Shown here: positions 1 through 64,000 of the stretch, piece by piece
Numbering within the stretch: position 1 is the stretch's first letter
Layout: the number at the start of each line of letters is the position of its first letter
Source of the DNA: Candidatus Levybacteria bacterium RIFCSPHIGHO2_01_FULL_37_17
Lineage (GTDB): Bacteria > Patescibacteriota > Microgenomatia > Levybacterales > UBA12049
Direction of reading: 5' to 3'
Assembly: GCA_001782035.1 (NCBI GenBank)
Contig: MFNL01000001.1
Location: 2,643 to 66,642 of the forward strand
Length of the DNA: 64,000 nt
Program-made: the position numbers and the translations under genes
Notes under the pieces: model-generated
Seen by the model: the letters and a program-made list of their open reading frames with translations, nothing else
Told to the model about the DNA's origin: nothing
Database searches by the model: none

Positions 1-272
1 AAATCGTGCGTATAATAGTCGAGTAACAAATGGTATTTGAGTCCTTCTACAATTGGTTTGAATCTTGAATCGAGTGTTAAAGAATAAGCAAATTCGGAGT
101 GTATTTTATTTCTGTCAATTTTTCCTTTTGATGTCCAGGCAATGTCAGGGAAAATAGATGCAAATAAAAGATCGGCATTTTCGCTCTTGGAAAGAAAATT
201 GGCATGATAAACATGAGCTTGTGCAAACATAGAGGAATTATATCACTTCCTCTTTTTGGTAGAATACAGTTT

Positions 273-1109
273 ATGAATCTAGTGGCTTTGGGAAATGTTT
301 GTATAGACAAAAACAAAATTGAGAAAAGTCTCTACAAAAGCGCAGGCGGCCCCCCAAAATTTATGTCTTTATTTTTTAGCAAGGTGAAAGACGCCTCTTT
401 TGGAATAATTGCCTCATATGGAGCTGATTTTTTGCCTTATAAAAAAGGCTTGAATCTGTATCCGTTAAGGCCTAATGCTTCCAATACTTTAGTTTATGAA
501 AATATTATAAAAAACAGAAAAAGAACTCAGAAATGCCATTTTTATAAAGAGGCCTTACCACCTGTTATTGATAAAAACATAACAAATATTATAAGAAAAT
601 CAGATGTTTTATTTATAACGCCTCTTATTCCCCATTTTCCTGTTGAATATATTAAAAAGGCAGTAAAAATAGTCGGCAAGAATTGTTTGAAAATGCTACT
701 TCCGCAAGGCTATTTTAGGCAATTTGATGCCAACGGCAACGTACTTTTTAGAGAATTTAAAGAAGCAGAGGTAATTTTGCCGCTAGTTGATATTGTTATT
801 TTGAGTGACCAGGACTATCCAAACATAGAAAAATTGGCTTTGGAATGGAGTAACAAATACGGCACAACTTTTATAATTACAAAAGCCCATAAAGGAGCAA
901 CAGTGATTAATAAGAATAGAAGATCAATAATTAAGGTCAACCCTATTCCTGCCAAGCAAATTTTTGACTCAATTGGAGCAGGAGATGTCTTTGCTGCTGC
1001 ATTTGGGTATTACTATTTTAAAAACAAAGACCTGCTAAAATCGGTCAAATTAGCAAACCAAGCAGCGAGGGAAAAATTAATTTTGAATGCCACTATTCTG
1101 TCGCAATGA
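273..1109 (+). CDS. PfkB-family carbohydrate kinase (ribokinase-like); start moved to internal ATG at 273
   Basis: C-terminal GAGDVFAAAF matches the PfkB signature (GAGD); N-terminal MNLVALGNVCID resembles ribokinase N-terminus. The track ORF begins earlier at 204 with poor N-terminal sequence. Confidence 0.6.
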   Translation: MNLVALGNVCIDKNKIEKSLYKSAGGPPKFMSLFFSKVKDASFGIIASYGADFLPYKKGLNLYPLRPNASNTLVYENIIKNRKRTQKCHFYKEALPPVIDKNITNIIRKSDVLFITPLIPHFPVEYIKKAVKIVGKNCLKMLLPQGYFRQFDANGNVLFREFKEAEVILPLVDIVILSDQDYPNIEKLALEWSNKYGTTFIITKAHKGATVINKNRRSIIKVNPIPAKQIFDSIGAGDVFAAAFGYYYFKNKDLLKSVKLANQAAREKLILNATILSQ

Positions 1110-1640
1110 TCCAATTTGTGCTTGCCATCTTGGATACCATTCATCAATCATTTGGTAGTTTAAACCAAGTCTTGTTTGATGTGGTTGTCTAATAGTTGAT
1201 CTCGCAACCAAATCGTTTACAGCAAGCTCGACCGTTCTATTGATAATACGGACTTGCTCCTCTCCAATTGCTGCGACCTTATCAATTGATTCTCTTAGCC
1301 GCCCTTCTGCAGTGCGGCTTGCTTTTTCATAATCATCTCCCAATTTTACTAACCTCGAAAACAGTGGGATCCTTGATATATCTATTCTTTGTGGAAGTCG
1401 TGAGATAAAAGTCATGTCGTAATTGTCTGTTCTAATAATCCTTAATGCGAGGTTTTCTTTGAAAAGATACGTTTCGTTTCCTTTTAAACCCAACTTATCA
1501 AAAATTTCATATTTAGCACATACCATTTCTGCTCTTTGTCGGCCCCTTTCTATGATATGACCAACAAGCTCAGAGTCTTGCTTTTCCCTATTAATTGCAG
1601 CTGCTCTTGCTAAACCAGCAGAAGATCTCTCGTTTTTCAC
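1077..1640 (-). CDS. hypothetical protein
   Basis: 187-aa ORF, no recognised family. Has an R-x6-H motif (RSTIRQPH) near the C-terminus reminiscent of HEPN but unproven. Confidence 0.35.
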   Translation of the reverse strand: MKNERSSAGLARAAAINREKQDSELVGHIIERGRQRAEMVCAKYEIFDKLGLKGNETYLFKENLALRIIRTDNYDMTFISRLPQRIDISRIPLFSRLVKLGDDYEKASRTAEGRLRESIDKVAAIGEEQVRIINRTVELAVNDLVARSTIRQPHQTRLGLNYQMIDEWYPRWQAQIGSLRQNSGIQN

Positions 1641-1677
1641 AAAGAAGAATTATATAGGTTTTTAACTAAATTGCAAC

Positions 1678-1872
1678 TTATTTCTTATTTGCGGGATTAA
1701 CCATCCAGTCCCATGCAATACCTACTACAACTAACGCAATTCCTCCCCACAAAAGATAGGCTGTTAAGCTTGGGACAAAATATAAAACCAATAAAGCTAT
1801 ACCACCACCTGTTACCAAATGGGCAAGTGAATGCGGCTTCATGCACTCTTGCATCATTTTATCCATGTTCAT
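1678..1872 (-). CDS. small membrane protein (2 TM predicted by eye)
   Basis: 64 aa, two hydrophobic stretches rich in G/A/L/V. Confidence 0.3.
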   Translation of the reverse strand: MNMDKMMQECMKPHSLAHLVTGGGIALLVLYFVPSLTAYLLWGGIALVVVGIAWDWMVNPANKK

Positions 1873-1886
1873 TCAAATCACCCCCT

Positions 1887-2096
1887 TTAAATAAATTTAC
1901 CGTGTTTGCAACCAAAATACGAAAGAACTGCGGCAATTACAAATCCAAAATAGCTAGCCCACATGGGAATTTCGTATGGTCCAATACTAACGCTCCAGTT
2001 AAATAAAACTCTTAGCAGGTGAAAGGCGGCCACAAGTCCGAAAATGATTCCGGCTACTCGAAAATAATTTTGCGAAGTCAAATTAATCACCTCCAA
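1887..2096 (-). CDS. small membrane protein
   Basis: 69 aa, two hydrophobic segments; adjacent to and co-oriented with the previous small membrane ORF. Confidence 0.3.
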   Translation of the reverse strand: MEVINLTSQNYFRVAGIIFGLVAAFHLLRVLFNWSVSIGPYEIPMWASYFGFVIAAVLSYFGCKHGKFI

Positions 2097-2130
2097 TATC
2101 AGTGTTTCAGAAGCAGTCTAAATTGTCAAA

Positions 2131-3321
2131 TTAGTGCGGAGTTGGGGTTGGTGTTCCGGTTTTTGTCGGAGAAGGATAATATGTTGGCGTTGGCGTTCGT
2201 GTTGGAGAATAATTTGGAGTTGGAGTCGGAGTGGATTGAAAATATATGTTAAGCGTTGGCCAATTAAGATTATTTGAATTTTCTCTTGAGTAGAATATCA
2301 CATTGTCCGCCGAATCTGTCTGTAATCCAAGAGTTGCTAGTTTTCCTTGGTTTGCTTTAACCCAACTTGTAACGTCGAAGTAAACCAATGAATTTTTAAA
2401 GGCTTTTTTAACAGCACTGATACTTTGACCGATTGCTGGAGCGTTTTTATAAGTAATAGAAGTTTCAGACCACGAACTGTTTGAAACAGACTTAATGCTT
2501 TGAGTACCGTTTGACGCTGCGGCATTTGAATTTATTACTCTCATTGTAAGTGTAGCATTTGTAATTTTCCTGCCTGCAGTGCTTTTTAGATCAAACTTTA
2601 AATAAGAGTTAAATTTTGGACTTTTGTCGGCCCGCAGTGTTGTTTCCTTACCATAATTTTTATTGATATCCGACCTTACATATGCATCGGCAATTGGAGA
2701 TAGGGTGGAAGTAGTCGGAACCGGAGTAGATGTTGGGGTCGGGGTAGTCGACAATGTTGAAGTTGGCGTAATAGTTGCAGAAATTGTGGCAACAGGAGTT
2801 GGAGTAATGCTTGCGCAGGATGGCAATACGCTTGAATTATCCGAGACTACGACTTGAGTTGATTTAGTAATTGTTTGAAGCCCGTCTCTTGCTATAACTG
2901 TAAGCTGTGCGCAGCCGACTTCAAGCGCCGTTAGTTCTGTGATTTGTCCATTTATTAAAGACAATCTAGCAGCCGAGCTTGCAGAACTCATGCTCCATTC
3001 ATAAACTACTCCTGAATTAACCGGACTGCCATTCCCATCAAATGCCAAAGTCGAAAGAGCTTGTGTTTGACCCTTTAACATAAATACTATCCCTGGATGA
3101 ATGTCGACCCTTGCTATTCCCCCGCCCCCTGCGCTGCTTCGGGTCGAAAGCGTAATCGTAGTTATTGCTCCCGCAAATGTTAAAAAAAGAACTGTTGTGA
3201 CAACTAATGTTTTGGAGAATTTATCCAAAGAAGAAAACTTTTCCCAAAAAGCTTTAAGGGGATTTTGTTTTAAATCAGAATCTGTCCCGCCACCAGTTGC
3301 AATAATCTTTGGCATTCTCAA
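2131..3321 (-). CDS. secreted/cell-surface protein with N-terminal TM anchor, Ig-like (Big_2-like) domain, Thr/Pro-rich linkers and C-terminal beta-rich (DNRLRE/CBM-like) domain
   Basis: N-terminal hydrophobic anchor, TPTPT/TSTP repeats, C-terminus TPTPTPNYSPTRTPTPT; central TVIARDG..QVVV motif typical of Big_2. Confidence 0.45.
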   Translation of the reverse strand: MRMPKIIATGGGTDSDLKQNPLKAFWEKFSSLDKFSKTLVVTTVLFLTFAGAITTITLSTRSSAGGGGIARVDIHPGIVFMLKGQTQALSTLAFDGNGSPVNSGVVYEWSMSSASSAARLSLINGQITELTALEVGCAQLTVIARDGLQTITKSTQVVVSDNSSVLPSCASITPTPVATISATITPTSTLSTTPTPTSTPVPTTSTLSPIADAYVRSDINKNYGKETTLRADKSPKFNSYLKFDLKSTAGRKITNATLTMRVINSNAAASNGTQSIKSVSNSSWSETSITYKNAPAIGQSISAVKKAFKNSLVYFDVTSWVKANQGKLATLGLQTDSADNVIFYSRENSNNLNWPTLNIYFQSTPTPTPNYSPTRTPTPTYYPSPTKTGTPTPTPH

Positions 3322-3358
3322 TAATAGTGTGGTTTCCCCAACTGCTTGTCAAGTAGAA

Positions 3359-4297
3359 TTATCTTTGGTGATGTTCGATTGGCTGCTCTTCCATTCCATC
3401 TAACCATTTTTCAGCTTCAAGTGCTGCCGCAGAACCGTATCCTGCTGCAGTTACTGCCTGTTTATAATGGGAGTCATGTATGTCTCCTGCAACAAAAATG
3501 CCCTCTTTATTTGTTAAGTAATGTTCGTGAACCTTAATAAAACCGGCCTCATCTGTTTCTATATCTTTGAATTTTGCAGAGTTTGGAATGTGTCCAATGG
3601 CTACAAAAACACCGTCAATGGGCATATCGTAAGTCTCATTAGTTTTATTATTGAACAGGATTACAGACTGAACTCGGCCTTCACCCTTAATTTCTTTGAC
3701 CTCGCAGTTCCATAAAACTTTTATTTTAGGATTATCTAAAACTCTTTTTTGCATTATTTCCGAAGCCCTGAAAGAGTCTTTTCGGTGAACTATAGTAACC
3801 GAGGTTGCGAATTTAGATAAAACTGTCGCCTCCTCCATCGCACTGTCGCCTCCTCCAACTACTATTGTATTTTTGTTTCTGAAAAATACGCCGTCGCATG
3901 GAGCACACGAGCTTACTCCTCTTCCGATTTTATCCGCTTCTCCCGGAACCTCTAACCATTTTGTTTCTGCTCCCGTTGCAATAATTATTGCCTTTCCCTC
4001 GTATGTTTTTTCTCCTACGGTCACTTTAAAAGGCTTTTTTGAAAAATCAACGGACTCAAAATCCAAATCTATAAACTCTGTGCCAAACCTTTCTGCTTGT
4101 TTTCGCATAGCAGTCATTAAATCCGGCCCTTGAATGCCTTCCGGAAATCCGGGATAATTCTCAACTAAAGTAGTTAATTGGAGCTGTCCGCCCCATTTGA
4201 CGCCGGCTATAAGAAGCGTTTTTAAATCCGCCCTTGTTGTATAAATTGCTGCAGTTAAGCCAGCGGGGCCTGAGCCAAGAATTATGACGTCGTACAT
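3359..4297 (-). CDS. trxB: thioredoxin reductase
   Basis: MYDVIILGSGPAG FAD motif, CAPC redox-active disulfide, second GGGDSAMEEA NADPH motif. Confidence 0.9.
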   Translation of the reverse strand: MYDVIILGSGPAGLTAAIYTTRADLKTLLIAGVKWGGQLQLTTLVENYPGFPEGIQGPDLMTAMRKQAERFGTEFIDLDFESVDFSKKPFKVTVGEKTYEGKAIIIATGAETKWLEVPGEADKIGRGVSSCAPCDGVFFRNKNTIVVGGGDSAMEEATVLSKFATSVTIVHRKDSFRASEIMQKRVLDNPKIKVLWNCEVKEIKGEGRVQSVILFNNKTNETYDMPIDGVFVAIGHIPNSAKFKDIETDEAGFIKVHEHYLTNKEGIFVAGDIHDSHYKQAVTAAGYGSAAALEAEKWLDGMEEQPIEHHQR

Positions 4298-4300
4298 AAA

Positions 4301-4627
4301 TTATGAGGCAAGGACTGCGTCTATTTCCTTAGTATAATTGTCTTTGCTTTGGGCGCCAATCATGGTTTTAACCGGTTGTCCGTTTTTAAACAAAACAACA
4401 CTTGGTATACTCATTATTCCATAGTTTTGAGCTGTAATCCCGTTTGCGTCTACATCCATTTTGCCTACCTTTATTTTTCCGCTATAGTCTTTTGCAAGCT
4501 CTTCAACAATCGGGCTTACAATTCTGCATGGGACGCACCATGCAGCCCAAAAATCAACCACAACCGGGGTTTGGGATTGCAGTACTTCCTCTGCAAAGTT
4601 CTGATCTGTAAAAGTAAGGTCTGCCAT
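4301..4627 (-). CDS. trxA: thioredoxin
   Basis: 108 aa, WAAWCVPC active site; 3 nt upstream of trxB on the same strand. Confidence 0.85.
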   Translation of the reverse strand: MADLTFTDQNFAEEVLQSQTPVVVDFWAAWCVPCRIVSPIVEELAKDYSGKIKVGKMDVDANGITAQNYGIMSIPSVVLFKNGQPVKTMIGAQSKDNYTKEIDAVLAS

Positions 4628-4715
4628 TTCTACAATAGGATAACCAAAGACAAGGTTTTAGTCAACTAGTGAAATTATATACAATTATAAAAGGTATAAA
4701 AGGCGATGAACAATA

Positions 4716-5711
4716 TTATTGTCCAACTATGTTTACTAGAGCACCATTTAAGTAGCTTTTTATATTCGCATTATTTGTGTCCAAAATCTCATGCAAAGCC
4801 TCCGTACTATTAAAAGCATTATGCGGTGTAACAATTACATCGTCTCTTTGCAAAAGCACATGATTTATCAATTCTGTTTTATAGTCCTCGTTTGCAAGAA
4901 AATGTTTTGATAAAAATTGTCTTTCTTCCTTTAACTGCCCTTCTTCTTCCAAAACATCTAGCCCTGCTCCTTTTATAATGCCCTGCTCCAAGCCATAAAG
5001 AATTGCTTGTGTTTCAACCAATGCGCCTCTTGCCGTATTAATCAGGAAAGTTCCTTTTTTAAAATTGTTAATATTTTGCATATTTATAATATGCTCTGTC
5101 TCTTTAGTGTGCGGCAGATGGAGAGTTATGATGTCAGACAATGAGAGAACTTCATCGAGTGGCTTATAGACTACTCCCTTTTCTACTAAACCGGAGTCTT
5201 CATGATGATTATATGCCAACACCTTCATCCCCAAAGAAAGGGCTATTTCGCAAACGTTAGCCCCGATATGTCCAGTCCCCAAAACTCCCAAAGTTTTTCC
5301 GAACAAATCAAAGCCTGTTAGACCAACGCTATCGAAATTTCCTTTTTTCGCCCTCTCAACAGAGGGAATAATTTTCCTTGAAAGAGCTAGAATAAGGGAA
5401 AAAGTGTGCTCGGCAACAGTATGAGCGCCATAGTTTGGCACGTAAGAAACCGTAATATTTTTTGCTTTGCAGGCCTCTAAATCTATATGATCATAACCCA
5501 TAGAGCGTGTGCTGATAAATTTTAAATTGGGCAGTTTTGAAATAAGCTCTGCGGTAATTTCCGAATATATAAAAATAGAAATAACTTCAGAATCAGCAAA
5601 TTTAGCCGCCGCATCTTGAGTAAGTTTTTCTTCGCTAAACGCTGCGTCAGGAAACTGTTTGCTAATGTATTCTTTTTCCCAATCTTCAATTTCGAAAAAA
5701 ACTATTTTCAT
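4716..5711 (-). CDS. D-isomer-specific 2-hydroxyacid dehydrogenase family (D-lactate/phosphoglycerate dehydrogenase-like)
   Basis: GVLGTGHIGANV NAD-binding Rossmann motif, catalytic-domain layout of the D-2-HADH family, ~330 aa. Confidence 0.8.
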   Translation of the reverse strand: MKIVFFEIEDWEKEYISKQFPDAAFSEEKLTQDAAAKFADSEVISIFIYSEITAELISKLPNLKFISTRSMGYDHIDLEACKAKNITVSYVPNYGAHTVAEHTFSLILALSRKIIPSVERAKKGNFDSVGLTGFDLFGKTLGVLGTGHIGANVCEIALSLGMKVLAYNHHEDSGLVEKGVVYKPLDEVLSLSDIITLHLPHTKETEHIINMQNINNFKKGTFLINTARGALVETQAILYGLEQGIIKGAGLDVLEEEGQLKEERQFLSKHFLANEDYKTELINHVLLQRDDVIVTPHNAFNSTEALHEILDTNNANIKSYLNGALVNIVGQ

Positions 5712-6232
5712 TTTTTTAATTTTTTAGAAAGCATTGGCATTAAAAATCTATCCAAGCCTAACGCGCCTGATTTTTTCCAAAATGCCAAAATAACCAGCTC
5801 GCCCAAAAGCAAAACCGGATTTGTACTGACTGTCCCTGCAAAAAGATAATTGAAGTTCATAAAGGCCCCAAAAAAGGCTGCAAAAGGAGTTAGTGCACCT
5901 AAAATCAACCCTAATCCAACCGCTACTTCCCCAAAAGAAACAAGATAAGAAAATACTACTTTGTTTGGAAGGGCAATATTTTTGACAAATTCTGCGTACC
6001 ACCACTGGACACTTGGATGCTCTCCGCCTGTTTTTGTCAAGGCGCTTGTTAAAAATCCGCCAATCGCAGTTCCTGCTTTATCTCCTACCCAAGATGAACT
6101 GGTGATTTTTTCAAAACCTGCCGAAAGCCATTGCCATCCGACGTAAACTCGTATTAATAAAAGAACTATCGGAAGCAGTAAATTTTTACTCACTAATAAA
6201 AGCGTAACACAATTGTAATACTTTTCAAACAA
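5708..6232 (-). CDS. DoxX-family membrane protein
   Basis: RVYVGWQWLSAGFEK motif typical of DoxX, 4 hydrophobic helices, 4-nt overlap with the downstream dehydrogenase gene. Confidence 0.7.
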   Translation of the reverse strand: MFEKYYNCVTLLLVSKNLLLPIVLLLIRVYVGWQWLSAGFEKITSSSWVGDKAGTAIGGFLTSALTKTGGEHPSVQWWYAEFVKNIALPNKVVFSYLVSFGEVAVGLGLILGALTPFAAFFGAFMNFNYLFAGTVSTNPVLLLGELVILAFWKKSGALGLDRFLMPMLSKKLKK

Positions 6233-6267
6233 GTGCGTTATATTTTTAAAATAGGGAGGAGGTGAAA

Positions 6268-6462
6268 ATGCAAGCTATAAATTTAGAGTTTTCTTTAGGC
6301 AACTTTAACAGTTTTTTCGATTTTAAACAGCTGTTTGAAAAAATCAAAAAATCATTTGAAAAAGAGCAACGTGACATGCTATTTCACAGAAGGGCAAAAA
6401 GGCAGGTACAGGAATATTTTGACGTTATGAAATTCTTTTTTACCTCACCTGACCGCATTTAA
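6268..6462 (+). CDS. small hypothetical protein (64 aa) with strong Shine-Dalgarno
   Basis: GGGAGGAGG at 6254-6262, 5 nt before ATG 6268. Lys/Phe-rich basic protein, no family recognised. Confidence 0.35.
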   Translation: MQAINLEFSLGNFNSFFDFKQLFEKIKKSFEKEQRDMLFHRRAKRQVQEYFDVMKFFFTSPDRI

Positions 6463-6501
6463 GCCTTGACAATGCTTTTTTAAAACTTATATACTGCCTT
6501 T

Positions 6502-7335
6502 ATGGCAAAATCTCCAAACGCGCTAAAAAATATCTCCAAAACCGTATCCTCACTTAGAAAATACCAACCCAAATCCTATACCCCAATTCTTGCTATCCTT
6601 CTTATTGTCGCAGCTTTTTTAGTAGGCGTATTGTTTACAAAAGTGCAATACCTTGAAAAAGGCAGCACAACTGTTAATACAAACGTAACAAGCACAGATG
6701 GAACGACTCAGGCTCCATCCGTTTCAATTGAAAGTATCAAAGGGTTATTTAAAAAGGGGAATATATATTTTGGCGACGCAAATAAAAAGAACTTATTTGT
6801 AGAAGTAGCAGATCCAAGCTGTCCATACTGTCATATAGCAGCAGGGCTTAATCCTGAGCTTTCAAAACAGGTCGGGCCAAACTTTACTTATAAATCAGAT
6901 GGAGGAAGCTATGTACCCCCAGTTATAGAAATGAAAAAATTAGTTGATTCGGGACAAGCCGGCTTTGTATGGATTTACACTCCAGGACATGGAAATGGCG
7001 AGATGGGGACTAAGGCTTTATATTGCGCTTATGAGGTTGGGAAATTTTGGGAAGTACACGATAAGCTAATGACAAACGAGGGATACGATTTGCTCAATAA
7101 TGTCGTGTTAAATGATAAAACAAAATCAGGGGAACTGGTAAATTTCTTGTCTTCGGTGATTGATTCTTCAGCACTTAAACAATGTGTGGAAAGCGGAAAA
7201 TACGATAACAAATTAAGCGATGATACTTCTGTTGCACAAACCTTAGGTATAACAGGCACTCCCGGATTTTATATCAATACTACGCTATTTGGCGGAGCCT
7301 ACTCCTGGACAGATATGGAATCAGCCCTCAAATAA
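6502..7335 (+). CDS. DsbA-like thiol:disulfide oxidoreductase with N-terminal membrane anchor
   Basis: N-terminal TM, thioredoxin-fold CPYC active site (ADPSCPYCH), DsbA-family length. Confidence 0.65.
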   Translation: MAKSPNALKNISKTVSSLRKYQPKSYTPILAILLIVAAFLVGVLFTKVQYLEKGSTTVNTNVTSTDGTTQAPSVSIESIKGLFKKGNIYFGDANKKNLFVEVADPSCPYCHIAAGLNPELSKQVGPNFTYKSDGGSYVPPVIEMKKLVDSGQAGFVWIYTPGHGNGEMGTKALYCAYEVGKFWEVHDKLMTNEGYDLLNNVVLNDKTKSGELVNFLSSVIDSSALKQCVESGKYDNKLSDDTSVAQTLGITGTPGFYINTTLFGGAYSWTDMESALK

Positions 7336-7338
7336 ATT

Positions 7339-8118
7339 TTATCCATGAGGAATATAAGAAGTTGCAAGAAAGATAGAAACGATTCCCAAAATTAAAAATA
7401 AACTCTCCCAAAAAGCATAACCTTCTTTTTCTTCGTGATGAATTTCTGGTAAAAGATTAGTTAGAGCGATGTATAAAAAGAACCCTGTTGTTAAAGACAA
7501 AGAATATGGAATTATCCCCTCAATTCTTTCCCCTATAAAAAATGCTAGCAGCCCTCCGGCAACTGACAAAAGTGCTGAAAATATATTTATGATCAAAACT
7601 TTTTTCCTCTTCATTCCTTCATGAAGAAGAATTGCAAAGTCTCCTATTTCCTGTGGAATTTCGTGCGCAACAGTTGCAAAAGTTGTTATTAAACCAGCAG
7701 CCGGATTCACAATATAGGTAATTGAAATTACAACTCCATCAATAAAATTATGTACGCTATCACCTAAGATAACTAAGGGAATATTAACAGAGGTGTGTTT
7801 GCCTTTATTGACTTTTTGATGGTATTGAAACCAATGAATTCCCCTGTCTAAAAGATAAAAAAACAACATTCCGCCCAAAACCCAGAGAAAAACGTTAATT
7901 TCGCCACCTCCTGCATTTGCTACCTCTTCTGCGTGCTCTAGCGCTTCCGGTAAAAGTTCGAAAAAAGCAGTTCCCAAAAGCGCACCAGCTGCAAAAGATA
8001 CCAAAAGATGCACCAAGCCTTTGGAGATCTTTTTACCCAATAGAAGAAGTACGCCTCCTACAAGGGCTCCTACTCCTCCAACTAAGGTTAAAATAATAAT
8101 TACTTCGACTTGAGGCAT
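7339..8118 (-). CDS. ZIP-family (ZupT-like) divalent metal transporter
   Basis: HNFIDG and HEIPQEIGDFAIL motifs characteristic of ZIP/ZupT; multiple TM helices. Confidence 0.75.
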   Translation of the reverse strand: MPQVEVIIILTLVGGVGALVGGVLLLLGKKISKGLVHLLVSFAAGALLGTAFFELLPEALEHAEEVANAGGGEINVFLWVLGGMLFFYLLDRGIHWFQYHQKVNKGKHTSVNIPLVILGDSVHNFIDGVVISITYIVNPAAGLITTFATVAHEIPQEIGDFAILLHEGMKRKKVLIINIFSALLSVAGGLLAFFIGERIEGIIPYSLSLTTGFFLYIALTNLLPEIHHEEKEGYAFWESLFLILGIVSIFLATSYIPHG

Positions 8119-8198
8119 AATATGTGGATTATAGCATGGGTCACAGGCATAAGGGAAACCAAAAGGTCTCCCCTAATGCTTGTTAATTTCGGGTCCAA

Positions 8199-8375
8199 TT
8201 ATACAGACGCTGAGTCGTAATCGGCTTTGCTTACAAACTTTGTAAGCATTCTTCCATCGGAGGTTTTTCCTCTTAATGCGTATCTGGTTTGGCCATTTAC
8301 GTTATATTCTTTTCTCTCTGTAACCTCTGCGTCAACCTTTCTTCTTAATTTGACATCGTAAAATGTTGCGTTCAT
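8199..8375 (-). CDS. small basic protein (58 aa), below track length cutoff
   Basis: ORF MNATFYDVKLRRKVDAEVTERKEYNVNGQTRYALRGKTSDGRMLTKFVSKADYDSASV, preceded by strong SD AAAGGGGGTGAT 5 nt upstream of ATG. It sits in an otherwise empty 330-nt gap. Confidence 0.3.
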   Translation of the reverse strand: MNATFYDVKLRRKVDAEVTERKEYNVNGQTRYALRGKTSDGRMLTKFVSKADYDSASV

Positions 8376-8449
8376 TTAATCACCCCCTTTGTAGCTTTTA
8401 AATATTAGTTCAGTTGAGGCTGATTTGTCAAGTAGGAATCGAGGCTAAA

Positions 8450-8716
8450 CTACAGGATTAAAAAATCGTTAAGGGTTTCTTTATCTTCCGCCCATTCAAC
8501 AACTACATCTTTGACGTCTGAAAATATATTGCCCTGCTCTATTATTTTAATAAGCTCTACAATTTTTTCTTTATCTCCTTGTACAAGAACTTCTACTCGG
8601 GAGTCCGGCAAGTTTTTAACCCAGCCAGATAGTCCGAGCTGGTTTGCTTTTTTAGCTATGAATCGCCGCATTCCTACGCCTTGTACAAAACCTAAAATAA
8701 TTATATGAGCACTCAT
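8450..8716 (-). CDS. acyP: acylphosphatase
   Basis: VQGVGMRRF and GWVKNLPDSRVE match the two acylphosphatase signature motifs; 88 aa. Confidence 0.75.
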   Translation of the reverse strand: MSAHIIILGFVQGVGMRRFIAKKANQLGLSGWVKNLPDSRVEVLVQGDKEKIVELIKIIEQGNIFSDVKDVVVEWAEDKETLNDFLIL

Positions 8717-9258
8717 TTAAAGTGGAAATCTCCAATGTAGGCTAAGATAAGAAACCGCAAAAGCCTTCCTGTAAAAACGATCAAGAAATATTTTTTCAGG
8801 TCATATTTAAAAAAGCCTACAATAAGAGCTGCTCCGTCAAATATGGGATTTGGTATAAAAGATAAAATAAAAATAAGTGGGGTTGAATAAACCTTAAAAA
8901 TATCTTCAAGCACTCTAAACCAAAGCCTTTTTTCTAGTTTCCTCATCACTATATGTCTAGTTGAATAACCAAAGAAAAAAGACACAGCATCCCCAAAAGC
9001 AGTTCCAAGCGCTGCAACAATTGCAACTAAAACAGGTGGATAGACACTTCCTCCTGCAATAACAGTAAGAAAAGCAGGTCCGGAAATAAAAAATGTTGCA
9101 CTCGAGAAGAAGTTAATTAATAAAATACCAAGAAGGCCTAACGTTTGGCCGTCTTTGAATTGTTCTCTAAAAATAAAGGCAAGAATAGAAACTAAAGTTG
9201 AGAAAACAAAAAGAAAAATCCCAAATGCTTTTTCGTTATTTTTGAAAACTTTTATCAT
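8713..9258 (-). CDS. DedA/VTT-domain-like membrane protein (putative)
   Basis: ~180 aa, 4-5 hydrophobic helices, Gly-rich core (VIAGGSVYPP...LGTAFGD) resembling VTT/DedA. Weak assignment. Confidence 0.4.
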   Translation of the reverse strand: MIKVFKNNEKAFGIFLFVFSTLVSILAFIFREQFKDGQTLGLLGILLINFFSSATFFISGPAFLTVIAGGSVYPPVLVAIVAALGTAFGDAVSFFFGYSTRHIVMRKLEKRLWFRVLEDIFKVYSTPLIFILSFIPNPIFDGAALIVGFFKYDLKKYFLIVFTGRLLRFLILAYIGDFHFK

Positions 9259-9529
9259 CGGGTTTGAGATCTGGTTTTTGATTTTTTATCTCTTTCAACT
9301 TCCATAAAAACAGTGCAATTTTGTTGTCCGCGTTGCTGTCTTTTACGAAAGAAAGACACTGTTCAAGAACCGAGCGGTGATTAATTTTGGCAAGCCTAAT
9401 CCACATTCCTCTGTTTTTGTAGTCTTCCATTTCCTCCGCCAGCCAAATTCCAAATTGCTGAAAATCCCGCGATATATATTTGTCTTGCAGCGGATTAAAG
9501 CTTTTGAGAACTTGTTTAACTGACTTCAT
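9236..9529 (-). CDS. hypothetical protein
   Basis: 97-aa ORF, basic, no recognised motif. Confidence 0.3.
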   Translation of the reverse strand: MKSVKQVLKSFNPLQDKYISRDFQQFGIWLAEEMEDYKNRGMWIRLAKINHRSVLEQCLSFVKDSNADNKIALFLWKLKEIKNQKPDLKPDDKSFQK

Positions 9530-9546
9530 CCTTAAATTATAGCAGA

Positions 9547-10164
9547 CTATTTTGTGTTAAATTGGTTCATTGCGGATTGGATGTTTTTTTCTAAAGCAGC
9601 AGTTAAAGCTTGCGTTGCTCTTTTTACTAAATGTTTAACATCTCGGCTTTCTCCTCTTTGAAAAGTGTCCAAAACAAAATCGGATACATTTTTAAATTTA
9701 TGGTTTGCTATTTCAGCGTGCTTTTTCGAAGCACCAATTCCTAATCTAAATCTCCAAAATTTATCAGTTCCTAGGGACGAAATTATAGAATTTATACCGT
9801 GATGTCCGGCTCCGCTCCCACCCAGTCTTATTTTCATATATCCAAGTGGCAAATCGAGCTCATCTTGAACTATCCAAATATCAGATGGAGTGATTTTATA
9901 GAAACTTTTAAGAAGTGACACTGCCATTCCGCTATTGTTCATATATGTATGAGGTTTTGCAAATATTACTTTTTCGGCTGTTCCTTTTTTGGGAGTCCAA
10001 TCCATAATAAAGATTTCGCTTTTAAGCTTCGCGTTTTTATCCCACTTGGTTTTTGAAACAGTTTGTGAATCTTTGAGCAATTGATCAAGCACAATAAATC
10101 CAAGATTATGTCTTGTTTTTTCATACTTTTCCCCCGGATTTCCTAAGCCAACAATAAGTTTCAT
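9547..10164 (-). CDS. pth: peptidyl-tRNA hydrolase
   Basis: MKLIVGLGNPGEKYEKTRHNLGF canonical Pth N-terminus; conserved His and Asp positions. Confidence 0.9.
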   Translation of the reverse strand: MKLIVGLGNPGEKYEKTRHNLGFIVLDQLLKDSQTVSKTKWDKNAKLKSEIFIMDWTPKKGTAEKVIFAKPHTYMNNSGMAVSLLKSFYKITPSDIWIVQDELDLPLGYMKIRLGGSGAGHHGINSIISSLGTDKFWRFRLGIGASKKHAEIANHKFKNVSDFVLDTFQRGESRDVKHLVKRATQALTAALEKNIQSAMNQFNTK

Positions 10165-10778
10165 GAATGTAGGATACTAGAAACTTCGCTGTTTGTCACT
10201 TGAGGAAAATTTTGATAAAACTCCGACACTGCATAAAAATCCTTTGGTTTTTCCAAGTAAAACAAGCCATCAAAGTATCTTTTAATATCTCTTAGAGTAT
10301 CAGACGCAATTATGGGGGTGGCTAAATAAATTTTATTTACTTTGCTTTTCCTTAGAAATTCTTGTGAAGCAATAACAGTTGCGCCGGTTGCTACCCCATC
10401 ATCTGCCAAAATTACATTTTTGAAATATTTAAATTCTGGTATTTGCAGCTGTTTTTCAAGAATTTTTATTTCAGCCATTTTGGAATCTACTAAATAGTTC
10501 TTCTGTTTTTTACTTATTCTAAGTTTTTTTACTAAATCGGAATTCCAGTAAACATTCTTTCTGCCAACCATTGCGCCAATTGCCAGCTCGGAATTCCCAG
10601 GCGCTCCTATCTTTTTAACGATTAGGGGTTGAATTGGTAACAGAAGAAATTCCGAAATAACTTTTGCGGTAACTATTCCTCCCCGCAATAAGCCCAGTAC
10701 ACAAGTATCTGTGCTTTGCTCAAATTGTTTAAGCTTAGAGAGTAGTTTTTGGGCAGCATCTACTCTGCCGGCAAACAT
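10161..10778 (-). CDS. predicted phosphoribosyltransferase (COG1926-like type I PRTase)
   Basis: VILADDGVATGAT PRPP-binding loop; overall match to stand-alone putative PRTases. 4-nt overlap with pth. Confidence 0.6.
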   Translation of the reverse strand: MFAGRVDAAQKLLSKLKQFEQSTDTCVLGLLRGGIVTAKVISEFLLLPIQPLIVKKIGAPGNSELAIGAMVGRKNVYWNSDLVKKLRISKKQKNYLVDSKMAEIKILEKQLQIPEFKYFKNVILADDGVATGATVIASQEFLRKSKVNKIYLATPIIASDTLRDIKRYFDGLFYLEKPKDFYAVSEFYQNFPQVTNSEVSSILHS

Positions 10779-10786
10779 GCTTTAGT

Positions 10787-11278
10787 TTACTTATAACTTG
10801 ATTTAACCTGGAATAAGAAATACAGCTCTATTAAAAACCAGACAACCGCCATAACCAAGCCCACAACGCTAAAATAAAATAAGGTATTTCCAACTGCCGT
10901 ACTAATTAACCCTAGAACTAATACCCAAAACATTAAATTCCAACCGCTAAGAGCTCGTTTTTGCAAAGGCCTAAACGCTAAAAGCAAAAGTACCCCGCTT
11001 GCCAAGCCTAAAACTGTCGTGATTAAACCAAACCCTGCAAGGCTTACTGTGGCAGCACTTCCTGCTAAAGGAGCTAATACTCCTAGTGCTCCAAAGCCAA
11101 GCAGTGACACCGCAAATCCTAAAACTGAAAGTACCCCAAGAATTACTGCAACCCATGGAGCAACCATTACGATAAAATCTTTAACACCAGCCGGAAGACT
11201 GGGTGCTTTTGCATATACGTCTTCAAGCGGTTTAATCAACTGTTTTGTTTGTGCGTCTAATGCGTCCATTTTTATCAC
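10787..11278 (-). CDS. hypothetical membrane protein
   Basis: 163 aa, 4 hydrophobic helices rich in G/A/L. Confidence 0.4.
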   Translation of the reverse strand: MIKMDALDAQTKQLIKPLEDVYAKAPSLPAGVKDFIVMVAPWVAVILGVLSVLGFAVSLLGFGALGVLAPLAGSAATVSLAGFGLITTVLGLASGVLLLLAFRPLQKRALSGWNLMFWVLVLGLISTAVGNTLFYFSVVGLVMAVVWFLIELYFLFQVKSSYK

Positions 11279-11316
11279 CTCCTTTTTTAATTACAATAAC
11301 TTTATACTTTAGTTTT

Positions 11317-12663
11317 CTAAAAGTCAATGCCAAGCTGTGAACTACTTTTATCTTGCGCAACAGAAGAGGCATCGTTCCAGATTTTTACTACCCCATACTG
11401 ACCATCAAAGCCTGGGGAAATATCTATGTTTCCTTTTTTTACTTTTTGTAGTCCTTCTGCAACTTTTTCTCCTGCTTCTTTTTGGATACTTAAGCTGTCG
11501 ACCCTGAGTAAAACATTCAGCTCATTTCCAAATGTAAGAGTTAATTTATCATAAAGTTCCTTAACTCTTAAAGAGGCAACTGTTAAACCTAGGGACTCTG
11601 CGATTATTTCATTTAAGGGAACAAGTTTTACGAATGGGGGGTGTATTTTTTTAGGATCTAAAATCCACTTTACCCCGTTTGAATTAGATTTAATTAGCTC
11701 TTTCCCAAAATCTTTTTTAGATAGCTCCTCAACCCTGTGCATTACCCCAACAGTTAATGGCTTTTTGCACACCGGACATATTGTCCCATTCTTTCGGGTT
11801 TGTTCTGGTGTTTGCACAAACTGGCAGTTACGGTGCCCTGTAAAATGGTATTTCCCCTCTTCCGGATAAAATTCTACTGTATAGCCGATTTTGAGCTTTG
11901 CACTTTTATCTTGTTTTATAGCTGCTGTGATATCCCCGTAGGTCATATTCTGAATTTTGAACTTTGAATTCTCGGCTGTGTTTTTTGGAGCAAAAACTGT
12001 CGCTTCTCTCCCCATTTTTGCAGGAGAATGTGCATCGGAAAAAGATAGAATAGTGCGAGTTTCAAGCTCATCTATTTGCCAGTTCATATAGGGGTCAGAG
12101 GACAAGCCTGTTTCAACGGCATAAATTTGTTTGGCATACTTTCCAAAACACTCTTCTATGGAGTCAAACCCGGAGTTTGAGCCATATAAAGAAAACCATG
12201 GCGTCCAGGCATGACATGGAATAATCATGGCCTTCTCATCAATTGAAAAAACTAACTCAGTTAACGCTTCAGAGGTTAGCCCAATTATAGGGCGGCCGTC
12301 AGAATTTAAATTGCATCCTCTTTTTACAAGTTCTGCCCTTATTTTCTCGCTTGTTGAAATACTAGGAGAGAAAATTAAATTATGGATTCTTCGTACCTTT
12401 CCGCCTTGTGTGTAAATACTCGAAACTTCAACAGATAAAAGAAATAGCGTATTGCTGTTGTTTTTAAGCTTGAATAAACCGCTTTCCACTTCTTGTAGCT
12501 GCTGTTCTATTTCGCGAAGCCATAATGGGTGCGTCCAGTCACCGGTTGAAAGTAAATTCAACCCTTTTTTTTCAGCCCAAAGTGCCATTGTTTCTAAATT
12601 CATGTCGCGGGATACGGCTCTTGAGTACTTGGAGTGTAAATGGAGATCAGCAACAATTTCCAT
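11317..12663 (-). CDS. PHP-domain nuclease, endonuclease Q-like
   Basis: N-terminal ADLHLHSKYSRAVS and GDWTHPLW PHP metal-binding motifs. C-terminal CPVCKKPLTVGVMHRVEEL zinc-finger-like segment, ~450 aa, as in archaeal/bacterial EndoQ. Confidence 0.55.
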   Translation of the reverse strand: MEIVADLHLHSKYSRAVSRDMNLETMALWAEKKGLNLLSTGDWTHPLWLREIEQQLQEVESGLFKLKNNSNTLFLLSVEVSSIYTQGGKVRRIHNLIFSPSISTSEKIRAELVKRGCNLNSDGRPIIGLTSEALTELVFSIDEKAMIIPCHAWTPWFSLYGSNSGFDSIEECFGKYAKQIYAVETGLSSDPYMNWQIDELETRTILSFSDAHSPAKMGREATVFAPKNTAENSKFKIQNMTYGDITAAIKQDKSAKLKIGYTVEFYPEEGKYHFTGHRNCQFVQTPEQTRKNGTICPVCKKPLTVGVMHRVEELSKKDFGKELIKSNSNGVKWILDPKKIHPPFVKLVPLNEIIAESLGLTVASLRVKELYDKLTLTFGNELNVLLRVDSLSIQKEAGEKVAEGLQKVKKGNIDISPGFDGQYGVVKIWNDASSVAQDKSSSQLGIDF

Positions 12664-12703
12664 ACCGCCATTTTAACACAAACAACTTTGTTATAATCTT
12701 ATT

Positions 12704-13636
12704 ATGAAAGCATTTGAAGTAAGGGCAAATGGAAAAGTTCTAGATTATAGATTAGGGAAAGATTTGGATTTAGAGGAGGTTGGAAAATTTTTCAGAAAAA
12801 ACTACAACGTAAAAAAAATTTGGCAGGAAAAAAGACACGTTGTGGGAATTTTAGAAAAAAACAACGTTCATTACTTTTTGAAGCTGGCGCCCACAGAGGG
12901 AATTTCGGTTGTTACACAAATCGAGGCAGACTGGAATGATGAATTTAATAAGTTAGTTGCAAGGACTACAGAGTTTTGGGTTCCAAATAATTTTGATAGG
13001 GGCTTTTATAAGCAAGGACTTTTTTATCTTATTACTGACTATTTTGAGGGAGAGCTTTTGGCTAAAAGACCAACGCCTGAAAAGATTGAGCAAATCTTAA
13101 TCGAAGATCTGCCCAAAATAATAGAGTTCGGCGAATTAATCCAAAATTTGAATTTAACAATTCAAGGATTATCACAAAGAGAAAATGAAAGTTTTTTAGA
13201 CAGAACAAAATCCTGGTTTAACGAAGTCCCACAAAAAGTTGTTAAGGAATATGGTGTCGGCTCCCTACTTAACTTAGTTGAGAACAATTACCTTAAACTG
13301 GCTAAAAAGCCGCGGCATGGAGATTTTACTCCTTGGCATATGTTTAGATTAAAAAATAACAAACTGGGCTTGATTGACGGCGAGCATGCTATGAAAAATG
13401 GCGTACAATATTACGATTTAGGATATTTAATTCAGAGAGTTTATTCTGTAATGGAAAATCCGGCATTTGCTCAAACTATTCTTGAAGAGCTGCTTAAAAT
13501 AGGTTACGATTTGGAAAAATTAAAAGTAGTTTTAGCAGCCCGGGCGATTGGGGGATTTTGCGATGAAACACTGATTCGTAAAGAGCACGACTACGAGCGA
13601 GCAAACAAATTTAAAGAATGGGTTTTGGCATTATAG
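12704..13636 (+). CDS. aminoglycoside/choline-kinase-like phosphotransferase family protein
   Basis: HGDFTPWHM (catalytic HGD) and IDGEH (DxxxxN/D-type metal site) motifs of the APH/protein-kinase-like fold. Confidence 0.55.
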   Translation: MKAFEVRANGKVLDYRLGKDLDLEEVGKFFRKNYNVKKIWQEKRHVVGILEKNNVHYFLKLAPTEGISVVTQIEADWNDEFNKLVARTTEFWVPNNFDRGFYKQGLFYLITDYFEGELLAKRPTPEKIEQILIEDLPKIIEFGELIQNLNLTIQGLSQRENESFLDRTKSWFNEVPQKVVKEYGVGSLLNLVENNYLKLAKKPRHGDFTPWHMFRLKNNKLGLIDGEHAMKNGVQYYDLGYLIQRVYSVMENPAFAQTILEELLKIGYDLEKLKVVLAARAIGGFCDETLIRKEHDYERANKFKEWVLAL

Positions 13637-13645
13637 AGCTTCCCC

Positions 13646-14011
13646 TTGACAAGAACAAAATTTCGTGAAAATATAACTATAGGCAGTATTTATTACGTAT
13701 TGATGCTTGGCCGACGTATTGAAGAACAATCTAAAATTAGAATTTATACCGAAGAAGACGTAACTAAGGCGATGCTCAATTTTACTGGCCACGACATTAA
13801 ACCCCCCGATGATTTAATTGTAAGCTATGTTCCTTATTCAAGTTTAAAGTTAAAACCTTGGAAAGAAATAGAAGCTATGAATGCAGAAAATGCTTTAAGA
13901 CTACAAAACCAACCGGTTACAATTTTCGAAGCGCCAAGACCAATGCTTGAGGCTATACGTAGTAGATTTAGAAAAACAGCCTTAGTGTTCCTTGCGGGTA
14001 ATCATCGGTAA
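13646..14011 (+). CDS. hypothetical protein
   Basis: 121-aa ORF; start uncertain (internal Met at ~13706 possible). Confidence 0.3.
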   Translation: MTRTKFRENITIGSIYYVLMLGRRIEEQSKIRIYTEEDVTKAMLNFTGHDIKPPDDLIVSYVPYSSLKLKPWKEIEAMNAENALRLQNQPVTIFEAPRPMLEAIRSRFRKTALVFLAGNHR

Positions 14012-14044
14012 GCACTTTCCTTGTTGTGGAAAAACTGCTATAAG

Positions 14045-15772
14045 CTACTTCTTTTTATACTGATTTTCATAGAGTCTTTTAATTTCACTAACCTGCGTTG
14101 CATCCTCTGCGCTCTTATCTTTACCTCGAAAAGAGACCAGTCGTGGAAATCTTAGCGCAAAACCTAACTCACTTTCTGTTTTACCAGCTGTGTGTAAAGG
14201 AGAGCGAGTTATTTCATCGGCCAAAACTTCTATTACAATTTCTGGTGCAATCCAAACAGATGGAACAATAAGACTATTTACTCGAGCTGGTTTATGATCT
14301 ACCTTTATTTTATCTGCTCTCTTGTGGATTTCTTTCCACTCCTCATCTGTTAACCCCGTGCCAATTCTTGAAATTGAAACGAATTCGTCTTTGTCCTTTT
14401 CGTAAACTCCAACCAAAAGTGCCCCTGCTCCGAAAGCAGTTCGCTTGCCGCGCCCGGCAATATAGCCTAGTATCACGCAATCAATTGTGTCGGATAACTC
14501 CCCATCGGAGTGTCTTTTTAACTTTACCCAATTAAAGTTGCGGCCACCTGCCTCATACGGGCTTTGCAGCTTCTTAACTACCAAACCTTCCAAACCTTTT
14601 GAAATAGCGTCTTCAAGAAGAATTGAAAGCTCTTTTGGATCTCCAACTGTCTGATTTTTGGTACGAATCAAAACTCCGTCCTCTTTTATGGTTTCTTTAA
14701 GTATTTTGATGCGCTCTGTTAATGGTTTATCTAAAAGCTGCTTACCATCTTTATATAAAATGTCAAAAACAAATGCCTTTAGGGGAAGTTTAATCGCAGC
14801 TTCCTCGATTCCATGTTTTCTTCGCCTTTTGGTAGTCTCTTGAAAGGGCAAGAATTCTTCGGAATCAGGATTATAAGCAAGAGCCTCGGTGTCTAATATT
14901 GCCGTTTTTGCTTTCACCTGTGAAAGTGCTCCTTTAATGAGCTCCGGAAACATATGCGTCATCTCCTCTAAATTTCTTGAAAACATCCGTACTGTATCCC
15001 CGTCTTTATGGATTTGAACCCGAAAGCCATCATATTTATACTGAACGTCAACTTGGCCCATTTTTTCAATTACCTTTTCCGCTGTCGGAAGGCGTTCACA
15101 AAGTTCAGATCTTATTGGAGAACCTACTCTTACTTGCAGTTTTTCAACTGACCCTAGCCCTTTTTCCCACAAAGTTTTAGCAATCAGGCCTAAATCCGAA
15201 GTCCTGTTGTACGCTCCTTCAAGAAGTTTTCTCTTGGATTTGTCTCCCAATTTTGCTGTAGCTAGTGCATCAAGAATTGTAGGATCCCCAATTCCGAGTC
15301 TCGTGTTTCCAAGCGGAATTCTTACAAGATGCTTTGCCGATACTGCATCCACTTTTTTTAGTAATCCAGAAAGAAGCGCTTGTCTTTTTTCAACTGTCCC
15401 CTCACCCTTTGTTTTTGCAATCTCCCTTAAAGTCTCAAAAGCTTCCGATACTGTTAAGTTAGAGCTCTTTGAGGTTTTGGCAAGCTCATATGCAGTTTTA
15501 CCCATGTCCCCCAATTTGTTAAACAAACTTAGCACTTTTTCTTTATTAGAACCGTACGCGTTTGCAAGTGCTGCTGCAACGCTTTTTTCAGCCATCCCAA
15601 TTTCGGTTGCTTCAAAAAATGGGGCAATTCTTCCTTGAATTAAATAAACTATTTTTTCAATTTCAGAAGCCGGTGTTTCTTTAAAAAGTTGGGACAAAAT
15701 TTCTATTAAAGAAAGCCGCGAAGACGTTTCTTCAAGTTTTTCTAAATATTGTGTAAATTTACTAAATTTCAT
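14045..15772 (-). CDS. lig: ATP-dependent DNA ligase (archaeal/eukaryotic LigI type)
   Basis: KYDGFRVQIH adenylation motif I (KxDG), full ligase I domain order, 575 aa. Confidence 0.85.
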   Translation of the reverse strand: MKFSKFTQYLEKLEETSSRLSLIEILSQLFKETPASEIEKIVYLIQGRIAPFFEATEIGMAEKSVAAALANAYGSNKEKVLSLFNKLGDMGKTAYELAKTSKSSNLTVSEAFETLREIAKTKGEGTVEKRQALLSGLLKKVDAVSAKHLVRIPLGNTRLGIGDPTILDALATAKLGDKSKRKLLEGAYNRTSDLGLIAKTLWEKGLGSVEKLQVRVGSPIRSELCERLPTAEKVIEKMGQVDVQYKYDGFRVQIHKDGDTVRMFSRNLEEMTHMFPELIKGALSQVKAKTAILDTEALAYNPDSEEFLPFQETTKRRRKHGIEEAAIKLPLKAFVFDILYKDGKQLLDKPLTERIKILKETIKEDGVLIRTKNQTVGDPKELSILLEDAISKGLEGLVVKKLQSPYEAGGRNFNWVKLKRHSDGELSDTIDCVILGYIAGRGKRTAFGAGALLVGVYEKDKDEFVSISRIGTGLTDEEWKEIHKRADKIKVDHKPARVNSLIVPSVWIAPEIVIEVLADEITRSPLHTAGKTESELGFALRFPRLVSFRGKDKSAEDATQVSEIKRLYENQYKKK

Positions 15773-15773
15773 A

Positions 15774-16835
15774 TTATGCCATTATATACTTTGCGCCTTT
15801 TGTAACCCCATGTTTTTTAATTATTCCAACTTTTAGTAGTGCTTTGAGCTCGTTTAAAATTGTGTCCTCGGAAATCATGGGAAACAAGCTTTCAAAAGCT
15901 TGATTCTGCAAATATCCCACTTTTTGGATATATTCTATGATTTTAAGCTGCCTAGGGGTTAGCAAAATTGGTGACCCACCTAACTTCTCTTTGAGCTTCG
16001 CATCAATTGAAATTGTTTCTACTTTTTCCCTTATTTTTAATAGTTCGTATGATAGGCCCAGCGTATAGTATTCAAGCCATTTTGTTAAATCGCCCTCTGA
16101 TTTTTCAACACTTTGCAAAGCTTCGTAATACTTAAGAGCATCTTTGTCAAAATATTCTTCCAAAGAGAAAAAGCGTCGAATGTCATATCCTTCCAAAAAT
16201 AATATTAGGGTTGCAAAAGCGCGAGCCACTCTTCCATTTCCATCCAAGAAGGGATGAATTCTTACGAATTCGTAATGAACAATTCCAGACTCCAAAACCG
16301 GATGAATATCCTGTTCTTCTGAGCTTTCTGTAAACTCCAATAGATCTTTAATTTGGAATGAAACAGCAACTGCCATTGGGGGCCTAAATGAAATTTCTCC
16401 GGTTTGAGAGTTTTTAACAACCACCTGGGTTTTTCTGTACACTCCGCATTGCGCTTCCGGCAAAATTTTATTAACCGTCATTTTATGAAGTTCCTTAATT
16501 AAATCTTGATCTATTTTTACTTCTGCATCCTGCATTCTTAAATTTTCTATGTACCCCAGTACTTTTCTATAATTTATAACCTCCTGTACATCTCTTTCGC
16601 GTGCTGCAACATTCTGCCCCATCAAAACTTTTTCCGCCTCTGTAAAATTAAGTTCGTTTCCCTCGATATGGGTTCCGTAATGAACACTTCGAACAAGTGC
16701 GTCTTCTCTAAATTCCTTTTCAAAATAGGGCAAAAGAGGTGCGTGGTCTATTATTTCTTTGGATGCTTCGATGCTTCCAATATTTTTGAGGATCTGGTTG
16801 CTAATATAAAATTTAGGCTTGTACATGCGTAACAA
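15774..16835 (-). CDS. fic: Fic-family protein (AMPylation-type) with C-terminal winged-helix
   Basis: HPFLDGNGRVARAF is the complete Fic motif HxFx(D/E)GNGRxxR. It ends 1 nt before the ligase start. Confidence 0.8.
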   Translation of the reverse strand: MLRMYKPKFYISNQILKNIGSIEASKEIIDHAPLLPYFEKEFREDALVRSVHYGTHIEGNELNFTEAEKVLMGQNVAARERDVQEVINYRKVLGYIENLRMQDAEVKIDQDLIKELHKMTVNKILPEAQCGVYRKTQVVVKNSQTGEISFRPPMAVAVSFQIKDLLEFTESSEEQDIHPVLESGIVHYEFVRIHPFLDGNGRVARAFATLILFLEGYDIRRFFSLEEYFDKDALKYYEALQSVEKSEGDLTKWLEYYTLGLSYELLKIREKVETISIDAKLKEKLGGSPILLTPRQLKIIEYIQKVGYLQNQAFESLFPMISEDTILNELKALLKVGIIKKHGVTKGAKYIMA

Positions 16836-16882
16836 TTAACGCATAATTCCCGAAAAAAGTCAATTGTGATATAATTTTACCT

Positions 16883-17143
16883 ATGGCAAAGGAAACCGCT
16901 AGGGAGAAGAAGCTGCATAAAGAATTGGTTAGCCAAATGCTAACTTTGGCGACAAGCGGGTTTGGATTAGTTGCGGCACTCGCTTGGAATAGCTTAATTC
17001 AGGAGTTTGTTGCAACTTATGTAAAGAAGTTTTTGCCCAATGGAAGCGGAATAATTTCTCTTTTAATTTATGCTCTAATTGTTACAATTTTAGCAGTGAC
17101 TATAACCTACCAGCTTTCAAAGTTGAAGGATAAATTTGAATAA
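16883..17143 (+). CDS. small membrane protein
   Basis: 86 aa, two TM helices, reasonable SD-less start; family unknown. Confidence 0.4.
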   Translation: MAKETAREKKLHKELVSQMLTLATSGFGLVAALAWNSLIQEFVATYVKKFLPNGSGIISLLIYALIVTILAVTITYQLSKLKDKFE

Positions 17144-17393
17144 CTAGGAATTAATTCTATCCAACCTGTCTATAATACTTGATCCTCCTTGATACCAATT
17201 TTCTATTCTCCTTGCAAGTTTTATGCCGCTGAAATGTCTCTCGCCGGTTGCGTTATTGTAGCTTGCGCACGCTTCCTGGCAATCTAATTTAACTCTCGAT
17301 GACTTGGGTAAAGAATCTCTTCTTTCTATCGTATTTCCTCACCCCATTTCCCTACCACTTTAATAGTAGTCCCATTTTTTCACAAAAGTCAAA

Positions 17394-18098
17394 TCAAAGA
17401 GTCTCCAAAAACCAGTTAACAACTTTATCATCTGACTCTTTCTTAAGCTTCGGAATTTCTGAAATAGAATGAGATGCTCCTTTTAAAACAAACATTTCTT
17501 TCTTTATTGCATGTACCGCACTTGTTAGATAATTCTTTACTACCCATGGTTTGACAACTTCGTCTTTTTCATTTTTTATTATTAGAAGATTGCCTTTAAA
17601 CTTAGAGATTCCCTTATATGCAATAGAACTTAACCACTCTTCTCTTGAAAAATCCAATTCCTCAATGCTGTCGACATATGTATCCAAAGTTTCATCAGGG
17701 TAAACTGCCGGAGCTCTAAAAACAATTGATTTTATATGGTATTCTCCGGCTATTACAGCTCCAACAAACCCTCCAAAACTTGAACCAAAAATTCCAACTC
17801 TGTCCTTATCAACATTTTGTTTCAGTAAAAATTCTAAACCACCCCGTGCATCGTCAATCCCCATTCTTTGAGTTCCTTCTTCAAGTATTCCGTCGCTTTC
17901 GCCACATCCCCGAAAATCAAAGGCAAAAGCCATAATTCCATTTTTAGAAAGTTTCTTGCTTAAGTCTAAGTATCGACCTCTGCTAGAGCCTCTACCGTGA
18001 TAAATAACAACAGAAGGAAATGGACCTCTACCTTTTGGCGTAAAAAGTGAGCCTACTAAATTTAAAGCCCCTACTTTAAATTCAACTTTCTTTTCCAT
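17394..18098 (-). CDS. alpha/beta hydrolase (dienelactone hydrolase/esterase-like)
   Basis: GSSFGG nucleophile elbow (GxSxG), Asp and His in catalytic positions. Confidence 0.65.
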   Translation of the reverse strand: MEKKVEFKVGALNLVGSLFTPKGRGPFPSVVIYHGRGSSRGRYLDLSKKLSKNGIMAFAFDFRGCGESDGILEEGTQRMGIDDARGGLEFLLKQNVDKDRVGIFGSSFGGFVGAVIAGEYHIKSIVFRAPAVYPDETLDTYVDSIEELDFSREEWLSSIAYKGISKFKGNLLIIKNEKDEVVKPWVVKNYLTSAVHAIKKEMFVLKGASHSISEIPKLKKESDDKVVNWFLETL

Positions 18099-18102
18099 AA
18101 TT

Positions 18103-19149
18103 TTATAACTTTATTACTTTCATCTTTTTAAGATATTTTGCAGATACGAATTCTTTGTGAGTTGTAGAAATTATTGTCTGTTGTTTACCCATCTGTTCCA
18201 AAATAAGCTTAATATGACCGCTATCAAGTTCGGAAAATATATCATCCAGTATTAAAAGCGGCTTTTTGCCTAAGACTTTTTCTACGTACTCAAGCTCCAA
18301 ACTTTTAAGCTGTAAAACAGCTAATCTTTGTTGCCCTCTGCTTCCAAAGTATCTTACATCGTGAAGATCGTGGTTCTTCATAAGTAACGAAAAATCGTCT
18401 CTGTGCGGCCCAACCAAAGTTACACCTGCTGCAAGCTCTTCCCTTTCGTATTGCAAAAGTCGAGACTCTGAAATTTCACTTTTATCGTAATTTACTTTAA
18501 ACTCGAAAATATCTTTGGGAGAACTATTCACAAACTCAATAAATTCTCCACGTTTCTTAGTAATAATTTGTCCGTTTTCTATGATCTGATTGTCCCAGTA
18601 CTCAAATTGTTTTATAACTTTCGAGCCTGAATCGCGAGCTACTTCAAGTAGCGCATTTCGCTGTCTTAATGCTTTAATATATGCAATATTTGCAATTCTG
18701 TAGTCTCTGCCTACCTGCTCTAAAACATTGTTTAAAAACTCCCGCCGCAAGGTTGGCGAATCCACAATAATGTCTAAGTCTTGAGGTGAAAATAAAACTG
18801 CCGGCAAGTTTCCTTCAAAATCTACTCTTCTTTTAGCAACTCCGTTGAGTAAAAATTTTTTAAATTGAGATTTGTTTCCACCTAAGTTTCCGTTTGTCAG
18901 AATTACTTCGAGTTCTAGTTCTGAATCTTCTAGACTAGCTTTTACTCTTCCGATTTCTTTCCCAAAATAAATCATTTGCGGGTCTTTGTCCGCTCTGTTG
19001 CTTTTCCCCGTTGAAATTAAAAAAATAGCCTCGAGCAGATTGCTTTTTCCGGCAGTATTTGGTCCAACAATTAATGTTGAGGTGGGTGAAAACTCAAAAT
19101 CCGCCTTTTTATAACTTCGGAAATTTTGGAGGTAAATACTCTTAAGCAT
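18103..19149 (-). CDS. recF: DNA replication and repair protein RecF
   Basis: N-terminal MLKSIYLQNFRSY...GPNTAGKSNLLEAI Walker A; SMC-like signature and Walker B at C-terminus. Confidence 0.85.
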   Translation of the reverse strand: MLKSIYLQNFRSYKKADFEFSPTSTLIVGPNTAGKSNLLEAIFLISTGKSNRADKDPQMIYFGKEIGRVKASLEDSELELEVILTNGNLGGNKSQFKKFLLNGVAKRRVDFEGNLPAVLFSPQDLDIIVDSPTLRREFLNNVLEQVGRDYRIANIAYIKALRQRNALLEVARDSGSKVIKQFEYWDNQIIENGQIITKKRGEFIEFVNSSPKDIFEFKVNYDKSEISESRLLQYEREELAAGVTLVGPHRDDFSLLMKNHDLHDVRYFGSRGQQRLAVLQLKSLELEYVEKVLGKKPLLILDDIFSELDSGHIKLILEQMGKQQTIISTTHKEFVSAKYLKKMKVIKL

Positions 19150-19171
19150 GAATGCTGTTATTCTACCACAG

Positions 19172-20017
19172 TTACTTTTGATGAACTGGGCAAAAGTAGG
19201 TGCCGCGTCCGGCTAAGAAAGTTTTTTCTATAATTCCTTCATCGTTTTTAGAACATTTTTCACCTTGTCTACCATACGCCAAACTGTGGTGTTGATATTC
19301 TCCTTCTTGCCCTAATACATTTACAAAGTTTAATTCCGATGCTCCGCCATATTTCATACTTTTTTCCATTACTTTTAGTATTGAATCGTAGAGAGATTTA
19401 ATTTCGGAAGAAGTGAGGTCTTTTGCCCGCCTTTTAGGACTAATTCCTGCGAAAAAAAGAGCGTCATTTGCATAAATATTTCCTATCCCGCCTATTCTAG
19501 TTTGATCCATTAAGAGTGGCTTTATTACAGTTTGTTTGCCTGAAATTATCTTATTAAACAGTTCAAAAGTTAAATCTTTAAAAGGCTCCGGCCCCATGTT
19601 TTTAAAGAATGGCATTTTTGAAAGATCCTCAGTTTTTACTGCCCTTATCCAGCCAAAACGTCTTTTGTCATTGTAATAAAGATACGCACCCTTATCTAAT
19701 TTGAAAATTACGTGGGTAAATTGGTTAGGAATTTTATCCCCCACTTTTTGTGAGAGCATTATTTTTGAAGTTTTATCGTCTCTGTATATTAACTGTCCTG
19801 TTAATTTAATATGAATTGCGAGTGAATGTTTATTTGATAAATCAATAACCAAACCTTTTCCAAATCGGCGAGCATCAATTACTTTTGCTCCAACTACATC
19901 TTCTACTCTTCCTTCAAAAAGCTTTGCAACTTTAATTTCAACATCCAATATCTTGTGCCCGACAAGATATTTCTGGAGTCCTAATTTTACTGTTTCAACT
20001 TCTGGAAGCTCCGGCAT
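19172..20017 (-). CDS. mutM: formamidopyrimidine-DNA glycosylase
   Basis: MPELPEVETV N-terminus with catalytic Pro2/Glu3; C-terminal CPVH zinc finger. Confidence 0.85.
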   Translation of the reverse strand: MPELPEVETVKLGLQKYLVGHKILDVEIKVAKLFEGRVEDVVGAKVIDARRFGKGLVIDLSNKHSLAIHIKLTGQLIYRDDKTSKIMLSQKVGDKIPNQFTHVIFKLDKGAYLYYNDKRRFGWIRAVKTEDLSKMPFFKNMGPEPFKDLTFELFNKIISGKQTVIKPLLMDQTRIGGIGNIYANDALFFAGISPKRRAKDLTSSEIKSLYDSILKVMEKSMKYGGASELNFVNVLGQEGEYQHHSLAYGRQGEKCSKNDEGIIEKTFLAGRGTYFCPVHQK

Positions 20018-20155
20018 GGGGGAATTATATCACTAACTTTGGGGTTTTTGCGCTAGACGATCTCTTGACGCTATTTGATTTCTAATAGCCCTTGCTTCAC
20101 TTTCTGCTTGTAGCACAACTTCAATTCCGTTTTCACTAAATGCTCTTACCATTGA

Positions 20156-20434
20156 TTATTTTGCCTCGTCAAAATGTTCTTTAGCTTGCGTATAGCCATA
20201 TCCACTATTCTCACTTGAAGGCATAGCGCTAATCATTTTATCGTGAGTTGTATTGTATCTCGCAATCATTGCTCCGAACTCTTCCGAACTCCCTTTCGCA
20301 AAAATTTCTTCTGCAACTGCCCAAGCCCTTATCATTCTGACTGCATTTAGCCTTTTTTCATTCAACTGCTCTTGAAGTTCGTCAAAAGGGGGTCTTTCTA
20401 TACGCGGTGCTTGTCTTTCATGTGCATCTACCAT
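20156..20434 (-). CDS. hypothetical protein
   Basis: 92-aa acidic ORF, no recognised family. Confidence 0.3.
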   Translation of the reverse strand: MVDAHERQAPRIERPPFDELQEQLNEKRLNAVRMIRAWAVAEEIFAKGSSEEFGAMIARYNTTHDKMISAMPSSENSGYGYTQAKEHFDEAK

Positions 20435-20449
20435 GTGTAGTTTATACTG

Positions 20450-21562
20450 CTATCTCAAGCTTTTGTCAACAAATCTTTTTATTTCTTTTTTGAATCTTTC
20501 TTTAGAGAATTTTTGGGCGTGTTTTACAATTTCATCTGTATTGAACTTAATTTTATCAAACTTTTTGATTGCATCCGATAGGCTATTTACAGTAAGCTCG
20601 TCAAAAAATATTCCAGTTTTTCCATCAAGTACAGTTTCTTTTACCCCTCCCGAGTTATAAGCAATAACAGGAGCGCCTTTTGCCATTGCTTCAATAGGCA
20701 TTATCCCAAAATCCTCGTCTTGGCTTGAAAATATAAATGCTTTAGCGCCAGTGAATAATTCTTGTTTCTTTTTATCATCAACTTCTCCTAAAAATTCTAC
20801 ATTTGAACCTGCTAGTCCGCGGAGCTCGCTTCCGTAACCAGAGAATTCTCTTCCAAATATTTTGAGGGGTAGATTTAATTTTGTACAAACTTCTATTGCC
20901 AAATCTACGTGCTTTGGCCTCGCAAGCCTTCCTCCGGCAAGAAAATAAGTTCTTTTCATTGAAGAATTAGATGAGGCAACGTCAACTGGCGGATAAATTA
21001 CAGTCGAATCTCTTCTGTAAAATTTTTGGATTCTAGACTTTACCTCTTTAGAATTTGCAATAAATAAATGGGGCTTTTGTGCCGCTTTAAAATCGTAAAG
21101 TCGCAAAAGATGCATCGGGATTATTCCTAAAACTAAAAGGATTTTTCTCCACCAGACGCTTTTCCACGGGGCTGCAGTTGAGTATCCATATAAATATCTC
21201 GGCGGTGTGTGACAAAAGCAAATAAGCTTTGTTTTGGGACCAATTTTTACAAAATTTGGGCTAGTGTAGGTGCCCGTTGCAGACGTTATAACAAGCTTGT
21301 AACCAGATAAATCAATTCTTCCAAAAACCATTGGCGCAATAAGGCGAAAATAAGAAAGTAGCTTGTTTTTAAAAGGAACATATTGGAACCAAGTCGTATG
21401 AATTTTTAAATTTTTGAATCTTTCTTTGTGCGGGCCAAGGAAAGAGGGAGAGTAAAAAGCCGTATAAATATGCGCGTCCGGATAAATTTCGCAGAGTGCC
21501 TCCAACACTCTTTCGGCCCCTCCGAATTCCTTAATATAATCATGAACTATTGCGACTTTCAT
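20450..21562 (-). CDS. glycosyltransferase family 4 (GT-B, retaining)
   Basis: EDFGIMPIEAMAKGAPVIAYNSGGVKETV matches the GT4 C-terminal E-x7-E region. Confidence 0.8.
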   Translation of the reverse strand: MKVAIVHDYIKEFGGAERVLEALCEIYPDAHIYTAFYSPSFLGPHKERFKNLKIHTTWFQYVPFKNKLLSYFRLIAPMVFGRIDLSGYKLVITSATGTYTSPNFVKIGPKTKLICFCHTPPRYLYGYSTAAPWKSVWWRKILLVLGIIPMHLLRLYDFKAAQKPHLFIANSKEVKSRIQKFYRRDSTVIYPPVDVASSNSSMKRTYFLAGGRLARPKHVDLAIEVCTKLNLPLKIFGREFSGYGSELRGLAGSNVEFLGEVDDKKKQELFTGAKAFIFSSQDEDFGIMPIEAMAKGAPVIAYNSGGVKETVLDGKTGIFFDELTVNSLSDAIKKFDKIKFNTDEIVKHAQKFSKERFKKEIKRFVDKSLR

Positions 21563-22494
21563 AAAAGTTCCAATTGATTTTCTTCTTTTGCCTTTTGCGG
21601 CTGAGGAACTACTTCGTTTATTTCTGTTATTTCATCTACTTTTTCTAAATTAAATCTTTCGATTAGACTATTAAACTTTAGCATTTTAAAACTTGCATAC
21701 AAACTTTTTTCATCGATATCTTTTACTTTTGCTTCTTTGTTGTTAAATTTAATTGGGGCATTAACATCAATAGCTGCAAGTTTTTTAGCCAACGCTGCCT
21801 GCTCGGCATCGTTTGCCAGTTTTTCCGAAACTTTTGGGGCAACTTCACCTAAGTTTTGATAAAGGTTCTCGATTGTTTCGAATTGTTTAATAAGTTGAGA
21901 GGCTCCTTTTGGCCCAATCCCTGTGACACCAGGATAATTATCAGAGGGGTCCCCGACTAAAGCTTTGTAATCCGGGATTTGTTTCGGCTCTAAGCCGTAT
22001 TTATCTTTTACAGCTCCTTCGTCAAAAAATATAAATTTAGTAACACCAATAATTGGCGCCATTACTTTCACGTGCCCGTTTACCAGCTGCAAAAGGTCGC
22101 GGTCTCCCGACAAAATTACAACATCCTCCTTTGCCTGTTTAGAAATAGTTCCGATTAAATCATCTGCTTCAAACCCATCTACTTCGAATATTTTGAATTT
22201 TGCCACTTCTAAAACTTCGTGTATTAGACCAAATTGTGAGCTTAGTTCGTCAACCATTTTTGGCCTTTGCGCCTGATATCCAACATATAATTGCTGTCTA
22301 AAAGTCGGCGCAGCTCTGTCAAAACAGACCACAATATACTGCGGTTTTAAATCATTTATGACCTTTAAAATCATGGCGAAAAATCCGTAGACTGCATTTG
22401 TCGGTTTACCTTTATGTGAGTGCAAGGGAGGCAATGCATGAAAAGCGCGGTGAACTATAGCATTTCCATCAATTAACAAAAGCTTCTGGCTCAT
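21559..22494 (-). CDS. stand-alone 5'-3' exonuclease (Pol I N-terminal/FEN-like)
   Basis: MSQKLLLIDGNAIVHRAFHALP start, conserved acidic residues, helix-hairpin-helix region; no polymerase domain follows. Confidence 0.8.
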   Translation of the reverse strand: MSQKLLLIDGNAIVHRAFHALPPLHSHKGKPTNAVYGFFAMILKVINDLKPQYIVVCFDRAAPTFRQQLYVGYQAQRPKMVDELSSQFGLIHEVLEVAKFKIFEVDGFEADDLIGTISKQAKEDVVILSGDRDLLQLVNGHVKVMAPIIGVTKFIFFDEGAVKDKYGLEPKQIPDYKALVGDPSDNYPGVTGIGPKGASQLIKQFETIENLYQNLGEVAPKVSEKLANDAEQAALAKKLAAIDVNAPIKFNNKEAKVKDIDEKSLYASFKMLKFNSLIERFNLEKVDEITEINEVVPQPQKAKEENQLELL

Positions 22495-22539
22495 GGAGCT
22501 GATTATATCAGTTTATCCTGAATTTATTGAAGGGCAATA

Positions 22540-23130
22540 CTATTTTTCAGAAAGCTTGAGGTAAACGTAGGCTTGAGCAAGGGATGTAAGTGGCACTGTT
22601 ACTAAAAGTCCAACAACTAGAAGAAAAAATCCAAAAACATTTAAAAGAAGCGATACTATTCCAAGACCAAGTAGCGAATAAAAGTTATTTTTTGTTAACT
22701 TCCAGCTTGCTTTAACAGCCTCAATTGGTCCTATTCCCTTCTCTATAATTAAGAAGCTAACAAATTGAAGTCTTACCGCAAAAACAATTCCAGGAACAAT
22801 CAATGCTAGAAAGCCCAAAAATATTACTATAGCTGAAAGAAAATTTGCTGCAAGGAGCTTAAGGACTATCATGTAATCCTTGAGTCTGTCAGAAATTTTG
22901 GTTTTTCTTTTTTTTAAGATATTTATCATAAATGTCACCATTGCAATCTGTACCAAAGCACCGAAAATCCAGGACTCAATATTTGAGAGGATTGTATCGA
23001 GCTGGGAAAATATTGCGACATTTATTATAGAAATAACCCCAACTGCCACAAAAAATAAGATTATTTTTTTGAGGTTTTTTGTTAAAGTTTTCCAAGAGGC
23101 AGAAATAATTTGGTCTATATAGAGGTCCAT
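22540..23130 (-). CDS. hypothetical multi-pass membrane protein
   Basis: 196 aa, 5-6 hydrophobic helices. Confidence 0.4.
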   Translation of the reverse strand: MDLYIDQIISASWKTLTKNLKKIILFFVAVGVISIINVAIFSQLDTILSNIESWIFGALVQIAMVTFMINILKKRKTKISDRLKDYMIVLKLLAANFLSAIVIFLGFLALIVPGIVFAVRLQFVSFLIIEKGIGPIEAVKASWKLTKNNFYSLLGLGIVSLLLNVFGFFLLVVGLLVTVPLTSLAQAYVYLKLSEK

Positions 23131-23174
23131 AAGTTTATTATTTGTTCAATGGTTGTTTCTGTCAAGAAGCAAAA

Positions 23175-25034
23175 TTATATAAATACCTTGGCATAAGCAG
23201 CTTTTTTGGGGCCGATAAGTTTTTCAAATTCTTCTGATTCAATTGTCTCTTTTTTAAGCAGTTCCTCAGCTAGCACATCTAGCTTTCTTCTTAGCTTCTT
23301 AAGAACGTTTGAAGCTTTAATGTATGCCTCGTCAGTTATCTTTTTCACCTGCTTATCAATTTTTGCCGACATATCAGGAGAAATATTTGCACTTTCATAA
23401 GGCATTCGCCTATTCTCCCCATCCAGATTAATCGGGCCTAGTTCGCTCATTCCATATTGCACTACCATTGTTCGTGCAACTTCTGTAGCTTTTGCAATAT
23501 CATCAGATGCCCCGGTAGTTAATTCTTTAAACACTAGATTTTCTGCTGCTCTTCCTCCAAGCATTACGGCTATTTCTTCCATTAAATGCGTTTTTGTCTC
23601 ATGAACCCTGTCTATTGGTTCCATCATCGTGTGTCCCAAGCTCATTCCTCTGCTTACGATTGAAATCCTGTGAATTGGGTCCATGTTAGGCATAAACCAA
23701 GAAACAAGTGCGTGTCCTGCTTCATGATAGGCTGTCATTTTTCTGTCCTGGTCTGACTGAAGTCTTTTTTTCTCAGGCCCAAGTTTTACTTTTGTTGCCG
23801 CTTCTTCCAAGTCCTTCATATCTATATTTTTCTTGCCAAGCCTTGCCGCCAAAATTGCAGACTCGTTTAGCATGTTTTCCAAATCAGCTCCAGAAAATCC
23901 CACTGTTCTTTTTGCAACCCGTATCCAATCAACGCCTTTTTCAAAAGGCTTACCTCGTGCGTGGATTTTAAGAATAGCCTCTCTTCCGATAACATCCGGC
24001 AGCTCAAGCATTACGGTCCTATCAAACCTTCCCGGCCTAACTAAAGCAGGATCTAAAACATCAGGCCTGTTTGTTGCGGCCATAACAACCAGCTGCTCAT
24101 TTGGAGTGAATCCGTCCATTTCAACAAGAATTTGATTTAAGGTCTGCTCTCTTTCATCGTGTCCACCCATAAAACCCGCACCACGTTGCCTTCCAATTGC
24201 ATCAATTTCGTCAATAAATATAATTGCCGGTTGGGCTTTTTTAGCATTATTAAATAAGTCTCGAACACGGGAAGCACCAACGCCAACTAGCATTTCCATA
24301 AACTCGGATCCTGCCATAGAAAAAAATGCAACTCCAGCCTCGCCTGCAGTTGCTCTTGCAAGAAGCGTTTTGCCCGTTCCTGCAGGTCCAATCATGAGTA
24401 CCCCTTTTGGAGTTCTTGCTCCCATTGCCTTATACTTGCCCGGGTTTTTAAGAAAGTCTACAACCTCTGTTAACTCCTGCTTTGCTTCATCTACCCCTGC
24501 GACATCTCTAAAGCTAACTTTTGGTGTATCTTTGCTATACAGCTTTGCAGATGATTTCCCAAAAGAAAAGATTGACTCCTGCGCACCTCTTGCCTGTCTG
24601 AAGATAAACCAGAAAAACGCAACCATTAATACAATTGGTAAAATCCCAGTTAAAATATTTATCCAGTTATTTAGACTTGTTTCATCTTTTACCACAACTT
24701 TTGTTTTTCCTAAAGAAACGTTTGCATCTTTAAAAAGTTGATAAACGCTTGCATTAGTCTCTTTAAAGCTCTCAAGTATTTGGTCTTTTTGTTTTGCGAT
24801 TATTTTGTTTGGGTAAACTTCAATGGAGTTTACTTTTCCGCTCTTTACATCTGAAATTATGGTTGAAAGCGGAACGGTTTTGCTTTGTTCGGAAGTTCCG
24901 GTTCCACTAGGCTGAGTTATGCCAAAGAAAAGAAATGCGGTAAAGAGAATCAAGAATGCGTAGATTAAAATATTTTTCCACGACCATTTTATTTTTATAT
25001 TCTTAAGTCTTTTGGGCCTTTTTAAGGTTGGCAT
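23175..25034 (-). CDS. ftsH: ATP-dependent zinc metalloprotease FtsH
   Basis: N-terminal TM pair, [13 protein letters not shown] Walker A, second region of homology, HEAGHA zinc motif. Confidence 0.9.
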
Positions 25035-25077
25035 AAGTAGGCCAAATTATAGCATGCTCAAGCTTGTGGTTCAATGG

Positions 25078-26061
25078 TCAGGAGAAGAGTGATTTTAATT
25101 CTGAAAGCGTTTCTGCTGCGATAATTCTAGTTTTCTGTGCTCCCTCTTTTAAAATTAAATCTAATTCACTATCTTTAAAATCCAATCTTCTCTTTCTAAT
25201 CGGCTCTAAGAATTCATTTAGTATTTTTGTTAAATATTTTTTAACTTCTACATCTCCTACTTCTCCTTTTTCATATTGTTGCTTGAATTTATTGATTTGT
25301 TTTCTGTGTGAGTCAGAACCAAAAGCATCTAGATAAATAAAAACAGGATTTCCCTCAACAGTTCCGGGATCGTTGGCATGAATTCTTTTTGGATCTGTGT
25401 ACATTCCCATAACTTTTTCCTCTACTTCTAGCGTAGAATCAGATAAATATATTGTGTTATTTAAGCTTTTCCCCATTTTGGGGTTTCCATCAGTTCCAGG
25501 CAGTTTTCCAACTCTTCCTATTAAGGCTTTTGGATCTGGAAAAATCTCTGAGTTTGAGATTTTATTAAAAGTACGTGCTATTTCTCTTGTCTGCTCTAAA
25601 TGAGCCTCCTGGTCCTTACCAACAGGAACGAGCTCTGCTTTAACGCACAAAATGTCTGCAGCTTGTAATATCGGGTAGTTTATAAAGCCTAGGGAGAATT
25701 GGTCACCAAGCCCTTTGGAGGATATCTCATCTTTAATTGTCGGGTTTCTTAAAGCTCTGTTATGAGACACATACATACTGAAAATCGAGGCTAATTCATA
25801 TATTTCGGCGATTTCTGACTCTTTGAAAAAAGTTATTTTTTTGGGATCAAGCCCCACAGATAAATTATCCAGAAGTACTTCTTTTGTATACTCTTTTATC
25901 TTTTCGGGGGTCTCGGAAAGAGTTGTTAAAGCGTGTGTGTCTGCCAGTATAATGAAAACCTCGTACTCACTTTGAAGTTTTACGCGGTTTTCTAAAGTTC
26001 CAACGAAATGGCCTAGGTGAAGTTTGCCCGTAGGCGTATCACCTGTTAATATCCGTTTCAT
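25078..26061 (-). CDS. trpS: tryptophan--tRNA ligase
   Basis: Class I HIGH-type motif (GKLHLGHFVG) and KMGKS (KMSKS); ~327 aa typical of TrpS. Confidence 0.85.
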   Translation of the reverse strand: MKRILTGDTPTGKLHLGHFVGTLENRVKLQSEYEVFIILADTHALTTLSETPEKIKEYTKEVLLDNLSVGLDPKKITFFKESEIAEIYELASIFSMYVSHNRALRNPTIKDEISSKGLGDQFSLGFINYPILQAADILCVKAELVPVGKDQEAHLEQTREIARTFNKISNSEIFPDPKALIGRVGKLPGTDGNPKMGKSLNNTIYLSDSTLEVEEKVMGMYTDPKRIHANDPGTVEGNPVFIYLDAFGSDSHRKQINKFKQQYEKGEVGDVEVKKYLTKILNEFLEPIRKRRLDFKDSELDLILKEGAQKTRIIAAETLSELKSLFS

Positions 26062-26075
26062 GGACTAATTATACA

Positions 26076-27260
26076 TTAAAGCCAGGATTTTTTGAGAGTG
26101 GAGAAAGAATTATCAAGAATTGACTCTCTTATTTTTTTTGTTAAATTGAGAAGAAAGTGGACGTTATGCAGGCTCAATAAATTGTAGGAAAGTAGTTCGC
26201 GAGAACGGAATAAATGATGGATATATGCTCTACTAAAATTTTGGCACGCATAACATTTGCAGTTTGAATCTAGTGGTTTTGAATCTTGCCGGTATTGAGG
26301 CTTATCGATATCTGTTCTAAATCTATTTTTGATGTTACCTAATGGTGGTGAAATAAAAAAGAAACCAGTTCTGCCTATTCTTGTAGGAATTACGCAGTCG
26401 AAAGTATCTATTCCACGCTCTATTATTTCAAAAATATCATCAATTTCTCCAATTCCTAGCTGATGTCTTGATTTATCCTCAGATACATTTGCAACTGTCC
26501 AATCAATTACTTCGTACAAATTCTCTTTGTTTAAATGCGCCCCTCCCAAAGCAATGGCATCAAAATTTTTATCAACAAACTTTGCTGACTCAATTCTCAA
26601 TTCCCTGAATTTTCCTCCATGTGTTACTCCAAAAAGAAGCTGGTTTTTGTTTTTATGAGCTTTTTTTGAGCGTATTTCCCAACGATTTGTTAGCTCTAAG
26701 CTCTCTTTTGTCTTCTCAAAATTGTATTTGGGAGATTCCAAATCATCAAAGCAAACTATTAAATCTGCTCCCAGTTTTTCCTGAATTTCAATTGAGACTT
26801 CTGGACTTAATTTATGAGTCGAACCATCTATATGGGACTGAAAAGTAACTCCTTCTTCCGTAATTTTATTTAGTCTTGGCTTTGCTTCCTGCTCGATTTC
26901 ATATTTAGATTCATCCCGCAAAAACTTAACTCCTCCGCCTTCTTTTCCAACTCCTAAGGAGAAAACCTGAAATCCTCCGGAATCTGTCATAGTCGGCCCG
27001 TTCCAGCTCATCCATTTGGAAAGTCCCCCGAGTTTTTTAATGAGATCCTCACCGGGTCTAAGATGTAAATGGTAAGTATTTGCCAAAACTATTTGTGCAC
27101 CAGCTTCCATAAGCTCTCTTGGTGAAATCGCTTTTACGCTTCCTTGTGTCCCAACAGGAATAAAAGCAGGCGTCTCAATATCTCCATGAGGAGTTTTAAT
27201 TACCCCAGCGCGTGCTTTTGTCTTTTTATCTTTTTTAAGTATTCGGAATTTAGGCTTCAT
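26076..27260 (-). CDS. tgt: queuine tRNA-ribosyltransferase
   Basis: TPHGDIETPAFIPVGTQGSVK N-terminal TGT motif and CKCYACQNFSRAYIHHL zinc site (CxCxxC...H). Confidence 0.9.
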   Translation of the reverse strand: MKPKFRILKKDKKTKARAGVIKTPHGDIETPAFIPVGTQGSVKAISPRELMEAGAQIVLANTYHLHLRPGEDLIKKLGGLSKWMSWNGPTMTDSGGFQVFSLGVGKEGGGVKFLRDESKYEIEQEAKPRLNKITEEGVTFQSHIDGSTHKLSPEVSIEIQEKLGADLIVCFDDLESPKYNFEKTKESLELTNRWEIRSKKAHKNKNQLLFGVTHGGKFRELRIESAKFVDKNFDAIALGGAHLNKENLYEVIDWTVANVSEDKSRHQLGIGEIDDIFEIIERGIDTFDCVIPTRIGRTGFFFISPPLGNIKNRFRTDIDKPQYRQDSKPLDSNCKCYACQNFSRAYIHHLFRSRELLSYNLLSLHNVHFLLNLTKKIRESILDNSFSTLKKSWL

Positions 27261-27297
27261 AATTGACTAATTATACAATAGTGTTATAATCCCCTCC

Positions 27298-27795
27298 ATG
27301 GCAGCTGAGTTTCTTGTAGATTTAGAAGCGAGAATAAAAAGAACGGAAGCAAATGATCCAGATAGAAGTCTTTTTCGTGGTGTCCGCCAAATTACCAAAG
27401 CCTATCTTCGCGCAAGTCAAGAAAAACCTGCAAAAAAAGAAATGCCTTTGGAAGAAAGAAGAGAAGTTCTCGTCCAACGCCTCCATAATATGTTTAGAAA
27501 TGTGCCTGACGATACTCCCATCGGCATTGTAGTTCCCAAATTCAAAATTTCTGCTTCAGACAAGGAAAAGCTAGATTCTATGCAACATTATCCCGAATGG
27601 CATGCTATCGTCATCGATACAGATCCAAGAGATAGACAACTATTGTGGAGCATTTCCCGGTTGTATACTGTAGGTTTCTATCAAACTTTTGGTGAATTAA
27701 GAAGAGCACCTGAAGAGTCTTATTTATCTGTTCGTGTAATTGGCGAAAAAACAGCTCATTTTATAAAAAGAGTTTTCCCTACGCCTACAGATTAA
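27298..27795 (+). CDS. hypothetical protein
   Basis: 165-aa ORF on the opposite strand between tgt and murD; no family recognised. Confidence 0.35.
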   Translation: MAAEFLVDLEARIKRTEANDPDRSLFRGVRQITKAYLRASQEKPAKKEMPLEERREVLVQRLHNMFRNVPDDTPIGIVVPKFKISASDKEKLDSMQHYPEWHAIVIDTDPRDRQLLWSISRLYTVGFYQTFGELRRAPEESYLSVRVIGEKTAHFIKRVFPTPTD

Positions 27796-29110
27796 GTTTT
27801 CCTACTTCTTTTTTAAACTGCTCGCCGCGGTCTTTGTAGTTTTTAAACATGTCAAAAGAAGCACATGCCGGCGTTAGAAGAACTACATCACCAGAAAGAG
27901 CAATTTTAGATGCAGCCAAAACAATTTTCTCCATACTGTCTGCGCCTTCAATCAAAAGTATTTTGGAATTAGGCGACATTTCCGCTTTTATTCTTTCCCA
28001 TTCTTTTCCTATTCCAATTATTGCTTTTATATTCTTTTTTGAGCTCAAAACCTGGCCTAGTTCTTCGAAATTGCTGTTTTTAGAAGAGCCTCCAAGTATT
28101 AAAATTTCCGGATTTTCGAAAGACTCAATTGCCGCGATCGCAGCTTCAGGCACGACGGAAAACGAATCATTATAATATTCCACTCCGTTTACTTTACCAA
28201 CTAGCTCTAATCTGTGCTCGAGTCCTTTAAATGTTTTTAAAACTTCTTTTATATCCTCTACTTTTACTCCTTCCAAAAATGCGGCGAGCGCGGCAGAGCA
28301 CGCGTTTTCGAAATTGTGCTCACCTCGCAAGCCCAACTCACTTGTCTTAACTACCTCAATGTTCTCTCCGTTAGCTCGAATAACTATTTTTCCGTCTCTT
28401 GCAAAACACCCTTCCTCGACTTCGCGCTCTCTTGAGACAAAATAAACTTTTCCCTCAGTAAGAATGTCCGATTCGATACTGGGAGGATAGTCCCTATTAA
28501 GAATCGCAAAATCAGACTTAGTTTGAAAACGCAGAATATTTCTTTTGGCAGAGATATACTCCTCTACCGAGTCGTGATAATTTCTGTTGTTGGATCCGTC
28601 AAGATGGTCAGATGTAACCATTAACATTACTCCAATATGAGGGCTTTTGTGGAGATCCTGTAATTGGAAACTGGACAGTTCTAATACTACAACTGCCGAG
28701 GAATTTAATTGTTCAATAAATTCAAGAGGGGCCTTGCCTATGTTGCCGCCTAAATATACATCTTTTCCACTTTTTTTCAACATTTCATAAATTAATGTTG
28801 AAGTTGTTCCTTTTCCTTTGGTTCCGGTTACACCAATAATAGGACATGGACACATGTCAAAAAAGAGTTTTGTCTGAGAAGTAATTTTAGAAGTTATTTG
28901 TTCTGAATTATGAGTTATAAGTTTGCTAATTTTAATGCCGGGGGAACGGACTATTAAATCATATTTATCCAAACCGTCCAAGTAACTTTCCCCTTGAGAG
29001 ATGTCTAGAATTGTGACGTCTGCGCCTTTTCCTTTAAGAAATTTAGCGCTCGATTCTCCCTCAACAGCCTTACCAATTATAGCTATTTTTTTTTTGTTAA
29101 AGTCTTTCAT
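27785..29110 (-). CDS. murD: Mur ligase, MurD-like (UDP-MurNAc-L-Ala--glutamate ligase)
   Basis: GVTGTKGKGTT P-loop, N-terminal Rossmann-like domain of MurD, 441 aa. Not embedded in a dcw cluster in this window. Confidence 0.75.
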   Translation of the reverse strand: MKDFNKKKIAIIGKAVEGESSAKFLKGKGADVTILDISQGESYLDGLDKYDLIVRSPGIKISKLITHNSEQITSKITSQTKLFFDMCPCPIIGVTGTKGKGTTSTLIYEMLKKSGKDVYLGGNIGKAPLEFIEQLNSSAVVVLELSSFQLQDLHKSPHIGVMLMVTSDHLDGSNNRNYHDSVEEYISAKRNILRFQTKSDFAILNRDYPPSIESDILTEGKVYFVSREREVEEGCFARDGKIVIRANGENIEVVKTSELGLRGEHNFENACSAALAAFLEGVKVEDIKEVLKTFKGLEHRLELVGKVNGVEYYNDSFSVVPEAAIAAIESFENPEILILGGSSKNSNFEELGQVLSSKKNIKAIIGIGKEWERIKAEMSPNSKILLIEGADSMEKIVLAASKIALSGDVVLLTPACASFDMFKNYKDRGEQFKKEVGKLNL

Positions 29111-30323
29111 AAAACTTCATTAGGGAATCTTCCTTATATTCATCCCTCTTTGATGCTATTTCTAATGCTTTTTTAGCTTCCTGAGGGGTTCCAACACATT
29201 CAAACGGCTTAAAACCAGAAACTCCAATTGTTTCTTTAAGAAGAGGCAAAAGCTTCTCGTCCTCAAATAAATTTTTACCAAAAATTCCGATCAGCTCCTG
29301 CTTTGGAATAAAAGCCGAAAGTAGAATAAAAACAAATAAGCATTTTGGGCACTCACCACACCATCTTTTTCCCTTATTTCGATCATCGGAATTGATTTTA
29401 AAATTCCTGTTACAAGATGAAAACACGGTGAAATATTTATTATATTTTGAGAAAATTTCCGTTATTTCAAACTCATCTAGCTCTCTAAGATAGGACGAAT
29501 ACTCTACGTCTGGGGTTATAAATTTCTGCGAATAATCTTGGAATAAACGTTCGAATTCTTCTGATTTACTCCACTGGTGATTTATCTCCTCGCCTAAATA
29601 GTTTACGTTACCAAAGTTTGCGCTTTTTTCATTAGATACCACCACTTCTGAATAGTCGTAAAAAGCTGCAGCCATAATTCCCAAAAAAGCATAGATCGCA
29701 GATACGGGAACGTGACCATTATAGGTGTCTTGCCTCTGATTTAGTTCAAAAAGTTTAGTGTCTAATTCTGTTTTGATAACAATAGGAATCTTCCCTATAA
29801 TTTTTGCTATTTTTAATGGAATAGCGTGTTCTCCTATCATTAGGATATCAAACGGCTTTTCCATCTCTTTGAATTTTTCCGAAGTAACAATAGAGTCTTT
29901 TCCGCCACCCAACAGCACGAGAGACCGAGTTTTGCGCGGTATAGAGATAACGGAAGCGGCATTCACTTCATAAGGAAATTTAATAAGTCCTCTATAATCA
30001 ATCTTATTCTTGTAGAAAAACTCCCCAAGACCTTTTGTATAGACTTTATTCCAAAAGTCGGCCTGCTCTCGGTTTAAGCTATTTTTTTGAATTATGATTT
30101 GTTTTGGGCAATATAACTTCCAGTAGCTAATTCCCAATATCAAACTCAGATTATCAAAAATCTTTTTTAGAAACTGTTCTGGGATTTCTGCTTCTACTGA
30201 AGGGAAATAAATTTTTTCGACAAATTGATGACTTTCTTCTCCTTCAACTGAATAATCAAAGGAGGCTTGACCTTTCTCAAGGTCATATGTATAACCTTTG
30301 AATGTGAATTGAATGCTATTCAT
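29097..30323 (-). CDS. PP-loop (adenine nucleotide alpha-hydrolase superfamily) ATPase with C-terminal Cys cluster; function unknown
   Basis: LLGGGKDS PP-loop (SGGxDS-like) at ~aa 135, C-x17-CGECPKC cluster ~180 aa downstream (QueC-like spacing); 14-nt overlap with murD start. Confidence 0.5.
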   Translation of the reverse strand: MNSIQFTFKGYTYDLEKGQASFDYSVEGEESHQFVEKIYFPSVEAEIPEQFLKKIFDNLSLILGISYWKLYCPKQIIIQKNSLNREQADFWNKVYTKGLGEFFYKNKIDYRGLIKFPYEVNAASVISIPRKTRSLVLLGGGKDSIVTSEKFKEMEKPFDILMIGEHAIPLKIAKIIGKIPIVIKTELDTKLFELNQRQDTYNGHVPVSAIYAFLGIMAAAFYDYSEVVVSNEKSANFGNVNYLGEEINHQWSKSEEFERLFQDYSQKFITPDVEYSSYLRELDEFEITEIFSKYNKYFTVFSSCNRNFKINSDDRNKGKRWCGECPKCLFVFILLSAFIPKQELIGIFGKNLFEDEKLLPLLKETIGVSGFKPFECVGTPQEAKKALEIASKRDEYKEDSLMKFYERL

Positions 30324-30366
30324 TGAGGCTAATTATACTTATATTGAGGGCCTTAAGCAAGAAATG

Positions 30367-30438
30367 TACCAGGGGTGGGGATCGAACCCACGACCGCAGG
30401 GATATGAATCCTGTGCTCTACCACTGAGCTACCCTGGC
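30367..30438 (-). tRNA. tRNA-Met (anticodon CAU), elongator-like
   Basis: Cloverleaf read by eye: acceptor GCCAGGG/CCCTGGT (G1:U72), D-arm GCTCAGTGGTAGAGC, anticodon loop TTCATAT, T-arm GTGGGTTCGATCCCCAC; CCA not encoded. Confidence 0.75.
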
Positions 30439-30497
30439 GCGAGTCTATTTTAACAGTTGTTATAAACGAGGTCAAATGTTATAATTTATGCTCAACG

Positions 30498-30566
30498 CGC
30501 GGGGTAGTGTACAGTGCACGTGAGGCTCATAATCTCACAGGCTAGGCGCAACTCCTAGCCCCGCAA
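30498..30566 (+). tRNA. divergent initiator-like tRNA (anticodon CAU; C1xA72; noncanonical T- and D-loops); possibly functional tRNA-fMet or pseudogene
   Basis: Acceptor CGCGGGG...CCCCGCAA identical to E. coli tRNA-fMet ends, anticodon loop CTCATAA. T-loop is CGCAACT (no TTC) and the D-arm is 3 nt short; all four stems pair. Confidence 0.45.
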
Positions 30567-30571
30567 CAAAA

Positions 30572-31318
30572 TTACGGTTTTTGAGCTTGGAGCTTTGCAA
30601 TTGCCTGAAGCGTAAATCCATCCCCTGTTTCCGAAAGAAGCCTTGAATTAAAAAATTTTATTCCTTCCGGCTTTATTTTTTCATTAAGCTCTCTAATCTG
30701 TCCCTGCAGCTGCGGCGTAAATTTATATACATCTCTTCTTGAATCTTCTATAACTTTTTTGGTTCCATCTGGATTGACCTCGACTCTTTGACCTTTTCTT
30801 TTTAGTACTACCTCTTCGGATTTTACTTCCAATCCGAAAAACTTAACGCCCTCACCCTTTCTTGTATTTGCTACGAAAAATGCAGAATTAGGATTAACCC
30901 CTCTTCTGCCTATTGGTTTAATTCTTGAACCTAGGCTTTCTACACCCGTTTCCATTGCAAATTCCCTTTCTGCGGTATCTTGGTGTGATTCTTGAGGAAG
31001 AGAAAATCCCCTAGAAGCTTCTGTTGAAAGACCGCCCATTTTTTTTCTTTCCTGCCTAATGGTTCCAACGAATAACTCGCCGTCTAGCCAAAAGTAAGGA
31101 ATTGTGACAGATCCTCCGCCGTTTGGCTCTCTAATTGCCCATCCGTCGTATCCTTCCGGATTTTGACCATAAGAAACCTCAACGCCCATCCTGGCATTTT
31201 GTGATTTTAAAGCTGCAAGCTGTATTTCAGAGGTATTTCCTTCAAAATCTGTAGATGTTGCTTCCCAGCCTTGTTTTTCCCTATCAGGAACCGGCTGTAG
31301 AAAATCTTTTCCTTCCAT
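30572..31318 (-). CDS. NUDIX hydrolase-like protein
   Basis: GFSLPQESHQDTAEREFAMETGV fits Nudix box Gx5Ex7REUxEExGU with one deviation. Confidence 0.55.
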   Translation of the reverse strand: MEGKDFLQPVPDREKQGWEATSTDFEGNTSEIQLAALKSQNARMGVEVSYGQNPEGYDGWAIREPNGGGSVTIPYFWLDGELFVGTIRQERKKMGGLSTEASRGFSLPQESHQDTAEREFAMETGVESLGSRIKPIGRRGVNPNSAFFVANTRKGEGVKFFGLEVKSEEVVLKRKGQRVEVNPDGTKKVIEDSRRDVYKFTPQLQGQIRELNEKIKPEGIKFFNSRLLSETGDGFTLQAIAKLQAQKP

Positions 31319-31356
31319 ATCCTATAGCATAACAAGTCCTATATTACTTGTCAAGT

Positions 31357-31695
31357 TTAAAAGAAAAGGTTCAGCCACTGTTTCCAAAAAGGATCCTGTT
31401 TTTGAGGTTTTGCTTGGCTTTCACTTGGGATTAAATCAGGCGGAATAATGACATTTAGCTCCCCTTCTTTTACCCAAAAAAGCTTATTTCTTGCTTCTTC
31501 TTCCACAAATTGCTTCCTTTGAGCCAAGTCATATTCTGCCTTTAGTTTTGCATTTTTAGCTTTTTCTGCTTCAAGTTTTCTCTGGGCTTCTTTAACAACA
31601 TCCTGCTTTCCTAAAAGATCAAAAATCGACCCTACCAATCCGTTAATAATAAAGAGAAGGACTACAACAGCAATTAGGTAGGCAGCTTTTTTCAC
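31357..31695 (-). CDS. septum formation initiator (FtsB/DivIC-like) division protein
   Basis: N-terminal TM, coiled-coil (KLEAEKAKNAKLKAEYDLAQRK), then LFWVKEGE-type C-terminal motif. Confidence 0.55.
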   Translation of the reverse strand: MKKAAYLIAVVVLLFIINGLVGSIFDLLGKQDVVKEAQRKLEAEKAKNAKLKAEYDLAQRKQFVEEEARNKLFWVKEGELNVIIPPDLIPSESQAKPQKQDPFWKQWLNLFF

Positions 31696-31767
31696 AATAC
31701 TATAATAACATAACTTTAGAATTCCTAGTTGACTAACTGCAATTTACGTGATATTATAGGCCATTAG

Positions 31768-32628
31768 ATGAAACAAGTAAGCCTCCGCTCTGCCCTCGAG
31801 GAGTTTAAAAATTTTCTTAAAAACAACCAGAAAAGCAACTCAACAATAGTTGCATATGGTAAGGATATCGACCAGCTTTTAAGCTTTCTGGAAGGCCTGG
31901 GAAGGGCTGAAATAAGCCAAGTTAGCCGAGAGGATTTGGAAGGATTTTTAGCCAAACTTTCCAAGGAAGGATATACTCCAAAGTCAGTTTCCCGAAAAAT
32001 AAACTCAATTAGGACTTTTTATAGATTTCTTAAGGTTTCGGAATATATAGACGAGGACCCCTCGCTTTTAGTTTCCCACCCTAAATACGAGCTTGCACCG
32101 CCTAGAATTTTAACTCCAACAGAATATAGAGCATTGCGGGATGCTGCAAGATCGGACGGCCGAATGTTTGCAATAATCGAGCTTTTACTTCAAACGGGAA
32201 TTAGAATTGGAGAGCTTGCAAATTTAAGGCTATCTGACGTTGGAAAAGACACATTGCACATACTTCCCTTTGAAAAACACGAGGAAAGAACTATTGCTTT
32301 AAATAAAAGAGCTCAAGAAGCGTTGCAAAGATATATGACGTTGCGGCCAAAGGTGGTAGATGATCATTTGTTTGTTACCAAGAGCGGAAAGCCGTTTTTG
32401 ATTAGAAATATTAGAACCGCGGTAGAAAGATACTTTAGACTTGCAGAAATTCAAGCTGCAAAAGTTAATGATCTAAGGCATACTTTTGTAGCCCACCACT
32501 TAAAACACGGGGTCTCGCTGCAAGTATTGAGTAAAACGCTTGGCCACAAAAGGCTTTCTACAACCGAAAGATATCTTCAATACGTGCCCGAACGAGGCAA
32601 AGATACCTCGGTACTCACTGAACTTTAA
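31768..32628 (+). CDS. tyrosine recombinase XerC/XerD-like
   Basis: N-terminal SAM-like core-binding domain; catalytic R..HxxR..Y (LRHTFVAHHL...RLSTTERYLQY). Confidence 0.8.
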   Translation: MKQVSLRSALEEFKNFLKNNQKSNSTIVAYGKDIDQLLSFLEGLGRAEISQVSREDLEGFLAKLSKEGYTPKSVSRKINSIRTFYRFLKVSEYIDEDPSLLVSHPKYELAPPRILTPTEYRALRDAARSDGRMFAIIELLLQTGIRIGELANLRLSDVGKDTLHILPFEKHEERTIALNKRAQEALQRYMTLRPKVVDDHLFVTKSGKPFLIRNIRTAVERYFRLAEIQAAKVNDLRHTFVAHHLKHGVSLQVLSKTLGHKRLSTTERYLQYVPERGKDTSVLTEL

Positions 32629-33005
32629 TGACAGAACAAACATCAAAAACTCCGCGTATCGAATACTTACGTTCAGTTTTTGAATCAAATGTCCTCAGTA
32701 TAGATTTATCTGATCTAGTTGGAACAGTTGCTGATTCAATAATGGAAGAGGATTTAGAATCGCTTGAATTTGTCGCTACCAGAGCTAAAGAATGGTCCGA
32801 TCCATTTAAGGATGTACTAGGTAAACCTCAGGATCACGGATATGTAATTTATGAGGAGGACGATGTTTTTAAAAGCCACCTTATGGGAGTAATCCAAGGC
32901 ATAGGATTTGTCGCAGACAATGTTCTTCAGAAACTAAAATTGGGCGAGAGACCCATAAGACAGCAAACCTTTGGCTGGAATTATAGAGGCGAAGCGGTTA
33001 AATAA
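32628..33005 (+). CDS. hypothetical protein
   Basis: 125 aa; ATG overlaps xer stop as TAATG, implying coupling. Confidence 0.35.
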   Translation: MTEQTSKTPRIEYLRSVFESNVLSIDLSDLVGTVADSIMEEDLESLEFVATRAKEWSDPFKDVLGKPQDHGYVIYEEDDVFKSHLMGVIQGIGFVADNVLQKLKLGERPIRQQTFGWNYRGEAVK

Positions 33006-33006
33006 G

Positions 33007-33078
33007 TGCTCCCGCTTGGATTCGAACCAAGGACATCTACTTTATAAGAGTAGCGCTCTACCACTGAGCTACAGGAGC
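33007..33078 (-). tRNA. tRNA-Ile (anticodon UAU)
   Basis: Acceptor GCTCCTG/CGGGAGC, D-arm GCTCAGTGGTAGAGC, anticodon stem CTACT/AGTAG with loop CTTATAA, T-arm CTTGGTTCGAATCCAAG. Confidence 0.7.
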
Positions 33079-33093
33079 TTGTAACGTATTTTA

Positions 33094-35463
33094 TCAGAGG
33101 CGGGCGCGTTGGGCAATAATAGGCTCCAATTTATTTACAGGAACTCCATACTTTATTCTTGAAAGTTCTCTTATTAACTCTGCAACCCTGTTATTCTCTG
33201 CCTGTTTTTCCTTAGTCATATCTCTTGTTAAATCCATAGAAAAAGATGTAACAGGCTCGTTATTAACTATTGTTTTAACATAGGCATTATAAACATCAAC
33301 ATTTATTAAATCCGCCTCGGTAAAGGTAGGCTGGAATTCGTGCTGTAAATAATTAGCGTCCGTTACTCCGACTCTAAATGCAGCTAGTGTTCCAACATTT
33401 CCAAAAATTGCGTTTTTAACTTCCTCATCCATCTGCCCTATAAACTGGTTTGCAACTATTAAATTGAGCCTGTATTTTCTTGCTTCAGACAAAATCTGGG
33501 CAAAATCAGGGGTGGCAAAATTTTGAAACTCGTCTACGTAAAGGTAAAAATCACGCCTTTGGTCTTCCGGAACATCTTGCCTGCTCATTGCAGCAACTAA
33601 AATTTTGGGGACTAAAACTAGTCCTAAAAAGCTCGCATTTTCTTCGCCTATTTTTCCTTTTGACAAAGAAACGAGTAATATTTTACCTTCATCCATTGCT
33701 TTTCTAAAATCAAACGCGCTTTTGCTCTGCCCAATTATGTTTCTCATCATTTTGTTGGTAACAAATCGGCCGAATTTGGAGACAATATAGTCCAAGGTTT
33801 CCGATTTGTGGAAGTCTGAAGTTTGAGCAATCTGGTCTGTCCAGTAGCGCCGCACAATTGGATCGGCAACTTTAGGCAGAAGTTCTTGTACAAAAGACGA
33901 GTCGGTTAAGGCTCGGACTACTTCGATGAACGTGTTGCCCGGCTCGCTCATTACGGTTAACATTGCATTTCTTATAGCATGCTCAAAGCGGGGGCCTATT
34001 ATTCCGGTTTTGTTGGGATCATAAAGCTTATACATGAGTCCTACAATTGAGCTTACAATGTAGTGTTTTTCCTGCTCGGTTTGTGCCTCTAGCATGTTTA
34101 ATCCAAGCGGCATTTCGGTGTCTGAGGGATCAAACAAAATAACATCTTCCGCTCGCTCGGGGGGGATTAGGGGCAGCAGTTTATCAATAGTATCATGCGG
34201 GTCTATAAAGCAGACTCCTTCGCCATTTTTTATATCCTGCAAAATCATGTCTTTTAAAAACTCTGATTTCCCAGTTCCTGTTTTCCCTATTACATACATG
34301 TGTCTTCTTCTGTCGTCTTTTTGAATGTAAACGGGTTTTGCCATACCTCTGTAAGTGCTCATTCCAAGATAAAGGCCTTTGTCGGGAATTTGCACTGGAG
34401 CTGGCGCTTTTTTGGCATTTAGCCAGAAAATGTGGGGCGTCTGGATTGTCTTATTTGGGTAATGGTAGAGCCCGGCAAGCTCCTCACTTGTTAAAACGGA
34501 AAAGTTTCCGGTTGCAGGAAAGTAACGGTATATAAAATCAGTAATAAAGCTTCCTTTTAAAAATTGCTTTTGTTTTGTAAATTCATTAAATGATGCAAAC
34601 TGGTCAAACGCAGACTCCAAGTTATGCAAATGAGCCTCGGCTGCTTCCTTGGTAGACGAAGAAACAACAAGTCTTATTACTGTGTAAAACCCAGGTTTCC
34701 CGATTTTTTGCTCTACTGCTTCAAGCTCTTTTGGGTCTGATGAGTATTTTGCTGTTTCAGGATTTGATTCTCTTTTTTTTGTATCTGCAATGTAAGTACG
34801 GCCTAATTTGCTCCACTTTGAATCTGCTCCCGATATTAAAATCTGGATTGCCGCGCCTTCCCCCACGCTCATTTTTGCCAAAACCGAAGTAATTGAAGAG
34901 AGAGGATCCACAGCAAATTCTTTGTAAAATTTAAGTGGTTTATAATTGCTGTCCTTAAGCTTAAGAGTCTTATAGGCAACGCTTCCGGACTCTGAGAAAA
35001 TGTTGTACTCGTTGCCTAAAATATAGCCTTCCTTGGAATAGCGGGAAGTTGTTTCTTCAACTACTCTGATTTCAGCATCTGGGTATGAGGCATTTATCTG
35101 TTTTTCGACCATATCCTTGTATTTGTTGGGGGTGTAGATGAAAAAACGGATATCGCCGGGCATTCCTACAATTTCAAAAGAAATATGAGGCCTATACTTT
35201 AGAAATTGTAGCCTTCCGCTTGATTTTATTCCTGCAAAAGCGCTGAAAAGCTGCTCTGCCGCATCTATTTTTATTTCATTATCCCGAGGAAGCGCCACTT
35301 GAAGAAGCGTTGAGTCAAGGGAGTGTTTTTCCCGCTCTCTGTTTCGATACCAAATTGCCCAAATGTAAGCAAAGCCAGCCAAAGCTGCGGTTATCAAAGC
35401 AAGAGCTCCTGCAGTTATTACTAATGCAAATATCAAATTTGTAAGTGCGACTAAAGGATTCAT
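33094..35463 (-). CDS. membrane-anchored HerA/FtsK/VirD4(TraG)-superfamily P-loop ATPase
   Basis: N-terminal ~35-aa hydrophobic anchor, Walker A VIGKTGTGKSEF, Walker B FYLYVDEFQNF (DEF as in FtsK/VirD4), 789 aa. Confidence 0.55.
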   Translation of the reverse strand: MNPLVALTNLIFALVITAGALALITAALAGFAYIWAIWYRNREREKHSLDSTLLQVALPRDNEIKIDAAEQLFSAFAGIKSSGRLQFLKYRPHISFEIVGMPGDIRFFIYTPNKYKDMVEKQINASYPDAEIRVVEETTSRYSKEGYILGNEYNIFSESGSVAYKTLKLKDSNYKPLKFYKEFAVDPLSSITSVLAKMSVGEGAAIQILISGADSKWSKLGRTYIADTKKRESNPETAKYSSDPKELEAVEQKIGKPGFYTVIRLVVSSSTKEAAEAHLHNLESAFDQFASFNEFTKQKQFLKGSFITDFIYRYFPATGNFSVLTSEELAGLYHYPNKTIQTPHIFWLNAKKAPAPVQIPDKGLYLGMSTYRGMAKPVYIQKDDRRRHMYVIGKTGTGKSEFLKDMILQDIKNGEGVCFIDPHDTIDKLLPLIPPERAEDVILFDPSDTEMPLGLNMLEAQTEQEKHYIVSSIVGLMYKLYDPNKTGIIGPRFEHAIRNAMLTVMSEPGNTFIEVVRALTDSSFVQELLPKVADPIVRRYWTDQIAQTSDFHKSETLDYIVSKFGRFVTNKMMRNIIGQSKSAFDFRKAMDEGKILLVSLSKGKIGEENASFLGLVLVPKILVAAMSRQDVPEDQRRDFYLYVDEFQNFATPDFAQILSEARKYRLNLIVANQFIGQMDEEVKNAIFGNVGTLAAFRVGVTDANYLQHEFQPTFTEADLINVDVYNAYVKTIVNNEPVTSFSMDLTRDMTKEKQAENNRVAELIRELSRIKYGVPVNKLEPIIAQRARL

Positions 35464-35966
35464 TGAGTAAGTGTTTTTTTAGGTTTGAATAAATTCATGA
35501 ACTGGTAAATTTTGTGGACTAAAGTGGCTAAAAAAGCTTTCGATGGAGCTGTATAAACTCCCTCGTCTCCATGTTCTTTTACATCCAGATTTACTTGTTT
35601 TTGTGACTCTTTCATAATCCTTTGTGCTTCCTCGTCACTCATTGGAAGAGTAACGTTTGCTCCAGTATCTGCTCTTAAGGGAATTTCTGAGGGGGCGTGT
35701 TTTACTCCGATTTGATCGTGTTTCTCATCAAGCTCTGCCTGCTCGGTATGGGATTTTATTCCAATATCTTTTAGCTCTTGCTCCACGCTTGGTGCGGTTT
35801 CGGAAGAGACAGACTGCTGAATGTAATCGGAAACCGGTCTTTCCACTTCTTTAGCAGTACTCGAAACTGGATAGGATTGTTGAACTTGTGGCTGAACCTG
35901 CGTATTCTGATCAGCAGTGTTATCTTGAGAGCTATTTATCTGTTGTTTTATTTTTGAATCATCCAT
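35460..35966 (-). CDS. acidic, Gln-rich low-complexity protein
   Basis: 168 aa, QVQPQVQQ and D/E-rich; stop overlaps the ATPase start by 4 nt. Confidence 0.35.
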   Translation of the reverse strand: MDDSKIKQQINSSQDNTADQNTQVQPQVQQSYPVSSTAKEVERPVSDYIQQSVSSETAPSVEQELKDIGIKSHTEQAELDEKHDQIGVKHAPSEIPLRADTGANVTLPMSDEEAQRIMKESQKQVNLDVKEHGDEGVYTAPSKAFLATLVHKIYQFMNLFKPKKTLTQ

Positions 35967-36023
35967 TTGAATTTATTCTATCACAAAAATGGGGGTGGTC
36001 TTTATAAAAACTTTACAAAATGA

Positions 36024-36164
36024 CTAGGCTTTGGAGCTTCCGCAAACCGGACAATTTGTAAGCTTACCACTTGCAACGAGCTCGTATTCCAAATTATCTG
36101 GTTCCCACCCGCAATTTCTGCACTTAATTTTATAACAAATTTCGCAAGTTTTCTCTTTTTCCAT
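36024..36164 (-). CDS. 46-aa zinc-ribbon protein (below track cutoff)
   Basis: MEKEKTCEICYKIKCRNCGW...CPVCGSSKA: CxxC-x4-CxxC...CxxC. Starts 2 nt after the stop of the 388-aa gene. Confidence 0.35.
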   Translation of the reverse strand: MEKEKTCEICYKIKCRNCGWEPDNLEYELVASGKLTNCPVCGSSKA

Positions 36165-36165
36165 A

Positions 36166-37332
36166 TTAATTTAGTTTAGAATAAGGCGCGCTCTTTTTAC
36201 AATTAGGACAACTTATTGTACCGCCTCCAATTTCTGCCTCAACCTGTTTATTACAAAATGGGCATGTACAGCAAAGCTTGGTTTGCTCAATATCTTTTTT
36301 TTGACCAAACTGGCCGACGCTGTATGGAGCGCCTATTGTCTCTACTCCACCCATCATATTGAATCCCCCGGAAATACCAGGACATGGCCCGTTAGCGATT
36401 CTAGGCGTAATAAGGCCGATAATCATCGCTCTTTTTTCTACGTCTTCTCTTGATGAGAATGATGCCCATTTAATTAAGTTTTGTAATTCTTTTGTATCTC
36501 CACTTAATACAACGGCTAAAGCGTTATCAGATTCATTTAAAACCGCATTGTACTTTACCCTGTGGGTGAAAAAATCATAAGGATTTTCAACAAGAGAGTT
36601 AATATAGCTAGATATTACAGGCGCAATAATTCTATTTATAATTTCGAGTTTCTCTTTTTCTAAGGCATTAACTCCTTTATTTAAATACTTTTGAACATCG
36701 TCCGAAGTCTCGAAAACATCAGCTTCAATTGGGTTTTTCAGGAAATCTGAGGCTGTTTTATGTCCTTCGCAATCGGAAAACGGCTTTAGTTTTTCTTTGT
36801 ACTCCTCAAGCGTGAGTGTAGAGAGATATCTGTTTAGCTCGATAAATCTTCTACCATCTTCACCTACTTTTAGCTCGTAAACGTCAAAAAAATTATTTGT
36901 ATAATCGGAGCCCTCTTCGCCTTTTGATGAGACCGATATTCTTTTTGCTCCAGGTTTTGCTTCCTTTTTTGTTAGTTCCTTTTGGATTAATATAGCACCC
37001 GACAGCTCTGCTTCTTCTCTCTCAAAATCTAAGGGGTTTCCATATTCCTTCCTGTATTCAACTCCTGTTCTTATCATCTCTTCCATTGACTGATCCAAGC
37101 CCTTTGCGACCATTGTGTCTTCAACAATTTCAAAGCGGGTGGTCGATTTAATTACTTCTACACGCTCCCCGACATACGCTTCTAACTGTCTTCTTGTATA
37201 AGACTTAAGCTTTTCCCGCTCCGATGGAGGAAGCAAATGATAGCTCTTATAGTCTCTTTCATCAAAAGATGGATTGTAGACTAACCTTCTTTCTTCCCCA
37301 AAATTTGGCTTATATGCTCTTCTTTCTATCAT
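36166..37332 (-). CDS. hypothetical protein with C-terminal zinc ribbon
   Basis: 388 aa, soluble, C-terminus CCTCPFCNKQVEAEIGGGTISCPNCKK; 4-nt overlap with upstream PduO-type gene. Confidence 0.45.
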   Translation of the reverse strand: MIERRAYKPNFGEERRLVYNPSFDERDYKSYHLLPPSEREKLKSYTRRQLEAYVGERVEVIKSTTRFEIVEDTMVAKGLDQSMEEMIRTGVEYRKEYGNPLDFEREEAELSGAILIQKELTKKEAKPGAKRISVSSKGEEGSDYTNNFFDVYELKVGEDGRRFIELNRYLSTLTLEEYKEKLKPFSDCEGHKTASDFLKNPIEADVFETSDDVQKYLNKGVNALEKEKLEIINRIIAPVISSYINSLVENPYDFFTHRVKYNAVLNESDNALAVVLSGDTKELQNLIKWASFSSREDVEKRAMIIGLITPRIANGPCPGISGGFNMMGGVETIGAPYSVGQFGQKKDIEQTKLCCTCPFCNKQVEAEIGGGTISCPNCKKSAPYSKLN

Positions 37333-37874
37333 CTGCTTCTCCAGATAACTTCTTTTTTCTTCTCTTTTTTGTTAACAAGTCTTGCATACACGAACAGAAG
37401 ATCGGAGAGTCTATTTAGATAAATCAATATATCTTTGTTAACGCTTTCCTTTTCACTTAAGGCAACCACTCTTCTTTCTGCTCTTCTTGCTAATGTTCTT
37501 GCAAAATGAAGTTTTGAGCCTGATTTTGACCCAGAAGGAAGAATGAAGTTCTCAAGAACTGGCAGTTTTTTTGATAATGCGTCTATCTCTTGTTCAAAAC
37601 TCTGAACACGAGAAGTTAAAAAATCTGATAGTTTCGTATCTTTATTTTTAGCAATAGATGAAACTGCAGAGCCGATTTCAAACAAATCATTTTGAATACT
37701 AGTCAGCCTTAATCTTAATTTCTTGTCTCTAAGATCGGAAATAACAACTCCTAAGAAACTATTCAACTCATCTATTGTTCCGTATGCTTCTACCCGCAGT
37801 GATGCCTTGGAGACCGTTTTCCCTCCGTATAATGAAGTTTTTCCTTTATCCCCAAACTTTGTATATATAGACAT
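37329..37874 (-). CDS. ATP:cob(I)alamin adenosyltransferase, PduO/MMAB type
   Basis: MSIYTKFGDKGKTSL...RVEAYGTIDELNSFLG matches the PduO-type N-terminal signature; strong SD GAGGAG 7 nt upstream. Confidence 0.8.
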   Translation of the reverse strand: MSIYTKFGDKGKTSLYGGKTVSKASLRVEAYGTIDELNSFLGVVISDLRDKKLRLRLTSIQNDLFEIGSAVSSIAKNKDTKLSDFLTSRVQSFEQEIDALSKKLPVLENFILPSGSKSGSKLHFARTLARRAERRVVALSEKESVNKDILIYLNRLSDLLFVYARLVNKKEKKKEVIWRSR

Positions 37875-37879
37875 AAAAA

Positions 37880-38010
37880 AACTCCTCGTTCCCGAGAAGC
37901 TTAATAATTTCCTGGTCCCGGGAACTGCATAAGGTGGTTTTCCGACTTTACGGTAGCGGCACTGTGGAGGAATTACACCTCGCTTACCCTTTCCTTATTG
38001 ATACTTTTAT
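37880..38010 (-). promoter_or_regulatory. cobalamin (AdoCbl) riboswitch-like leader
   Basis: Minus-strand RNA reads AGGGUAAGC...GGUGUAAUUCC...CCGCUACCGUAA...AGUCGGAAAACCACC, matching GGUGnAAnUCC, the B12 box (CCGCCACUGUAA, 10/12) and AGYCAGGAGACC. Followed by GUUCCCG/CGGGAAC hairpin abutting the SD. Confidence 0.5.
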
Positions 38011-38032
38011 TAACAGGTTGGACAACACATAA

Positions 38033-40489
38033 TTAACATTCCGAATATCCGCATGCGTAACATTTTTTACAACCTTCTTCATATGCAAGAGATGCTGCCC
38101 CGCAGTCTGGGCAAATATCGTAAAGTCCTGTTTGTACTCCTGCTGCTACGAGCTCTCCTGTTGGACTTGAAGCAAGGGTTAATTGCTCAAGCTTTACAAC
38201 TTCCTGTTTCAGCTCAACTCCAGAATCGGGGGGTAGAATGTGAGATTCTTCTGCTTTAATCGTATTGCCGTTTGTATGTCCGTTTGAAAGACCGTTTCCG
38301 TTTGTTGAGTGGCCATTTATCAAAACATTTTTGTCTTCTACCACTCCGTTAACCCTAAATTCAAAGTGCCTCGACAAAACTTTTGCTACTGCATCAGGCA
38401 GCGAGCGTACCCGGTTTTCTCCAAATCCAACGCTTCTTGCGCCACCTATTCCAATAAGCTGGGCGACAACCTGTCTTACTCTTTCCCTTGGAGAAAGTAG
38501 TCCGTTTAATCTTAGGTTGAGAGATATCATTCTTCCTAAAGCATCTGCCATTGCCGCTACATCGGACCCCGATTTTCCAACTGTTATAAATACTTCGAAG
38601 GGCTCTTTTGAAGTATTGTGGTTAATTGTTATATAAGTTTTGCCAACGGGAGTTTCGGTTCCGTAAGTGACTCCTTCAACCACCATTGGCCTTGGAATAA
38701 CCGGCACTTGTGGGATTTGAACAACTTCTGCTTTAACTTCATCTTTTTTATCTTCTTTTCTTGACAGCACCCCTTCCCTGCTTCCATCTCTCATATAGGT
38801 TATACCTTTAAGCCCACTGTCATATGCCATTGTGTAGAGTTTTTTTACATCCTCTACTGTATGTGCATTTGGCGCATTAACGGTTTTTGAAATTGAACTA
38901 TCAATGTAGTCTTGGGCAACCGCTTGAACTTTGACATGTTCTTCGGGGGTCAAATCATTTGCCGACACAAAAAAGTTAGGTTTTTCTGCGCCTGCATTCT
39001 CTTTTTTCCATTCTTCAAATAGCGGATGGTACATTAAATGCTCACCGAGTCTATCCCGTCTTATAAATTCAAACTCATAAACCGGCTCAACTCCGGATGA
39101 TACTCCCGAAATAAGGGATGTCGTTCCAGTTGGTGCAATAGTTAAAAGGACCGCATTTCTTATTCCTTGTTTGTAGATTTTCTTTCTTATATCCTCCGGC
39201 AGTTTCTGGATATGATATCCTTTTTGATATAAATCTTTCTTGTATTTAGGAAAGCTTCCTTTCTCAATAGCAATATCGGAAGAAGCAATGTAAGCATTGT
39301 CTCTTAATGTTTTGAATATTTTCTCAATTACGGGAAGACTTTCTTCCGAGCCATATTTCATCTTCATTTTTATTAATGCATCGGCAAGCCCTAATATTCC
39401 AAGCCCAGTTCTTCTAATGTCCTTTGCCACTCTTTCATTTTCTTTATAAAAATAGTATGTTTCATCAATTACGTTATCCAAAAATCTCATCGCAACTCTT
39501 ACGTCTTTTCCAAAATTTCCATAATCAAAGACTCCTTTTTTGTTTACATATGCAGCCAAATTCATTGCTCCTAGGTTACATACTGCCCACGGAGAAAGAG
39601 GCTGTTCACCGCAAGGATTTGTGGCAGAAAGCCTCTCGAAATACCAAGTGTTGCTTCTTTTGTTGCTTCTATCCAAAAAGTGAAGTCCCGGCTCGGCAGA
39701 CCTCCAAGCCGCCGTACATATTAAATCCCACAAGTATTTTGCTTTAACAGTTTTATAAACCTTAAGCTTACCGCCTGCTTTTTTCCATTCTTCAACGTCG
39801 CCTTTCCACTTTTTGTCATATTTTTTATCGTCCAAATCAGGGAAAACGAGCTGCCAATCGCCGTCTTTTTTAACAGCGTCCATAAATGCATCTGACACAC
39901 AAACCGAAAGATTTGCTCCGTTTATTTTGCTTAAGTCTTGTTTTACAGTTATAAACTCCTCGATATCCGGATGCCAATCATGAAGCATCAACATCAGGGC
40001 ACCACGTCTACTTCCACCTTGCTGTACAATATCTTTCGTCGCCAAAGAATATAATTCTGCCCAGTTCATCGGACCCGAAGAAAATCCGTTTACTTTTTTT
40101 ACTCTTGCGCCTCGGGGACGCAACGAGGAAAGGTTAAGTCCAACACCACCTGCTCTTGCCATAATTTCAATCATTTGCGTGAGATTTTCCATTATTCCAC
40201 CCCTACTATCCGGAGGGTTTGGAATTACGAAACAATTAAAGTAAGAAACATCATAGCCAGTTCCCGCGCCTGAGAGTATTCGGCCTCCCGGAAGGAACTT
40301 AAAATCATACATTGCTTCAAAAAACTTCTTTTCCCACTTTTTACGGTTCTTTACTTTTTCGACACTGGCAATAGCGCGAGCCACTCTCCTCCACATCTCA
40401 TCAGGAGTTTTTTCCAGAGGATTTCCAGCAGTATCTTTTAATGAATACCTGTCTAAAAATACTTTTTGTCTTACGCCATCTAATTTCAT
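38033..40489 (-). CDS. nrdJ: ribonucleotide reductase class II, adenosylcobalamin-dependent
   Basis: 818 aa; class II RNR active-site region, C-terminal CPDCG...CKKCYACGYSEC redox tail. Confidence 0.9.
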   Translation of the reverse strand: MKLDGVRQKVFLDRYSLKDTAGNPLEKTPDEMWRRVARAIASVEKVKNRKKWEKKFFEAMYDFKFLPGGRILSGAGTGYDVSYFNCFVIPNPPDSRGGIMENLTQMIEIMARAGGVGLNLSSLRPRGARVKKVNGFSSGPMNWAELYSLATKDIVQQGGSRRGALMLMLHDWHPDIEEFITVKQDLSKINGANLSVCVSDAFMDAVKKDGDWQLVFPDLDDKKYDKKWKGDVEEWKKAGGKLKVYKTVKAKYLWDLICTAAWRSAEPGLHFLDRSNKRSNTWYFERLSATNPCGEQPLSPWAVCNLGAMNLAAYVNKKGVFDYGNFGKDVRVAMRFLDNVIDETYYFYKENERVAKDIRRTGLGILGLADALIKMKMKYGSEESLPVIEKIFKTLRDNAYIASSDIAIEKGSFPKYKKDLYQKGYHIQKLPEDIRKKIYKQGIRNAVLLTIAPTGTTSLISGVSSGVEPVYEFEFIRRDRLGEHLMYHPLFEEWKKENAGAEKPNFFVSANDLTPEEHVKVQAVAQDYIDSSISKTVNAPNAHTVEDVKKLYTMAYDSGLKGITYMRDGSREGVLSRKEDKKDEVKAEVVQIPQVPVIPRPMVVEGVTYGTETPVGKTYITINHNTSKEPFEVFITVGKSGSDVAAMADALGRMISLNLRLNGLLSPRERVRQVVAQLIGIGGARSVGFGENRVRSLPDAVAKVLSRHFEFRVNGVVEDKNVLINGHSTNGNGLSNGHTNGNTIKAEESHILPPDSGVELKQEVVKLEQLTLASSPTGELVAAGVQTGLYDICPDCGAASLAYEEGCKKCYACGYSEC

Positions 40490-40501
40490 AATTTGTCTTT
40501 C

Positions 40502-40951
40502 TTAATTGATAAGCCTTTTTACTTCTTTTTCAAAATCTTCAACGTCTACGAAGTTTTTAAACACACTTGAAAATCTTATATAAGCCACTTTGTCTAATTT
40601 TTTAAGTCTTGCTGCTACCATATTGCCTATTTTTTTACTTTCCACTTCAACTCCTGTTTCTCCTCTTAGTTCCATTTCGATATCTGTTACTATTTGCTCT
40701 ATTACATCAAGAGGAATTTTTGTCTTTTCGCAAGAGCGTATTATTCCTCTTTTTAATTTATCTCTATCAAATTGTTCCCGTCTTCCGTCCTTTTTAATTA
40801 CTATTAAATTTATATTTTCAATTCTCTCGTAAGTCGTAAACCTTTTATTGCATTGTCCACACTCGCGTCTTCTTCTTATAGTCTCTAAGTCTTCACTGTC
40901 TCTTGTTTCTACTACTTCTGTATCTGTTAATCCGCAATATGGACACTTCAT
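40502..40951 (-). CDS. nrdR: transcriptional repressor NrdR
   Basis: MKCPYCG...CGQCNKRFTTYE zinc ribbon plus ATP-cone; 12 nt upstream of nrdJ. Confidence 0.9.
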   Translation of the reverse strand: MKCPYCGLTDTEVVETRDSEDLETIRRRRECGQCNKRFTTYERIENINLIVIKKDGRREQFDRDKLKRGIIRSCEKTKIPLDVIEQIVTDIEMELRGETGVEVESKKIGNMVAARLKKLDKVAYIRFSSVFKNFVDVEDFEKEVKRLIN

Positions 40952-40959
40952 ACATTAAT

Positions 40960-40973
40960 CACTAGATTTAGTG
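40960..40973 (-). promoter_or_regulatory. NrdR-box-like palindrome, with putative promoter (-35 TTGACA at 41005-41010, -10 TATGCT at 40982-40987) just upstream of nrdR
   Basis: CACTAGATTTAGTG is a 5-4-5 inverted repeat, 12/14 to NrdR box core CACTATATATAGTG, located at the predicted TSS. Confidence 0.35.
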
Positions 40974-41181
40974 TTAGAAAAAGCATATGGCACTACATTT
41001 ACCCTGTCAACTATTAATATATATATCAAATAAGGTCAATTTGAAATTTAGCCTCAAAATATAATTTGTGGAAATAATTTTTAGATAAATTTTAAAACTC
41101 ACCGATTTTTTGTGAACAGTTTATAAAATGTCTAAAAAATTCTGTATAAAAAAAATGCTCTATTGGGGCAGTTTAAGCTGG

Positions 41182-41721
41182 TTAATCGGACTTTATTATT
41201 TCCAATCTTTCCTGAAAATCATGTGCCCTTGCTTCTAAAAATCTAAGATTTAAAAGCGTATCCCCTTTTTGTTCCGATTGCATTTCCCGAATTACAAACT
41301 GGTGTTTTTTAGAAGCGGTAATCATTTTATCTAAAAGTTGTTCTACATTTTCACCTTTTTTCTTTGCTTTAAAAATGTTAGAAATTGCGTCGTCAAAATA
41401 ATTTCCGCTTTTGGAAAGAGTTGTGATAGCTAGATCATCTTTTGCTTTTTCCAACAGTGCTTTTCCAGCTCCCAATCTTTTATCCGCCTGTAATAAATCA
41501 AACTCCGCTTTTTTCATTTCATCTCTTATCAAAAATTTTAAGATATTATCCCGTATTGCTTTTAAATAATATAAAGGGTTGTCGGGCAAGAGACCGGGAT
41601 AGACAAGTTCGTATTCAACTTTAGGAAGTGCAGAAGACGTTGATACGGTTTGGGCCAAAGATTTACTAAAGAATGATGAAATTAAGACGAGCAGTAAAAC
41701 GATTAAAATTCTTCTAAGCAT
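41182..41721 (-). CDS. secreted hypothetical protein
   Basis: Signal peptide MLRRILIVLLLVLISSFFSKSLAQ, helical, Lys/Glu-rich. Confidence 0.4.
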   Translation of the reverse strand: MLRRILIVLLLVLISSFFSKSLAQTVSTSSALPKVEYELVYPGLLPDNPLYYLKAIRDNILKFLIRDEMKKAEFDLLQADKRLGAGKALLEKAKDDLAITTLSKSGNYFDDAISNIFKAKKKGENVEQLLDKMITASKKHQFVIREMQSEQKGDTLLNLRFLEARAHDFQERLEIIKSD

Positions 41722-41742
41722 GTTAGGATTATAGCACTTTTT

Positions 41743-42798
41743 TTAAGAGGCAGAATATTTTTTACCAACCATTATTACTTCTTCAACTAATCTGTTCGCA
41801 TATCCGTATTCGTTGTCATACCAGGCTATAACCTTAACCATATTTCCTATTACTTGAGTCAGCGATAAATCGACAATGGATGAATAAGAACTTCCAATAA
41901 TGTCAGACGATACAATTGGGTCATCTGTTACAGTTAAAATGCCTTCAAATGCGGCGAGCTTACTCGCATTTCGCAGTGCGCTGTTTATTTCCTCTTTGGT
42001 CGTCTCTTTCTTAAGAATAAAGGTAAAGTCAGAAAGAGAACCAACGGGTACAGGGACTCGAATCGCAAGTCCGTTGAACAAACCTTTAAGCTCCGGCAAA
42101 GCTTCTGTTGCAGCAATTGTTGCACCTGTTGAGGTTGGAATTATATTTTGCGAAGCAGCCCTTGCACGTCTGTAGTCTTTATGTCCACCATCTTGGAGCT
42201 CTTGGTCTGAAGTAAACCCATGAATTGTCGTCATCATTGCCTTCTCCACCCCGAAGCTGTCTACCATTACTTTTGCAACAGGAGTTATGCAATTTGTTGT
42301 ACAGGACGCATTTGAAATTGCATTTTCTCCTTTGTATTCTTTGTCATTTACAGACAAAACATAAGTTGGAATGCTACCCTCTTTAACCGGGGCTGACAAA
42401 ACTACAGACTTTGCCCCCGCCCCTAAGTGTTTTTTTAATCCTTCTTCATCGGTAAACTTTCCCGTTGATTCGATTACGACATCCACACTTAAATCTTTCC
42501 AGGGTAAAAGGGTTGGGTCTTTTTGCGAAAAAACAGGAATTTTTTTATTGTTAAGAGCAATATAGCCAATCAAGTCCTGATGTGTTGAGTTTTTCTCTTT
42601 TTCCGCATATGAAACGTCCAGTGCATAAATCGGGCCGTAGCTTGTATCGTATTTTAAAAGATACATCCAACCCTTTATATCAGTTGAACTTCCTGCGTTT
42701 ATTGCAACGACATCAATTTGATCCGAATACTTTTCCAAAATTACCCTATGTGCAACTCTTCCGATTCTTCCATAACCATTTATTGCAAGTCTTACCAT
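41743..42798 (-). CDS. gap: glyceraldehyde-3-phosphate dehydrogenase
   Basis: INGYGRIGR NAD motif, SCTTNC catalytic Cys. Confidence 0.9.
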   Translation of the reverse strand: MVRLAINGYGRIGRVAHRVILEKYSDQIDVVAINAGSSTDIKGWMYLLKYDTSYGPIYALDVSYAEKEKNSTHQDLIGYIALNNKKIPVFSQKDPTLLPWKDLSVDVVIESTGKFTDEEGLKKHLGAGAKSVVLSAPVKEGSIPTYVLSVNDKEYKGENAISNASCTTNCITPVAKVMVDSFGVEKAMMTTIHGFTSDQELQDGGHKDYRRARAASQNIIPTSTGATIAATEALPELKGLFNGLAIRVPVPVGSLSDFTFILKKETTKEEINSALRNASKLAAFEGILTVTDDPIVSSDIIGSSYSSIVDLSLTQVIGNMVKVIAWYDNEYGYANRLVEEVIMVGKKYSAS

Positions 42799-42846
42799 AA
42801 ATTTAGTATAACAGAGGGATTAAAAATGGGACAAGGGGAAAACAAA

Positions 42847-43278
42847 TTATTGAGTTTTTAATTCATCTCTAACTCTCATTAAAGCTTTACCCATATGATT
42901 TGCTCCCCTTCCGTCTTTCCCGCTTCCCCAGAAATCATCATTTGGATTCTCCTCGACAATTTCTTTGTCGCCCGTTTTCATTAATGCATCTTTTACTTCT
43001 TCGTGTTGCATAACTTTTTCTCTCAAGAGTTCGTACATAATGTTTAATTTTATGCGTGACCAGTCTTCTCTTTTCCCTGGACGCGATCTCCCGATATTAA
43101 ATGCCATTAGGGGACTTTGCGCATTTCTAACTTCTTCTCGCGTGGGCTCGTCTAAGAACTTTTGAGTTTGAAAAGCGTGTTCTAAAGTGGGATATTCAAC
43201 TCCTTTATAAACTAACTTGTGGGGAGAGAAGTTTGAAAATAAAAAATAGGATGTTTCGTAATGTGGAATCTTTATCAT
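42847..43278 (-). CDS. NADAR (YbiA-like, DUF1768) family protein
   Basis: FLFSNFSPHKLVYKGVEYPTLEHAFQTQKF matches the NADAR N-terminal signature. Confidence 0.65.
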   Translation of the reverse strand: MIKIPHYETSYFLFSNFSPHKLVYKGVEYPTLEHAFQTQKFLDEPTREEVRNAQSPLMAFNIGRSRPGKREDWSRIKLNIMYELLREKVMQHEEVKDALMKTGDKEIVEENPNDDFWGSGKDGRGANHMGKALMRVRDELKTQ

Positions 43279-44312
43279 TTTTCTAAAACTTCTATTCCCG
43301 GAAGTTTAATACCAGCTAAAAATTCCAGCATTGCGCCTCCGCCCGTTGAAACAAATTTGAATTTTTTAAGTAGTCCTTCTTTTCTTAAAAACTCAATAGT
43401 TTCCCCTCCTCCTACTATTGTATAAACATTTGCGTTTGCAACTGCTTTTGCGATTTCGCGAGTTCCCAAGTCAAAACATTTTTCAAATTCCCCCATTGGT
43501 CCGTTCCAGACAATTGTTTTAGAAGAATTTATTACCTGAATAAAGTTCTGAATTGAAACCTCTGAAATATCTTCCTTATCAGAGGTTAAATCAGCTACAA
43601 AAAGTATTGATTTTTTTCCAGCTAGCTTTTCGTGAGCTACTTTTGCAAGTTCCCTTGTATGTTCCGCAATTTCTCCTCCAACCAAAACATAATCCGCCAA
43701 GTGGTGCATTTTTTCAACTAAGAGGAGTTTTGTTTCGATTTTTGCACCACCTATTATAATAGTTAGCGGACGAACAGGATCGTTGAGAATTTTTGAAAGC
43801 TCCTCTACTTCTTTTTGAAGTCTAAGCCCTGCATAAGATGGAAGAAATTGCGTTATTGAACTTACAGACGCATGTGCTCTATGAGAAACGGCAAAAGCAT
43901 CATTTACATAAAGGTCGGCGCAAGAAGCGAGTTTTTTAGCAAAATCTTCATTGTTTTCTTCCTCTTCTTTAAAAAATCGAAGATTCTCAAGTAGCACTAT
44001 TTTTTCTGCAACTTGGAAACCATCAAAATCTTCTATTTTAATTTCTTTAGTTTCCCATTCGAAATTTTTTGAAAACCAATCTGCTACAATTTTTAAACTA
44101 TACTTTTCATCCTTGCCGGCTGGCCGCCCAAGGTGACCAAGTATTATTATTTCTTGTGCTTTTTGCAGGAGATAGTCTATTGTTTCCAATGAGGATTCAA
44201 GTCTTGAGTCATCATTTATTTCCCCATTTTCAACTGGCACATCCAAATCAAGTCTGAGAAGAATTTTTTTTCCTTCTAAGTCTGCGACTTGAATTTTTTT
44301 CAAATTAATCAT
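43275..44312 (-). CDS. pgk: phosphoglycerate kinase (compact, ~345 aa); start set to ATG at 44312, which overlaps the upstream stop as TAATG
   Basis: LRLDLDVP and ILGHLGRP N-domain motifs, GGGA/GGGE C-domain motifs. The track start at 44333 is a TTG. Confidence 0.85.
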   Translation of the reverse strand: MINLKKIQVADLEGKKILLRLDLDVPVENGEINDDSRLESSLETIDYLLQKAQEIIILGHLGRPAGKDEKYSLKIVADWFSKNFEWETKEIKIEDFDGFQVAEKIVLLENLRFFKEEEENNEDFAKKLASCADLYVNDAFAVSHRAHASVSSITQFLPSYAGLRLQKEVEELSKILNDPVRPLTIIIGGAKIETKLLLVEKMHHLADYVLVGGEIAEHTRELAKVAHEKLAGKKSILFVADLTSDKEDISEVSIQNFIQVINSSKTIVWNGPMGEFEKCFDLGTREIAKAVANANVYTIVGGGETIEFLRKEGLLKKFKFVSTGGGAMLEFLAGIKLPGIEVLEK

Positions 44313-45310
44313 TAGTCTGTAAATTCCTGGCAATACATTTGGCCGTATACTCCTCCGTCTATTGCACCAATTCCCACTTTTCCAAAATCCTTTGACAAAA
44401 TATTTGCTTTATGGCCTTCGCTGTTCATAAGCCCTTGCATTGCCAGCTCAACATTTGGAGCCAGGGCAAGGTTTTCTCCGGCAAACTTAAAGTTTACATC
44501 TGCTGCAACCATTCTATCAAAAGGCGAAAGACCCTCGGGGGTGTAATGGGAAAAATATCCTCGTCTAAACATGTCGCTACAATGTGCGCGACCAACTTTT
44601 GCAAGTTGTTCTGAAAAGGAGAGAATGGAAAGCCCTTGAGAAGAACGCTCCATGTTTACTTTGGCAAACATTTCTTGCTCTGCGGCGTAATCAACGCTGA
44701 TATTTTCTGCTTTAAAGTTAAGTCCTACACTTTGATCAGATTGTGGCTCGACTGTAAGAAAAGATAGCGTATCGTTTACAGCCCCTCCGAAAACTTCATT
44801 TAAACCATGTGCAAAAACCTGTGTATTTGAAACTAAAACATTGCCAAACCTTGAATCTGTAACCGAATTTTTTAAAAAGACCGAAAAAGGAAGCGCTATT
44901 ATAAGACTTAATATAAAAGCGGAAAGAACCAAACCGGATAATACTCCCGGAAATACTCCTAGTAGTTTTTCGAAAGGCAAAAGCTTGCTTAAATTCGGGT
45001 TGGATTTCATAAAGGCAGGGAAAGAGAAAAAAATCTTCTTGAGTACCACGCTAAATATAATTTCAAACATTATTGCGGCAATTAAAAAACCTAAGGCGTT
45101 TGCAAAACCCTGCGGAATACTAAAAACTTGAACTAAAACTTCAGAAAGCCTGCTGTAAAAAGCAAGACCAAAAACAAATGAGAGAACAAAACTGATAAAG
45201 TCCACAAAAGAGGCAAAAAAACCTAAAAAGTAACCTTCAATCGCATAAATCGTTACTATTACAAGCAGAATGAAGTCAATCCAATTGAGGCCAAAATAAC
45301 TTACGTCCAC
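44312..45310 (-). CDS. CvpA-family membrane domain fused to CAP/SCP (PR-1-like) domain
   Basis: N-terminal 4-TM CvpA-like region. C-terminal GYFSHYTPEG and GENLA motifs of the CAP superfamily. Confidence 0.6.
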   Translation of the reverse strand: MDVSYFGLNWIDFILLVIVTIYAIEGYFLGFFASFVDFISFVLSFVFGLAFYSRLSEVLVQVFSIPQGFANALGFLIAAIMFEIIFSVVLKKIFFSFPAFMKSNPNLSKLLPFEKLLGVFPGVLSGLVLSAFILSLIIALPFSVFLKNSVTDSRFGNVLVSNTQVFAHGLNEVFGGAVNDTLSFLTVEPQSDQSVGLNFKAENISVDYAAEQEMFAKVNMERSSQGLSILSFSEQLAKVGRAHCSDMFRRGYFSHYTPEGLSPFDRMVAADVNFKFAGENLALAPNVELAMQGLMNSEGHKANILSKDFGKVGIGAIDGGVYGQMYCQEFTD

Positions 45311-45336
45311 TTAATTATTATAGTACACACTATTAA

Positions 45337-47574
45337 ATGGCTCAAGCCAAATATGGTATCATTGTGAATGTGAAAAAGAGCAACTTTTCTTATTATTTAA
45401 CTAGGGTTAAAGGTTTTCCAAGAATTCATTTAATCGCAGCTGCTTTGTGCTTGATTTTCCTTGGGGCATTTTACTTCTATATATTAAAAGACCTGCCTCT
45501 TCCTACAAATCTGTCTTCTTCATCAAACCCAGAGACGACTTTAATTTATGATAGAGATGGAAAGATTTTATACAATATCTACGACAAGCGAAACCAAATA
45601 TCTATTCCACTTGCTTCTATGCCCAAACATTTAAAGGAAGCGACACTTTCTATAGAAGATAAAAATTTTTACCACCATGGAGCTATTGATTTAAGGGGAA
45701 TGACAAGAGCAGCAATATCAATTGTTTTCAGGCAGCAAATACAAGGCGGCTCAACTCTAACCCAGCAGCTTGTAAAAAACAGCCTTCTTACCCAGGAAAG
45801 AACAATCCCCCGCAAAATTAAAGAGATCCTTCTTTCTTTTGCTACAGAATTTCTCTACACAAAAGACCAGATTTTGGAAATGTATTTAAACCAGACTCCT
45901 TACGGAGGCCTGGCTTATGGAGTTGAGGCGGCCGCAGATACTTACTTTGGAAAACACGCGAAAGACTTAACTCTGTCTGAGGCTGCACTTATTGTAGGGC
46001 TTCCGCAATCCCCAACCCGTTATTCTCCTTTTGGGGCCCGTCCTGAGCTTGCAAAAGCAAGACAACTTGAGGTGCTGAAGAATATGGAAGAAGCAGGATA
46101 TATAACATCTGCGCAGAGACAAAAAGCAGAGGGCGAAAAATTAAATTATAAAACTATTGCAACGGAAATTAAGGCACCGCATTTTGTTTTGTATATAAAA
46201 GATTTGTTGATTGAAAAATATGGCGAAAAGGTAGTAGAAGAGGGAGGATTAAAAGTTACAACGAGTCTCGATTTGACAATCCAAACTGCGGCAGAAGCCT
46301 CTGTTTCTGCACAAATTGACAGCCTCCCAAAATTCTACCACGTAACAAACGGTGCTGCTTTGGTCACAAATCCTTCAACTGGTGAAATTCTTGCAATGGT
46401 TGGAAGCAAAGATTATTTTGATAGCGAAATTGACGGAAATGTAAATTTAACAACTTCGCTAAGACAGCCAGGCTCATCTATAAAACCTATAAATTATGCT
46501 GTTGGTCTTATAAAAGGCTATAGCGCATCAACTGCTTTTGTAGACCAGGCCACCTGTTTTTCAAACCAGGGAGGAAGAAACTACTGTCCGAAAAACTATG
46601 ACAACCAATGGCATGGTCTAACTCAAGTTAGATATGCCCTTGCAAACTCATACAATATTCCGGCTGTTAAAATGCTCAAAACCAACACAATTCCTTCTAT
46701 GATTGCAACCGCATCTGCTATGGGAATAACAACTTTTGAGGATGCCTCAAATTATGGGCTTTCTCTAACTTTAGGGGGAGGAGAAGTGAGAATGACCGAA
46801 ATGGCAACAGCATTCGGAGTTTTTGCAAACGGCGGGTATAGAATAAACCTCCACCCAATACTTAAAGTGGTTGATAAAAAAGGGAAAGTTTTAGAGGAGT
46901 ACTCATCCCCCAAGAGTCCGATTTTTGGCAAAAAAATAATTGAGAGCGGAGTTGCTTTTATAATTTCAGATATTCTTTCTGATAATGGAGCAAGAACTGC
47001 CGCTTTTGGACCAAATTCACAGCTTAGAATAGATGGGAAAACGGTATCAGTCAAAACAGGTACTACAAACGACTATAAAGATAATTGGACAATAGGCTAT
47101 ACACCTTCATTTTTAGTTGCGACTTGGGTCGGGAATTTCGACAATACTGCGATGAGCGGGGTTGTATCTGGAGTAACAGGAGCAGCCCCCATTTGGAACG
47201 ATATAATGTCGTATGTTTTAGCAGGAAAGCCTGATGAACCTCCTTCAAGACCTGCCTCCATTGTTCAAAAACGGGTTTGTCAAGACACTGGGGTTGTTGC
47301 ATCTCTTGAGCAAGGTAAAGAGTGTGCAACAAGACTTGAGTACTTTATAAAAGGAACAGAAGGCGAGAAAAGTCCAATTACTCAACAGGATATATTTATT
47401 AAAAAAGGTTCGGAAGATATTCCTGCCCTAGATGACACAACAGACATTGAGGCTAAAAGCTTTTTGCTTTATGTTGACCCGACCGGGGATAAATATTGTC
47501 TAAATTGCAAAAATCCCGGAGGAATTCCTACTGTAAAATCATCTCCTACTCCAAGCCCTACTCCTTCTCCCTAG
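45337..47574 (+). CDS. class A penicillin-binding protein (PBP1A-type glycosyltransferase/transpeptidase), copy 1
   Basis: GT51 motifs EDKNFYHHGAID and GGSTLTQQL; TPase SSIKP (SxxK), SYN, KTGTT. C-terminal SPTPSPTPSP tail. Confidence 0.85.
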   Translation: MAQAKYGIIVNVKKSNFSYYLTRVKGFPRIHLIAAALCLIFLGAFYFYILKDLPLPTNLSSSSNPETTLIYDRDGKILYNIYDKRNQISIPLASMPKHLKEATLSIEDKNFYHHGAIDLRGMTRAAISIVFRQQIQGGSTLTQQLVKNSLLTQERTIPRKIKEILLSFATEFLYTKDQILEMYLNQTPYGGLAYGVEAAADTYFGKHAKDLTLSEAALIVGLPQSPTRYSPFGARPELAKARQLEVLKNMEEAGYITSAQRQKAEGEKLNYKTIATEIKAPHFVLYIKDLLIEKYGEKVVEEGGLKVTTSLDLTIQTAAEASVSAQIDSLPKFYHVTNGAALVTNPSTGEILAMVGSKDYFDSEIDGNVNLTTSLRQPGSSIKPINYAVGLIKGYSASTAFVDQATCFSNQGGRNYCPKNYDNQWHGLTQVRYALANSYNIPAVKMLKTNTIPSMIATASAMGITTFEDASNYGLSLTLGGGEVRMTEMATAFGVFANGGYRINLHPILKVVDKKGKVLEEYSSPKSPIFGKKIIESGVAFIISDILSDNGARTAAFGPNSQLRIDGKTVSVKTGTTNDYKDNWTIGYTPSFLVATWVGNFDNTAMSGVVSGVTGAAPIWNDIMSYVLAGKPDEPPSRPASIVQKRVCQDTGVVASLEQGKECATRLEYFIKGTEGEKSPITQQDIFIKKGSEDIPALDDTTDIEAKSFLLYVDPTGDKYCLNCKNPGGIPTVKSSPTPSPTPSP

Positions 47575-47634
47575 TTTTGCCTCTTTTCAAAATACTACAC
47601 CTATAGTATAATCCAAAAAACTCCTCATAAATAT

Positions 47635-49932
47635 ATGAAGTTTTTAGTTGATTTAATTAATGGGTTATTGTATTTATTCTCGGCAGTTGGGAATTTTGTG
47701 CTGTTTTACCTTAACCTCTTTTTGTGGATATTATTAAGGCTGACTAGCCTTGCCAAAGAAATCGTTGTAAAAGCACATACAAGTTCTTTGCAGAAATATA
47801 GAGGCGTTAAGGAGGCAGTGGCTTACGGTTGGCAGAATTTAGACAAAAAAGGAAAGCTTGCGACATTCCGGTTTTTTTTATCCTATAAGTCTTTCGGGGG
47901 AAAGCTTTCCGTAAAGGAGACAAAGAAACAAAGACCGAAAAAAAAGATAAATTCAGTAACTATATATCCCGCCCCAAAAAATATTTTCTTAAAGCTAAGA
48001 TATTTTGTTTTTGGCTTTTTAATATGCTTTGTTTTTATAATGATTCCTTTAACTCTTTATTTTTTGGTAAACAGCCTACCCAATCCGAAAAGCTTACAAA
48101 ATAGAGAGATACCCCAAACAACAAAAATTTATGATAGAAATAGAAAGCTTTTATATCAAATATACGCAAATGAAAACAGAACCCTAGTTCCCCTTTCTCA
48201 AATTCCCAAAAATTTAATTAATGCAACGATTGCAATAGAGGATAAGGATTTTTATAAAAATCCGGGCTTTGATGTTGCAGCAATTGCAAGAGCGGCAATT
48301 GCAGATTTATCGGGAAAACCGATTCAGGGTGGATCAACAATAACCCAACAGTTAATAAAATCAAGCCTTCTAAATCCTGAGGTAACTATTACTAGAAAAA
48401 TAAAAGAAATTATTCTTGCCTTCTGGGCCGAGAGACTTTACAGTAAAAACGAGATTCTCGAAATGTATTTCAATCAAGTGCCATACGGCGGAACAGCCTG
48501 GGGAGTCGAAGCTGCGTCTGAGACATATTTTGGGAAAAATGTAAAAGATTTAACCATCGCTGAAGCCGCTTTTCTTGCCGGAATGCCTCAAGCGCCTACC
48601 ACTTATTCTCCCTACGGACAAAATCCTAATTTATGGAAGAGAAGACAAACAGATGTTCTTAAAAGAATGAGAGATTTGAAATATATAGACCAGCAAAAGA
48701 TGGAGGAAGCCTTAGGCGAGGAGCTTTCCTTCAAATCACCACGGACTCCAATATATGCACCTCATTTTGTCATGTACGTTAAGGATTTGCTTGTGCAAAA
48801 GTACGGTCTTCCTCTGGTTGAAAAAGGGGGATTAAATGTTATAACGACTCTTGATTTAAATACTCAAAATATGGCCCAAAATATCGTCACAGCAGAGGTT
48901 GACAATGATTGGTATTTAAACCTGACAAACGGTGCAGCTTTGGTCACAAATCCTTCAACTGGTGAAATTTTAGCAATGGTTGGCTCAAAAGACTACAATG
49001 ACCTAAATGGCGGAAATGTTAATTTAACAACTGCACTAAGACAACCAGGCTCATCTATTAAGGTCGTGACCTACTCAGCGGCACTTGAAAACGGATTTAC
49101 CGCAGCGACAATTCTTGATGATTCTCCTGTTGTATATCAGATCCCGGGTTCGGTACCTTATGCACCTGTTAACTATGATGGCGGATTCAAAGGCAAAATT
49201 CCGCTTAGAATTGCATTTGCAAATTCACTGAACGTTCCTGCTGTAAAAACCTTGGCTAAAATAGGAATTTCTACAATGGTTGATACTGCTAAGAAAATGG
49301 GAATAACGACCTGGAAATCACCTCAAAATTACGGTCTTTCACTTACTCTTGGCGCAGCAGAAGTAAAAATGACAGAACTTTCAACAGTTTATGGAACCAT
49401 TGCAAATTCAGGAGAACGAATTGACTTAAATCCGTTTCTCAAAGTAACAAACAGAAATGGCGAGATTTTTTACCAAAGCGAAGAACCGATAGGAAAAAAA
49501 GTGATTGACGAAGGAGTCGCCTACATTATTTCAAATATTTTAGCTGATAATGCTGCTCGGTCTTTAGAGTTTGGCACCAATTCTCCCCTAAATATTCCCG
49601 GGCATGTTGTATCTGTAAAAACAGGGACAACTGACAATAAAAGAGACAACTGGACTGTTGGATTTACACCCAATTTACTTGTTGCAGTTTGGGTTGGAAA
49701 CAATGACAATTCCCCTATGAGTCAGCATCTTGCATCCGGAATAACAGGTGCTGCTCCAATCTGGAATAAGATAATTACAAATCTGCTTTCAGACCAAAAA
49801 AGTGTTGCAACGGCTACGCCTTCAAATCTGATTTTAAAAAGATGTGGTGGAAGAATTGAATATTTTATAAAAGGGACTGAGAATTTATCAAACTGCGCTT
49901 TTTCTGCAACTCCGTCAGCTGCCCCTATCTAG
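47635..49932 (+). CDS. class A penicillin-binding protein, copy 2
   Basis: Same GT51 and TPase motifs (EDKDFYKNPGFD, SSIK, KTGTT). A 33-nt stretch is identical to copy 1. Confidence 0.85.
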   Translation: MKFLVDLINGLLYLFSAVGNFVLFYLNLFLWILLRLTSLAKEIVVKAHTSSLQKYRGVKEAVAYGWQNLDKKGKLATFRFFLSYKSFGGKLSVKETKKQRPKKKINSVTIYPAPKNIFLKLRYFVFGFLICFVFIMIPLTLYFLVNSLPNPKSLQNREIPQTTKIYDRNRKLLYQIYANENRTLVPLSQIPKNLINATIAIEDKDFYKNPGFDVAAIARAAIADLSGKPIQGGSTITQQLIKSSLLNPEVTITRKIKEIILAFWAERLYSKNEILEMYFNQVPYGGTAWGVEAASETYFGKNVKDLTIAEAAFLAGMPQAPTTYSPYGQNPNLWKRRQTDVLKRMRDLKYIDQQKMEEALGEELSFKSPRTPIYAPHFVMYVKDLLVQKYGLPLVEKGGLNVITTLDLNTQNMAQNIVTAEVDNDWYLNLTNGAALVTNPSTGEILAMVGSKDYNDLNGGNVNLTTALRQPGSSIKVVTYSAALENGFTAATILDDSPVVYQIPGSVPYAPVNYDGGFKGKIPLRIAFANSLNVPAVKTLAKIGISTMVDTAKKMGITTWKSPQNYGLSLTLGAAEVKMTELSTVYGTIANSGERIDLNPFLKVTNRNGEIFYQSEEPIGKKVIDEGVAYIISNILADNAARSLEFGTNSPLNIPGHVVSVKTGTTDNKRDNWTVGFTPNLLVAVWVGNNDNSPMSQHLASGITGAAPIWNKIITNLLSDQKSVATATPSNLILKRCGGRIEYFIKGTENLSNCAFSATPSAAPI

Positions 49933-50563
49933 ATTCAAGAATTTTTAATAGATTTTTATATGCCTCAAGTGGATTTTCGTCAAAAATATAACTCGTTGTA
50001 ACAAACCTTTCCGCACCCTTCTCTGCAAGTTTCAGTATATTTTCATCGTTTACGCCGCCGTCTATTTCTATGGGAATAAAAGTTTTTGCAGACAGAGAGC
50101 TTATTTTTTCAAATACTTTATCTTGAAGTTTTTGTCCAGAATCTCCTGCTTTGGTTCCCATAAGAAGAATACAATCTAAATCTTCCATATTGATCTTTAC
50201 AAAATCTATTTCTGTATCTATATCAAGCGCAAGTCCTACTTCTCCCAAAAGTTGCCCTTTTGCCACAAACTCTTCTATATTTTCCATTTTTTCAACGTGT
50301 CCAATAAATCTTTTAAAACCAGCCTCAGCAAACGGTTCTAAAAATTTAAGCGGGTTAGAAACCATTAAATGGGCTTCTAAAAAGAGCTCATCTGCGTATT
50401 TTGAGAATGGTTTTGGGTCTAAAAAAGTTTGGTTTGGGGAAAACTGTCCGTCAATTATATCAATGTGGATTGTCTTATTTAATATCCTAGCGGTTTCAAT
50501 TTTTTTCTCAATTTCAGTCCAATTTTTTTCTAAAATTCCAGGAATAATTCTATCCATTTTCAA
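49925..50563 (-). CDS. rpe: ribulose-phosphate 3-epimerase (divergent)
   Basis: HIDIIDGQFSPN, EAHLMV and IEIDGGVN match Rpe motifs HVDVMDGHFVPN / DVHLMV / IEVDGGV. Confidence 0.65.
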   Translation of the reverse strand: MKMDRIIPGILEKNWTEIEKKIETARILNKTIHIDIIDGQFSPNQTFLDPKPFSKYADELFLEAHLMVSNPLKFLEPFAEAGFKRFIGHVEKMENIEEFVAKGQLLGEVGLALDIDTEIDFVKINMEDLDCILLMGTKAGDSGQKLQDKVFEKISSLSAKTFIPIEIDGGVNDENILKLAEKGAERFVTTSYIFDENPLEAYKNLLKILESR

Positions 50564-50996
50564 TTTCTTTAATTTTATCTATTCTTCTTTTATGTCTTTC
50601 TTCATTTGAAAATGGTGTTTCCAAAAATACTTTGACAAGTTCTATTGCTTTTTGTTCATCGACGAATTGCGAACCCAAAGCTAGCAAGTTAGCATCGTTA
50701 TCTTGTCTTGCGAGCTTAACATTCTCTGCACTGAATCCTAAAATTGCTCTAACGTTTTTAAACTTATTTGCGACTATTTCTTCTCCGCTTCCCGATTTAC
50801 CAAAGACTATTGCTTTAGAATCTGGATTCTCTGAAACTTTTTTTGCAGCAACGGAAATAAAATCGGGATAATCGTCGTTGTTGTCTTCTGCGTAATCTCC
50901 GCAATCCTCTATTTCATAACCCTGCTTATAAAGGTAAGCTGCAATTTCTTTCTTTAAAGAAAACCCTGCGTGGTCGGAGGCTAAATAAATCTTCAT
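50550..50996 (-). CDS. rpiB: ribose-5-phosphate isomerase B
   Basis: MKIYLASDHAGFSLK RpiB/LacAB N-terminal signature; 148 aa. Confidence 0.85.
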   Translation of the reverse strand: MKIYLASDHAGFSLKKEIAAYLYKQGYEIEDCGDYAEDNNDDYPDFISVAAKKVSENPDSKAIVFGKSGSGEEIVANKFKNVRAILGFSAENVKLARQDNDANLLALGSQFVDEQKAIELVKVFLETPFSNEERHKRRIDKIKEIENG

Positions 50997-51616
50997 TACT
51001 TACCTATTATAACAAGAGCGTCAGAGGAAAAACCATTGGAAAGGTTTGCGGATGTGCTTCCAACGGTATAGGTAAAACCCAAATCTTTTTTCAAAAGATT
51101 TAGAAATTCACTCTTACCTGATTTAACCAGTATGGATACATTTGCATATTCGAAATTATCGGCATTTCCTGTTCCAACAACATTATATCCAAGGTTTTTT
51201 AACGTATCTGAGCCTTTTGATGCCACCCCTGATTCACCACTTCCGTTTTGAACAGTGACAGAAAGCTCGCTTCTGTCAAGCCCTGTTTGTGTATCCACGG
51301 GGTTGATTGTGGGCTTTGGAGTTGGGGTATTTGTAGGAGTTGGTGTTGGAGAATCACTTGGGGAAGGAATTGATGTTTCAGTGGGAAAAACTGTGGGGGT
51401 TAAAACTTTGGGTTTATCATCTACGCTTTCGTTTGTTGAGCCTAGAATTTTAAAAGCAAAAAATATTAATAAAGCCAAAACGACAAGAGCTAAGTAGATA
51501 AATTTTTTGTTTATCTTTCTTTTGGGCGGGGGGAATGTTGGAACCGACTCAAGCGGTGCTTCTTCCATATCCTGCCTTTCAAAGAGAAGGGTATCAAAAT
51601 TTTTTCCTTTTCGCAA
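50996..51616 (-). CDS. LytR_C-domain membrane protein with Pro/Thr-rich linker
   Basis: TM anchor, SPSDSPTPTPTNTPTPKPT linker. C-terminal VTVQNGSGESGVASK...LGYNVV pattern of the LytR C-terminal domain. Confidence 0.5.
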   Translation of the reverse strand: MRKGKNFDTLLFERQDMEEAPLESVPTFPPPKRKINKKFIYLALVVLALLIFFAFKILGSTNESVDDKPKVLTPTVFPTETSIPSPSDSPTPTPTNTPTPKPTINPVDTQTGLDRSELSVTVQNGSGESGVASKGSDTLKNLGYNVVGTGNADNFEYANVSILVKSGKSEFLNLLKKDLGFTYTVGSTSANLSNGFSSDALVIIGK

Positions 51617-51635
51617 GGTACTATTTAAGATTCTT

Positions 51636-51644
51636 TGGTATAAT
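51636..51644 (+). promoter_or_regulatory. extended -10 promoter (TGgTATAAT) for the SpoIID-like gene
   Basis: TGGTATAAT 10 nt upstream of ATG 51654; no clear -35. Confidence 0.25.
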
Positions 51645-51653
51645 AAGAACTCA

Positions 51654-53300
51654 ATGAAAAAAATTTTGCTCTCGTTTTTTTTATCCTTTTTTATAATATT
51701 TTTCTCTTTTATAAATGTTCCTCAGGGCTCATCAGATGAGCTAGACGATATCATTAAGCAAATAAATGAGCTAACTAATGCCTTAAACATGTCAATTAGT
51801 GCAACAAAGCCGCTTGAAGATCAAGTCAATTCAATAAAAAAAAGAGTCGCTGTAATTGAATCAGACTTAACAGTTAAAGAAAAAAGTATTAACGACGGGT
51901 ACAAAAACCTGGAAAAACAACAGGAAATTCTAAATGCAACCATCAGGGACTATTACATAAAGAGTTATTATAATTCCCCACTTTTAATTGTTCTTACCAC
52001 AAATTCTGCATCAGAGCTTACTCAGGTTTTAGGTTATCAAAGAGCAACAGCAGATAGGGACAAAGCATTAATTACTAGCCTAGTTATTTCAATATCAACT
52101 CTTGAAGAAAGAAAAAAAGCACTTGAAAGTGAAAAGAAAAGAATAGTTGTAATTAAAGACCAGCTTTCTAAAATCGTGACTGAGGCTAAAGCATATCAAG
52201 CAGATCTTTCCGGAAAAATTGCAGCATTATCTGCTAAACAGCAGGAGATTATTAATTCAAGATCAGGAACATTTACGGCAACCATAGGAGACAGTAACCT
52301 TGCAGATGATTACAACGCTTCAATTAACGGCTTTAGGGCCTCGGCTCCTGGTGGATATTTTGCAGCATTTTCGTTTGGAGCTTACACGCATAGAAAAGGG
52401 ATGAGCCAGTATGGAGCAAGGGGTAGGGCAATGAATGGACAAACTGCAAACCAAATTCTTTCAAAATATTATGGGAAAGAACCAGTAAGTAAGGATACAG
52501 GCGGCGATATAAGCGTTTCCGGTTTTGGATCGATGAATTTTGAAGACAGGTATTTAATGGGTATTGCCGAAATGCCTTCAACTTGGCACCCTGAAGCACT
52601 AAAAGCTCAAGCAATCGCTGCAAGAACTTATGCTTATAGATATAAGGTCGAGGGGAAAGAAATATGCACAACTGAAGCGTGTCAGGTGTTTTCATCTTCA
52701 AAAGCAGACAACACACCGCAGACTTGGCGCGATGCAGTAAATGCAACCCGAGGACAAGTGCTTGAAGACGTTGTAACTTACTATGCATCAACACATGGAG
52801 GCTACACCACAACAACTGGTTGGGACACAACTGATAACTCCGGTGGTTCCAATTTCATAGACAAAGCATGGGACGCAAAAGGAGGTTCTCCCTGGCTATA
52901 TAAAGCTTGGTACACGCAAGGATACAGTACAAGTTCTGACAAATGCGGCAGGTCTAATCCGTGGCTGTCTCCGGAGGAAATGGCAGACATAGTTAATGCG
53001 GCAATTGCTCTTAGAACTGGCGGTATTGATACTTCAAGAATCACTCCTGTTACAACTTCGTGTTGGGGAGGAAACCCCTACTCTATGGATGAGCTGAGGA
53101 ATTTGGTTTCTGGAAATGGTGGTATATCGCAAGCTACGTCTGTTTCTGTTTCACAAGGAGATGGAACTACCAGCAATGTTACAATAAATGGAATAAATTT
53201 TAGCGGTTCTGAATTTAAAAAAGCATTTAACTTAAGAGCGCCCGGAAGACTTTCTATTCCACAGTCAGGCTTTGCTTTTTATAACATCGAGAAAAAGTAA
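51654..53300 (+). CDS. SpoIID/LytB-domain protein (amidase enhancer-like) with N-terminal signal/anchor and coiled coil
   Basis: AQAIAARTYAY SpoIID signature. Start taken at MKKILLSFF (signal peptide), not the 51507 track start. Confidence 0.65.
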   Translation: MKKILLSFFLSFFIIFFSFINVPQGSSDELDDIIKQINELTNALNMSISATKPLEDQVNSIKKRVAVIESDLTVKEKSINDGYKNLEKQQEILNATIRDYYIKSYYNSPLLIVLTTNSASELTQVLGYQRATADRDKALITSLVISISTLEERKKALESEKKRIVVIKDQLSKIVTEAKAYQADLSGKIAALSAKQQEIINSRSGTFTATIGDSNLADDYNASINGFRASAPGGYFAAFSFGAYTHRKGMSQYGARGRAMNGQTANQILSKYYGKEPVSKDTGGDISVSGFGSMNFEDRYLMGIAEMPSTWHPEALKAQAIAARTYAYRYKVEGKEICTTEACQVFSSSKADNTPQTWRDAVNATRGQVLEDVVTYYASTHGGYTTTTGWDTTDNSGGSNFIDKAWDAKGGSPWLYKAWYTQGYSTSSDKCGRSNPWLSPEEMADIVNAAIALRTGGIDTSRITPVTTSCWGGNPYSMDELRNLVSGNGGISQATSVSVSQGDGTTSNVTINGINFSGSEFKKAFNLRAPGRLSIPQSGFAFYNIEKK

Positions 53301-53336
53301 TTGCACCCCAGATGTATAATGTACTAAATTGAAAGT

Positions 53337-53987
53337 ATGGCAGATATTTTTGTAGCTTCCAGGGAAGAAAAGAACGCTCCTGTACCTAAAATTTCTTCTG
53401 ATAAAATTGAGGCCGAAAAGAGCACTTTTGACGATAAGGTGCATTTGTTCTCCTCTTTCAGCCTAAATCCTACGGATGTTTCTTTTGAAAATCAGGAAAA
53501 AGACGAAAAAATACTTTTGTTTGTAAGAAAATCAAAAATTCTAAACCTTAAATGGATAGGAGTAGCTATCGGCTTGACTGTAGCGCCTCTTTTTATAATC
53601 TTTCTGATTGATTGGACTTTACTGCTGGGTCTTGTCTCTTTTAAATACGTCTTTTATTTTGCAGCTTTATATTTTCTTGTGGTTGTAGCATATGCGTATG
53701 TAAATTTTATTACTTGGTATTTCAATATTGCATTAATTACCAATTTAAGAGTTATTGACGTTGATTTTGCAGGATTAATTTATAAAAATATAGCAATAAC
53801 AAAATTAAGCTTGGTGCAGGACGTTAGCTCTACCCAGGTGGGAGTAGTTAGAAATATGTTTAATTACGGGGATATTTTGGTCCAAACAGCAGGGAATGTC
53901 GACAATTTTATTTTTGAGGCGGCGCCCAATCCTGAAAAGGCATCAAGAATTATTGAAAATTTAATAGGAAAGCATGGAACTGTTTAA
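53337..53987 (+). CDS. membrane protein with bacterial PH (bPH_2/YdbT-like) domain
   Basis: Two TM helices followed by the NLRVIDVDFAGL...GDILVQTAG bPH_2 pattern. Confidence 0.5.
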   Translation: MADIFVASREEKNAPVPKISSDKIEAEKSTFDDKVHLFSSFSLNPTDVSFENQEKDEKILLFVRKSKILNLKWIGVAIGLTVAPLFIIFLIDWTLLLGLVSFKYVFYFAALYFLVVVAYAYVNFITWYFNIALITNLRVIDVDFAGLIYKNIAITKLSLVQDVSSTQVGVVRNMFNYGDILVQTAGNVDNFIFEAAPNPEKASRIIENLIGKHGTV

Positions 53988-54204
53988 CTTTAACTATAGC
54001 AATATACTACTTTTTTCAACAAAAATTGTGTTTATTGTTCTTAATTTATTATTTTTAGCCTTTTTGCTCGTTGTTTATCGACAATTTAACAACATGAATA
54101 CCATTGTGCACGACATGCAAGACACCCCAATTCTTAAATCAACAATAATTACAATCTTGCTTATTGCCATTTCGCTTTTATTGACAAGCCTTGTTATACT
54201 ATAG
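53974..54204 (+). CDS. small membrane protein
   Basis: 76 aa, two TM helices; overlaps the previous gene by 14 nt. Confidence 0.3.
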   Translation: MELFNFNYSNILLFSTKIVFIVLNLLFLAFLLVVYRQFNNMNTIVHDMQDTPILKSTIITILLIAISLLLTSLVIL

Positions 54205-54221
54205 AGGATAAAATAGAGCAA

Positions 54222-55979
54222 ATGACTACATCAAATCTTAGCTTTGCCAAGATAGTTGCAAACCCTTCCGCTTTAGGATGGTCTCAAGTTTATTCCGCAG
54301 GCAAACTTTTTGCGGCCATTTCGCTTGAAAAAAGCGAAGAGGGGCAAGAAAAAGATTACTTAAATGTCTTAGGAAAAGAAATTTTAAGCACGCTTGAGCA
54401 AGAATTTTTTACCCTTGAAACCAAAGACCAGGAATCGATAAGAACAGCAGTTATGTCCACTGCTCAAAAAATTCCCGCGGGTATAAAAGTATCTTTTATA
54501 TCCGGGGCAGTTGTTGGCAATGTTTTATACTTATATATTTTAGGCTCTGGTAAGGTAGAAATAAAAAGAGGACAAACTTTAGGCACTCTTTTGGAGGCAA
54601 AAGAAGATGAAGGTAAAGAGTTAAAGGAGGCATCGGGATTTTTACAAGACAAAGATATTGTAATTCTTGAAACTAAAGCATTCGCAGATGAAATAAATGA
54701 GTCGACGCTTCTTGAGTTTTTAGAAAAACCATCAATTGAGGAGGCTTCGGAAAATCTTGCTCCCTTAATTCATGAAAAAGAAAACCCACTTGTGTCCTCA
54801 ATTTTAGTCTTGTATAAAGAGGGCGAAGAAAACAAGGAGGAAGAGGCAATTGTTGCGCCCCTCGAAGAGCAGAAAAAAGCTGAAGAACAAAAAGAGGAAG
54901 AAAAACAACCAGATGAAGCAGAGGCAAGATCACAAACTTCCTCCTCAGTTTTTCCAAATCTAAGAAGACCTACTTTTAATCGCTCATTTAGAATTAAGGG
55001 AACAAGAAATTTAGTAATTCTCCTAATTATTGTGGTTCTTATTATTTTTGCAGCAAGCGTACTATTTGCAGTAAAAAAACAGGAAAATGATAAATTAATC
55101 GCAGCCTTTAATTCCGTTTATCCTGCAGCCGAGAAAAAATATAACGAGGGCGAAAGCTTAGTGGACCTAAACTCATCCTTGGCAAGAGACAGCTTTCTTG
55201 AAGCAAAAAAAATACTTGACGATGGAAAGTCTACATTTCCAAGCGGCTCAAGCCAATTGAAACAGATCGAAGCACTTCTTTCCAAAGTTAATTCTGCAAT
55301 TGAAGACAGCGCTAAGGCAAATATGAAAGAGGCTACCGAAGTGGCGGAATCTGAAAGTTTTTATTTAGCTACTGTAAAGGGTACAAAAGCGCTTGCTTTT
55401 GCAAAAGATGATAAAAATGTCTATTACATAACTTCGACTGGAATATTTTCCCTGCCTAACGGATCCAGCACCGAAAAAGAATTGGTTAAAAACGACAGCG
55501 ACTGGTCAAGTGTTGGAGGCTTATCAATATATAATACAAGCCCTTATGTGGTTGACAAAAGCAACGACCAAATTCTTAAGTTTTTAAACACAGGAAGTGC
55601 TTATCAAAAGTCGGAATATTTAAAAGCAGAAGTTGATTTTGCAAAAGCAGCAGCAATTACTATAGATAATAATATTTACGTGCTCCACTCAGACGGTACG
55701 GTTTCAAAATACTTTAAAGGGGAAAAAGTTGATTTTTCATTAAAAGGCTTGGATAAACCACTTAAAGGAGCAACAAGAATTTATTCAAGCCCTGACTTTG
55801 ATAACATTTATATTCTGGATAAAGGAAATGGTCGAATTGTAGTAGTGGATAAAACGGGAAGTTTTACGGCTCAATATCTGTCTAGCGTTCTGGCAAATGC
55901 AGTTGATTTTGAAGTGCTTGAGGCAGACAAAAAGGTATATATATTATCAGGCGAAAAGATTTATAAAATTGACCTCTAA
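54222..55979 (+). CDS. bitopic membrane protein, unknown function
   Basis: ~240-aa cytoplasmic domain, E/K-rich linker, single TM (NLVILLIIVVLIIFAASVLFAV), ~300-aa extracytoplasmic beta-rich domain. Confidence 0.4.
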   Translation: MTTSNLSFAKIVANPSALGWSQVYSAGKLFAAISLEKSEEGQEKDYLNVLGKEILSTLEQEFFTLETKDQESIRTAVMSTAQKIPAGIKVSFISGAVVGNVLYLYILGSGKVEIKRGQTLGTLLEAKEDEGKELKEASGFLQDKDIVILETKAFADEINESTLLEFLEKPSIEEASENLAPLIHEKENPLVSSILVLYKEGEENKEEEAIVAPLEEQKKAEEQKEEEKQPDEAEARSQTSSSVFPNLRRPTFNRSFRIKGTRNLVILLIIVVLIIFAASVLFAVKKQENDKLIAAFNSVYPAAEKKYNEGESLVDLNSSLARDSFLEAKKILDDGKSTFPSGSSQLKQIEALLSKVNSAIEDSAKANMKEATEVAESESFYLATVKGTKALAFAKDDKNVYYITSTGIFSLPNGSSTEKELVKNDSDWSSVGGLSIYNTSPYVVDKSNDQILKFLNTGSAYQKSEYLKAEVDFAKAAAITIDNNIYVLHSDGTVSKYFKGEKVDFSLKGLDKPLKGATRIYSSPDFDNIYILDKGNGRIVVVDKTGSFTAQYLSSVLANAVDFEVLEADKKVYILSGEKIYKIDL

Positions 55980-56014
55980 TTTACAATTCTCCCCTTTTGT
56001 CCTATCATTGAGGG

Positions 56015-56446
56015 ATGAAAATAATAAATAGAAAAGCGTTTTTTGAATACGAAATTCTTGAAACGTTCGAGGCTGGAATTAATTTATTCGGAAATGAGGT
56101 AAAATCTGTTCGTCTTGGCAAAGCAGATTTGGCCGGCTCTTTTGTTAAAGTTATTGGTTCAGAAATATATTTGATAAATGCCAAAATTTGGGAGTATCAA
56201 CCGGGGCAAATAGAAGGATACGATGAAAGAAGGACAAGAAAACTTTTACTGCATAAAAAACAAATTATTTCCTTAAAAAGCAAGGCCGAAGGCTCGAACT
56301 TGAATTTAGTTCCAATATCAATGTATTTAAAAAACGGCTTTATAAAAGTCGAGGTTGGGTTAGGAAAAGGCAAGAAAAAGTATGAGAAGAGACAGGCTTT
56401 AAAAAGGAAAGATTTACAAAGGGATTTGGAACGCGAACTGGGTTAG
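56015..56446 (+). CDS. smpB: SsrA-binding protein
   Basis: MKIINRKAFFEYEILETFEAGINLFGNEVKS canonical SmpB; C-terminal basic tail. Confidence 0.9.
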   Translation: MKIINRKAFFEYEILETFEAGINLFGNEVKSVRLGKADLAGSFVKVIGSEIYLINAKIWEYQPGQIEGYDERRTRKLLLHKKQIISLKSKAEGSNLNLVPISMYLKNGFIKVEVGLGKGKKKYEKRQALKRKDLQRDLERELG

Positions 56447-56730
56447 GCTTTGACTTTATTGGTAAGAGAAAAGAACGCTATTGCAAAGACAGCAAAAAGA
56501 GAAGCAAAAAACATATTCCCTAAAGCATTTGTAATTTGCCCTAAGCCATTAACTAAAACTCCGGACAATCCTCCAAAAACAGAAAAGAGAGCTACTATTA
56601 AGATGAATTTTCTTGTGGGTATATTCTTTAGCTTTTTCCAGTATCTTTTAACAAAATATGCAATCAAAGATCCAATTATTATAAATCCTAAAATGTTTCC
56701 AAATGAAAAAATTAAATATAGCCAATTCAT
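56443..56730 (-). CDS. small membrane protein
   Basis: 95 aa, three hydrophobic helices; preferred over the overlapping plus-strand ORF on composition. Confidence 0.4.
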   Translation of the reverse strand: MNWLYLIFSFGNILGFIIIGSLIAYFVKRYWKKLKNIPTRKFILIVALFSVFGGLSGVLVNGLGQITNALGNMFFASLFAVFAIAFFSLTNKVKA

Positions 56731-56774
56731 TGCCTAGTTAATAAACGCAAAAAATGAAAATTAGTAATAAAAAA

Positions 56775-56800
56775 CCCCGCATTTAGCAGGGTTTTATTTG
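56775..56800 (-). terminator. rho-independent terminator following tmRNA
   Basis: Minus strand AAAACCCUGCUAAAUGCGGGGUUUUUUAUU: GC stem plus U tract immediately after tmRNA 3' end. Confidence 0.5.
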
Positions 56801-57163
56801 TGGAGATGTCGGGAAGTGATCCCGAGTCCAAGAAGGTATTTTTTCAAACTTCTACAAGCTTATTTTGTTATTTTTTTGATCGCCTTATTCTTTGAAAACA
56901 AACATCCATAAATAAGGTCAAGGTTATAAATTCAAAAGAGTTCTAACCATCTACTCTTTCAATTTCTCGACTAAGTTTATGCCCAAAATGTTTCATCGAG
57001 AAAAAACATTAAGGACAGCTCAACTAGTTAAGCAAAAGCAAAACGAGTTGGAGCGAATGAAGAGTTTCCTCTATCATTTATATTTTTGACTTAGTTTTAC
57101 GACTGTGAGTCTCGTCGGCTTGCAGTTTTTAAAGAACTATCTTGTCGATGCATTTGCATCCCC
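56801..57163 (-). ncRNA. ssrA: tmRNA (ssrA), standard one-piece
   Basis: 5' GGGGATG pairs with 3' CATCTCC (G3:U wobble) + discriminator A; T-arm-like CGGGATCACTTCCCG. Internal tag frame ...NDRGNSSFAPTRFAFA-TAA (stop at 57028-57030). Lies 350 nt from smpB. Confidence 0.7.
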
Positions 57164-57172
57164 AATGAGCGA

Positions 57173-57201
57173 ATTCTATCATACTGATGCTCTAAAGTCA
57201 A
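57173..57201 (-). promoter_or_regulatory. putative tmRNA promoter (TTGACT-17-TAGAAT)
   Basis: Minus strand -35 TTGACT (57196-57201), 17-nt spacer, -10 TAGAAT (57173-57178), ~10 nt before tmRNA G1. Confidence 0.4.
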
Positions 57202-57218
57202 CAACAACGTCCTATAGC

Positions 57219-57247
57219 TTGACAATTCCCATACGAAGGGCTATAAT
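57219..57247 (+). promoter_or_regulatory. consensus sigma70-type promoter TTGACA-17-TATAAT driving a leaderless transcript
   Basis: TTGACA 57219-57224, 17-nt spacer, TATAAT 57242-57247; ATG at 57256 is 9 nt after the -10, no SD. Confidence 0.5.
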
Positions 57248-57255
57248 CTTTGCTC

Positions 57256-58305
57256 ATGGATATTGAAAGACAAGGTGTAATCTCACGCGTTAGAAATGCT
57301 GTAGAAAGCAGGGTTAATCCCAATTGGGAAACCGAGCAAGTTTGGCGAGATTATTTCCATAAGTCAAGATCAATTAGAGAACTCGAAGCAATAGTTACTG
57401 ATCCTCAAAAAGATCCAGTACACCAGCAAAGAGCATTAGATATTCTACTTGCCCCTGATGTAAATTCACTTGCCTTTCATGCTAATCTTGAATTTTCAAC
57501 AAGTCCAGTTCGCTTAATTAACCACGAATTTATTACCTCTCTTACAGACACACAGGCAGAGTATGCAGCCGCGATTGTTTCTGGAAATATCAATAGGTTT
57601 AGAAGGCAGTCCACATCTGAAGATCGCAACAGAGCATATGAAGCAAGACAAAGAATCGAGGACTATAACCATGTAATTCTTTCGCTTCTCCCAAAGTTGC
57701 CTCCAACGCAAGCAGATAAATTGTTTAGTGATTATATAATGATTGATGAAACGCTCTCGGATGAAAGCTTCCATAAATACGAGCCTGTAGAGTTACTTTT
57801 GCGAGTCGTTGACTTACCCTCAAAATATAGACTTCGAGCAATCAACTGGATGCACTCAAGAGCCGAGGATCTTAGAATAGAGGGAAAAGAGAAAGAATTA
57901 CAAGGCTTCTTAAATAGTTATGAAAGGCTATTAGATAGTATCTCTTTCACAGACGATTTGCCAATTCCGCAAGAGGCATTTGAAAACGAAGTGTCTTATT
58001 TACTTGGAACTTTTGACAGAAGCTTTTCTGATGGTTGGAATACGCATTACATCTTAAAGCATCTTGGTAGAGATGTAAAACATGCTTTGGTAAGAAGAAT
58101 TATATTAAACGGTGGAAACTTACATGATGAGAAATCTCTAGTAAAAGAGTTCGAAGAAGACCAAGAACTTGTCGAAGCCATACAAACAAAACTAACCGAG
58201 CAAGAGGCTAGAAATCGTTCCTGGGCAGAGCGACAAAGACAGGAACAAGAGACAGAGGCAGCTATTCTTCAGCGAATGAACAAAAAAGAACCCTCTGCAA
58301 GCTAA
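57256..58305 (+). CDS. hypothetical protein (349 aa), probably leaderless
   Basis: ATG 57256 (the track starts at TTG 57250). Helical, Arg/Glu-rich C-terminus; no family recognised. Confidence 0.4.
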   Translation: MDIERQGVISRVRNAVESRVNPNWETEQVWRDYFHKSRSIRELEAIVTDPQKDPVHQQRALDILLAPDVNSLAFHANLEFSTSPVRLINHEFITSLTDTQAEYAAAIVSGNINRFRRQSTSEDRNRAYEARQRIEDYNHVILSLLPKLPPTQADKLFSDYIMIDETLSDESFHKYEPVELLLRVVDLPSKYRLRAINWMHSRAEDLRIEGKEKELQGFLNSYERLLDSISFTDDLPIPQEAFENEVSYLLGTFDRSFSDGWNTHYILKHLGRDVKHALVRRIILNGGNLHDEKSLVKEFEEDQELVEAIQTKLTEQEARNRSWAERQRQEQETEAAILQRMNKKEPSAS

Positions 58306-58994
58306 TCTCTTGCCAAAGTTAGGCCGAAAACTTGCTTTGCCCCAGCTCGCTTGAGCACATTTGCTGCTTCTTTTAGCGTTGCGCCGGTTGTAACAACATC
58401 ATCAACAAGAAAAATATTTCTAGCATCTAGCTTCAAGCTTCTAGCATCTAGTTCAAAAGCTCCCTTGATGTTCAATTCGCGTTCTTTCCTTTTGAGCTTG
58501 AATTGGTTTTGTGTATCTTTTGTTCGCACAAGTAGATTTTGAGCAGGAATTTTGAATTTTTTAGACAATGCAGTTGATAAAATTTCCGACTGATTATATC
58601 CCCTTTTACGCAGCTTAGAACTTGAAAGCGGAATTGGAATAAAAATAAATTCAGATTTTTCTACTAAATTTACAAAATCCTCGTTTTGGATAATGCTCTC
58701 TATAAAAAGCTCTGATAGAAAAGTTTTAAGATCCGAAAGATAAGGCTTATACTTAAAGCTGTAAATTAACTTTTGCGCAATTTTGTTGTAAGAAATAGCG
58801 CTAAAACAACCATCAATTGAGTATCTATTTATACACCTAGGATGAGTAAGGCTATTATATGTTGGCTTATCGCAAACAAGACACAATTTTTTAACATCAA
58901 ACGAAATAAAAGTAAAGCAGTTTGAGCATACGTATTCCCCGCTCTTGCCGCAGTTTACGCATCTTTTTGGAAAAATTAAATCAAGTAAATTCAT
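58302..58994 (-). CDS. comF: ComF-family protein (competence, PRTase-like domain)
   Basis: N-terminal CVNCG...CSNC double zinc finger, C-terminal PRTase motif FLVDDVVTTGATL. Confidence 0.75.
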   Translation of the reverse strand: MNLLDLIFPKRCVNCGKSGEYVCSNCFTFISFDVKKLCLVCDKPTYNSLTHPRCINRYSIDGCFSAISYNKIAQKLIYSFKYKPYLSDLKTFLSELFIESIIQNEDFVNLVEKSEFIFIPIPLSSSKLRKRGYNQSEILSTALSKKFKIPAQNLLVRTKDTQNQFKLKRKERELNIKGAFELDARSLKLDARNIFLVDDVVTTGATLKEAANVLKRAGAKQVFGLTLARD

Positions 58995-59035
58995 TGCTAA
59001 CTTAGATAGTAAATGGTAAATTGTAAATAGTAAAT

Positions 59036-59593
59036 ATGGTCAAGATTTTCATTTTCCGCCATGGAGAAACATATGATAATAAACATCATGATTTCTCAGG
59101 CTGGAGGAATGTCGATTTGGACGAAGCAGGAATAATAGAGGCTCAAAAAATAAGAGACGCACTAAAAGACGAGAATGTAAACAAGGCCTACCAATCAGAC
59201 CTAATTCGCTCACAAACTACTCTTCAAATTGTTTTGGAGGGACACGAAAATGTCGATATTGTTACTGATACTCGAATTAAAGAAAGAGACTACGGAGACC
59301 TAACCGCTCTTAGCAAAGACGAGATAGCATTAAATGATCCAGAAGCTTTTAAGAGTTGGCACAGATCTTATGAAACTCCTCCCCCAAATGGAGAGAGTAT
59401 AAAAGATGTGGAAGAAAGAGTTTTATCATTTTTAGCAGAAGAGTTACCAAAGTGGAAGGCAAACGACGTAGTTTTTATTTCAGCTCATGGAAACTCAATT
59501 AGAGCGATGAGAAGATTTTTTGAGAATATAAGCATAGAAGAAATGTGTTCTTACGAAAATATCCCCGGCAAAATCTACGAATACACTATTTAA
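59036..59593 (+). CDS. histidine phosphatase family protein (phosphoglycerate mutase-like)
   Basis: IFIFRHGETYDN (RHGE) catalytic motif, second His in SAHGNSIRA. Confidence 0.75.
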   Translation: MVKIFIFRHGETYDNKHHDFSGWRNVDLDEAGIIEAQKIRDALKDENVNKAYQSDLIRSQTTLQIVLEGHENVDIVTDTRIKERDYGDLTALSKDEIALNDPEAFKSWHRSYETPPPNGESIKDVEERVLSFLAEELPKWKANDVVFISAHGNSIRAMRRFFENISIEEMCSYENIPGKIYEYTI

Positions 59594-59618
59594 CTTCCGA
59601 GTGTTATAATTATTCCGA

Positions 59619-59712
59619 GGAGAAGTCGCATAGTTTGGTCCATTGCGAGGGTTTGCTAAACCCTTGAGCCTGAATAAGGCTCGCGTGAGTTCGAATCTCA
59701 CCTTCTCCGCCA
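59619..59712 (+). tRNA. tRNA-Ser (anticodon GCU), CCA encoded
   Basis: Acceptor GGAGAAG/CTTCTCC, anticodon stem AGGGT/ACCCT loop TTGCTAA, long variable arm GAGCCTGAATAAGGCTC, T-arm GTGAGTTCGAATCTCAC, GCCA end. Confidence 0.8.
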
Positions 59713-59715
59713 TTC

Positions 59716-60216
59716 ATGCAGATTTTAAAAACAATTCACGAGGATTATCTGCGCTCATTAATGTTTGGACTCCAAGACGGAATTGTTTCTACTACGGGAG
59801 TGGTTATAGGGATTTCAACCGGGGTCGAAAACAAAGCAATAATAATCCTTGCTGCTTTTGTTGCAATAGCTGTTGAGGCTACTTCTATGGCAGCGGGCCA
59901 ATATTCTTCTGAAAAAGCAGTTCATCAAATGGATAAGACCGGAAGGCATACAGATAGTCTTGTTTTAGGAGCAATAATTATGTTTTTTGCGTATCTTTTA
60001 GGAGGAGCTTTCCCAATACTTCCAATTATATTTTTCCCGCAGGAAATATTTAGAATAATCGCTATTATTTCAGCATTTTTTGGTTTATTTTTAATCGGGT
60101 ACTTAAAAGGTCAACTTGTTGAACACAGACCGCTACGTTCTGCGATAGAATTATTTATAATTGGCTCTGTTGCAACAATTGTTGGGGTTGTGGTGGGTTA
60201 CTTGTTTAGAGTTTAG
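59716..60216 (+). CDS. VIT1/CCC1-family (DUF125) membrane protein
   Basis: GLQDGIVSTTGVVIG motif of VIT family, 4-5 TM helices; starts 4 nt after the tRNA. Confidence 0.6.
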   Translation: MQILKTIHEDYLRSLMFGLQDGIVSTTGVVIGISTGVENKAIIILAAFVAIAVEATSMAAGQYSSEKAVHQMDKTGRHTDSLVLGAIIMFFAYLLGGAFPILPIIFFPQEIFRIIAIISAFFGLFLIGYLKGQLVEHRPLRSAIELFIIGSVATIVGVVVGYLFRV

Positions 60217-60217
60217 G

Positions 60218-60301
60218 CGGAAGGTAGAGGATTCGAACCTCTGAGAGCTTTCGCTCACTGGTTTTCAAAACCAGCGCCATGAACCGCTCGGCCAACCTTC
60301 C
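60218..60301 (-). tRNA. tRNA-Ser (anticodon UGA)
   Basis: Acceptor GGAAGGT/ACCTTCC, anticodon stem CTGGT/ACCAG loop TTTGAAA, long variable arm, T-arm GAGGTTCGAATCCTC. Confidence 0.8.
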
Positions 60302-60327
60302 TTGGCTCAATTTTAACATAGGAAAAG

Positions 60328-60747
60328 CTATTTTAGTAGTTTTCGAGCTTCTTTCCAAACCTTTTTATCCGATGGATAAGTTAGTGTTTGTTCAACCTTT
60401 TCTTTTTCTGTCCATTTTACTTGACTCATTTCCCAATCGTGCTTTTTTACGTCCCCTCCGACTGCTTTCATAAGAAAATAATAAACAGTTTTTCTTCTTT
60501 TTTCTTCATCCCAAACATACCAATAAGTTATGGGAGTTAACGCTTTTTCAATTTTTGCCTCAACGCCGGTTTCTTCTTTTACTTCACGTATTGCGGCTTC
60601 TTCTTTGCCCTCGCCTTTTTTATGGTCGCCAATTAGTCCTTTGGGGAAAACCCAACCTTTGTGTCCTGAATGTTGTCCGAGAAGAATATAAATACTTCCA
60701 GCCTCTTTTTTGTGGACTATTCCTCCTGCAGAAAACTCAAATCTCAT
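60328..60747 (-). CDS. NUDIX hydrolase
   Basis: Perfect Nudix box GDHKKGEGKEEAAIREVKEETGV. Confidence 0.75.
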   Translation of the reverse strand: MRFEFSAGGIVHKKEAGSIYILLGQHSGHKGWVFPKGLIGDHKKGEGKEEAAIREVKEETGVEAKIEKALTPITYWYVWDEEKRRKTVYYFLMKAVGGDVKKHDWEMSQVKWTEKEKVEQTLTYPSDKKVWKEARKLLK

Positions 60748-60762
60748 TTATTCCTTTCGTTG

Positions 60763-60853
60763 TGGCGGAGAGGGGGAGATTCGAACTCCCGGTCGTCTTA
60801 CGACGACATTCACTTTCCAAGCGAACGCACTAGACCAGCTATGCGACCTCTCC
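60763..60853 (-). tRNA. tRNA-Ser (anticodon GGA), CCA encoded
   Basis: Acceptor GGAGAGG/CCTCTCC, anticodon stem TTCGC/GTGAA loop TTGGAAA, long variable arm GTCGTCGTAAGACGAC, T-arm GGGAGTTCGAATCTCCC. Confidence 0.8.
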
Positions 60854-60911
60854 TTGGTTTTCAATTATAATTAATGTTGACTTATTTCTCAATCTCTCAT
60901 ACAGTTAAATT

Positions 60912-61433
60912 ATGCCCGAACATCACGCAAAACCCCATGAAATTAATGACGTTAAAACTCTTTACGAATGGCAATCTCCCGGACGGCCTTTTAAAAAAAG
61001 AGGTAGACAATTTTATCTAACTTCCGTTTTGATTGCTTTATTTGTTGAAGCAATACTTTTCCTTTTTTCCCAGTATCTATTAATGGTCGTGGTTGTTGCA
61101 CTTGTTTTTGTTGCTTTCGCACTTTCTTATGTTCCTCCGAAAAATTTTTACTATAAAATCTCAACCGAAGGAATTATGGTTGAGGACAGGTTCTTCTTAT
61201 GGAAAGAGCTTTATGATTTCTATTATAAAAAAAGCGAGAATTTAGAAACTCTCCACATTAGAACCGAAGCATTTATTCCGGGCGAACTTATTCTAACCTT
61301 CCACGAATCTGATAAGGAAAAAATAAAACACGCACTAATTCCATATCTTTCCTTTAGGGAATATATAAGGCCTACATTTGTAGACAAAGCAGCGGATTGG
61401 CTAAGTCGCAATTTTCCCCTGGAGAATAAGTAA
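60912..61433 (+). CDS. hypothetical membrane protein
   Basis: 173 aa, two central TM helices, Tyr/Lys-rich C-terminal domain. Confidence 0.4.
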   Translation: MPEHHAKPHEINDVKTLYEWQSPGRPFKKRGRQFYLTSVLIALFVEAILFLFSQYLLMVVVVALVFVAFALSYVPPKNFYYKISTEGIMVEDRFFLWKELYDFYYKKSENLETLHIRTEAFIPGELILTFHESDKEKIKHALIPYLSFREYIRPTFVDKAADWLSRNFPLENK

Positions 61434-61467
61434 TTTGAGCTCCAAAATGCTATAATTGAAGCCAGGA

Positions 61468-61540
61468 GTGCCCGTAGTTCAATGGATAGAACGCCCGGTT
61501 GCGGACCAGGTGGTTGGAGGTTCGATTCCTCTCGGGCACG
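61468..61540 (+). tRNA. tRNA-Arg (anticodon GCG)
   Basis: Acceptor GTGCCCG/CGGGCAC, D-arm GTTCAATGGATAGAAC, anticodon loop TTGCGGA (one C:A mismatch in stem), T-arm GGAGGTTCGATTCCTCT. Confidence 0.6.
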
Positions 61541-61544
61541 CAAA

Positions 61545-61630
61545 GGAGGGTTCGCATAGCGGCCAATTGCACGAGTTTCGAAAACTCGAGGAGCAATCCT
61601 ACGCAGGTTCGAATCCTGCACCCTCCGCCA
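61545..61630 (+). tRNA. tRNA-Ser (anticodon CGA), CCA encoded
   Basis: Acceptor GGAGGGT/ACCCTCC, anticodon stem CGAGT/ACTCG loop TTCGAAA, long variable arm, T-arm GCAGGTTCGAATCCTGC. Confidence 0.8.
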
Positions 61631-61669
61631 CACTTGACTTCCTGTAAATTTTAGGTATTATACTTTTCA

Positions 61670-63241
61670 ATGAAAGAAAGAAAACTAAGAGGACTTTCTG
61701 CAACTCTAACTTCTATACTTCTTGCGGCCTGCGCACCTTCTGCGCCCGCCCCTACTCCTCGAGAAACCCAAACGCCACAACCAACTCCAACATCAAGGGC
61801 TACTGAGGTACTCGGAAGTAATATCGGTGAATTTTTAACATTTCCCATACATCCAAGTGAGGGATATTTTACAGGTGGTCCACATTCTGATGGACTATCA
61901 AATGGGGTTAGATATGCGCTTGATTTTGCTCCAAAAGAAAGAGTTCCTTGTCCGGGTGGAGTATCCGACGTGGTGGCAGAGGCTTCCGCTGCGGGTAAGG
62001 TAATCAGGGTAGGAAATGAGAGTGATCCAAGCGACCCATACCATAGCATTGTGGAGGTTGAAAATGATAATGGCTTCATCTTAGGCTACATGCATCTTTC
62101 AAATTTATTAGTTGATGTGGGCGATGAAATTGGACCTTTGCATCCATTAGGAAATGTGTCTTGTGAGATACCACCAGGGGGAGAAACGACTGGGGCTCAT
62201 GTTCATGAATACTTAAAAGACGCAAGCGGTAATCCACTACCAATTGCAGGAACAATATTTGAAGGATTTACTGTTAGAGAACTACCCCGAAATTACGACG
62301 GACTTTTGATAAATGGGGCTGATGTAAGAACAGCCGATAAAAGAAGATGCGGACCCAACCAAGCCTCAATTAATGCTTGTGGAGGAATTAGAAATGATTT
62401 AAATTATTCACCTTTTGCCACCGAAACGCCTGCGCCAACAACCTCGATTGCCGAAATATTGCAGGAGCCGCAAATCGATAACCCCTTGCTTGGCGCAAAG
62501 CAAAAAGTGCTTCAGCTTTGGGCAAGCACATGGAATCAAGACTATAGTTTTAGCTTTAACCAAGACGATGTATCAGATACAGACCATGATAATTTCGACA
62601 CAACTATATATATTAATTCAAATGCCGTAAATTTTAACGAGTGGTACAGCGCCGAGAAAGACAGCTTACTCAACAGCGCTGAGACAACTACTCCCCTTCA
62701 AATAACTTTAGACTACACACTTGAAGAATTTAGAGACAACAAGGCAACGGCGAGTCGATTTATAGTTGAAATGGAATTTAACAATATCAAGTTAAATAGC
62801 ATTGATTATAATATGGTGTCTGAGGCAGATAGAGCCAATGGAATTACCTGGGCGGGACAAGGAAATCTGCATTTTATATGGCGTTACCGAGCGATTAATT
62901 ATTATGTAAAAGACGACTATTACATATCCAATTGGGGGGATAGAGATAAAATTGAAAACTGGATTGAAGAAACGCCTGATGACCAGCTTCCTGACTTTGG
63001 ACAGTGGAGGCCGGGAGGAGTAAATGGAAACGGATATGGAATTGCATTAAAGGCTGTCAACGGCAGTTGGCAACTTTTAGATTTGATAAATCAACGCAAG
63101 GAAAGCCCCTGGACCAGAGTAATAGATCGCTATTCTCCCCAATTCACCTACGCTCTACCGATAGACGGTAATTTAAACGACATATGCACTTATACCAACG
63201 TTGATCCTTGCGAAAAGATTGAAATAAATTTCTCCAATTAA
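61670..63241 (+). CDS. secreted lipoprotein with M23 (LytM/lysostaphin-like) metallopeptidase domain and ~300-aa C-terminal domain of unknown function
   Basis: Signal + lipobox LLAAC, Pro/Thr-rich linker, M23 HxH motif GETTGAHVHEY, Trp/Asn/Tyr-rich C-terminal domain. Visibly GC-richer than surroundings. Confidence 0.6.
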   Translation: MKERKLRGLSATLTSILLAACAPSAPAPTPRETQTPQPTPTSRATEVLGSNIGEFLTFPIHPSEGYFTGGPHSDGLSNGVRYALDFAPKERVPCPGGVSDVVAEASAAGKVIRVGNESDPSDPYHSIVEVENDNGFILGYMHLSNLLVDVGDEIGPLHPLGNVSCEIPPGGETTGAHVHEYLKDASGNPLPIAGTIFEGFTVRELPRNYDGLLINGADVRTADKRRCGPNQASINACGGIRNDLNYSPFATETPAPTTSIAEILQEPQIDNPLLGAKQKVLQLWASTWNQDYSFSFNQDDVSDTDHDNFDTTIYINSNAVNFNEWYSAEKDSLLNSAETTTPLQITLDYTLEEFRDNKATASRFIVEMEFNNIKLNSIDYNMVSEADRANGITWAGQGNLHFIWRYRAINYYVKDDYYISNWGDRDKIENWIEETPDDQLPDFGQWRPGGVNGNGYGIALKAVNGSWQLLDLINQRKESPWTRVIDRYSPQFTYALPIDGNLNDICTYTNVDPCEKIEINFSN

Positions 63242-63290
63242 TTTCGTTCGAACTTGACATAGGTTTGAAAATATCTCAAACTGAGATTAG

Positions 63291-64000
63291 ATGAGAAAAA
63301 TTCTGTCCGTCTTTCTGCTTATTGTTTTTAGCTTATTCATCTTAATCACTCCTTCTTTTGCTCAATCGCCTACCAAAACCACACAAAAAACGAACTCTGC
63401 GCAGTATCTTACTCCAAATACAAACGAGGATGTTCCTAAAAATCTCCACACCTGGACTCAAAATATAATGATAGAAGTTTTATCCGCCGGTGTTTGCCAG
63501 CTTTCAGGGGTAGATCTAATTAACCCTGATAAAGGATGTTTGGGAATTGATTCAAAATCAGGAAAAATAGGTTACGTTAAATCAGGCGGGGGATTAATTG
63601 GAATTACCGCTTTAGCAATTGGGTCAACTTATACGCCGCCACTTCATACTGGGGACTATGTTAGATATTTATCGCAGAACTTTGGTATTGCCAAATCAAC
63701 TTACGCACAAGGATTTGGCTTTCAGGCGCTAAATCCTTTAATTCCTATCTGGTCTATTTTTAGAAACTTAGCATATGTAGTTTTAATTGTGATTTTCTTA
63801 ATTATTGGAATAGCAATAATGCTGCGTGTCCGAATTGATCCGCGTACTGTTATGACAATCCAAAACCAAATACCAAAAGTTGTAATATCGTTAGTTTTAA
63901 TTACTTTGTCCTTTGCAATTGCAGGATTTTTAATTGATTTAATGTATGTTTCCTTATTTCTTATTTATAATTTATTTGCGGGATTCAACATTGCAATAAC
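63291..64000 (+). CDS. partial CDS (runs off window): secreted protein with C-terminal multi-TM region
   Basis: ATG 63291, signal peptide MRKILSVFLLIVFSLFILITPSFAQ, ~150-aa soluble part, then consecutive hydrophobic helices; no stop before 64000. Confidence 0.4.
   Translation, partial: MRKILSVFLLIVFSLFILITPSFAQSPTKTTQKTNSAQYLTPNTNEDVPKNLHTWTQNIMIEVLSAGVCQLSGVDLINPDKGCLGIDSKSGKIGYVKSGGGLIGITALAIGSTYTPPLHTGDYVRYLSQNFGIAKSTYAQGFGFQALNPLIPIWSIFRNLAYVVLIVIFLIIGIAIMLRVRIDPRTVMTIQNQIPKVVISLVLITLSFAIAGFLIDLMYVSLFLIYNLFAGFNIAI

Follow-up and report, generated by a model that had tools for sequence, protein, structure and literature searches.

The locus analyzed here raises the question of which reaction is served by a gene for a 408-aa PP-loop protein that overlaps the start of a gene for a MurD-family ligase. 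The initial annotation had proposed the MurD2/MurL route of peptidoglycan synthesis or, alternatively, 7-deazaguanine chemistry by a QueC-like enzyme. MurL catalyzes an ATP/Mg-dependent, AMP-forming, unidirectional L-to-D epimerization of the terminal glutamate, as demonstrated with the enzymes of Xanthomonas, Micromonospora, and Salinispora (PMC8788868). In the published distribution, MurL is found in Xanthomonadales, a few Alphaproteobacteria, and rare actinobacteria, and CPR is not among the groups listed; the MurD2/MurL route is presented as confined to few genera and as a narrow-spectrum antibiotic target, and reviews describe MurL as being without known domains (PMC5808125, PMC8788868). 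Our literature search found no paper tying MurL or MurD2 to CPR.

An isolated murD-family gene is coupled to a murL-type gene

The window is a 64-kb stretch (64,000 nucleotides) of one contig of a Candidatus Levybacteria bacterium. Table 1 shows the gene pair and its surroundings. The two reading frames, their 14-nt overlap, the GGGKDS loop, and the C304-x17-C322-x2-C325-x2-C328 spacing were all found as initially annotated. The description of murD as isolated also held, as Pfam labels and tblastn revealed no other Mur ligase, mraY, murG, ftsW/Z, or ddl in the 64-kb window. Since two class A PBPs and SpoIID are encoded in the window, the organism makes peptidoglycan.

Table 1. Features of the murL-murD locus (positions in the window)
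Feature	Position	Strand	Remarks
tgt	26076-27260		just downstream of murD
murD-family ligase	27785..29110	minus	441 aa; Levybacteria K-type clade, MurL-linked variant; TIGR01087 362.5 bits
K344 of the ligase	28079..28081	minus	equivalent to E. coli K348 and to R358 of Xanthomonas MurD2; D-Glu ligases also have Lys
F317-S318-V319 of the ligase	28154..28162	minus	Phe for E. coli K319, Val for T321, from alignments
D168-H169 of the ligase and insertion G172-N177	28580..28609	minus	E. coli D182-H183, then six-residue insertion (GSNNRN, with R176)
murL-type ORF	29097..30323	minus	408 aa
Overlap of murL stop and murD start	29097..29110	minus	14 nt, ATGAAAGACTTTAA; translational coupling
KPFECVG motif of MurL, residues 372-378	29190..29210	minus	invariant; contains C376
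Four-cysteine cluster of MurL, C304, C322, C325, C328	29340..29414	minus	probable structural Zn site as in QueC
PP-loop GGGKDS of MurL, residues 139-144	29892..29909	minus	ATP pyrophosphatase motif, strand 1/helix 1 junction
N-terminal domain of MurL, about residues 1-125	29949..30323	minus	three-stranded sheet and helices
tRNA-Met (CAU)	30366..30438	minus	directly upstream of murL, same strand
Promoter-like site TTGACC-17-TAAAAT	30475-30447		upstream of the tRNA-Met at 30366..30438
Second tRNA-Met (CAU)	30498..30567	plus	divergent; position conserved in related loci

The ORF pair is no chance reading, because the two proteins have thousands of homologues each and the identical 408-aa sequence is present on 24 contigs. 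A murD-type gene lies directly downstream of murL in 69 of 80 species loci. The overlap is 4 nt in three relatives (L091, L092, and L093), and in other relatives the two genes are fused into one ORF. Natural MurL-ligase fusions occur in both gene orders; examples are proteins of 813 to 857 aa at loci L024, L051, and L055.

The 408-aa protein belongs to the MurL family

Judged from its sequence, the 408-aa PP-loop protein is clearly a MurL family member. It matched the NCBIfam model NF041275 over its full length (E=2.5e-109, 365.7 bits, residues 5-406 against profile positions 9-409 of 447), and precomputed annotations placed the Pfam families MurL_N and MurL_epimerase_C (PF26299 and PF26298) on it. 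Our own Pfam-A profile search with the protein gave no useful match, so that the MurL Pfam assignments come from the precomputed annotations only. The JGI annotation of relatives likewise names the epimerase. In an alignment of 76 MurL sequences from CPR to Xanthomonadales, all 28 of the family-invariant residues were kept in the window protein. The full-length match, the two Pfam domains, and the invariant residues thus supported the MurL route suggested initially. The score of 365.7 bits is below the 700-bit equivalog cutoff of NF041275 because the model was trained on Xanthomonadales; the Rhodanobacter MurLs reached 777 and 780 bits, and other MurD2-linked MurL homologues (L005 and L063) reached 353 and 356 bits.

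Compared with the known MurL (PMC5808125, PMC8788868), the window protein keeps the PP-loop, the four cysteines, and the NGH, NHQWSKS, and KPFECVG motifs, and its gene is likewise directly upstream of, and coupled to, a gene for a MurD-type ligase. By analogy, an ATP-dependent, AMP-forming reaction would be expected for it too. However, it is about 40 residues shorter at the C terminus than the Xanthomonadales enzymes and only 38-39% identical to the Rhodanobacter MurLs. No MurL structure turned up in a sequence search of the PDB, in which the matches were limited to chance zinc-ribbon similarities to Kti11/Dph3.

MurL has a PP-loop ATP pyrophosphatase fold

We then considered the domains of the protein in an AF2 model. 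The N-terminal domain (E5-14, E19-27, E31-39, H49-63, and the following elements) contains the invariant residues Y67, K69, and G98, and we suggest that it may bind the UDP-MurNAc-peptide. In the domain that follows, GGGKDS is placed after strand E131-137 and before helix H142-154, which is the placement of an SGGxDS-type loop behind strand 1 in a Rossmann-like fold, and fold comparison matched the window MurL to PP-loop enzymes. Across the 76 sequences, G140 and G141 never vary, and the conservation of K142, D143, and S144 is 97% or higher. The four cluster cysteines and a fifth cysteine, C376, are all invariant across the family, but the 17-residue distance from C304 to C322 is not conserved (about 14 to 50 residues). 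By analogy with QueC, the cluster most likely holds a structural Zn. In the KPFECVG motif, K372, P373, F374, C376, V377, and G378 are invariant, and C376 is a candidate acid/base for the exchange of the C-alpha proton.

With such a fold, the protein could be a QueC-like 7-deazaguanine/queuosine enzyme and the partner of the nearby tgt. QueC and the QueC-like Cap9 of CBASS have in common with MurL the PP-loop Rossmann-like fold, the C-terminal Cys4 site, and the start of the chemistry, in which the substrate carboxylate is adenylated and AMP is released. However, MurL has no significant sequence similarity to them, is extended by two domains that are absent from QueC (one of 125 aa at the N terminus and a helical one at the C terminus), and acts on UDP-muramyl dipeptide, with epimerization rather than an amide or nitrile as the outcome. 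The QueC models (PF06508 and TIGR00364) gave no match at E<=1 in Pfam or NCBIfam. Because the MurL alignment, when compared with E. coli QueC by hhalign, reached a probability of 4%, the relation between MurL and QueC is at the fold level only. The full-length match of the protein is MurL, the partner conserved in 69 of 80 loci, and found in the fusions, is murD rather than tgt, the murD-tgt synteny survives in loci without MurL, and queD, queE, and queF were not found in the 64-kb window. The 7-deazaguanine proposal was therefore not borne out, and we regard it as very improbable. The adjacent tRNA-Met gene could instead point to a tRNA-modifying or other PP-loop type (TtcA/TtuA, TilS, ThiI, or Dph6), but these types scored below QueC and Cap9 and gave no sequence-model match, the tRNA-Met pair also occurs in relatives without MurL, and the conserved feature is the linkage and fusion to a Mur ligase. 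This assignment, part of which (TtcA and Dph6) the initial annotation had put up for comparison, is the least probable of all.

The partner ligase differs from classical MurD2

The 441-aa protein belongs to the MurD ligase family, with 362.5 bits on TIGR01087 (cutoff, 212) and the Mur_ligase_M and Mur_ligase_C domains. Its ATP/Mg sites are intact, as the equivalents of K115, N138, E157, H183, K198, and D317 are conserved. At E. coli positions 182, 319, 321, 348, 414, 415, 416, and 422, which we used as a signature, the ligase reads D F V K A S F Y.

In MurD, T321 forms a hydrogen bond to the alpha-carboxylate of D-Glu, which is bound by T321 and K348 (PMC9780078). In Xanthomonas (Xoo) MurD2, the double mutation E197D/R358K caused a complete switch to D-Glu, and changes at Xoo 433 and 435 produced no specificity shift (PMC8788868). 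The window ligase resembles the MurD2 XOO_1320 in being a MurD-family protein genetically coupled to MurL, and, like the Xanthomonadales MurD2, it is hydrophobic at the position of E. coli K319 and has Phe for L416 (Phe419, Xoo 435) and Tyr for F422. However, the MurD2 residues Glu197, Arg358, and Pro433 (Xoo numbering; E. coli D182, K348, and A414) are replaced in the window ligase by Asp168, Lys344, and Ala417, respectively. The classical MurL-linked ligases of CPR and Xanthomonadales read E-[ILFA]-T-R-P, and the change of T321 to Val and the six-residue Arg-containing insertion set the window ligase further apart from classical MurD2, which has neither. It shares only 31% identity with the MurD2 of Rhodanobacter and 49% with the R-type MurD2 found in other Levybacteria, and a sliding-window comparison gave no sign of a recombinant origin from P0123-type and P0175-type ligases. 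On these residues, the window ligase is no classical MurD2. By the only experimental specificity code available, Asp and Lys at Xoo 197 and 358 make it resemble a D-Glu ligase.

The E. coli MurD mutant K319T reportedly accepts L-Glu, and the Lys at this position is lost in the window ligase (Phe317). Because the MurI-linked ligases of Levybacteria also have Phe here, Phe317 is non-discriminating for L-Glu use.

MurL occupies the place of MurI, and the ligase co-varies

To place the ligase among its relatives, we built a neighbor-joining tree. The window MurD fell into the Levybacteria K-type clade with 100% bootstrap support, in a tree that is poorly resolved inside this clade and leaves the rooting of MurD2 against canonical MurD unset because E. 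coli is the sole canonical outgroup. The clade is usually MurI-linked, with the racemase directly upstream of murD in 31 loci (L087 and 30 further metagenome loci). With 216 bits on TIGR00067 (cutoff, 147), the MurI of L087 is a true glutamate racemase.

The Levybacteria loci are collinear: DUF8128, XerC, DivIC, and two tRNA-Met genes come first, murD and tgt come last, and the place in between is empty or is taken by MurL or by MurI, in some cases along with a GNAT gene for the latter. The tRNA-Met at 30366..30438 is the fixed point, and the MurI-MurD operons of L087 and L110 have the same chromosomal locus and flanking genes as the window. Since MurL stands in the operon slot where sister genomes have MurI, MurI therefore appears to have been displaced in situ.

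MurL in place of MurI was found in only five members of the K-type clade, which come from only about three lineages. All five of these ligases have Asp for Glu at E. coli 182, Val or Ala for T321, and the Arg-bearing insertion, a combination found in none of the 68 other K-type members with known gene context. The association of D182 and V/A321 with MurL (5/5 versus 0/68) gave a Fisher p of 7e-8, uncorrected for phylogeny. When compared with other close relatives, the equivalent of D168 was present in 4/4 MurL-linked ligases versus 0/116, with L103 as the fifth case, and the change of Thr to Val or Ala at 321 was likewise present in 4/4 versus 0/116. The window ligase is 64-76% identical to the MurI-linked K-type ligases and has F319, K348, A414, F416, and Y422 in common with them, whereas they keep Glu at 182 and Thr or Ser at 321, and most of them lack the insertion.

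From these results, we tentatively propose that MurL displaced MurI and that a D-Glu-type ligase was re-tuned to L-Glu by a route other than that of MurD2. In this route, Lys348 would be kept, Glu182 replaced by Asp, Thr321 lost, and an Arg-bearing insertion gained next to His183. On the other hand, the ligase may still use D-Glu, or both isomers, with D-Glu supplied by an unlinked racemase or transaminase or by a host. The combination of D168 and K344 is the E197D/R358K state, which is D-Glu specific in Xanthomonas MurD2, and the ligase is nested in the clade in which MurI directly precedes murD at 31 loci. However, MurL is in exactly the operon slot of MurI and is translationally coupled to the ligase. 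Thr321 is lost in 5/5 MurL-linked ligases versus 0/68 others, which counts against a pure D-Glu ligase because such a ligase would be expected to keep it. Furthermore, the 64-kb window contains no MurI, and no D-amino-acid aminotransferase or second murD was found in it either; by name only, the label of the source bin (RIFCSPHIGHO2...) was on no protein among the best 120 Levybacteria MurI matches. We consider continued use of D-Glu unlikely, and re-tuning to L-Glu by the route described is a possible explanation of the altered pocket.

Discussion

Taken together, the results suggest, with a probability of about 70%, that murL-murD is a two-gene operon that provides the alternative route to D-glutamate in the synthesis of peptidoglycan precursors. 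In the proposed pathway, MurL would use one ATP to turn the terminal L-Glu into D-Glu. On a scaffold with a QueC-like PP-loop ATP pyrophosphatase domain, ATP would be held by the GGGKDS loop, and the alpha-carboxylate of the terminal Glu would be adenylated with release of PPi. The activated Glu would then lose its C-alpha proton, possibly through an oxazolone-like intermediate, with the invariant C376 and/or His/Lys residues serving as acid/base. MurL would have displaced MurI in situ between the tRNA-Met gene and murD, and the glutamate pocket of the resident ligase, of a type otherwise paired with MurI, would have been remodeled by the Glu-to-Asp change at 182, the T321-to-Val change, and the Arg-containing insertion beside H183.

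The locus represents a known pathway in a previously unreported lineage, with a variant partner ligase. MurL homologues are present in at least 588 GTDB species genomes, and the family comprises about 2,600 clusters at 50% identity. MurL is widespread in CPR/Patescibacteria, which changes the picture of a route of few genera, and the QueC-like PP-loop fold would provide a structural basis for the AMP-forming step of MurL.

How MurD reads the stereochemistry of glutamate is a long-standing question. The window is among the few Levybacteria loci in which MurL replaces MurI before the same ligase. If the proposed re-tuning is true, these ligases would represent a second way, reached independently, of making MurD specific for L-Glu, and the MurI-type and MurL-type ligases would form a natural, near-isogenic set that pinpoints the stereochemical determinants. 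The MurL-linked ligases differ from the MurI-linked ones in the pocket at E. coli positions 182 and 321, in a small number of neighboring residues, and in an adjoining insertion, so that the reading of glutamate stereochemistry by MurD could be tested directly with a few point mutants.

The murL-murD gene pair

Both open reading frames lie where the initial annotation had placed them, on the minus strand, with the murD ATG 14 nt ahead of the stop codon of the upstream frame (overlap sequence ATGAAAGACTTTAA). The GGGKDS motif and the cysteine cluster that it described were also found in the 408-aa protein, at residues 139-144 and as C304-x17-C322-x2-C325-x2-C328. An NCBIfam profile search assigned the 441-aa protein to the MurD ligase family (TIGR01087, 362.5 bits; cutoff 212). 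As had been noted, this murD stands outside a dcw cluster: the 64-kb window, from a Candidatus Levybacteria bin belonging to the CPR, contains no second Mur ligase, no dcw-cluster gene and no MurI. It does encode two class A penicillin-binding proteins and SpoIID, and the organism clearly builds peptidoglycan.

Features of the window
Feature	Position	Strand	Remark
408-aa ORF (MurL)	29097-30323	minus	
441-aa ORF (murD)	27785-29110	minus	
165-aa ORF	27298-27795	plus	overlaps murD 3' end by 11 nt
tRNA-Met (CAU)	30366-30438	minus	immediately upstream of murL
tRNA-Met (CAU)	30498-30567	plus	divergent from 30366-30438 copy
248-aa ORF	30572-31318	minus	between DivIC and tRNA-Met pair
XerC-like tyrosine recombinase	31768-32628	plus	adjoins locus
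tRNA-Ile (UAU)	33006-33078	minus	near tRNA-Met pair
DUF8128/TraG-like ATPase, 789 aa	33094-35463	minus	adjoins locus
ATP-dependent DNA ligase (DNA_ligase_A domains)	14045-15772	minus	
Fic-domain protein	15774-16835	minus	adjoins DNA ligase
Class A penicillin-binding protein (transglycosylase + transpeptidase)	45337-47574	plus	tandem copy 1
Class A penicillin-binding protein (transglycosylase + transpeptidase)	47635-49932	plus	tandem copy 2
SpoIID-domain protein	51507-53300	plus	LytR_C protein nearby
tRNA-Ser GCU, UGA, GGA, CGA and tRNA-Arg GCG	59619-61630		five-tRNA cluster, short ORFs interleaved

The 165-aa frame, which public assemblies annotate as a gene, matches no family; in relatives, other small frames stand at its place, or murD directly abuts tgt. 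The 248-aa frame has no Pfam or NCBIfam match, and tblastn did not find an equivalent in the related loci L005, L006, L089 and L091.

Identity and proposed chemistry of MurL

The 408-aa protein gave one strong full-length NCBIfam match, NF041275 "MurL_Xanthmoales" (E=2.5e-109; residues 5-406 against profile positions 9-409 of 447), which describes UDP-N-acetyl-alpha-D-muramoyl-L-alanyl-L-glutamate epimerase. Its score of 365.7 bits is below the equivalog cutoff of 700 bits. Since proteins of Rhodanobacter reach 777 and 780 bits and the MurL homologues of another Levybacteria genome and a Magnetococcales genome 353 and 356, the profile is tuned to Xanthomonadales. The precomputed Pfam domains are PF26299 MurL_N and PF26298 MurL_epimerase_C, and many relatives are named as epimerase by JGI. 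When 76 homologues ranging from Levybacteria, Peregrinibacteria, Saccharibacteria, Uhrbacteria and Magnetococcales to Xanthomonadales were aligned, all 28 invariant positions were present in the window protein (Y67, K69, G98, G140, G141, G203, H204, P206, N248, H249, Q250, K253, E258, R280, S303, C304, N305, C322, C325, K327, C328, F330, K372, P373, F374, C376, V377 and G378). The HMM comparison thus bore out the earlier MurL suggestion. Current HMM libraries recognize the protein, yet its GenBank record, identical in sequence, reads "hypothetical protein A2798_00205" (OGH02846.1, OGH36482.1).

The architecture had also been called QueC-like. Neither Pfam nor NCBIfam gave a QueC match for the 408-aa protein, and hhalign of MurL against QueC returned 4% probability with the Cys cluster alone aligned; the description is therefore right as a statement about fold but not at the sequence level. 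QueC-type enzymes begin with adenylation of the substrate carboxylate, and for this reason the fold offers MurL a mechanistic frame. The alpha-carboxylate of the terminal L-Glu would be adenylated, the activated residue would exchange its C-alpha proton, plausibly by way of an oxazolone-type intermediate, C376 and invariant His/Lys being candidate acid/base residues, and hydrolysis would release AMP and the D-Glu product. The four cysteines would form a structural zinc site. The alternative of 7-deazaguanine chemistry, raised because of this architecture and the nearby tgt, was rejected: the murD-tgt-trpS-ftsH order is kept in MurL-less Levybacteria loci (L089, L090, L095) and in L087, which has MurI, and queD, queE and queF are absent from the 64-kb window.

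MurL is linked to a Mur ligase across CPR lineages

The enzyme and its pathway are already known. According to two reviews (PMC8788868, PMC5808125), MurL spends one ATP, which ends up as AMP, to epimerize the terminal Glu in the L-to-D direction only. With one genome per GTDB species, at least 588 species genomes encode a MurL relative. The best 80 are mostly from CPR lineages, with others from Rhodanobacter, Lysobacteraceae, Magnetococcales and Limisphaerales. In 69 of these 80 loci, MurL is followed directly by a MurD-type gene on the same strand; in the remainder, the ligase is 0.6-3.7 kb away (5), the contig ends (3) or none was seen (3). Searched against 1.84 billion cluster representatives, the protein matched 2,631 clusters at E<=1e-3. 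Of the best 150, about 20 have lengths of 800-900 aa, and all six long matches checked with Pfam carry a Mur-ligase domain, both domain orders being represented. Several of the species loci encode MurL and the ligase as one fused protein of 700-860 aa. In all, single fused proteins of 700-900 aa (loci L024, L030, L051, L055, L062 and L077; proteins P0383, P0452, P0509 and P0512) occur in Saccharibacteria, Uhrbacteria, Peribacteria and Microgenomates, with either MurL or the ligase first.

A variable slot upstream of murD

The collinear Levybacteria locus reads DUF8128, XerC-like (opposite strand), DivIC, two divergent tRNA-Met, the slot, murD and tgt. The slot holds MurL in the window, L091, L092, L093, L005 and L006, is empty in L089, L090 and L095, and in L087 contains a genuine glutamate racemase (TIGR00067, 216 bits; cutoff 147) and a GNAT gene. 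Scanning metagenomes with the window ligase as query gave 80 further loci. Among K-type ligases (the Levybacteria clade with Lys at E. coli position 348) with readable upstream sequence, MurI was found directly upstream in 30, neither gene in 34 and MurL in only one (L103). In L102, L110, L112, L113, L116, L118, L121 and about 23 further metagenome loci, MurI directly precedes murD, the two being typically 39 nt apart. In many Levybacteria the MurI-MurD pair is an operon outside the dcw cluster; in L087 a GNAT acetyltransferase separates its two genes.

Every Levybacteria locus examined keeps the tRNA-Met pair at this place, and one of the two CAU tRNAs may be an initiator or tRNA-Ile2. The DUF8128 ATPase and XerC-like recombinase are syntenic across Levybacteria (70-76% identity) and so probably belong to the chromosomal housekeeping set, not to a mobile element. 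For the two relatives nearest to the window ligase (L090:1-236 and L094:1-170, 74-75% identical), both contigs stop just upstream of murD; strain heterogeneity at the MurL/MurI slot, breaking the assemblies, may be the cause.

The window ligase carries a distinct glutamate pocket

Diagnostic positions D182, K348, A414 and L416 of E. coli MurD correspond to E197, R358, P433 and F435 of Xanthomonas (Xoo) MurD2, the Xoo E197D/R358K double mutant switches fully to D-Glu, and E. coli MurD K319T accepts L-Glu (PMC8788868). We compared E. coli positions 182/319/321/348/414/415/416/422. With rare exceptions, MurL-linked ligases from 67 loci, Xanthomonadales among them, show the pattern [ED]-[ILFA]-T-R-[PAST]-S-[YF]-[FY]; all 67 have Arg348, and all have Glu182 except ten with Asp. 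The residues of the window ligase are D-F-V-K-A-S-F-Y, and both switch positions (182 and 348) thus carry the "D-Glu" residue. Of its 120 nearest relatives (Levybacteria, 63-75% identical), 109 read E-F-T-K-A-S-F-Y. The K-type clade has 100% bootstrap, and its sister is the R-type MurD2 (Arg at position 348) of other Levybacteria (75% support). By its residues, the window ligase is not a classical MurD2.

Positions separating four MurL-linked K-type ligases from 116 other close relatives cluster in two short active-site segments (window numbering): D168 (E to D, E. coli D182), D180 and an insertion G-[SY]-[NG]-[ND]-R-N after DHLD; and V/A319 (T to V/A, E. coli T321) and A/S323. In E. coli MurD, T321 hydrogen-bonds the D-Glu alpha-carboxylate and K348 interacts by charge (PMC9780078). 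With L103 included, the D plus V/A signature is shared by 5/5 MurL-linked and 0/68 other K-type ligases of known context (Fisher's exact p=7e-8, which ignores phylogeny, the five cases representing about three lineages). Five K-type ligases (P0155, P0169, P0201, P0189 and P0213) carry six extra residues at the insertion site (DWGDRN or SVGTQN) yet keep Glu182 and Thr321, and may be intermediates. Overall, the window ligase is closer to MurL-less relatives (76% identical to P0123) than to the other MurL-linked ligases (65% to P0175), and no recombination signal was found in it; the shared pocket changes thus either arose by convergence or are ancestral and were lost repeatedly.

The favoured reading is that the MurL route works here, MurL having displaced MurI ahead of the resident ligase and the Glu pocket of that ligase having been retuned. 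Its main rival holds that the ligase still prefers D-Glu, with MurL as a rescue enzyme. The Xanthomonas residue code speaks for this rival; against it speak the loss of Thr321, the tight coupling of MurL to the ligase and the replacement of MurI by MurL at the same slot. Relative to the literature searched, three things are new: a QueC-like PP-loop fold underlying the ATP-to-AMP chemistry of MurL, the wide occurrence of MurL in the CPR, and this variant, which combines MurL with a racemase-type ligase bearing a distinct set of pocket changes.

Follow-up and report, generated by a model that had tools for sequence, protein, structure and literature searches.

Two tRNA genes with the anticodon CAU lie side by side in the genome of Candidatus Levybacteria bacterium RIFCSPHIGHO2_01_FULL_37_17, and one of them joins the acceptor ends of an initiator tRNA to an unusual body. 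Is this gene a working initiator or the remnant of one? The original prediction, made for a stretch of 64,000 nucleotides (GCA_001782035.1 MFNL01000001.1:2643-66642; here called the window), left the choice between a noncanonical initiator tRNA and a decaying duplicate. Our analysis favors the former. We consider it about 85% probable, from sequence comparison, that the plus-strand gene (30498-30566, from C1 to the discriminator base A73) is a functional, structurally reduced tRNA-fMet gene, one of a family conserved across Microgenomates-type Patescibacteria; the Microgenomates are ultra-small bacteria of groundwater. ARAGORN, the sequence itself, its fold, a family covariance model, conservation, and covariation all bear on this assignment.

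A divergent pair of CAU tRNA genes

ARAGORN called eight tRNA genes in the window, two with a CAU anticodon. Both were called as tRNA-Met(CAU), one at 30366-30438 (minus strand) and the other at 30498-30567 (plus strand), the latter with its anticodon placed at position 31. They are divergent, with a spacer of 59 nt, and the program proposed for checking the predicted divergent pair recovered it. The gene order is TrpRS, Tgt, MurD, MurL, the CAU tRNA pair, a Nudix-like protein, DivIC, a Xer-type recombinase, tRNA-Ile(UAU), and a TraG-like ATPase. Unchanged copies of the 248-amino-acid Nudix-like protein, which adjoins the tRNA pair, occur on Rifle aquifer scaffolds.

Several other features of the window were recorded. 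The end of murD is overlapped by the MurL-type epimerase gene (29097-30323, minus strand), which matches MurL_N and MurL_epimerase_C of Pfam; among relatives, as for this epimerase gene, a glutamate racemase gene stands in its place in one locus (L013), and it is absent from another (L011). An AdoCbl-II riboswitch (37929-37998, minus strand; 47.4 bits) lies upstream of an NrdR/ribonucleotide-reductase and Cob_adeno_trans region, and a tmRNA gene (109.2 bits) occupies 56798-57163 on the minus strand. Four tRNA-Ser genes (GCU, UGA, GGA, and CGA) and a tRNA-Arg(GCG) gene are packed within 2 kb at 59619-61630.

Initiator ends on a reduced body

Segment by segment, the compact tRNA reads CGCGGGG UA GUGU ACAGU GCAC G UGAGG CUCAUAA UCUCA CAGG, followed by CUAGG CGCAACU CCUAG CCCCGCA A. 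The acceptor stem (30498-30504 with 30559-30565) begins with the mismatch C1xA72 (C at 30498, A at 30565). The D-arm (30507-30519) has 13 nt, with a 4-bp stem and a 5-nt loop in which A18 and G19 are at 30513 and 30514. The anticodon arm (30521-30537) carries CAU at 30528-30530 within the loop CUCAUAA (30526-30532). A 4-nt variable region (30538-30541) leads to the T-arm (30542-30558), where C54, G55, and C56 are at 30547-30549. Only C74 of the CCA end is encoded (30567). The minimum-free-energy fold is a cloverleaf (-26.7 kcal/mol, z = -2.1), which agrees with ARAGORN and with the full cloverleaf that had been proposed.

The acceptor strands, C1xA72, A73, and the anticodon loop are those of E. 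coli tRNA-fMet, as predicted. The reference sequence used for this comparison was checked and found at 100% identity in 5,426 E. coli genomes, which have a median of 4 copies each. Direct reading also confirmed the T-loop CGCAACU, without TTC, and the loss of the three G:C pairs of the anticodon stem: A29:U41, G30:C40, and G31.U39 leave one G:C pair among 29-31:39-41. The description of the D-arm was half right. There is no GG, the D-loop having AG, but the stem has 4 bp rather than 3 (G10:C25, U11:A24, G12:C23, and U13.G22), all of them invariant or nearly so across the family.

In bacterial initiators, C1xA72, G2:C71, C3:G70, and A73 are the established determinants of formylation, and the 1x72 mismatch is the antideterminant for EF-Tu. 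The compact tRNA has G2:C71, C3:G70, and A73, identical to E. coli tRNA-fMet. Two classical hallmarks are altered: one of the three G:C pairs remains, and an invariant U11:A24 takes the place of A11:U24. Elongator tRNAs have Y11:R24 in the D-stem. The anticodon stem has a precedent: Shetty et al. (NAR 2017, PMC5389676) describe au/GC/gu as a natural initiator variant of some mycoplasmas, report that such initiators sustain E. coli after removal of its four native initiator genes, and name G30 as their crucial, essential base. A group I intron in two relatives points in the same direction. In L013 (3553-3815, minus strand), and also in L014, the compact tRNA is split between U33 and C34; the L013 intron matches Rfam RF00028 (74.6 bits, 3592-3795), the gene was missed by ARAGORN, and its pair 7:66 is A:U. 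The junction 33/34 is the reported site of tRNA-fMet group I introns (bioRxiv 10.1101/2025.07.03.662931).

A tRNA that the general model misses

In a search of 401 nt, the general tRNA model Rfam RF00005 (gathering threshold, 29 bits) had no match to the compact tRNA of the window even at E <= 10, nor did it match the L069 copy, which also has a CGC T-loop. Seven relatives scored between 40.6 and 46.2 bits; six of these have a pyrimidine at position 55 (TTC or TCC), and one has TGC. Because RF00005 scores the TTC, TCC, and TGC relatives and misses the CGC forms, the window copy, with A18, C54, and G55, is the most derived end of a graded family. A covariance model built for the family (R1) gave the window copy 92.2 bits (E about 1e-21). 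This was the only strong, initiator-type match of R1 in the 64 kb, the next being the elongator tRNA-Met with 39.7 bits.

Conservation of the compact tRNA

If the gene were decaying, it should have diverged along with its surroundings. In two related loci (L011 and L012), the Nudix-like protein is 74% identical to that of the window, and the compact tRNA is 100% identical over 70 nt, with flanks that diverge at once. The MurL position is taken by another gene in these loci, and their elongator tRNA-Met differs from that of the window at two positions. A gene called as inositol-phosphatase in L011 (6711-7565, plus strand) overlaps the compact tRNA (7533-7602, minus strand) by 33 nt; this call probably over-extends.

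We scanned 185,579 species-representative genomes with the pattern CGCGGGG N17-22 CUCAUAA N24-28 CCCCGCAA, which constrained nothing beyond the acceptor strands, the CUCAUAA loop, and the shortness of the 5' half, and obtained at least 120 matches. The D-arm UAGUGUA...GCAC lies outside the pattern and was present in 114 of the 120 matches listed. With the window copy, the scan yielded at least 76 distinct sequences. At least 15 species-representative genomes carry the exact 70-nt sequence of the window. Nine of them have a MurD match, with 54-68% identity to the MurD of the window, and Tgt, where found, is 53-67% identical. The invariance of 1-7/66-73 and of the anticodon loop in this first set is partly imposed by the pattern. 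Because the first scan had fixed the acceptor stem, we ran a second one on metagenomes in which a base other than G was required at position 7 and the 3' strand was left free; it gave 35 distinct sequences. Together, the two scans provide at least 111 distinct family members. Where records are named, they belong to Levy-, Gottesman-, Woese-, and Roizmanbacteria, "Microgenomates," and "Patescibacteria group."

The identity of 70 nt between genomes whose proteins are only 54-74% identical shows that the compact tRNA is not decaying and points to very strong purifying selection. The idea of a decaying duplicate is not borne out. The original prediction would have been abandoned if a canonical tRNA-fMet existed elsewhere and this element were not conserved; the element is strictly conserved among relatives, so this combination does not apply. 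Acceptor identity, conservation, compensatory changes, the promoter-like site, and the conserved pairing with a tRNA-Met gene all support the other half of the prediction, a noncanonical initiator tRNA.

Roughly half of the loci that carry the family (L017-L131) are deposited as "uncultured Gammaproteobacteria/Pseudomonadales," and others as Acidiferrales, Limnocylindrales, or Limisphaerales. In many contigs labeled in this way, the Xer, DivIC, TraG-like, MurD, and Tgt genes of the Levybacteria window recur; Xer is roughly 40-85% identical and the TraG-like protein 57-85%. Because of this common gene neighborhood, the label "Gammaproteobacteria/Pseudomonadales" looks wrong and unreliable for these contigs. 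Short CAU tRNAs with C1xA72 also turned up outside the family, in L133 (7541-7611, plus strand), L083 (253-322, minus strand), L047 (1421-1490, minus strand), and L109 (1678-1745, plus strand). In the T-loops of L133 (labeled Nitrosotalea; UGCGAAU) and L083 (labeled Verrucomicrobiaceae; UGCGCCU), G stands where U55 is expected, and the tRNAs of this kind labeled Terrybacteria and Acidobacteria have TTC.

Compensatory changes maintain the cloverleaf

In the alignment of 76 sequences, 95.2% of the cells at paired positions are paired, compared with 87.3% in shuffled alignments and 32-51% in controls with a slid structure. Eleven pairs have changed on both sides, a number that none of 500 shuffles reached; shuffled alignments gave 7.4 +/- 0.8 such pairs and the slid controls 2-5. 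Compensatory changes occur in all five T-stem pairs, at 28:42, and at 27:43, which is UA in 34 sequences, GC in 32, and CG in 8. There is an extra Watson-Crick pair at 26:44 (G:C in 49, A:U in 27). RNAalifold returned the same cloverleaf, with no structure supplied, and none of the at least 111 distinct family members has a broken helix. The four-arm cloverleaf is kept by compensatory substitutions.

Other positions hardly vary. A29:U41, G30:C40, and G31.U39 are kept in 75-76 of the 76 sequences, and a GC/GC/gu anticodon stem was found in eight metagenome relatives from the set of 35. U11:A24 is present in 76/76 sequences, and U8:A14 is invariant. The D-arm of the family has 13-14 nt, with a 4-bp stem that includes U13.G22, a 5-6-nt loop, and no nucleotides between positions 15 and 18. 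In the metagenome set, where the search left the 3' strand of the acceptor stem free, A72, and with it the mismatch, and A73 were kept in 35/35 sequences, both outside the search pattern, and the 3' partners of G2:C71 and C3:G70 were conserved, while 7:66 was A:U in 28, U:A in 4, and C:G in 1. The Levitt pair 15:48 is variable (C:G 27, C:A 14, A:U 11, others 24), with a numbering that is ambiguous in a 4-nt variable region.

An apparently remodeled elbow

The D- and T-loops had been called aberrant. Their sequence is indeed unusual; the contacts between them do not appear to be lost, because G19:C56 never varies across the family and positions 18 and 55 change as a pair. Hence, the elbow is probably remodeled rather than abolished. 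Among the 76 sequences of the first set, G18 occurs with U or C55 in 39, and A18 (36) or C18 (1) occurs with G55 in 37, with no exceptions (Fisher P about 1e-22, a value that ignores relatedness). The metagenome set has 33 sequences of the G type and 2 of the A type, again with no exceptions. Both sets together, at least 111 distinct sequences, comprise 72 with G18-U/C55 and 39 with A18 (once C18)-G55. By parsimony, at least about 8 changes between the two states are required on a neighbor-joining tree of Xer, the protein encoded nearby, from 66 loci; because a single-protein tree is noisy, we read this number only as several independent switches.

The window copy has C54 and A58, and 60 of the 76 sequences have U54 and A58. 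C54 is nearly confined to the A18/G55 background, which accounts for 15 of the 16 sequences with C54. The remodeling is specific to the initiator, because the other seven tRNAs of the window keep GG and GTTCGA. According to PMC7912444, conservation of U55 (as Psi55) and G18 is universal in all three domains. The alignments indicate that this lineage has exchanged the near-universal G18-U55 contact for a co-varying A18-G55, in many cases with C54 as well.

The elongator neighbor and tRNA-Ile(UAU)

The gene on the minus strand (30367-30438) is a canonical tRNA-Met(CAU) that was called by ARAGORN and scores 65.9 bits with RF00005. Its ends form the pair G1.U72, the D-stem contains C11:G24, the D-loop keeps GG, the T-loop reads GTTCGAT, and A31xC39 is a mismatch. 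Its anticodon stem is G29 G30 A31 / C39 C40 C41, as had been noted, and was taken to be one base from the initiator signature. We reject a near-initiator reading. GGA/CCC was found in only 3 of the 78 neighbors with a readable stem, so the resemblance is a coincidence; the 1:72 pair is formed here, neighbors in the relatives likewise begin with G1, and position 11 pairs with 24 as C11:G24. A second CAU tRNA gene lies near the compact one in 83 of 110 related loci, and all 83 begin with G1, not C1; in 55 of the 83 the two genes are divergent, with a spacer of 57-265 nt. These features mark the neighbor as an ordinary elongator tRNA-Met.

The neighbors have peculiarities of their own. Among the 78 readable stems, the 31:39 mismatch is AxC in 26, the window copy included, and AxA in 15. 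Elongator-type tRNA-Met(CAU) genes in L026 (1658-1730, minus strand), L049 (5577-5649, plus strand), and L102 (3664-3736, minus strand) have an atypical 5' half (GGCAGGAAGUGGACUGGUGUCCCGGGGCG...) where a UAGCUCAGUGGUAGAGC D-arm is usual.

A tRNA-Ile with a UAU anticodon, which is uncommon in bacteria, is encoded 2.4 kb from the compact tRNA (33006-33078, minus strand; ARAGORN, Rfam 75.2 bits) and also in 32 of the related 8-kb loci. This suggests that AUA is decoded without lysidine (TilS) in this clade. Because tRNA-Ile(UAU) would read AUA with no need for a lysidine-modified CAU tRNA, two CAU tRNAs, an initiator and an elongator, suffice.

Promoter-like sites and the proposed life of the tRNA

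A sigma-70-type promoter-like site (30457-30485, plus strand; TTGTTA-17 nt-TATAAT, 10/12 consensus matches) precedes the compact tRNA gene, and its -10 hexamer ends 12 nt before C1. A second site (30447-30475, minus strand; TTGACC-17 nt-TAAAAT, also 10/12) faces the elongator tRNA-Met gene. The two overlap in the spacer, and each has TG before the -10 hexamer. A consensus scan of the region gave 4 sites, compared with 0.8 expected. Within the family, a perfect TATAAT stands no more than 30 nt upstream in 53 of the 111 distinct upstream regions, most often starting at -15/-16; the chance rate in such AT-rich sequence is estimated at about 5%. Among 114 family genes for which the sequence reaches far enough downstream, 11 encode CCA; usually only C74 is present.

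From these data we can outline how the compact tRNA may be made and used. It would be transcribed from its own promoter, RNase P would cut the transcript at C1, and CCA would be added after transcription, since it is rarely encoded. MetRS presumably charges the tRNA through CAU and A73. Formylation is likely because the acceptor-stem determinants are the same as in E. coli tRNA-fMet, and the 1x72 mismatch would keep the tRNA off EF-Tu. The 30S P site may accept it through G30:C40, as shown for the au/GC/gu variants in E. coli. The divergent neighbor would serve as elongator tRNA-Met and tRNA-Ile(UAU) would read AUA.

DISCUSSION

Is the compact tRNA the only initiator of its genome? Most likely it is. 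A canonical initiator was not found in about 1.8 Mb of related DNA, all of it near the compact tRNA gene (8-kb loci). A crude motif scan of six-frame translations of the window and the related loci, a small fraction of the genomes, did not find fmt, def, truB, or tilS. A wider proposition is that Microgenomates-type Patescibacteria use a miniaturized tRNA as their sole initiator and that, in addition, a large sub-lineage including this Levybacteria has rebuilt G18-Psi55 as A18-G55, often with C54. We would put the chances of this combined proposition at even.

The reading of the gene as a functional initiator has to be weighed against three others. A pseudogene or decaying copy of tRNA-fMet would be consistent with the escape from RF00005 and with the missing TTC, the missing GG, and the single remaining G:C pair out of three; this reading is nevertheless very improbable in view of one identical sequence across genomes with 54-74% protein identity, at least 111 distinct members with compensatory changes and intact helices, the perfect 18/55 coupling, and a promoter-like site of its own. 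We give equally little credit to an exchange of roles, in which the compact tRNA would be the elongator tRNA-Met or a lysidine-type tRNA-Ile2 and the neighbor, with its stem one base from three G:C pairs, the initiator. The neighbor has a paired 1:72 (G.U here, G1 in all 83 loci) and C11:G24, and its GGA/CCC stem recurs in only 3 of 78 readable cases; the compact tRNA has C1xA72, which is established to block the use of EF-Tu, and the presence of tRNA-Ile(UAU) makes a tRNA-Ile2(CAU) unnecessary.

More credible, though still unlikely on our analysis, is a specialized second CAU tRNA that would act beside a canonical initiator encoded elsewhere, either as a conditional alternative initiator or as a Met donor for a non-ribosomal reaction. 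The altered elbow and the position of the gene next to MurL and MurD, the latter syntenic in many relatives, lend this some appeal. The staphylococcal non-proteinogenic tRNA-Gly, which serves cell-wall synthesis, has altered D- and T-loop consensus sequences and avoids EF-Tu. We regard the likeness, with a compact gene that adjoins peptidoglycan genes, as a lead only; the staphylococcal tRNA carries a different amino acid and has no initiator mismatch at 1x72. Against a specialized tRNA stand the retention of C1xA72, G2:C71, C3:G70, A73, and G30:C40 wherever they are free to vary, the elongator type of the only other CAU tRNA in the 83 loci, and the lack of a canonical initiator in the related DNA around the gene. 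Moreover, small Patescibacteria genomes rarely keep redundant tRNAs. We therefore return to a functional initiator as the preferred reading and compare it with known systems.

The compact tRNA resembles E. coli tRNA-fMet (metZ/metY type) in the loop CUCAUAA, the CGCGGGG/CCCCGCA acceptor, C1xA72, A73, G30:C40, and the cloverleaf. It is shorter, with 69 nt before CCA instead of 74, and its D-arm has 13 nt instead of 17, with a 5-nt loop that lacks positions 16/17. U11:A24 replaces A11:U24, and A29:U41 and G31.U39 stand where E. coli has G:C pairs. The pair 26:44 is Watson-Crick, the variable region has 4 nt, the T-loop is CGCAACU (C54 G55) rather than UUCAAAU, and position 18 is A rather than G. 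Its anticodon stem is exactly the A:U, G:C, G.U of the mycoplasma au/GC/gu initiators, to which it adds a short D-arm and the change at 18/55; as described, those variants concern the anticodon stem only (PMC5389676). In eukaryotic cytoplasmic initiator tRNA-Met (A54/A60), too, an initiator-specific departure of the T-loop at position 54 goes along with canonical other tRNAs (PMC7912444). The eukaryotic initiator, however, keeps U55 and G18, uses A54-A58 and A1:U72, and is unformylated, whereas in the compact tRNA position 55 is G and has changed together with 18. Metazoan mitochondrial tRNAs share the short D-loops and the loss of the GG and T-Psi-C consensus; in them, elbow contacts are often lost and evolution is fast, whereas the compact tRNA belongs to a cellular genome, is under strong selection, has an invariant G19:C56, and co-varies at 18/55. 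We found no description of the compact tRNA in full-text literature on initiator tRNA or tRNA arms of CPR, Patescibacteria, or Microgenomates, a result that does not prove novelty. A18-G55 would be a repeatedly evolved, natural double-mutant cycle of a tertiary pair, and one that is apparently undescribed.

The findings have a practical side. Because RF00005 misses the form with a CGC T-loop, model-based annotation could leave the genomes of this lineage without an initiator tRNA. The R1 covariance model recovers the window gene at 92 bits.

The initiator tRNA is among the most conserved RNAs, and the compact family widens its known structural range without altering the view of what it does. 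In a class-level bacterial clade, the alpha region of the D-loop, two of the three G:C pairs, and A11:U24 would be dispensable; C1xA72, G2:C71, C3:G70, G30:C40, and G19:C56 would be indispensable in the same clade. The family also represents a natural covariation experiment on the 18-55 contact. If the reading of a sole initiator with A18-G55 is true, the single most important tRNA of the cell cannot carry T54 or Psi55, because its elbow has been rebuilt. RNase P, the CCA-adding enzyme, Fmt, IF2, and the P-site contacts would then be co-adapted to this tRNA in bacteria with reduced ribosomes.

Follow-up and report, generated by a model that had tools for sequence, protein, structure and literature searches.

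A predicted class II cobalamin riboswitch, the p388 protein family and an adjacent TrwB-like ATPase unit in a Levybacteria genome

Downstream of the gene for an adenosylcobalamin-dependent ribonucleotide reductase (RNR) in a Candidatus Levybacteria genome lie five co-directional genes, headed by a sequence that resembles a cobalamin riboswitch. Do all five belong to one cobalamin (B12) system, and which of them does the riboswitch serve? A first-pass annotation of the 64,000-nt stretch of DNA analysed here (the window) described the cluster as unprecedented, and proposed its zinc-ribbon proteins and membrane ATPase as a new cobalamin uptake or processing system. The same gene order is in fact present in dozens of public Microgenomates MAGs, although unannotated there. 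Comparison of about 110 related loci leads us to think it somewhat probable that the five open reading frames (ORFs) are divided between two adjacent, co-directional transcription units. The first (38006-36024) would run from the riboswitch through PduO and a 388-aa protein to a 46-aa zinc-ribbon protein, and would be a B12-repressed attenuator module lying within the nrdR-nrdJ operon or at its end. The second (35983-33094) would be a separately promoted, probably leaderless operon for a 168-aa protein and a TrwB-like hexameric-type ATPase.

The riboswitch and its genomic setting

The cluster is directly preceded, on the minus strand that carries every feature described below, by nrdJ (38033-40489), which encodes the adenosylcobalamin-dependent class II RNR (581.7 bits to TIGR02504, NrdJ_Z, above the equivalog cutoff of 399.95). 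The upstream context also includes nrdR (40502-40951), recognised by Pfam. All five ORFs of the first-pass annotation are present (PduO, 388 aa, 46 aa, 168 aa and 789 aa), and the cluster ends, as had been stated, at a tRNA-Ile(TAT) gene (33006-33078). The first gene (37329-37874; 181 aa) was correctly assigned to the PduO-type ATP:cob(I)alamin adenosyltransferases, scoring 206.5 bits to TIGR00636 against an equivalog-level cutoff of 108.45, and 196 bits to Pfam Cob_adeno_trans (PF01923). The reported couplings include 4-nt ATGA overlaps at 37329-37332 and 35460-35463 and a 57-nt spacer, all of which are found, but the supposed 2-nt gap is a 1-nt spacer (TAA-T-ATG), by which the 46-aa gene is translationally coupled to the 388-aa gene.

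Between nrdJ and pduO, sequence and covariation identify positions 37929-37998 as a genuine class II cobalamin riboswitch, predicted to bind cobalamin. In an Rfam cmscan of the whole window, the AdoCbl-II or "AdoCbl-variant" family (RF01689, clan CL00101) was matched over its full model (1-81 of 81) with 47.4 bits (gathering score 36.5, E=2.4e-8), so that the leader first noted by eye is recovered by a covariance model; a custom model (R1) gives the same aptamer 79.5 bits. The motifs quoted for the leader, GGUGUAAUUCC, CCGCUACCGUAA and AGUCGGAAAACCACC, all fall within this stretch. When 50 distinct homologous aptamers were aligned by fitting to the model, 98.6% of cells were paired and 10 of the 13 pairs displayed compensatory double changes; the observed value was reached by none of 500 shuffles, and slid controls gave 28-48%. 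Full-length match, conserved core sequence and co-varying helices are shared with class II cobalamin riboswitches, as are a presumed OFF-switch logic and a platform that joins a terminator to sequestration of the Shine-Dalgarno (SD) sequence. The riboswitch of these loci differs in its usual position and in its main target, which is an uncharacterised protein family: in place of a 5' leader, it is mostly intra-operon and starts from a pduO or nrdJ stop codon.

The expression platform (37875-37928) contains an antiterminator hairpin that would compete with a terminator and SD-sequestering hairpin. In the former, GUUCCCG (37925-37919) pairs with CGGGAAC (37894-37888), which is the hairpin previously described as adjoining the SD; the latter (37902-37879) has 10 bp, a GGAA loop and a run of seven U (U7). 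The SD of pduO (GAGGAG, 37887-37882; ATG at 37874) lies inside this second hairpin and forms its 3' arm. Most of the 37 platforms listed from relatives have a small hairpin followed by one with a GGAG 3' arm, a U-run and the AUG, and a strict scan for hairpin plus U-run flagged 25 of the 37. Such a recurring architecture of competing hairpins is of the kind expected for a ligand-responsive platform of RF01689. While the hairpins and motifs are seen, the direction of switching is predicted: bound cobalamin would cause termination and occlusion of the SD, and at low cobalamin transcription would continue past the hairpin, so that pduO and the genes for the 388-aa and 46-aa proteins would be translated.

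The p388 family as the conserved riboswitch target

In relatives, it is not pduO that is invariably regulated but the gene of the family founded by the 388-aa protein (36166-37332), for which we propose the name p388. Among 52 riboswitches, the first gene on the 3' side belongs to the p388 family in 31, with 3 further remote members ("bigB"); it is pduO in 8-9, with a recognised p388 gene directly next in all except locus L033, and a DUF4430 gene in 5. Because the riboswitch directly precedes a p388 homolog in 31-34 of 52 cases, and also forms stand-alone pairs with it, p388 is regarded as its conserved target, placed behind either the riboswitch or riboswitch-pduO. Stand-alone riboswitch-p388 units, or units inverted relative to the ATPase, occur in four loci (L100, L101, L104, L108). 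Tandem riboswitches are found in another four (L004, L034, L036, L073), the second always before p388.

In relatives the riboswitch usually begins at the PduO stop codon, directly before the 388-aa homolog. Of 37 riboswitches that lie behind a pduO gene, 34 have an aptamer match starting between -22 and +18 nt from that stop codon. This leaves no space for a promoter, and the riboswitch at this position would thus be an intra-operon attenuator. Loci collected through the ATPase (n=65) comprise 36 with both riboswitch and p388, 4 with the riboswitch only, 2 with p388 only, and 23 with neither. In a metagenome scan centred on p388, a riboswitch was found in 16 of 25 loci, the remainder being mostly contigs that end upstream. 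The first-pass proposal implied that homologs of the downstream genes associate with B12 elements, and those of p388 almost always lie behind a B12 riboswitch.

The p388 protein begins with a PAS-like alpha/beta domain and ends with a C4 zinc ribbon; it also has a four-helix bundle and an invariant C-x-G-x-S-G-G loop. It has no Pfam or NCBIfam match and no convincing structural match. Levybacteria-type p388 is connected to the large Gottesmanbacteria-type proteins by weak profile links (hhalign probabilities 0.2-59%; E=8e-5 with a four-sequence HMM; 1e-23 with jackhmmer only after iteration). The 46-aa protein (36024-36164) is a rubredoxin-knuckle-like zinc ribbon with the pattern CxxC...CxxCGW...CPxCG, also without a Pfam or NCBIfam match; in at least 20 related loci, a homolog (zn46) is encoded directly 3' of p388.

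Possible functions of p388 and its zinc-ribbon partner

If p388 serves cobalamin metabolism, it might act in uptake or inside the cell. The statement that nothing here resembles BtuCDF, ECF-CbrT or BtuM is true for the window: the 388-, 46- and 168-aa proteins match no Pfam or NCBIfam family, those of the B12 transporters included, and a search of the window with a CbrT-like HMM gave no match at E<=10. It does not extend to relatives. In Gottesmanbacteria-like loci the riboswitch unit includes, in addition, genes for a DUF4430 protein and for a B12 transporter component resembling CbrT; both genes share the unit in L055, L062, L068, L085 and L079. This S component (DUF6580) scores 193 bits to PF20221, and its profile (A4) matches PDB 6FNP chain A, which is ECF-CbrT (PMC5997447), with E=9.4e-7 over 160 residues; similarity to a solved structure is thus joined to riboswitch linkage, in relatives only. 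With this S component, the clade has a B12 uptake component of a conventional kind, although ECF A/T genes were not observed in these loci. Since this is so, and since p388 has neither a signal peptide nor a transmembrane segment, p388 is more likely an intracellular factor.

In combining riboswitch, CbrT-like DUF6580 protein, DUF4430 protein and PduO, the relatives resemble riboswitch-controlled salvage operons of ECF-CbrT or BtuM with an adenosyltransferase (CbrT: PMC5997447). The window itself differs in having neither a transporter nor a DUF4430 gene, and the p388 and zn46 genes are additional. To our knowledge, these two have no counterpart in described B12 regulons.

We put at about an even chance the reading that p388, with its zinc-ribbon partner, is a factor for cobalamin capture, processing or hand-over. 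The pair would be cytoplasmic and made only when cobalamin is limiting, and would help to capture scarce cobalamin, process it (by reduction or removal of ligands) or pass it to PduO and NrdJ. We propose more tentatively, and with somewhat less than even confidence, that p388 and the 46-aa protein form a previously undescribed cobalamin-starvation system of CPR/Microgenomates, working within the cell in capture, reduction, de-ligation or hand-over and serving PduO and the class II RNR. If true, this would be a cobalamin system traced only via its riboswitch mark, and unrelated in sequence or structure to any known B12 protein. The zinc-ribbon proteins, put forward at the outset as part of a new cobalamin system, remain good candidates for a new function in cobalamin starvation.

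As an analogy of gene context only, the arrangement recalls the PduS/PduO and MMAA(MeaB)/MMAB pairs, where an accessory gene likewise adjoins a PduO-type adenosyltransferase and an AdoCbl-dependent client. In contrast to PduS, MeaB, CblC and CblD, p388 has no flavin/Fe-S reductase or G-protein domain, and resembles none of these proteins in sequence or fold; no cofactor-binding or catalytic domain of any kind is recognisable in it. Identity between family members is 35-45% in cases where that of the ATPase is 78%, and their lengths range from 280 to about 875 aa. Such fast evolution and variable length are unusual for a housekeeping enzyme, and count against the handling-factor reading.

Alternatively, p388 and the 46-aa protein might be a B12-independent back-up that is off when B12 is present, for example one that, when NrdJ lacks its cofactor, supplies deoxynucleotides by a route such as DNA uptake or scavenging. 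In other bacteria metE, nrdAB and nrdDG are repressed when B12 is available, and here a presumed OFF-type riboswitch sits within the nrdJ operon. The gene that follows p388-zn46 encodes a ComF-family protein (L089, L092, L105-L107) or a DNA-translocase-like ATPase, and in L060 the riboswitch is followed by an unknown 659-aa ORF and nrdD-nrdG. However, these ComF and ATPase neighbours may just be the next transcription units, and p388 bears no likeness to any nucleotide-metabolism or DNA-uptake protein. Furthermore, p388 shares its riboswitch unit with DUF4430, CbrT-like and PduO genes. These are bona fide genes of B12 acquisition, and company of this kind usually marks a salvage function. We thus consider a back-up role unlikely. 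It is very unlikely, too, that p388 is a regulator or sensor whose PAS-like ligand domain and nucleic-acid-binding zinc ribbon reprogramme expression at B12 starvation: its structural matches are weak and generic, it has no HTH or output domain, and its invariant acidic, Ser and Cys residues (among E56, R57, E106, E109, S135, D269, C317) are more suggestive of an active site or a ligand site.

The 168-aa protein and the ATPase

The remaining two genes encode a 168-aa acidic, Q-rich protein (acid168; 35460-35966) and the 789-aa membrane-anchored P-loop ATPase that it adjoins (33094-35463). Relatives of the former conserve a C-terminal amphipathic motif (S-I/V-R-W-L-A-E-W-C), and their genes adjoin or overlap that of the ATPase in 69 of 85 loci, of which 59 have the two within 11 nt and some have no B12 genes; from this gene context, acid168 is predicted to be an obligate partner of the ATPase. 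The ATPase is made up of a hydrophobic N-terminal helix, a DUF8128 region and a TrwB/VirD4-like domain; in Pfam, its matches to TrwB_AAD_bind, DUF87 and TraG-D_C lie above the gathering scores. It therefore combines a membrane anchor with a TrwB-type nucleotide-binding fold and its Walker A motif, as type IV coupling proteins (T4CPs) do. The description "FtsK/VirD4-like" holds in its second half but not in its first, as the gathering score of Pfam FtsK_SpoIIIE is not reached.

The ATPase differs from T4CPs such as TrwB, VirD4, TraD and DotL in the extra DUF8128 region of about 300 aa and in falling far under every NCBIfam T4CP equivalog cutoff (the best, SXT_TraD, at 45.2 bits against 366). 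It is also chromosomal and core-like, is always paired with the small acidic protein, and has distant homologs in Bacillus phages. Among the ORFs scanned, no type IV secretion system (T4SS; VirB4 etc.) or relaxase gene was seen near it in the window or in the sampled loci, and no clear membership of a conjugative T4SS emerged, which would have told against the first-pass reading. Its neighbours in the window are tRNA, XerC, PduO, NrdJ and NrdR; in the related loci that were sampled, it is surrounded by genes for RNR, glycolysis and B12.

An extended -10 promoter element, TGATAGAAT (35975-35983), ends 8 nt before the acid168 ATG. The corresponding TGnTAnnAT motif occurs at -20 to -9 in 39 of 64 distinct acid168 upstream regions (61%, against 0.5% expected), 15-18 nt before the start codon, and in none of 81 ATPase and none of 40 p388 upstream regions. 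None of the 64 acid168 regions has an SD. A -10 element so close to an SD-less ATG leads to the prediction of a leaderless transcript, and the motif suggests that this unit has its own promoter. The pair is present in the same form in loci without riboswitch, PduO and 388-aa homolog, including class III NrdD-type and RNR-free neighbourhoods. Judged by distribution and promoter motif, it appears to be a conserved Microgenomates module that is not B12-specific.

These observations bear on the possibility that all five genes form one B12-regulated operon for an uptake or processing machine, with the T4CP-like ATPase as motor or translocon and the zinc-ribbon proteins as accessories. In its favour, all genes point the same way at close spacing, no terminator was detected ahead of tRNA-Ile, and the window has no CbrT-, BtuM- or BtuCDF-like gene. 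The ATPase pair also lies directly 3' of the riboswitch unit in many Levybacteria and Gottesmanbacteria, and directly 3' of the CbrT-like gene in four loci (L055, L062, L068, L085). However, the pair is unchanged in at least 23 loci that lack riboswitch, PduO and p388, while riboswitch and p388 occur without the ATPase, or on the strand opposite to it, in six (L100, L101, L104, L108, L089, L092). To this are added the pair's own conserved promoter motif and leaderless-type start, the phage homologs, and the fact that TrwB/HerA/FtsK-type ATPases move polymers, not vitamins. A single five-gene machine is thus very unlikely, and the ATPase, which we no longer count as part of a new cobalamin system, is probably a neighbour rather than a B12 gene.

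That the ATPase, tRNA-Ile and the tyrosine recombinase are a degraded integrative conjugative element, with the riboswitch nearby by accident, is extremely improbable: a T4CP-like ATPase does adjoin a tRNA gene and a Phage_integrase-family gene, but among the ORFs scanned around it there was neither a relaxase gene nor one for VirB4 or another T4SS component, and the order GAPDH-CoaE-DUF5667-NrdR-RNR-...-ATPase-tRNA-XerC-DivIC is kept in many Levybacteria- and Gottesmanbacteria-type loci, with the ATPase 62-93% identical and the recombinase a 286-aa XerC-type protein.

No terminator was detected between the 46-aa and 168-aa genes, so that read-through could place the ATPase partly under riboswitch control here. 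The adjacency of riboswitch and ATPase is kept over a wide phylogenetic range, and could reflect function rather than inherited synteny.

A cobalamin riboswitch in the nrdJ operon

The minus strand of the window carries nrdR (40951-40502) and nrdJ (40489-38033), the latter an adenosylcobalamin-dependent reductase by NCBIfam equivalog TIGR02504 (581.7 bits against a cutoff of 400). A spacer of 158 nt separates nrdJ from a PduO-type gene (37874-37329; TIGR00636, 206.5 against a cutoff of 108). On the same strand there follow a 388-aa ORF (p388, 37332-36166), a 46-aa zinc-ribbon ORF (zn46, 36164-36024), an acidic 168-aa ORF (acid168, 35966-35460), a 789-aa ORF for a TrwB-like ATPase (35463-33094) and tRNA-Ile(TAT) (33078-33006). 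The first-pass annotation had joined the five genes from PduO to the ATPase into one cluster; the overlaps and spacers are as it gave them, except that its 2-nt gap between p388 and zn46 is a 1-nt spacer.

A single cobalamin riboswitch was found with Rfam in the 64 kb, an AdoCbl-II aptamer (RF01689, 37929-37998, minus strand) that is matched over the full model length at 47.4 bits (gathering score 36.5, E=2.4e-8). The B12-riboswitch-like leader proposed at first pass is thus genuine and belongs to an already known class, and all of the sequence motifs quoted for it are present, as is its GUUCCCG/CGGGAAC hairpin (37925-37888). A second hairpin, AAGCUUCUCG-GGAA-CGAGGAGUUU (37902-37879), overlaps this one and is thermodynamically preferred; the two are mutually exclusive. 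The 3' arm of the second hairpin is the Shine-Dalgarno sequence (SD) of the PduO-type gene, and a U-run followed by the AUG lies downstream. The expression platform (the region between aptamer and start codon) therefore has the layout of the classical antiterminator/terminator arrangement, with sequestration of the ribosome binding site in addition.

A covariance model was built from four aptamers and run on related loci. These were obtained from exact-protein look-ups of three p388 homologs (L001-L005), from a scan with the ATPase of one genome per GTDB species (L006-L085; Levy-, Gottesman-, Beckwithbacteria and other Microgenomates, ATPase 62-93% identical), and from a metagenome scan with the p388 motif (L086-L110), which used the LCCTCPFC pattern only and is hence biased to that subgroup. 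The model identified 52 riboswitches in L001-L085 and 16 in L086-L110. Over 50 distinct aptamers in the model-fitted alignment, the four modelled helices are 98.6% paired, compared with 28-48% in slid controls, and compensatory changes occur in 10 of the 13 pairs. Most of the 37 platforms printed repeat the layout of a short hairpin, a hairpin with GGAG in its 3' arm, a run of 5-8 U and the AUG; 25 of the 37 passed a strict scan for the hairpin and U-run. We conclude that the riboswitch is real and has a terminator and SD-sequestering platform. The first hairpin of the homologous platforms is the putative antiterminator, as its CCGAG complements CUCGG in the terminator 5' arm. Its loop is usually CGAGCA; picked out by eye, this loop was considered as L13 of an L5-L13 kissing loop and set aside, as complementarity to a partner was not established.

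Genes under riboswitch control

In the window the aptamer lies upstream of pduO, but this is not so in most relatives. Where PduO precedes the riboswitch, the aptamer match begins between -22 and +18 nt from the PduO stop codon (34 of 37 cases), and the next gene is a p388 homolog. Overall, the first gene after the 52 riboswitches is a member of the p388 family in 31 cases, a remote 'bigB' relative in 3, PduO in 8-9 (with a recognised p388 directly next in all but L033), DUF4430 in 5 and another gene in a few. Where a locus has two riboswitches (L004, L034, L036, L073), one stands before DUF4430, a CbrT-like gene or PduO and the second before p388. Stand-alone riboswitch-p388 units flanked by opposite-strand genes occur in the metagenome loci L100, L101 and L108, and in L104 the unit runs opposite to the ATPase pair as well as to pduO-nrdJ. 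The order nrdJ-riboswitch-pduO-p388-zn46 is seen in L087, L089, L091, L092 and L107. In L089, L092 and L107 a ComF-family gene follows zn46 and the ATPase is absent; the sequences of L087 and L091 end shortly past zn46. A ComF-family gene also follows zn46, again without an ATPase, in L105 and L106, which are truncated upstream.

Among the 65 ATPase-centred loci with enough upstream sequence, riboswitch and p388 are both present in 36 and both absent in 23; the riboswitch occurs by itself in 4 and p388 in 2. Thus p388 is the conserved target of the riboswitch, and from the first-gene counts, the p388-side arrangements and this co-occurrence the conserved regulatory unit is riboswitch to p388, with zn46. 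Since the usual start of the aptamer is the upstream gene's stop codon, the riboswitch appears to work by attenuation within the nrdR-nrdJ(-pduO) operon. Binding of cobalamin would presumably turn the switch OFF; nrdJ and pduO would be made regardless of cobalamin, and p388 only when cobalamin is low.

Genes of B12-uptake type share the riboswitch unit in relatives. DUF4430 (PF14478), named in InterPro as the transcobalamin-like C-terminal domain, and a DUF6580 membrane protein (PF20221, 193 bits) are present in the riboswitch units of L004, L020, L036, L055, L062, L063, L068, L073, L079 and L085. A profile of twelve DUF6580 proteins matches one PDB chain, 6FNP_A (E=9.4e-7, 160 residues), and 6FNP is the ECF-CbrT vitamin B12 transporter (PMC5997447). 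The gene order is riboswitch-large protein-DUF4430-CbrT-like-acid168-ATPase in L055, L062, L068 and L085, and riboswitch-(small membrane ORF)-CbrT-like-large protein in L079. The window holds no CbrT-like ORF even at E<=10, and a window ORF assigned to DUF4430 by phmmer (50996-51616) is really a LytR_C protein with a low-complexity match. Literature searches on DUF6580, DUF8128 and cobalamin riboswitches in Patescibacteria/CPR returned nothing relevant.

Several of these loci have further features. In L063 (3744-6366, minus strand) the genes under riboswitch control encode a DUF4430 protein and then a protein of 646 aa that has an alpha/alpha toroid like that of prenyltransferases and squalene-hopene cyclases; the pair is reminiscent of the two-domain make-up of transcobalamin or intrinsic factor. 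In L060 (428-5536) a CbrT-like gene, a riboswitch and an unassigned 659-aa ORF are followed by nrdD-nrdG, which may represent B12 repression of a class III ribonucleotide reductase (RNR) in a Microgenomates genome. NrdJ ORFs of 1150-1190 aa, compared with the usual length of about 810 aa, were seen in L007 (461-3919), L008 (430-4008) and L081 (491-3979) and probably contain inteins. The ComF-family gene directly 3' of p388-zn46 (L089 3051-3761, L092 3667-4377, L105-L107) encodes a double zinc ribbon and a phosphoribosyltransferase.

The p388 family and its possible role

The window's p388 is identical to a hypothetical protein from a Candidatus Levybacteria MAG (RIFCSPHIGHO2_01_FULL), which places the window in CPR/Microgenomates. 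No match to p388 was obtained in Pfam, NCBIfam, PADLOC or PHROG. A set of 5.8 billion clustered proteins yielded only 24-37 homologs, all hypothetical, and a profile search of it added no more than 13 sequences, none of them named. The sole PDB matches of the A1 profile are eL43-type zinc ribbons. In the alignment E56, R57, E106, A108, E109, G112, S135 and D269 are invariant, together with a C317-x-G-x-S-G-G loop and a zinc ribbon, CC-x-C-P-F-C...C-P-x-C; some members have another ribbon (F-x-CP..C...NQLI.NCQ.CG) and then no separate 46-aa gene. An AF2 model of p388 (pLDDT 79.9, pTM 0.66) predicts an alpha/beta domain with a five-stranded sheet (residues about 60-171), a four-helix bundle (226-306), a disordered Gly-rich loop and the zinc ribbon. 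Profile comparison clearly unites the Levybacteria-type proteins (280-530 aa) in a single family (hhalign 99.8%). In Gottesmanbacteria-type loci the corresponding place is taken by proteins of 615-875 aa, which are probably homologous to p388, through a weak link over the N-terminal ~110 residues (four-sequence HMM, E=8e-5; iterated jackhmmer, 1e-23 to 1e-32; hhalign, 0.2-59%).

BtuM and CbrT are examples of B12 transporters that first came to light through riboswitch-guided gene discovery. Here a well-supported cobalamin riboswitch marks a family without annotation, Pfam model or structural relative, in ultra-small CPR bacteria whose sole evident B12-dependent enzyme at these loci is an essential ribonucleotide reductase. 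The operon counts as a new form of B12-riboswitch salvage unit, since the protein family that forms its conserved cargo is uncharacterised. We suggest that p388/zn46 is a cytoplasmic system for scarce cobalamin, which it might capture, reduce or de-ligate, or hand over to PduO and NrdJ. That it is a new cobalamin-handling system is a tentative reading, to which we give slightly less than an even chance. One main alternative is a B12-independent back-up function of p388, an idea prompted by the position of p388 within the nrdJ operon and by its ComF and DNA-translocase-like neighbours; the other is that p388 is a starvation regulator. If p388/zn46 does handle cobalamin, it would be a new component of B12 trafficking and would close a gap in the picture of dNTP synthesis from scavenged B12 in these episymbiont-like organisms.

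The acid168-ATPase pair

The first-pass annotation had included the ATPase in a candidate B12 uptake/processing system. Of 85 loci, 69 have an acid168 homolog abutting the ATPase gene by iterative search, and in most of these (59) the two genes overlap or lie within 11 nt of each other; the homologs have a conserved C-terminal motif, P-L-T..E....L....S-I/V-R-W-L-A-E-W-C. The pair is also found in class III NrdD/NrdG RNR neighbourhoods (L072, L077), beside an upstream pyruvate kinase, enolase or phosphoglycerate mutase, and in loci with nothing B12-related. A TGnTAnnAT extended -10 element is present at -20 to -9 in 39 of 64 distinct acid168 upstream sequences (0.5% expected), and in none of the 81 ATPase or 40 p388 upstream regions; an SD precedes the acid168 start codon in none of the 64. 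In the window the element, TGATAGAAT (35983-35975, minus strand), ends 8 nt before the acid168 ATG, and a leaderless transcript is therefore predicted.

The ATPase has a long N-terminal hydrophobic helix, a DUF8128 region and a P-loop domain above the Pfam thresholds of TrwB_AAD_bind, DUF87 and TraG-D_C; its sequence matches in PDB are TrwB and DotL. Its scores fall far short of all NCBIfam T4CP equivalog cutoffs, and neither T4SS nor relaxase genes were seen in its surroundings. Distant full-length homologs (19-25% identity, 85-90% coverage) occur in large Bacillus myophages, namely phage G gp156, SPO1 gp27.4 and relatives, and phrog_5156 is matched at E=2e-89; a viral_contigs scan with the ATPase gave no match.

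Nothing in these features points to B12, and the pair is spread independently of B12 genes with a promoter-like element of its own; the place given to the ATPase in a B12 system is not supported. We advise against a B12 label for this T4CP-like protein, which together with its acidic partner forms a distinct conserved Microgenomates module and has phage homologs. The pair is probably transcribed independently and would have another, non-B12 translocation function. Read-through from the riboswitch unit is possible in this genome, since no terminator was found between zn46 and acid168. A defence system was suggested by weak PADLOC mad8 and HerA matches of the ATPase (p388, zn46 and acid168 had none in PADLOC) and was dropped because the pair is core-like and syntenic; an origin from an ICE remnant was rejected because of synteny.

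For annotation of this clade, two rules emerge: a riboswitch may lie inside an operon, starting at a stop codon, and a promoter may be apparently leaderless. Across L001-L085 and the window the extended -10 element ends about 7-9 nt before SD-less acid168 start codons, implying leaderless mRNAs. The same motif stands close to the ATG in 13 of 51 XerC genes, and many transcripts of this clade may thus be leaderless. The L032 lineage has an ATPase of about 810 aa without an acid168 partner; there the C-terminal part of a p388, with zn46, is found at a distance of 6 kb on the other strand, at the limit of the retrieved sequence (15654-16261, minus strand), a further case of p388 uncoupled from the ATPase. 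Beyond the operon, a 125-aa ORF of the window (32628-33005, plus strand) without family match overlaps the XerC stop codon and faces tRNA-Ile. The window also contains a divergent tRNA-Met gene pair (30366-30567), a tmRNA (56798-57163, minus strand, 109 bits) and a cluster of four tRNA-Ser genes and one tRNA-Arg gene (59619-61630).

Follow-up and report, generated by a model that had tools for sequence, protein, structure and literature searches.

The closest described counterpart of the gene reported here is that for the SsrA (10Sa) RNA of Escherichia coli. This RNA has a 7-bp acceptor stem with a G3:U70 pair and A73, a T-arm, a long helix P2, a first pseudoknot (PK1), a tag reading frame with its stop codon in the loop of P5, three further pseudoknots (PK2–PK4), and the smpB product as its partner; each of these features has its like in the present locus. 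In E. coli, the frame of the tag is set by UAGUC before the resume codon, with U85 (position −5) and A86 (position −4) highly conserved (Miller et al. 2008, PMC2481249), and the U(−5)A(−4) context is also common to both RNAs. The differences concern the tag itself, which is (A)DRGNSSFAPTRFAFA here and (A)ANDENYALAA in E. coli; the resume codon, GAU (Asp) rather than GCA; the T-loop, AUCACUU as against UUCAACU or UUCGAUU in standard tmRNA; the D-loop, with one G instead of GG; and the 3′ CCA, which is not encoded.

The tags of Mollicutes offer a second comparison. In Mycoplasma pneumoniae and Mycoplasma genitalium, these have an end of the A-F/Y-A-F-A type, with AFA replacing LAA (review by Himeno et al., PMC3985003), and the tag of Mesoplasma florum, AANKNEENTNEVPTFMLNAGQANYAFA, comprises 27 residues and ends in ...ANYAFA (PMC9097571). 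The M. pneumoniae tag also has 27 residues, and in this species tagged proteins are degraded mainly by Lon (PMC8403727). The tag encoded at the present locus shares this type of C-terminus (...RFAFA). In contrast to its 15 encoded residues, the Mollicutes tags have 27, with determinants for Lon in their interior, and the genomes that encode them lack ClpXP.

The window considered here is the whole stretch of 64,000 nucleotides (64 kb) that was analysed. We put the probability at roughly 96% that the locus is the functional ssrA gene of Candidatus Levybacteria (CPR/Patescibacteria), encoding a standard one-piece tmRNA whose partner is the product of the adjacent smpB gene. As a housekeeping gene it is ordinary, and its product is a standard RF00023 RNA from an uncultured groundwater lineage; the mycoplasma-like end of its tag and its atypical T-loop are mild lineage traits, of modest specialist interest.

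The ssrA gene, its signals and its relatives

The window contains a single tmRNA match, to Rfam RF00023, at 56798..57163 on the minus strand, with 109.2 bits (gathering score 47) and an E-value of 9.4e-42. The match spans model positions 1–374 of 374. The gene and its immediate surroundings comprise the following features.

56015..56446, plus strand: smpB, coding for the protein that partners tmRNA; convergent with ssrA (Pfam PF01668, E 1.5e-49)
56443..56730, minus strand: 95-residue predicted membrane ORF in the interval from smpB to ssrA, immediately downstream of the terminator of ssrA
56771..56795, minus strand: intrinsic terminator, 10-bp stem followed by a T-run (pattern scan)
56798..57163, minus strand: ssrA, one-piece tmRNA, 366 nt as matched (RF00023; 56800..57163 by ARAGORN -ps)
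57173..57201, minus strand: sigma-70-type promoter TTGACT-17-TAGAAT, with a TG extension before the −10 element (pattern scan)
57219..58305, plus strand: 351-residue ORF between ssrA and a comF-like gene

An earlier, sequence-only reading had placed a tmRNA on the minus strand near smpB, and this is borne out by the covariance model, by ARAGORN with relaxed thresholds, by comparative structure, and by synteny with smpB in 24 related genomes. Its limits for the gene, 56801..57163, run exactly from G1 to the discriminator A; the predicted mature RNA consists of these positions together with a CCA added post-transcriptionally. Two programs had been proposed as checks. The Rfam search returned the full-length match at 109.2 bits, and ARAGORN was negative at default settings and positive only with the threshold at 95% (-ps), a result taken up below.

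The promoter and the downstream terminator had likewise been proposed from the letters, and were found independently by the pattern scan. G1 follows the −10 element at a distance of 9 nt, and the terminator begins 3 nt beyond position 56798, where the ssrA match ends. Promoter and terminator keep their positions in two relatives (L001 and L002), with changes in the terminator stem in L002. As to the partner gene, the encoded SmpB passes both NCBIfam equivalog cut-offs (171.3 bits vs 130, and 165.7 vs 119.1).

Relatives were sought by comparing SmpB with species-representative genomes, which assigned the window to Candidatus Levybacteria/Levyibacteriota. Of the 27 loci closest to it, 24 have a full-length tmRNA no more than a few hundred bases past smpB; the remaining three (L003, L015 and L024) gave no tmRNA match, and their sequences stop within about 1.5 kb downstream of smpB. 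The best SmpB match, 90% identical, is on contig MFNK01000012.1 of Candidatus Levybacteria bacterium RIFCSPHIGHO2_01_FULL_36_15b (L001). Its ssrA RNA is about 92% identical to that of the window, and the two loci agree in T-loop, GAU resume codon and layout of promoter and terminator, as well as in the convergent arrangement with smpB and the 95-residue ORF; helices P2 and P4 are weaker in the window. Searching for exact copies of the SmpB protein led to three independent public records in which the locus is identical over 4,432 nt, including ssrA: MFOU01000007.1 (GCA_001782495.1), an ENA scaffold and a JGI contig.

Secondary structure and the tRNA-like domain

The complete structure was written out as P1, four segments of P2, PK1 (P3/P4), P5, PK2 (P6/P7), PK3 (P8/P9), PK4 (P10/P11) and the T stem. 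All standard helices and the four pseudoknots can form, and each of the 93 proposed pairs is Watson-Crick or G-U in the window sequence. In an alignment of 10 sequences, 88.3% of the cells pair, compared with 40–52% in controls slid by 1–3 columns, a percentage inflated by the derivation of the structure from one of the aligned sequences. Less affected by this are the counts of compensatory changes: 39 pairs have changes on both sides. None of 500 shuffles reached the observed pairing or covariation. Pairing is complete (100%) in P7, P10a, P11, P3 and the T stem, each of which has several covarying pairs.

57088..57117, minus strand: pseudoknot 1, P3 CGAC/GUCG and P4 GACU/AGUC (in 25 of 25 lineage tmRNAs, covarying)
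57018..57054, minus strand: P5 stem-loop, enclosing the 3′ part of the tag frame with its stop codon (partial comparative support, pairing in about 67% of cells; poorly aligned region)
56966..57017, minus strand: pseudoknot 2, P6a, P6b and P7 (P7 100% paired, 5 of 5 pairs covary)
56922..56959, minus strand: pseudoknot 3, P8 and P9 (86–90% of cells paired; 6 of 7 P8 pairs covary)
56864..56917, minus strand: pseudoknot 4, P10a, P10b and P11 (97–100% of cells paired; 11 covarying pairs)

In the MAFFT alignment, P4 appeared poorly conserved (36.8% paired). This was discarded as an artefact of register, as a search sequence by sequence finds P3 and P4 in all 25 tmRNAs. Across these, P4 has 4–7 bp, with covarying versions such as GACU/AGUC and UUGAUU/AAUCAA; that of the window has only 4 bp, compared with 5–7 bp in the relatives.

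The following elements belong to the tRNA-like domain.

57157..57163, minus strand: 5′ strand of the acceptor stem, GGGGAUG, with G3 of the alanine identity pair G3:U70 (sequence)
56801..56808, minus strand: 3′ strand of the acceptor stem, CAUCUCC (56808..56802), and discriminator A (56801) (sequence)
56809..56825, minus strand: T-arm, 5-bp stem UCGGG/CCCGA with the 7-nt loop AUCACUU (RF00023 alignment, sequence)

The pairing of GGGGAUG with CAUCUCC, including G3:U, the discriminator A that follows, and a tRNA-like T-arm (UCGGG-AUCACUU-CCCGA, 56825..56809) had all been pointed out in the sequence-only reading, and all are where it had put them. All seven positions of the acceptor stem pair and are invariant in 10 relatives, and three of the T-stem pairs covary in the 10-sequence alignment. 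Following the discriminator A, the DNA reads CAA (that is, ACAA and not ACCA).

The T-loop of tmRNA has been described in comparative work as 'highly conserved' (PMC1168896). Against the Rfam consensus UUCGAuU and the tRNA-type pattern UUCRAnn, the loop AUCACUU retains U55 and C56, whereas U54 and A58 are absent, the first position being A and the fifth C; the match to RF00023 is obtained all the same. This is the rule in the lineage, as the fifth base (the equivalent of A58) is C or U in 23 of 25 Levybacteria-like tmRNAs and the first base is variable, giving the general form NUCAYNN; exactly AUCACUU is also found in L001 and L006. The A equivalent to A58 is retained in nine of nine tmRNAs from other CPR bacteria. 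The D-loop contains one G (UGCAUCGAC or UGAUUCGAC), compared with GG in the consensus. Since the T- and D-loops of the lineage's tmRNAs are atypical while the T-loops of the window's own tRNAs are canonical, the comparison points to a remodelled elbow that would be specific to tmRNA in the Levybacteria-like lineage, a small variation within the family and no new kind of RNA.

Integrity of the gene and its neighbourhood

With default settings, ARAGORN reported eight tRNAs and no tmRNA in the whole window. When thresholds were lowered to 95% (-ps), it called ssrA at 56800..57163, with the tag DRGNSSFAPTRFAFA* and a 'p' flag; the flag is taken to mean a score below the default threshold, the window gene lying just under it. 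A gene that falls below this threshold, is flagged when found, and has a lower Rfam score than its closest relative (109 vs 125 bits in L001) might be suspected of being a decaying pseudogene, tmRNA-like but non-functional. We consider this very improbable. ARAGORN at default detects the tmRNAs of only seven of the 24 relatives, or seven of 25 with the window gene, missing 18 of 25, while Rfam detects 25 of 25; because most tmRNAs of the relatives are missed as well, the failure reflects the lineage and not damage to the window copy. The best explanation for the lower scores lies in additional P2 mismatches, several of which are flagged in the cmscan alignment, together with the shortest P4 of the set. 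These same features, and the non-canonical T-loop, could be counted as signs of decay, but the T-loop is shared with L001 and L006, and every helix is intact in the window copy. Relative to L001, 28 alignment columns differ and no helix is broken; two of the differences are fully compensatory U-A to C-G swaps, in P6b and P10a. The tag frame, its stop codon, the UAAAU context, the promoter and the terminator are likewise intact and conserved, and the window copy is the one beside smpB, as in the relatives. On the grounds of the compensatory swaps, the unbroken helices, and the conserved positions of promoter and terminator, the ssrA copy is thus judged to be intact and under structural selection.

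The odd T-loop was also considered as the cause of the ARAGORN miss, and rejected, as L001 has the same T-loop and is detected. The low sensitivity of ARAGORN is probably due to the remodelling of the tmRNA elbow in the lineage. Several of the tags that ARAGORN gave for relatives at relaxed thresholds (e.g. in L014 and L020) looked wrong, and were replaced by tags derived from the UAAAU|G context.

Genomic islands and prophages often integrate at tmRNA genes, and the 351-residue ORF, which has a perfect promoter of its own, lies at the 5′ end of ssrA and is absent from L001, where ssrA abuts comF, could be taken as a trace of a mobile element that carried or duplicated an ssrA copy or fragment. 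This is extremely improbable. Islands integrate at the 3′ end of ssrA, while this ORF lies on the 5′ side and has no PHROG match; moreover, ssrA is full length, no second ssrA 3′ end (att-like repeat) was found within the window, and the order smpB, 95-residue ORF, ssrA, comF-like gene is common to the window and L001. The idea of a chance tRNA-like or structured region with no tmRNA, which has only the ARAGORN default miss in its favour, is already refuted by the RF00023 match (E 9.4e-42 over the whole model), strong covariation, and orthologues beside smpB in 24 genomes.

Two ORFs flank ssrA. The 95-residue ORF has a counterpart in L001, with 61% identity over 92 residues, and has no match in Pfam or PHROGs and only one sub-threshold match in NCBIfam. 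Its strand is disputed between annotations: NCBI has 95 residues on the minus strand, and ENA and JGI have 92 residues on the plus strand. The conservation in L001 favours a reading on the minus strand. The 351-residue ORF, for which public gene callers choose the ATG at 57256 to give 349 residues, has no match in Pfam, NCBIfam or PHROGs. The promoter before it, TTGACA-17-TATAAT, is back to back with that of ssrA. The short distance of 8 nt from its −10 element to the ATG suggests that the mRNA is leaderless or nearly so.

The orientation of ssrA relative to smpB is variable. The gene is convergent with smpB (minus strand) in the window, L001, L002, L009, L013 and L021, and co-oriented (plus strand) in the other 19. 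As the orientation flips among close relatives, this implies repeated small inversions that would have affected ssrA alone.

Some further RNA elements were seen in the window. Between 59619 and 61630, some 2.5–4.5 kb from ssrA, there are four tRNA-Ser genes (anticodons GCU, UGA, GGA and CGA) and one for tRNA-Arg (GCG); many relatives have a similar tRNA-Ser/Arg cluster near smpB and ssrA. A tRNA-Ile with anticodon UAU is encoded at 33006..33078 on the minus strand (Rfam tRNA, 75.2 bits), and L014 also has tRNA-Ile(UAU). Such tRNAs are uncommon in bacteria, where AUA is mostly decoded by a lysidine-modified CAU tRNA. An AdoCbl-II (cobalamin) riboswitch aptamer (RF01689) lies at 37929..37998 on the minus strand, upstream of minus-strand genes (47.4 bits; gathering score 36.5).

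Tag frame, tag termini and candidate proteases

Two features define the reading frame for the tag.

57076..57080, minus strand: upstream UAAAU, with U(−5) and A(−4) as the equivalents of E. coli U85 and A86 (invariant in two alignments)
57028..57075, minus strand: tag frame GAU...GCU UAA, giving DRGNSSFAPTRFAFA and the stop codon (UAA 57030..57028, in the P5 loop) (ARAGORN -ps)

The internal frame AAC UCU UCA UUC GCU CCA ACU CGU UUU GCU UUU GCU UAA had been read correctly from the letters, and the position of the resume codon had been left for later. ARAGORN at 95% extends this frame upstream by three codons, GAU AGA GGA. The resume codon is thus GAU (Asp), 57075..57073, behind UAAAU, since UAAAU|G does not vary in either alignment and conforms to the U85/A86 rule; ARAGORN agrees on GAU, and the same resume call is obtained in L001. 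The encoded tag has 15 residues, and the appended tag, A-DRGNSSFAPTRFAFA, has 16 when the tmRNA-borne alanine is included. The tag of L001, DRGNSSFAQPRFAFA, differs in two residues (PT in the window, QP in L001).

GAU is common to the window and L001 only; among the other 21 relatives with resolved tags, 20 have GCU or GCA and one has GUC. On account of this restricted distribution, GAU is regarded as a recent single-base change.

As to the end of the tag, FAFA had been likened to Mollicutes-type tags rather than to the common ALAA. This holds for the last three to four residues, as judged from the literature, and fails for the length of the tag, with 15 encoded residues against 27; the likeness implies no phylogenetic relationship to Mollicutes. 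Nor is it peculiar to the window gene. Among 23 Levybacteria-like tags (rederived from the UAAAU|G context, with L019 and L020 left out), the termini are AFA in six, AYA in three and LAA in four, with single cases of others; AFA/AYA is therefore the commonest type (nine of 23) and normal for the lineage, and LAA and AFA/AYA tags coexist among close relatives. In the other CPR tmRNAs retrieved for comparison, the tags end in AYA, VYA, VMA or AVA.

Tag length also varies. The window's subgroup has short tags of 14–18 residues. Tags of about 30–37 residues occur in L006, L008, L010, L012, L014, L016, L018, L022, L023 and L027, and several of the relatives' long tags include a segment resembling an amphipathic helix, e.g. 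AKNSISALKAERDAILAELYGSRPALALAA.

The elements observed at the locus (the gene, its conserved structure, the transcription signals, the tag frame and the partner gene) would work together as in established trans-translation (reviewed in PMC3985003), and it is from this knowledge that we infer charging, tagging and the reading of the tag by a protease. ssrA would be transcribed from its own extended −10 promoter and transcription stopped at its own terminator. The ends would then be trimmed and CCA added, since the DNA has ACAA at this point and not ACCA, and AlaRS would charge the RNA with alanine by way of G3:U70 and A73. Together with SmpB and EF-Tu, the Ala-tmRNA would enter a ribosome that has stalled on a broken mRNA with its A site empty, and take over the nascent chain. 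SmpB and the upstream UAAAU would place GAU (57075..57073) in the A site for the switch of template; the ribosome would translate DRGNSSFAPTRFAFA, terminate at UAA and be freed, and A-DRGNSSFAPTRFAFA would mark the protein for an ATP-dependent protease.

A candidate for this last role is encoded in the window.

23175..25034, minus strand: FtsH protease gene, with Peptidase_M41, AAA and FtsH_ext domains (domain matches)

FtsH is the only ATP-dependent protease recognisable within the window. Signature motifs of ClpP, ClpX and Lon were found neither in the 64-kb window nor in 80 related loci, which amount to a small fraction of any genome. The literature searched yielded nothing specific on Clp or Lon in Patescibacteria/CPR, nor on the tmRNA tags of Microgenomates. 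It is conceivable, if on balance doubtful, that A-[F/Y]-A termini evolved independently in Levybacteria, and perhaps in CPR bacteria more widely, along with a switch of protease from ClpXP to Lon or FtsH in a genome-reduced lineage, and that the remodelled elbow (A58 absent and only one G in the D-loop) arose alongside. If this were true, Levybacteria would provide a natural series for following the co-evolution of tags and protease specificity, because LAA and AFA/AYA tags are mixed among close relatives.

For the annotation of the genome itself, the ssrA gene, the encoded tag and the resume codon are now settled. Two points bear on CPR bacteria in general. As 18 of the 25 lineage tmRNAs are missed at default settings, surveys of CPR genomes that use ARAGORN alone would wrongly score ssrA as missing; Rfam/Infernal detects all 25. 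Furthermore, endings other than ALAA (AFA, AYA, VYA, VMA and AVA) appear to be common in these bacteria. The textbook view of Mycoplasma as the sole exception to ALAA may thus have to be revised, and the specificity of proteases in these reduced genomes is worth examining.
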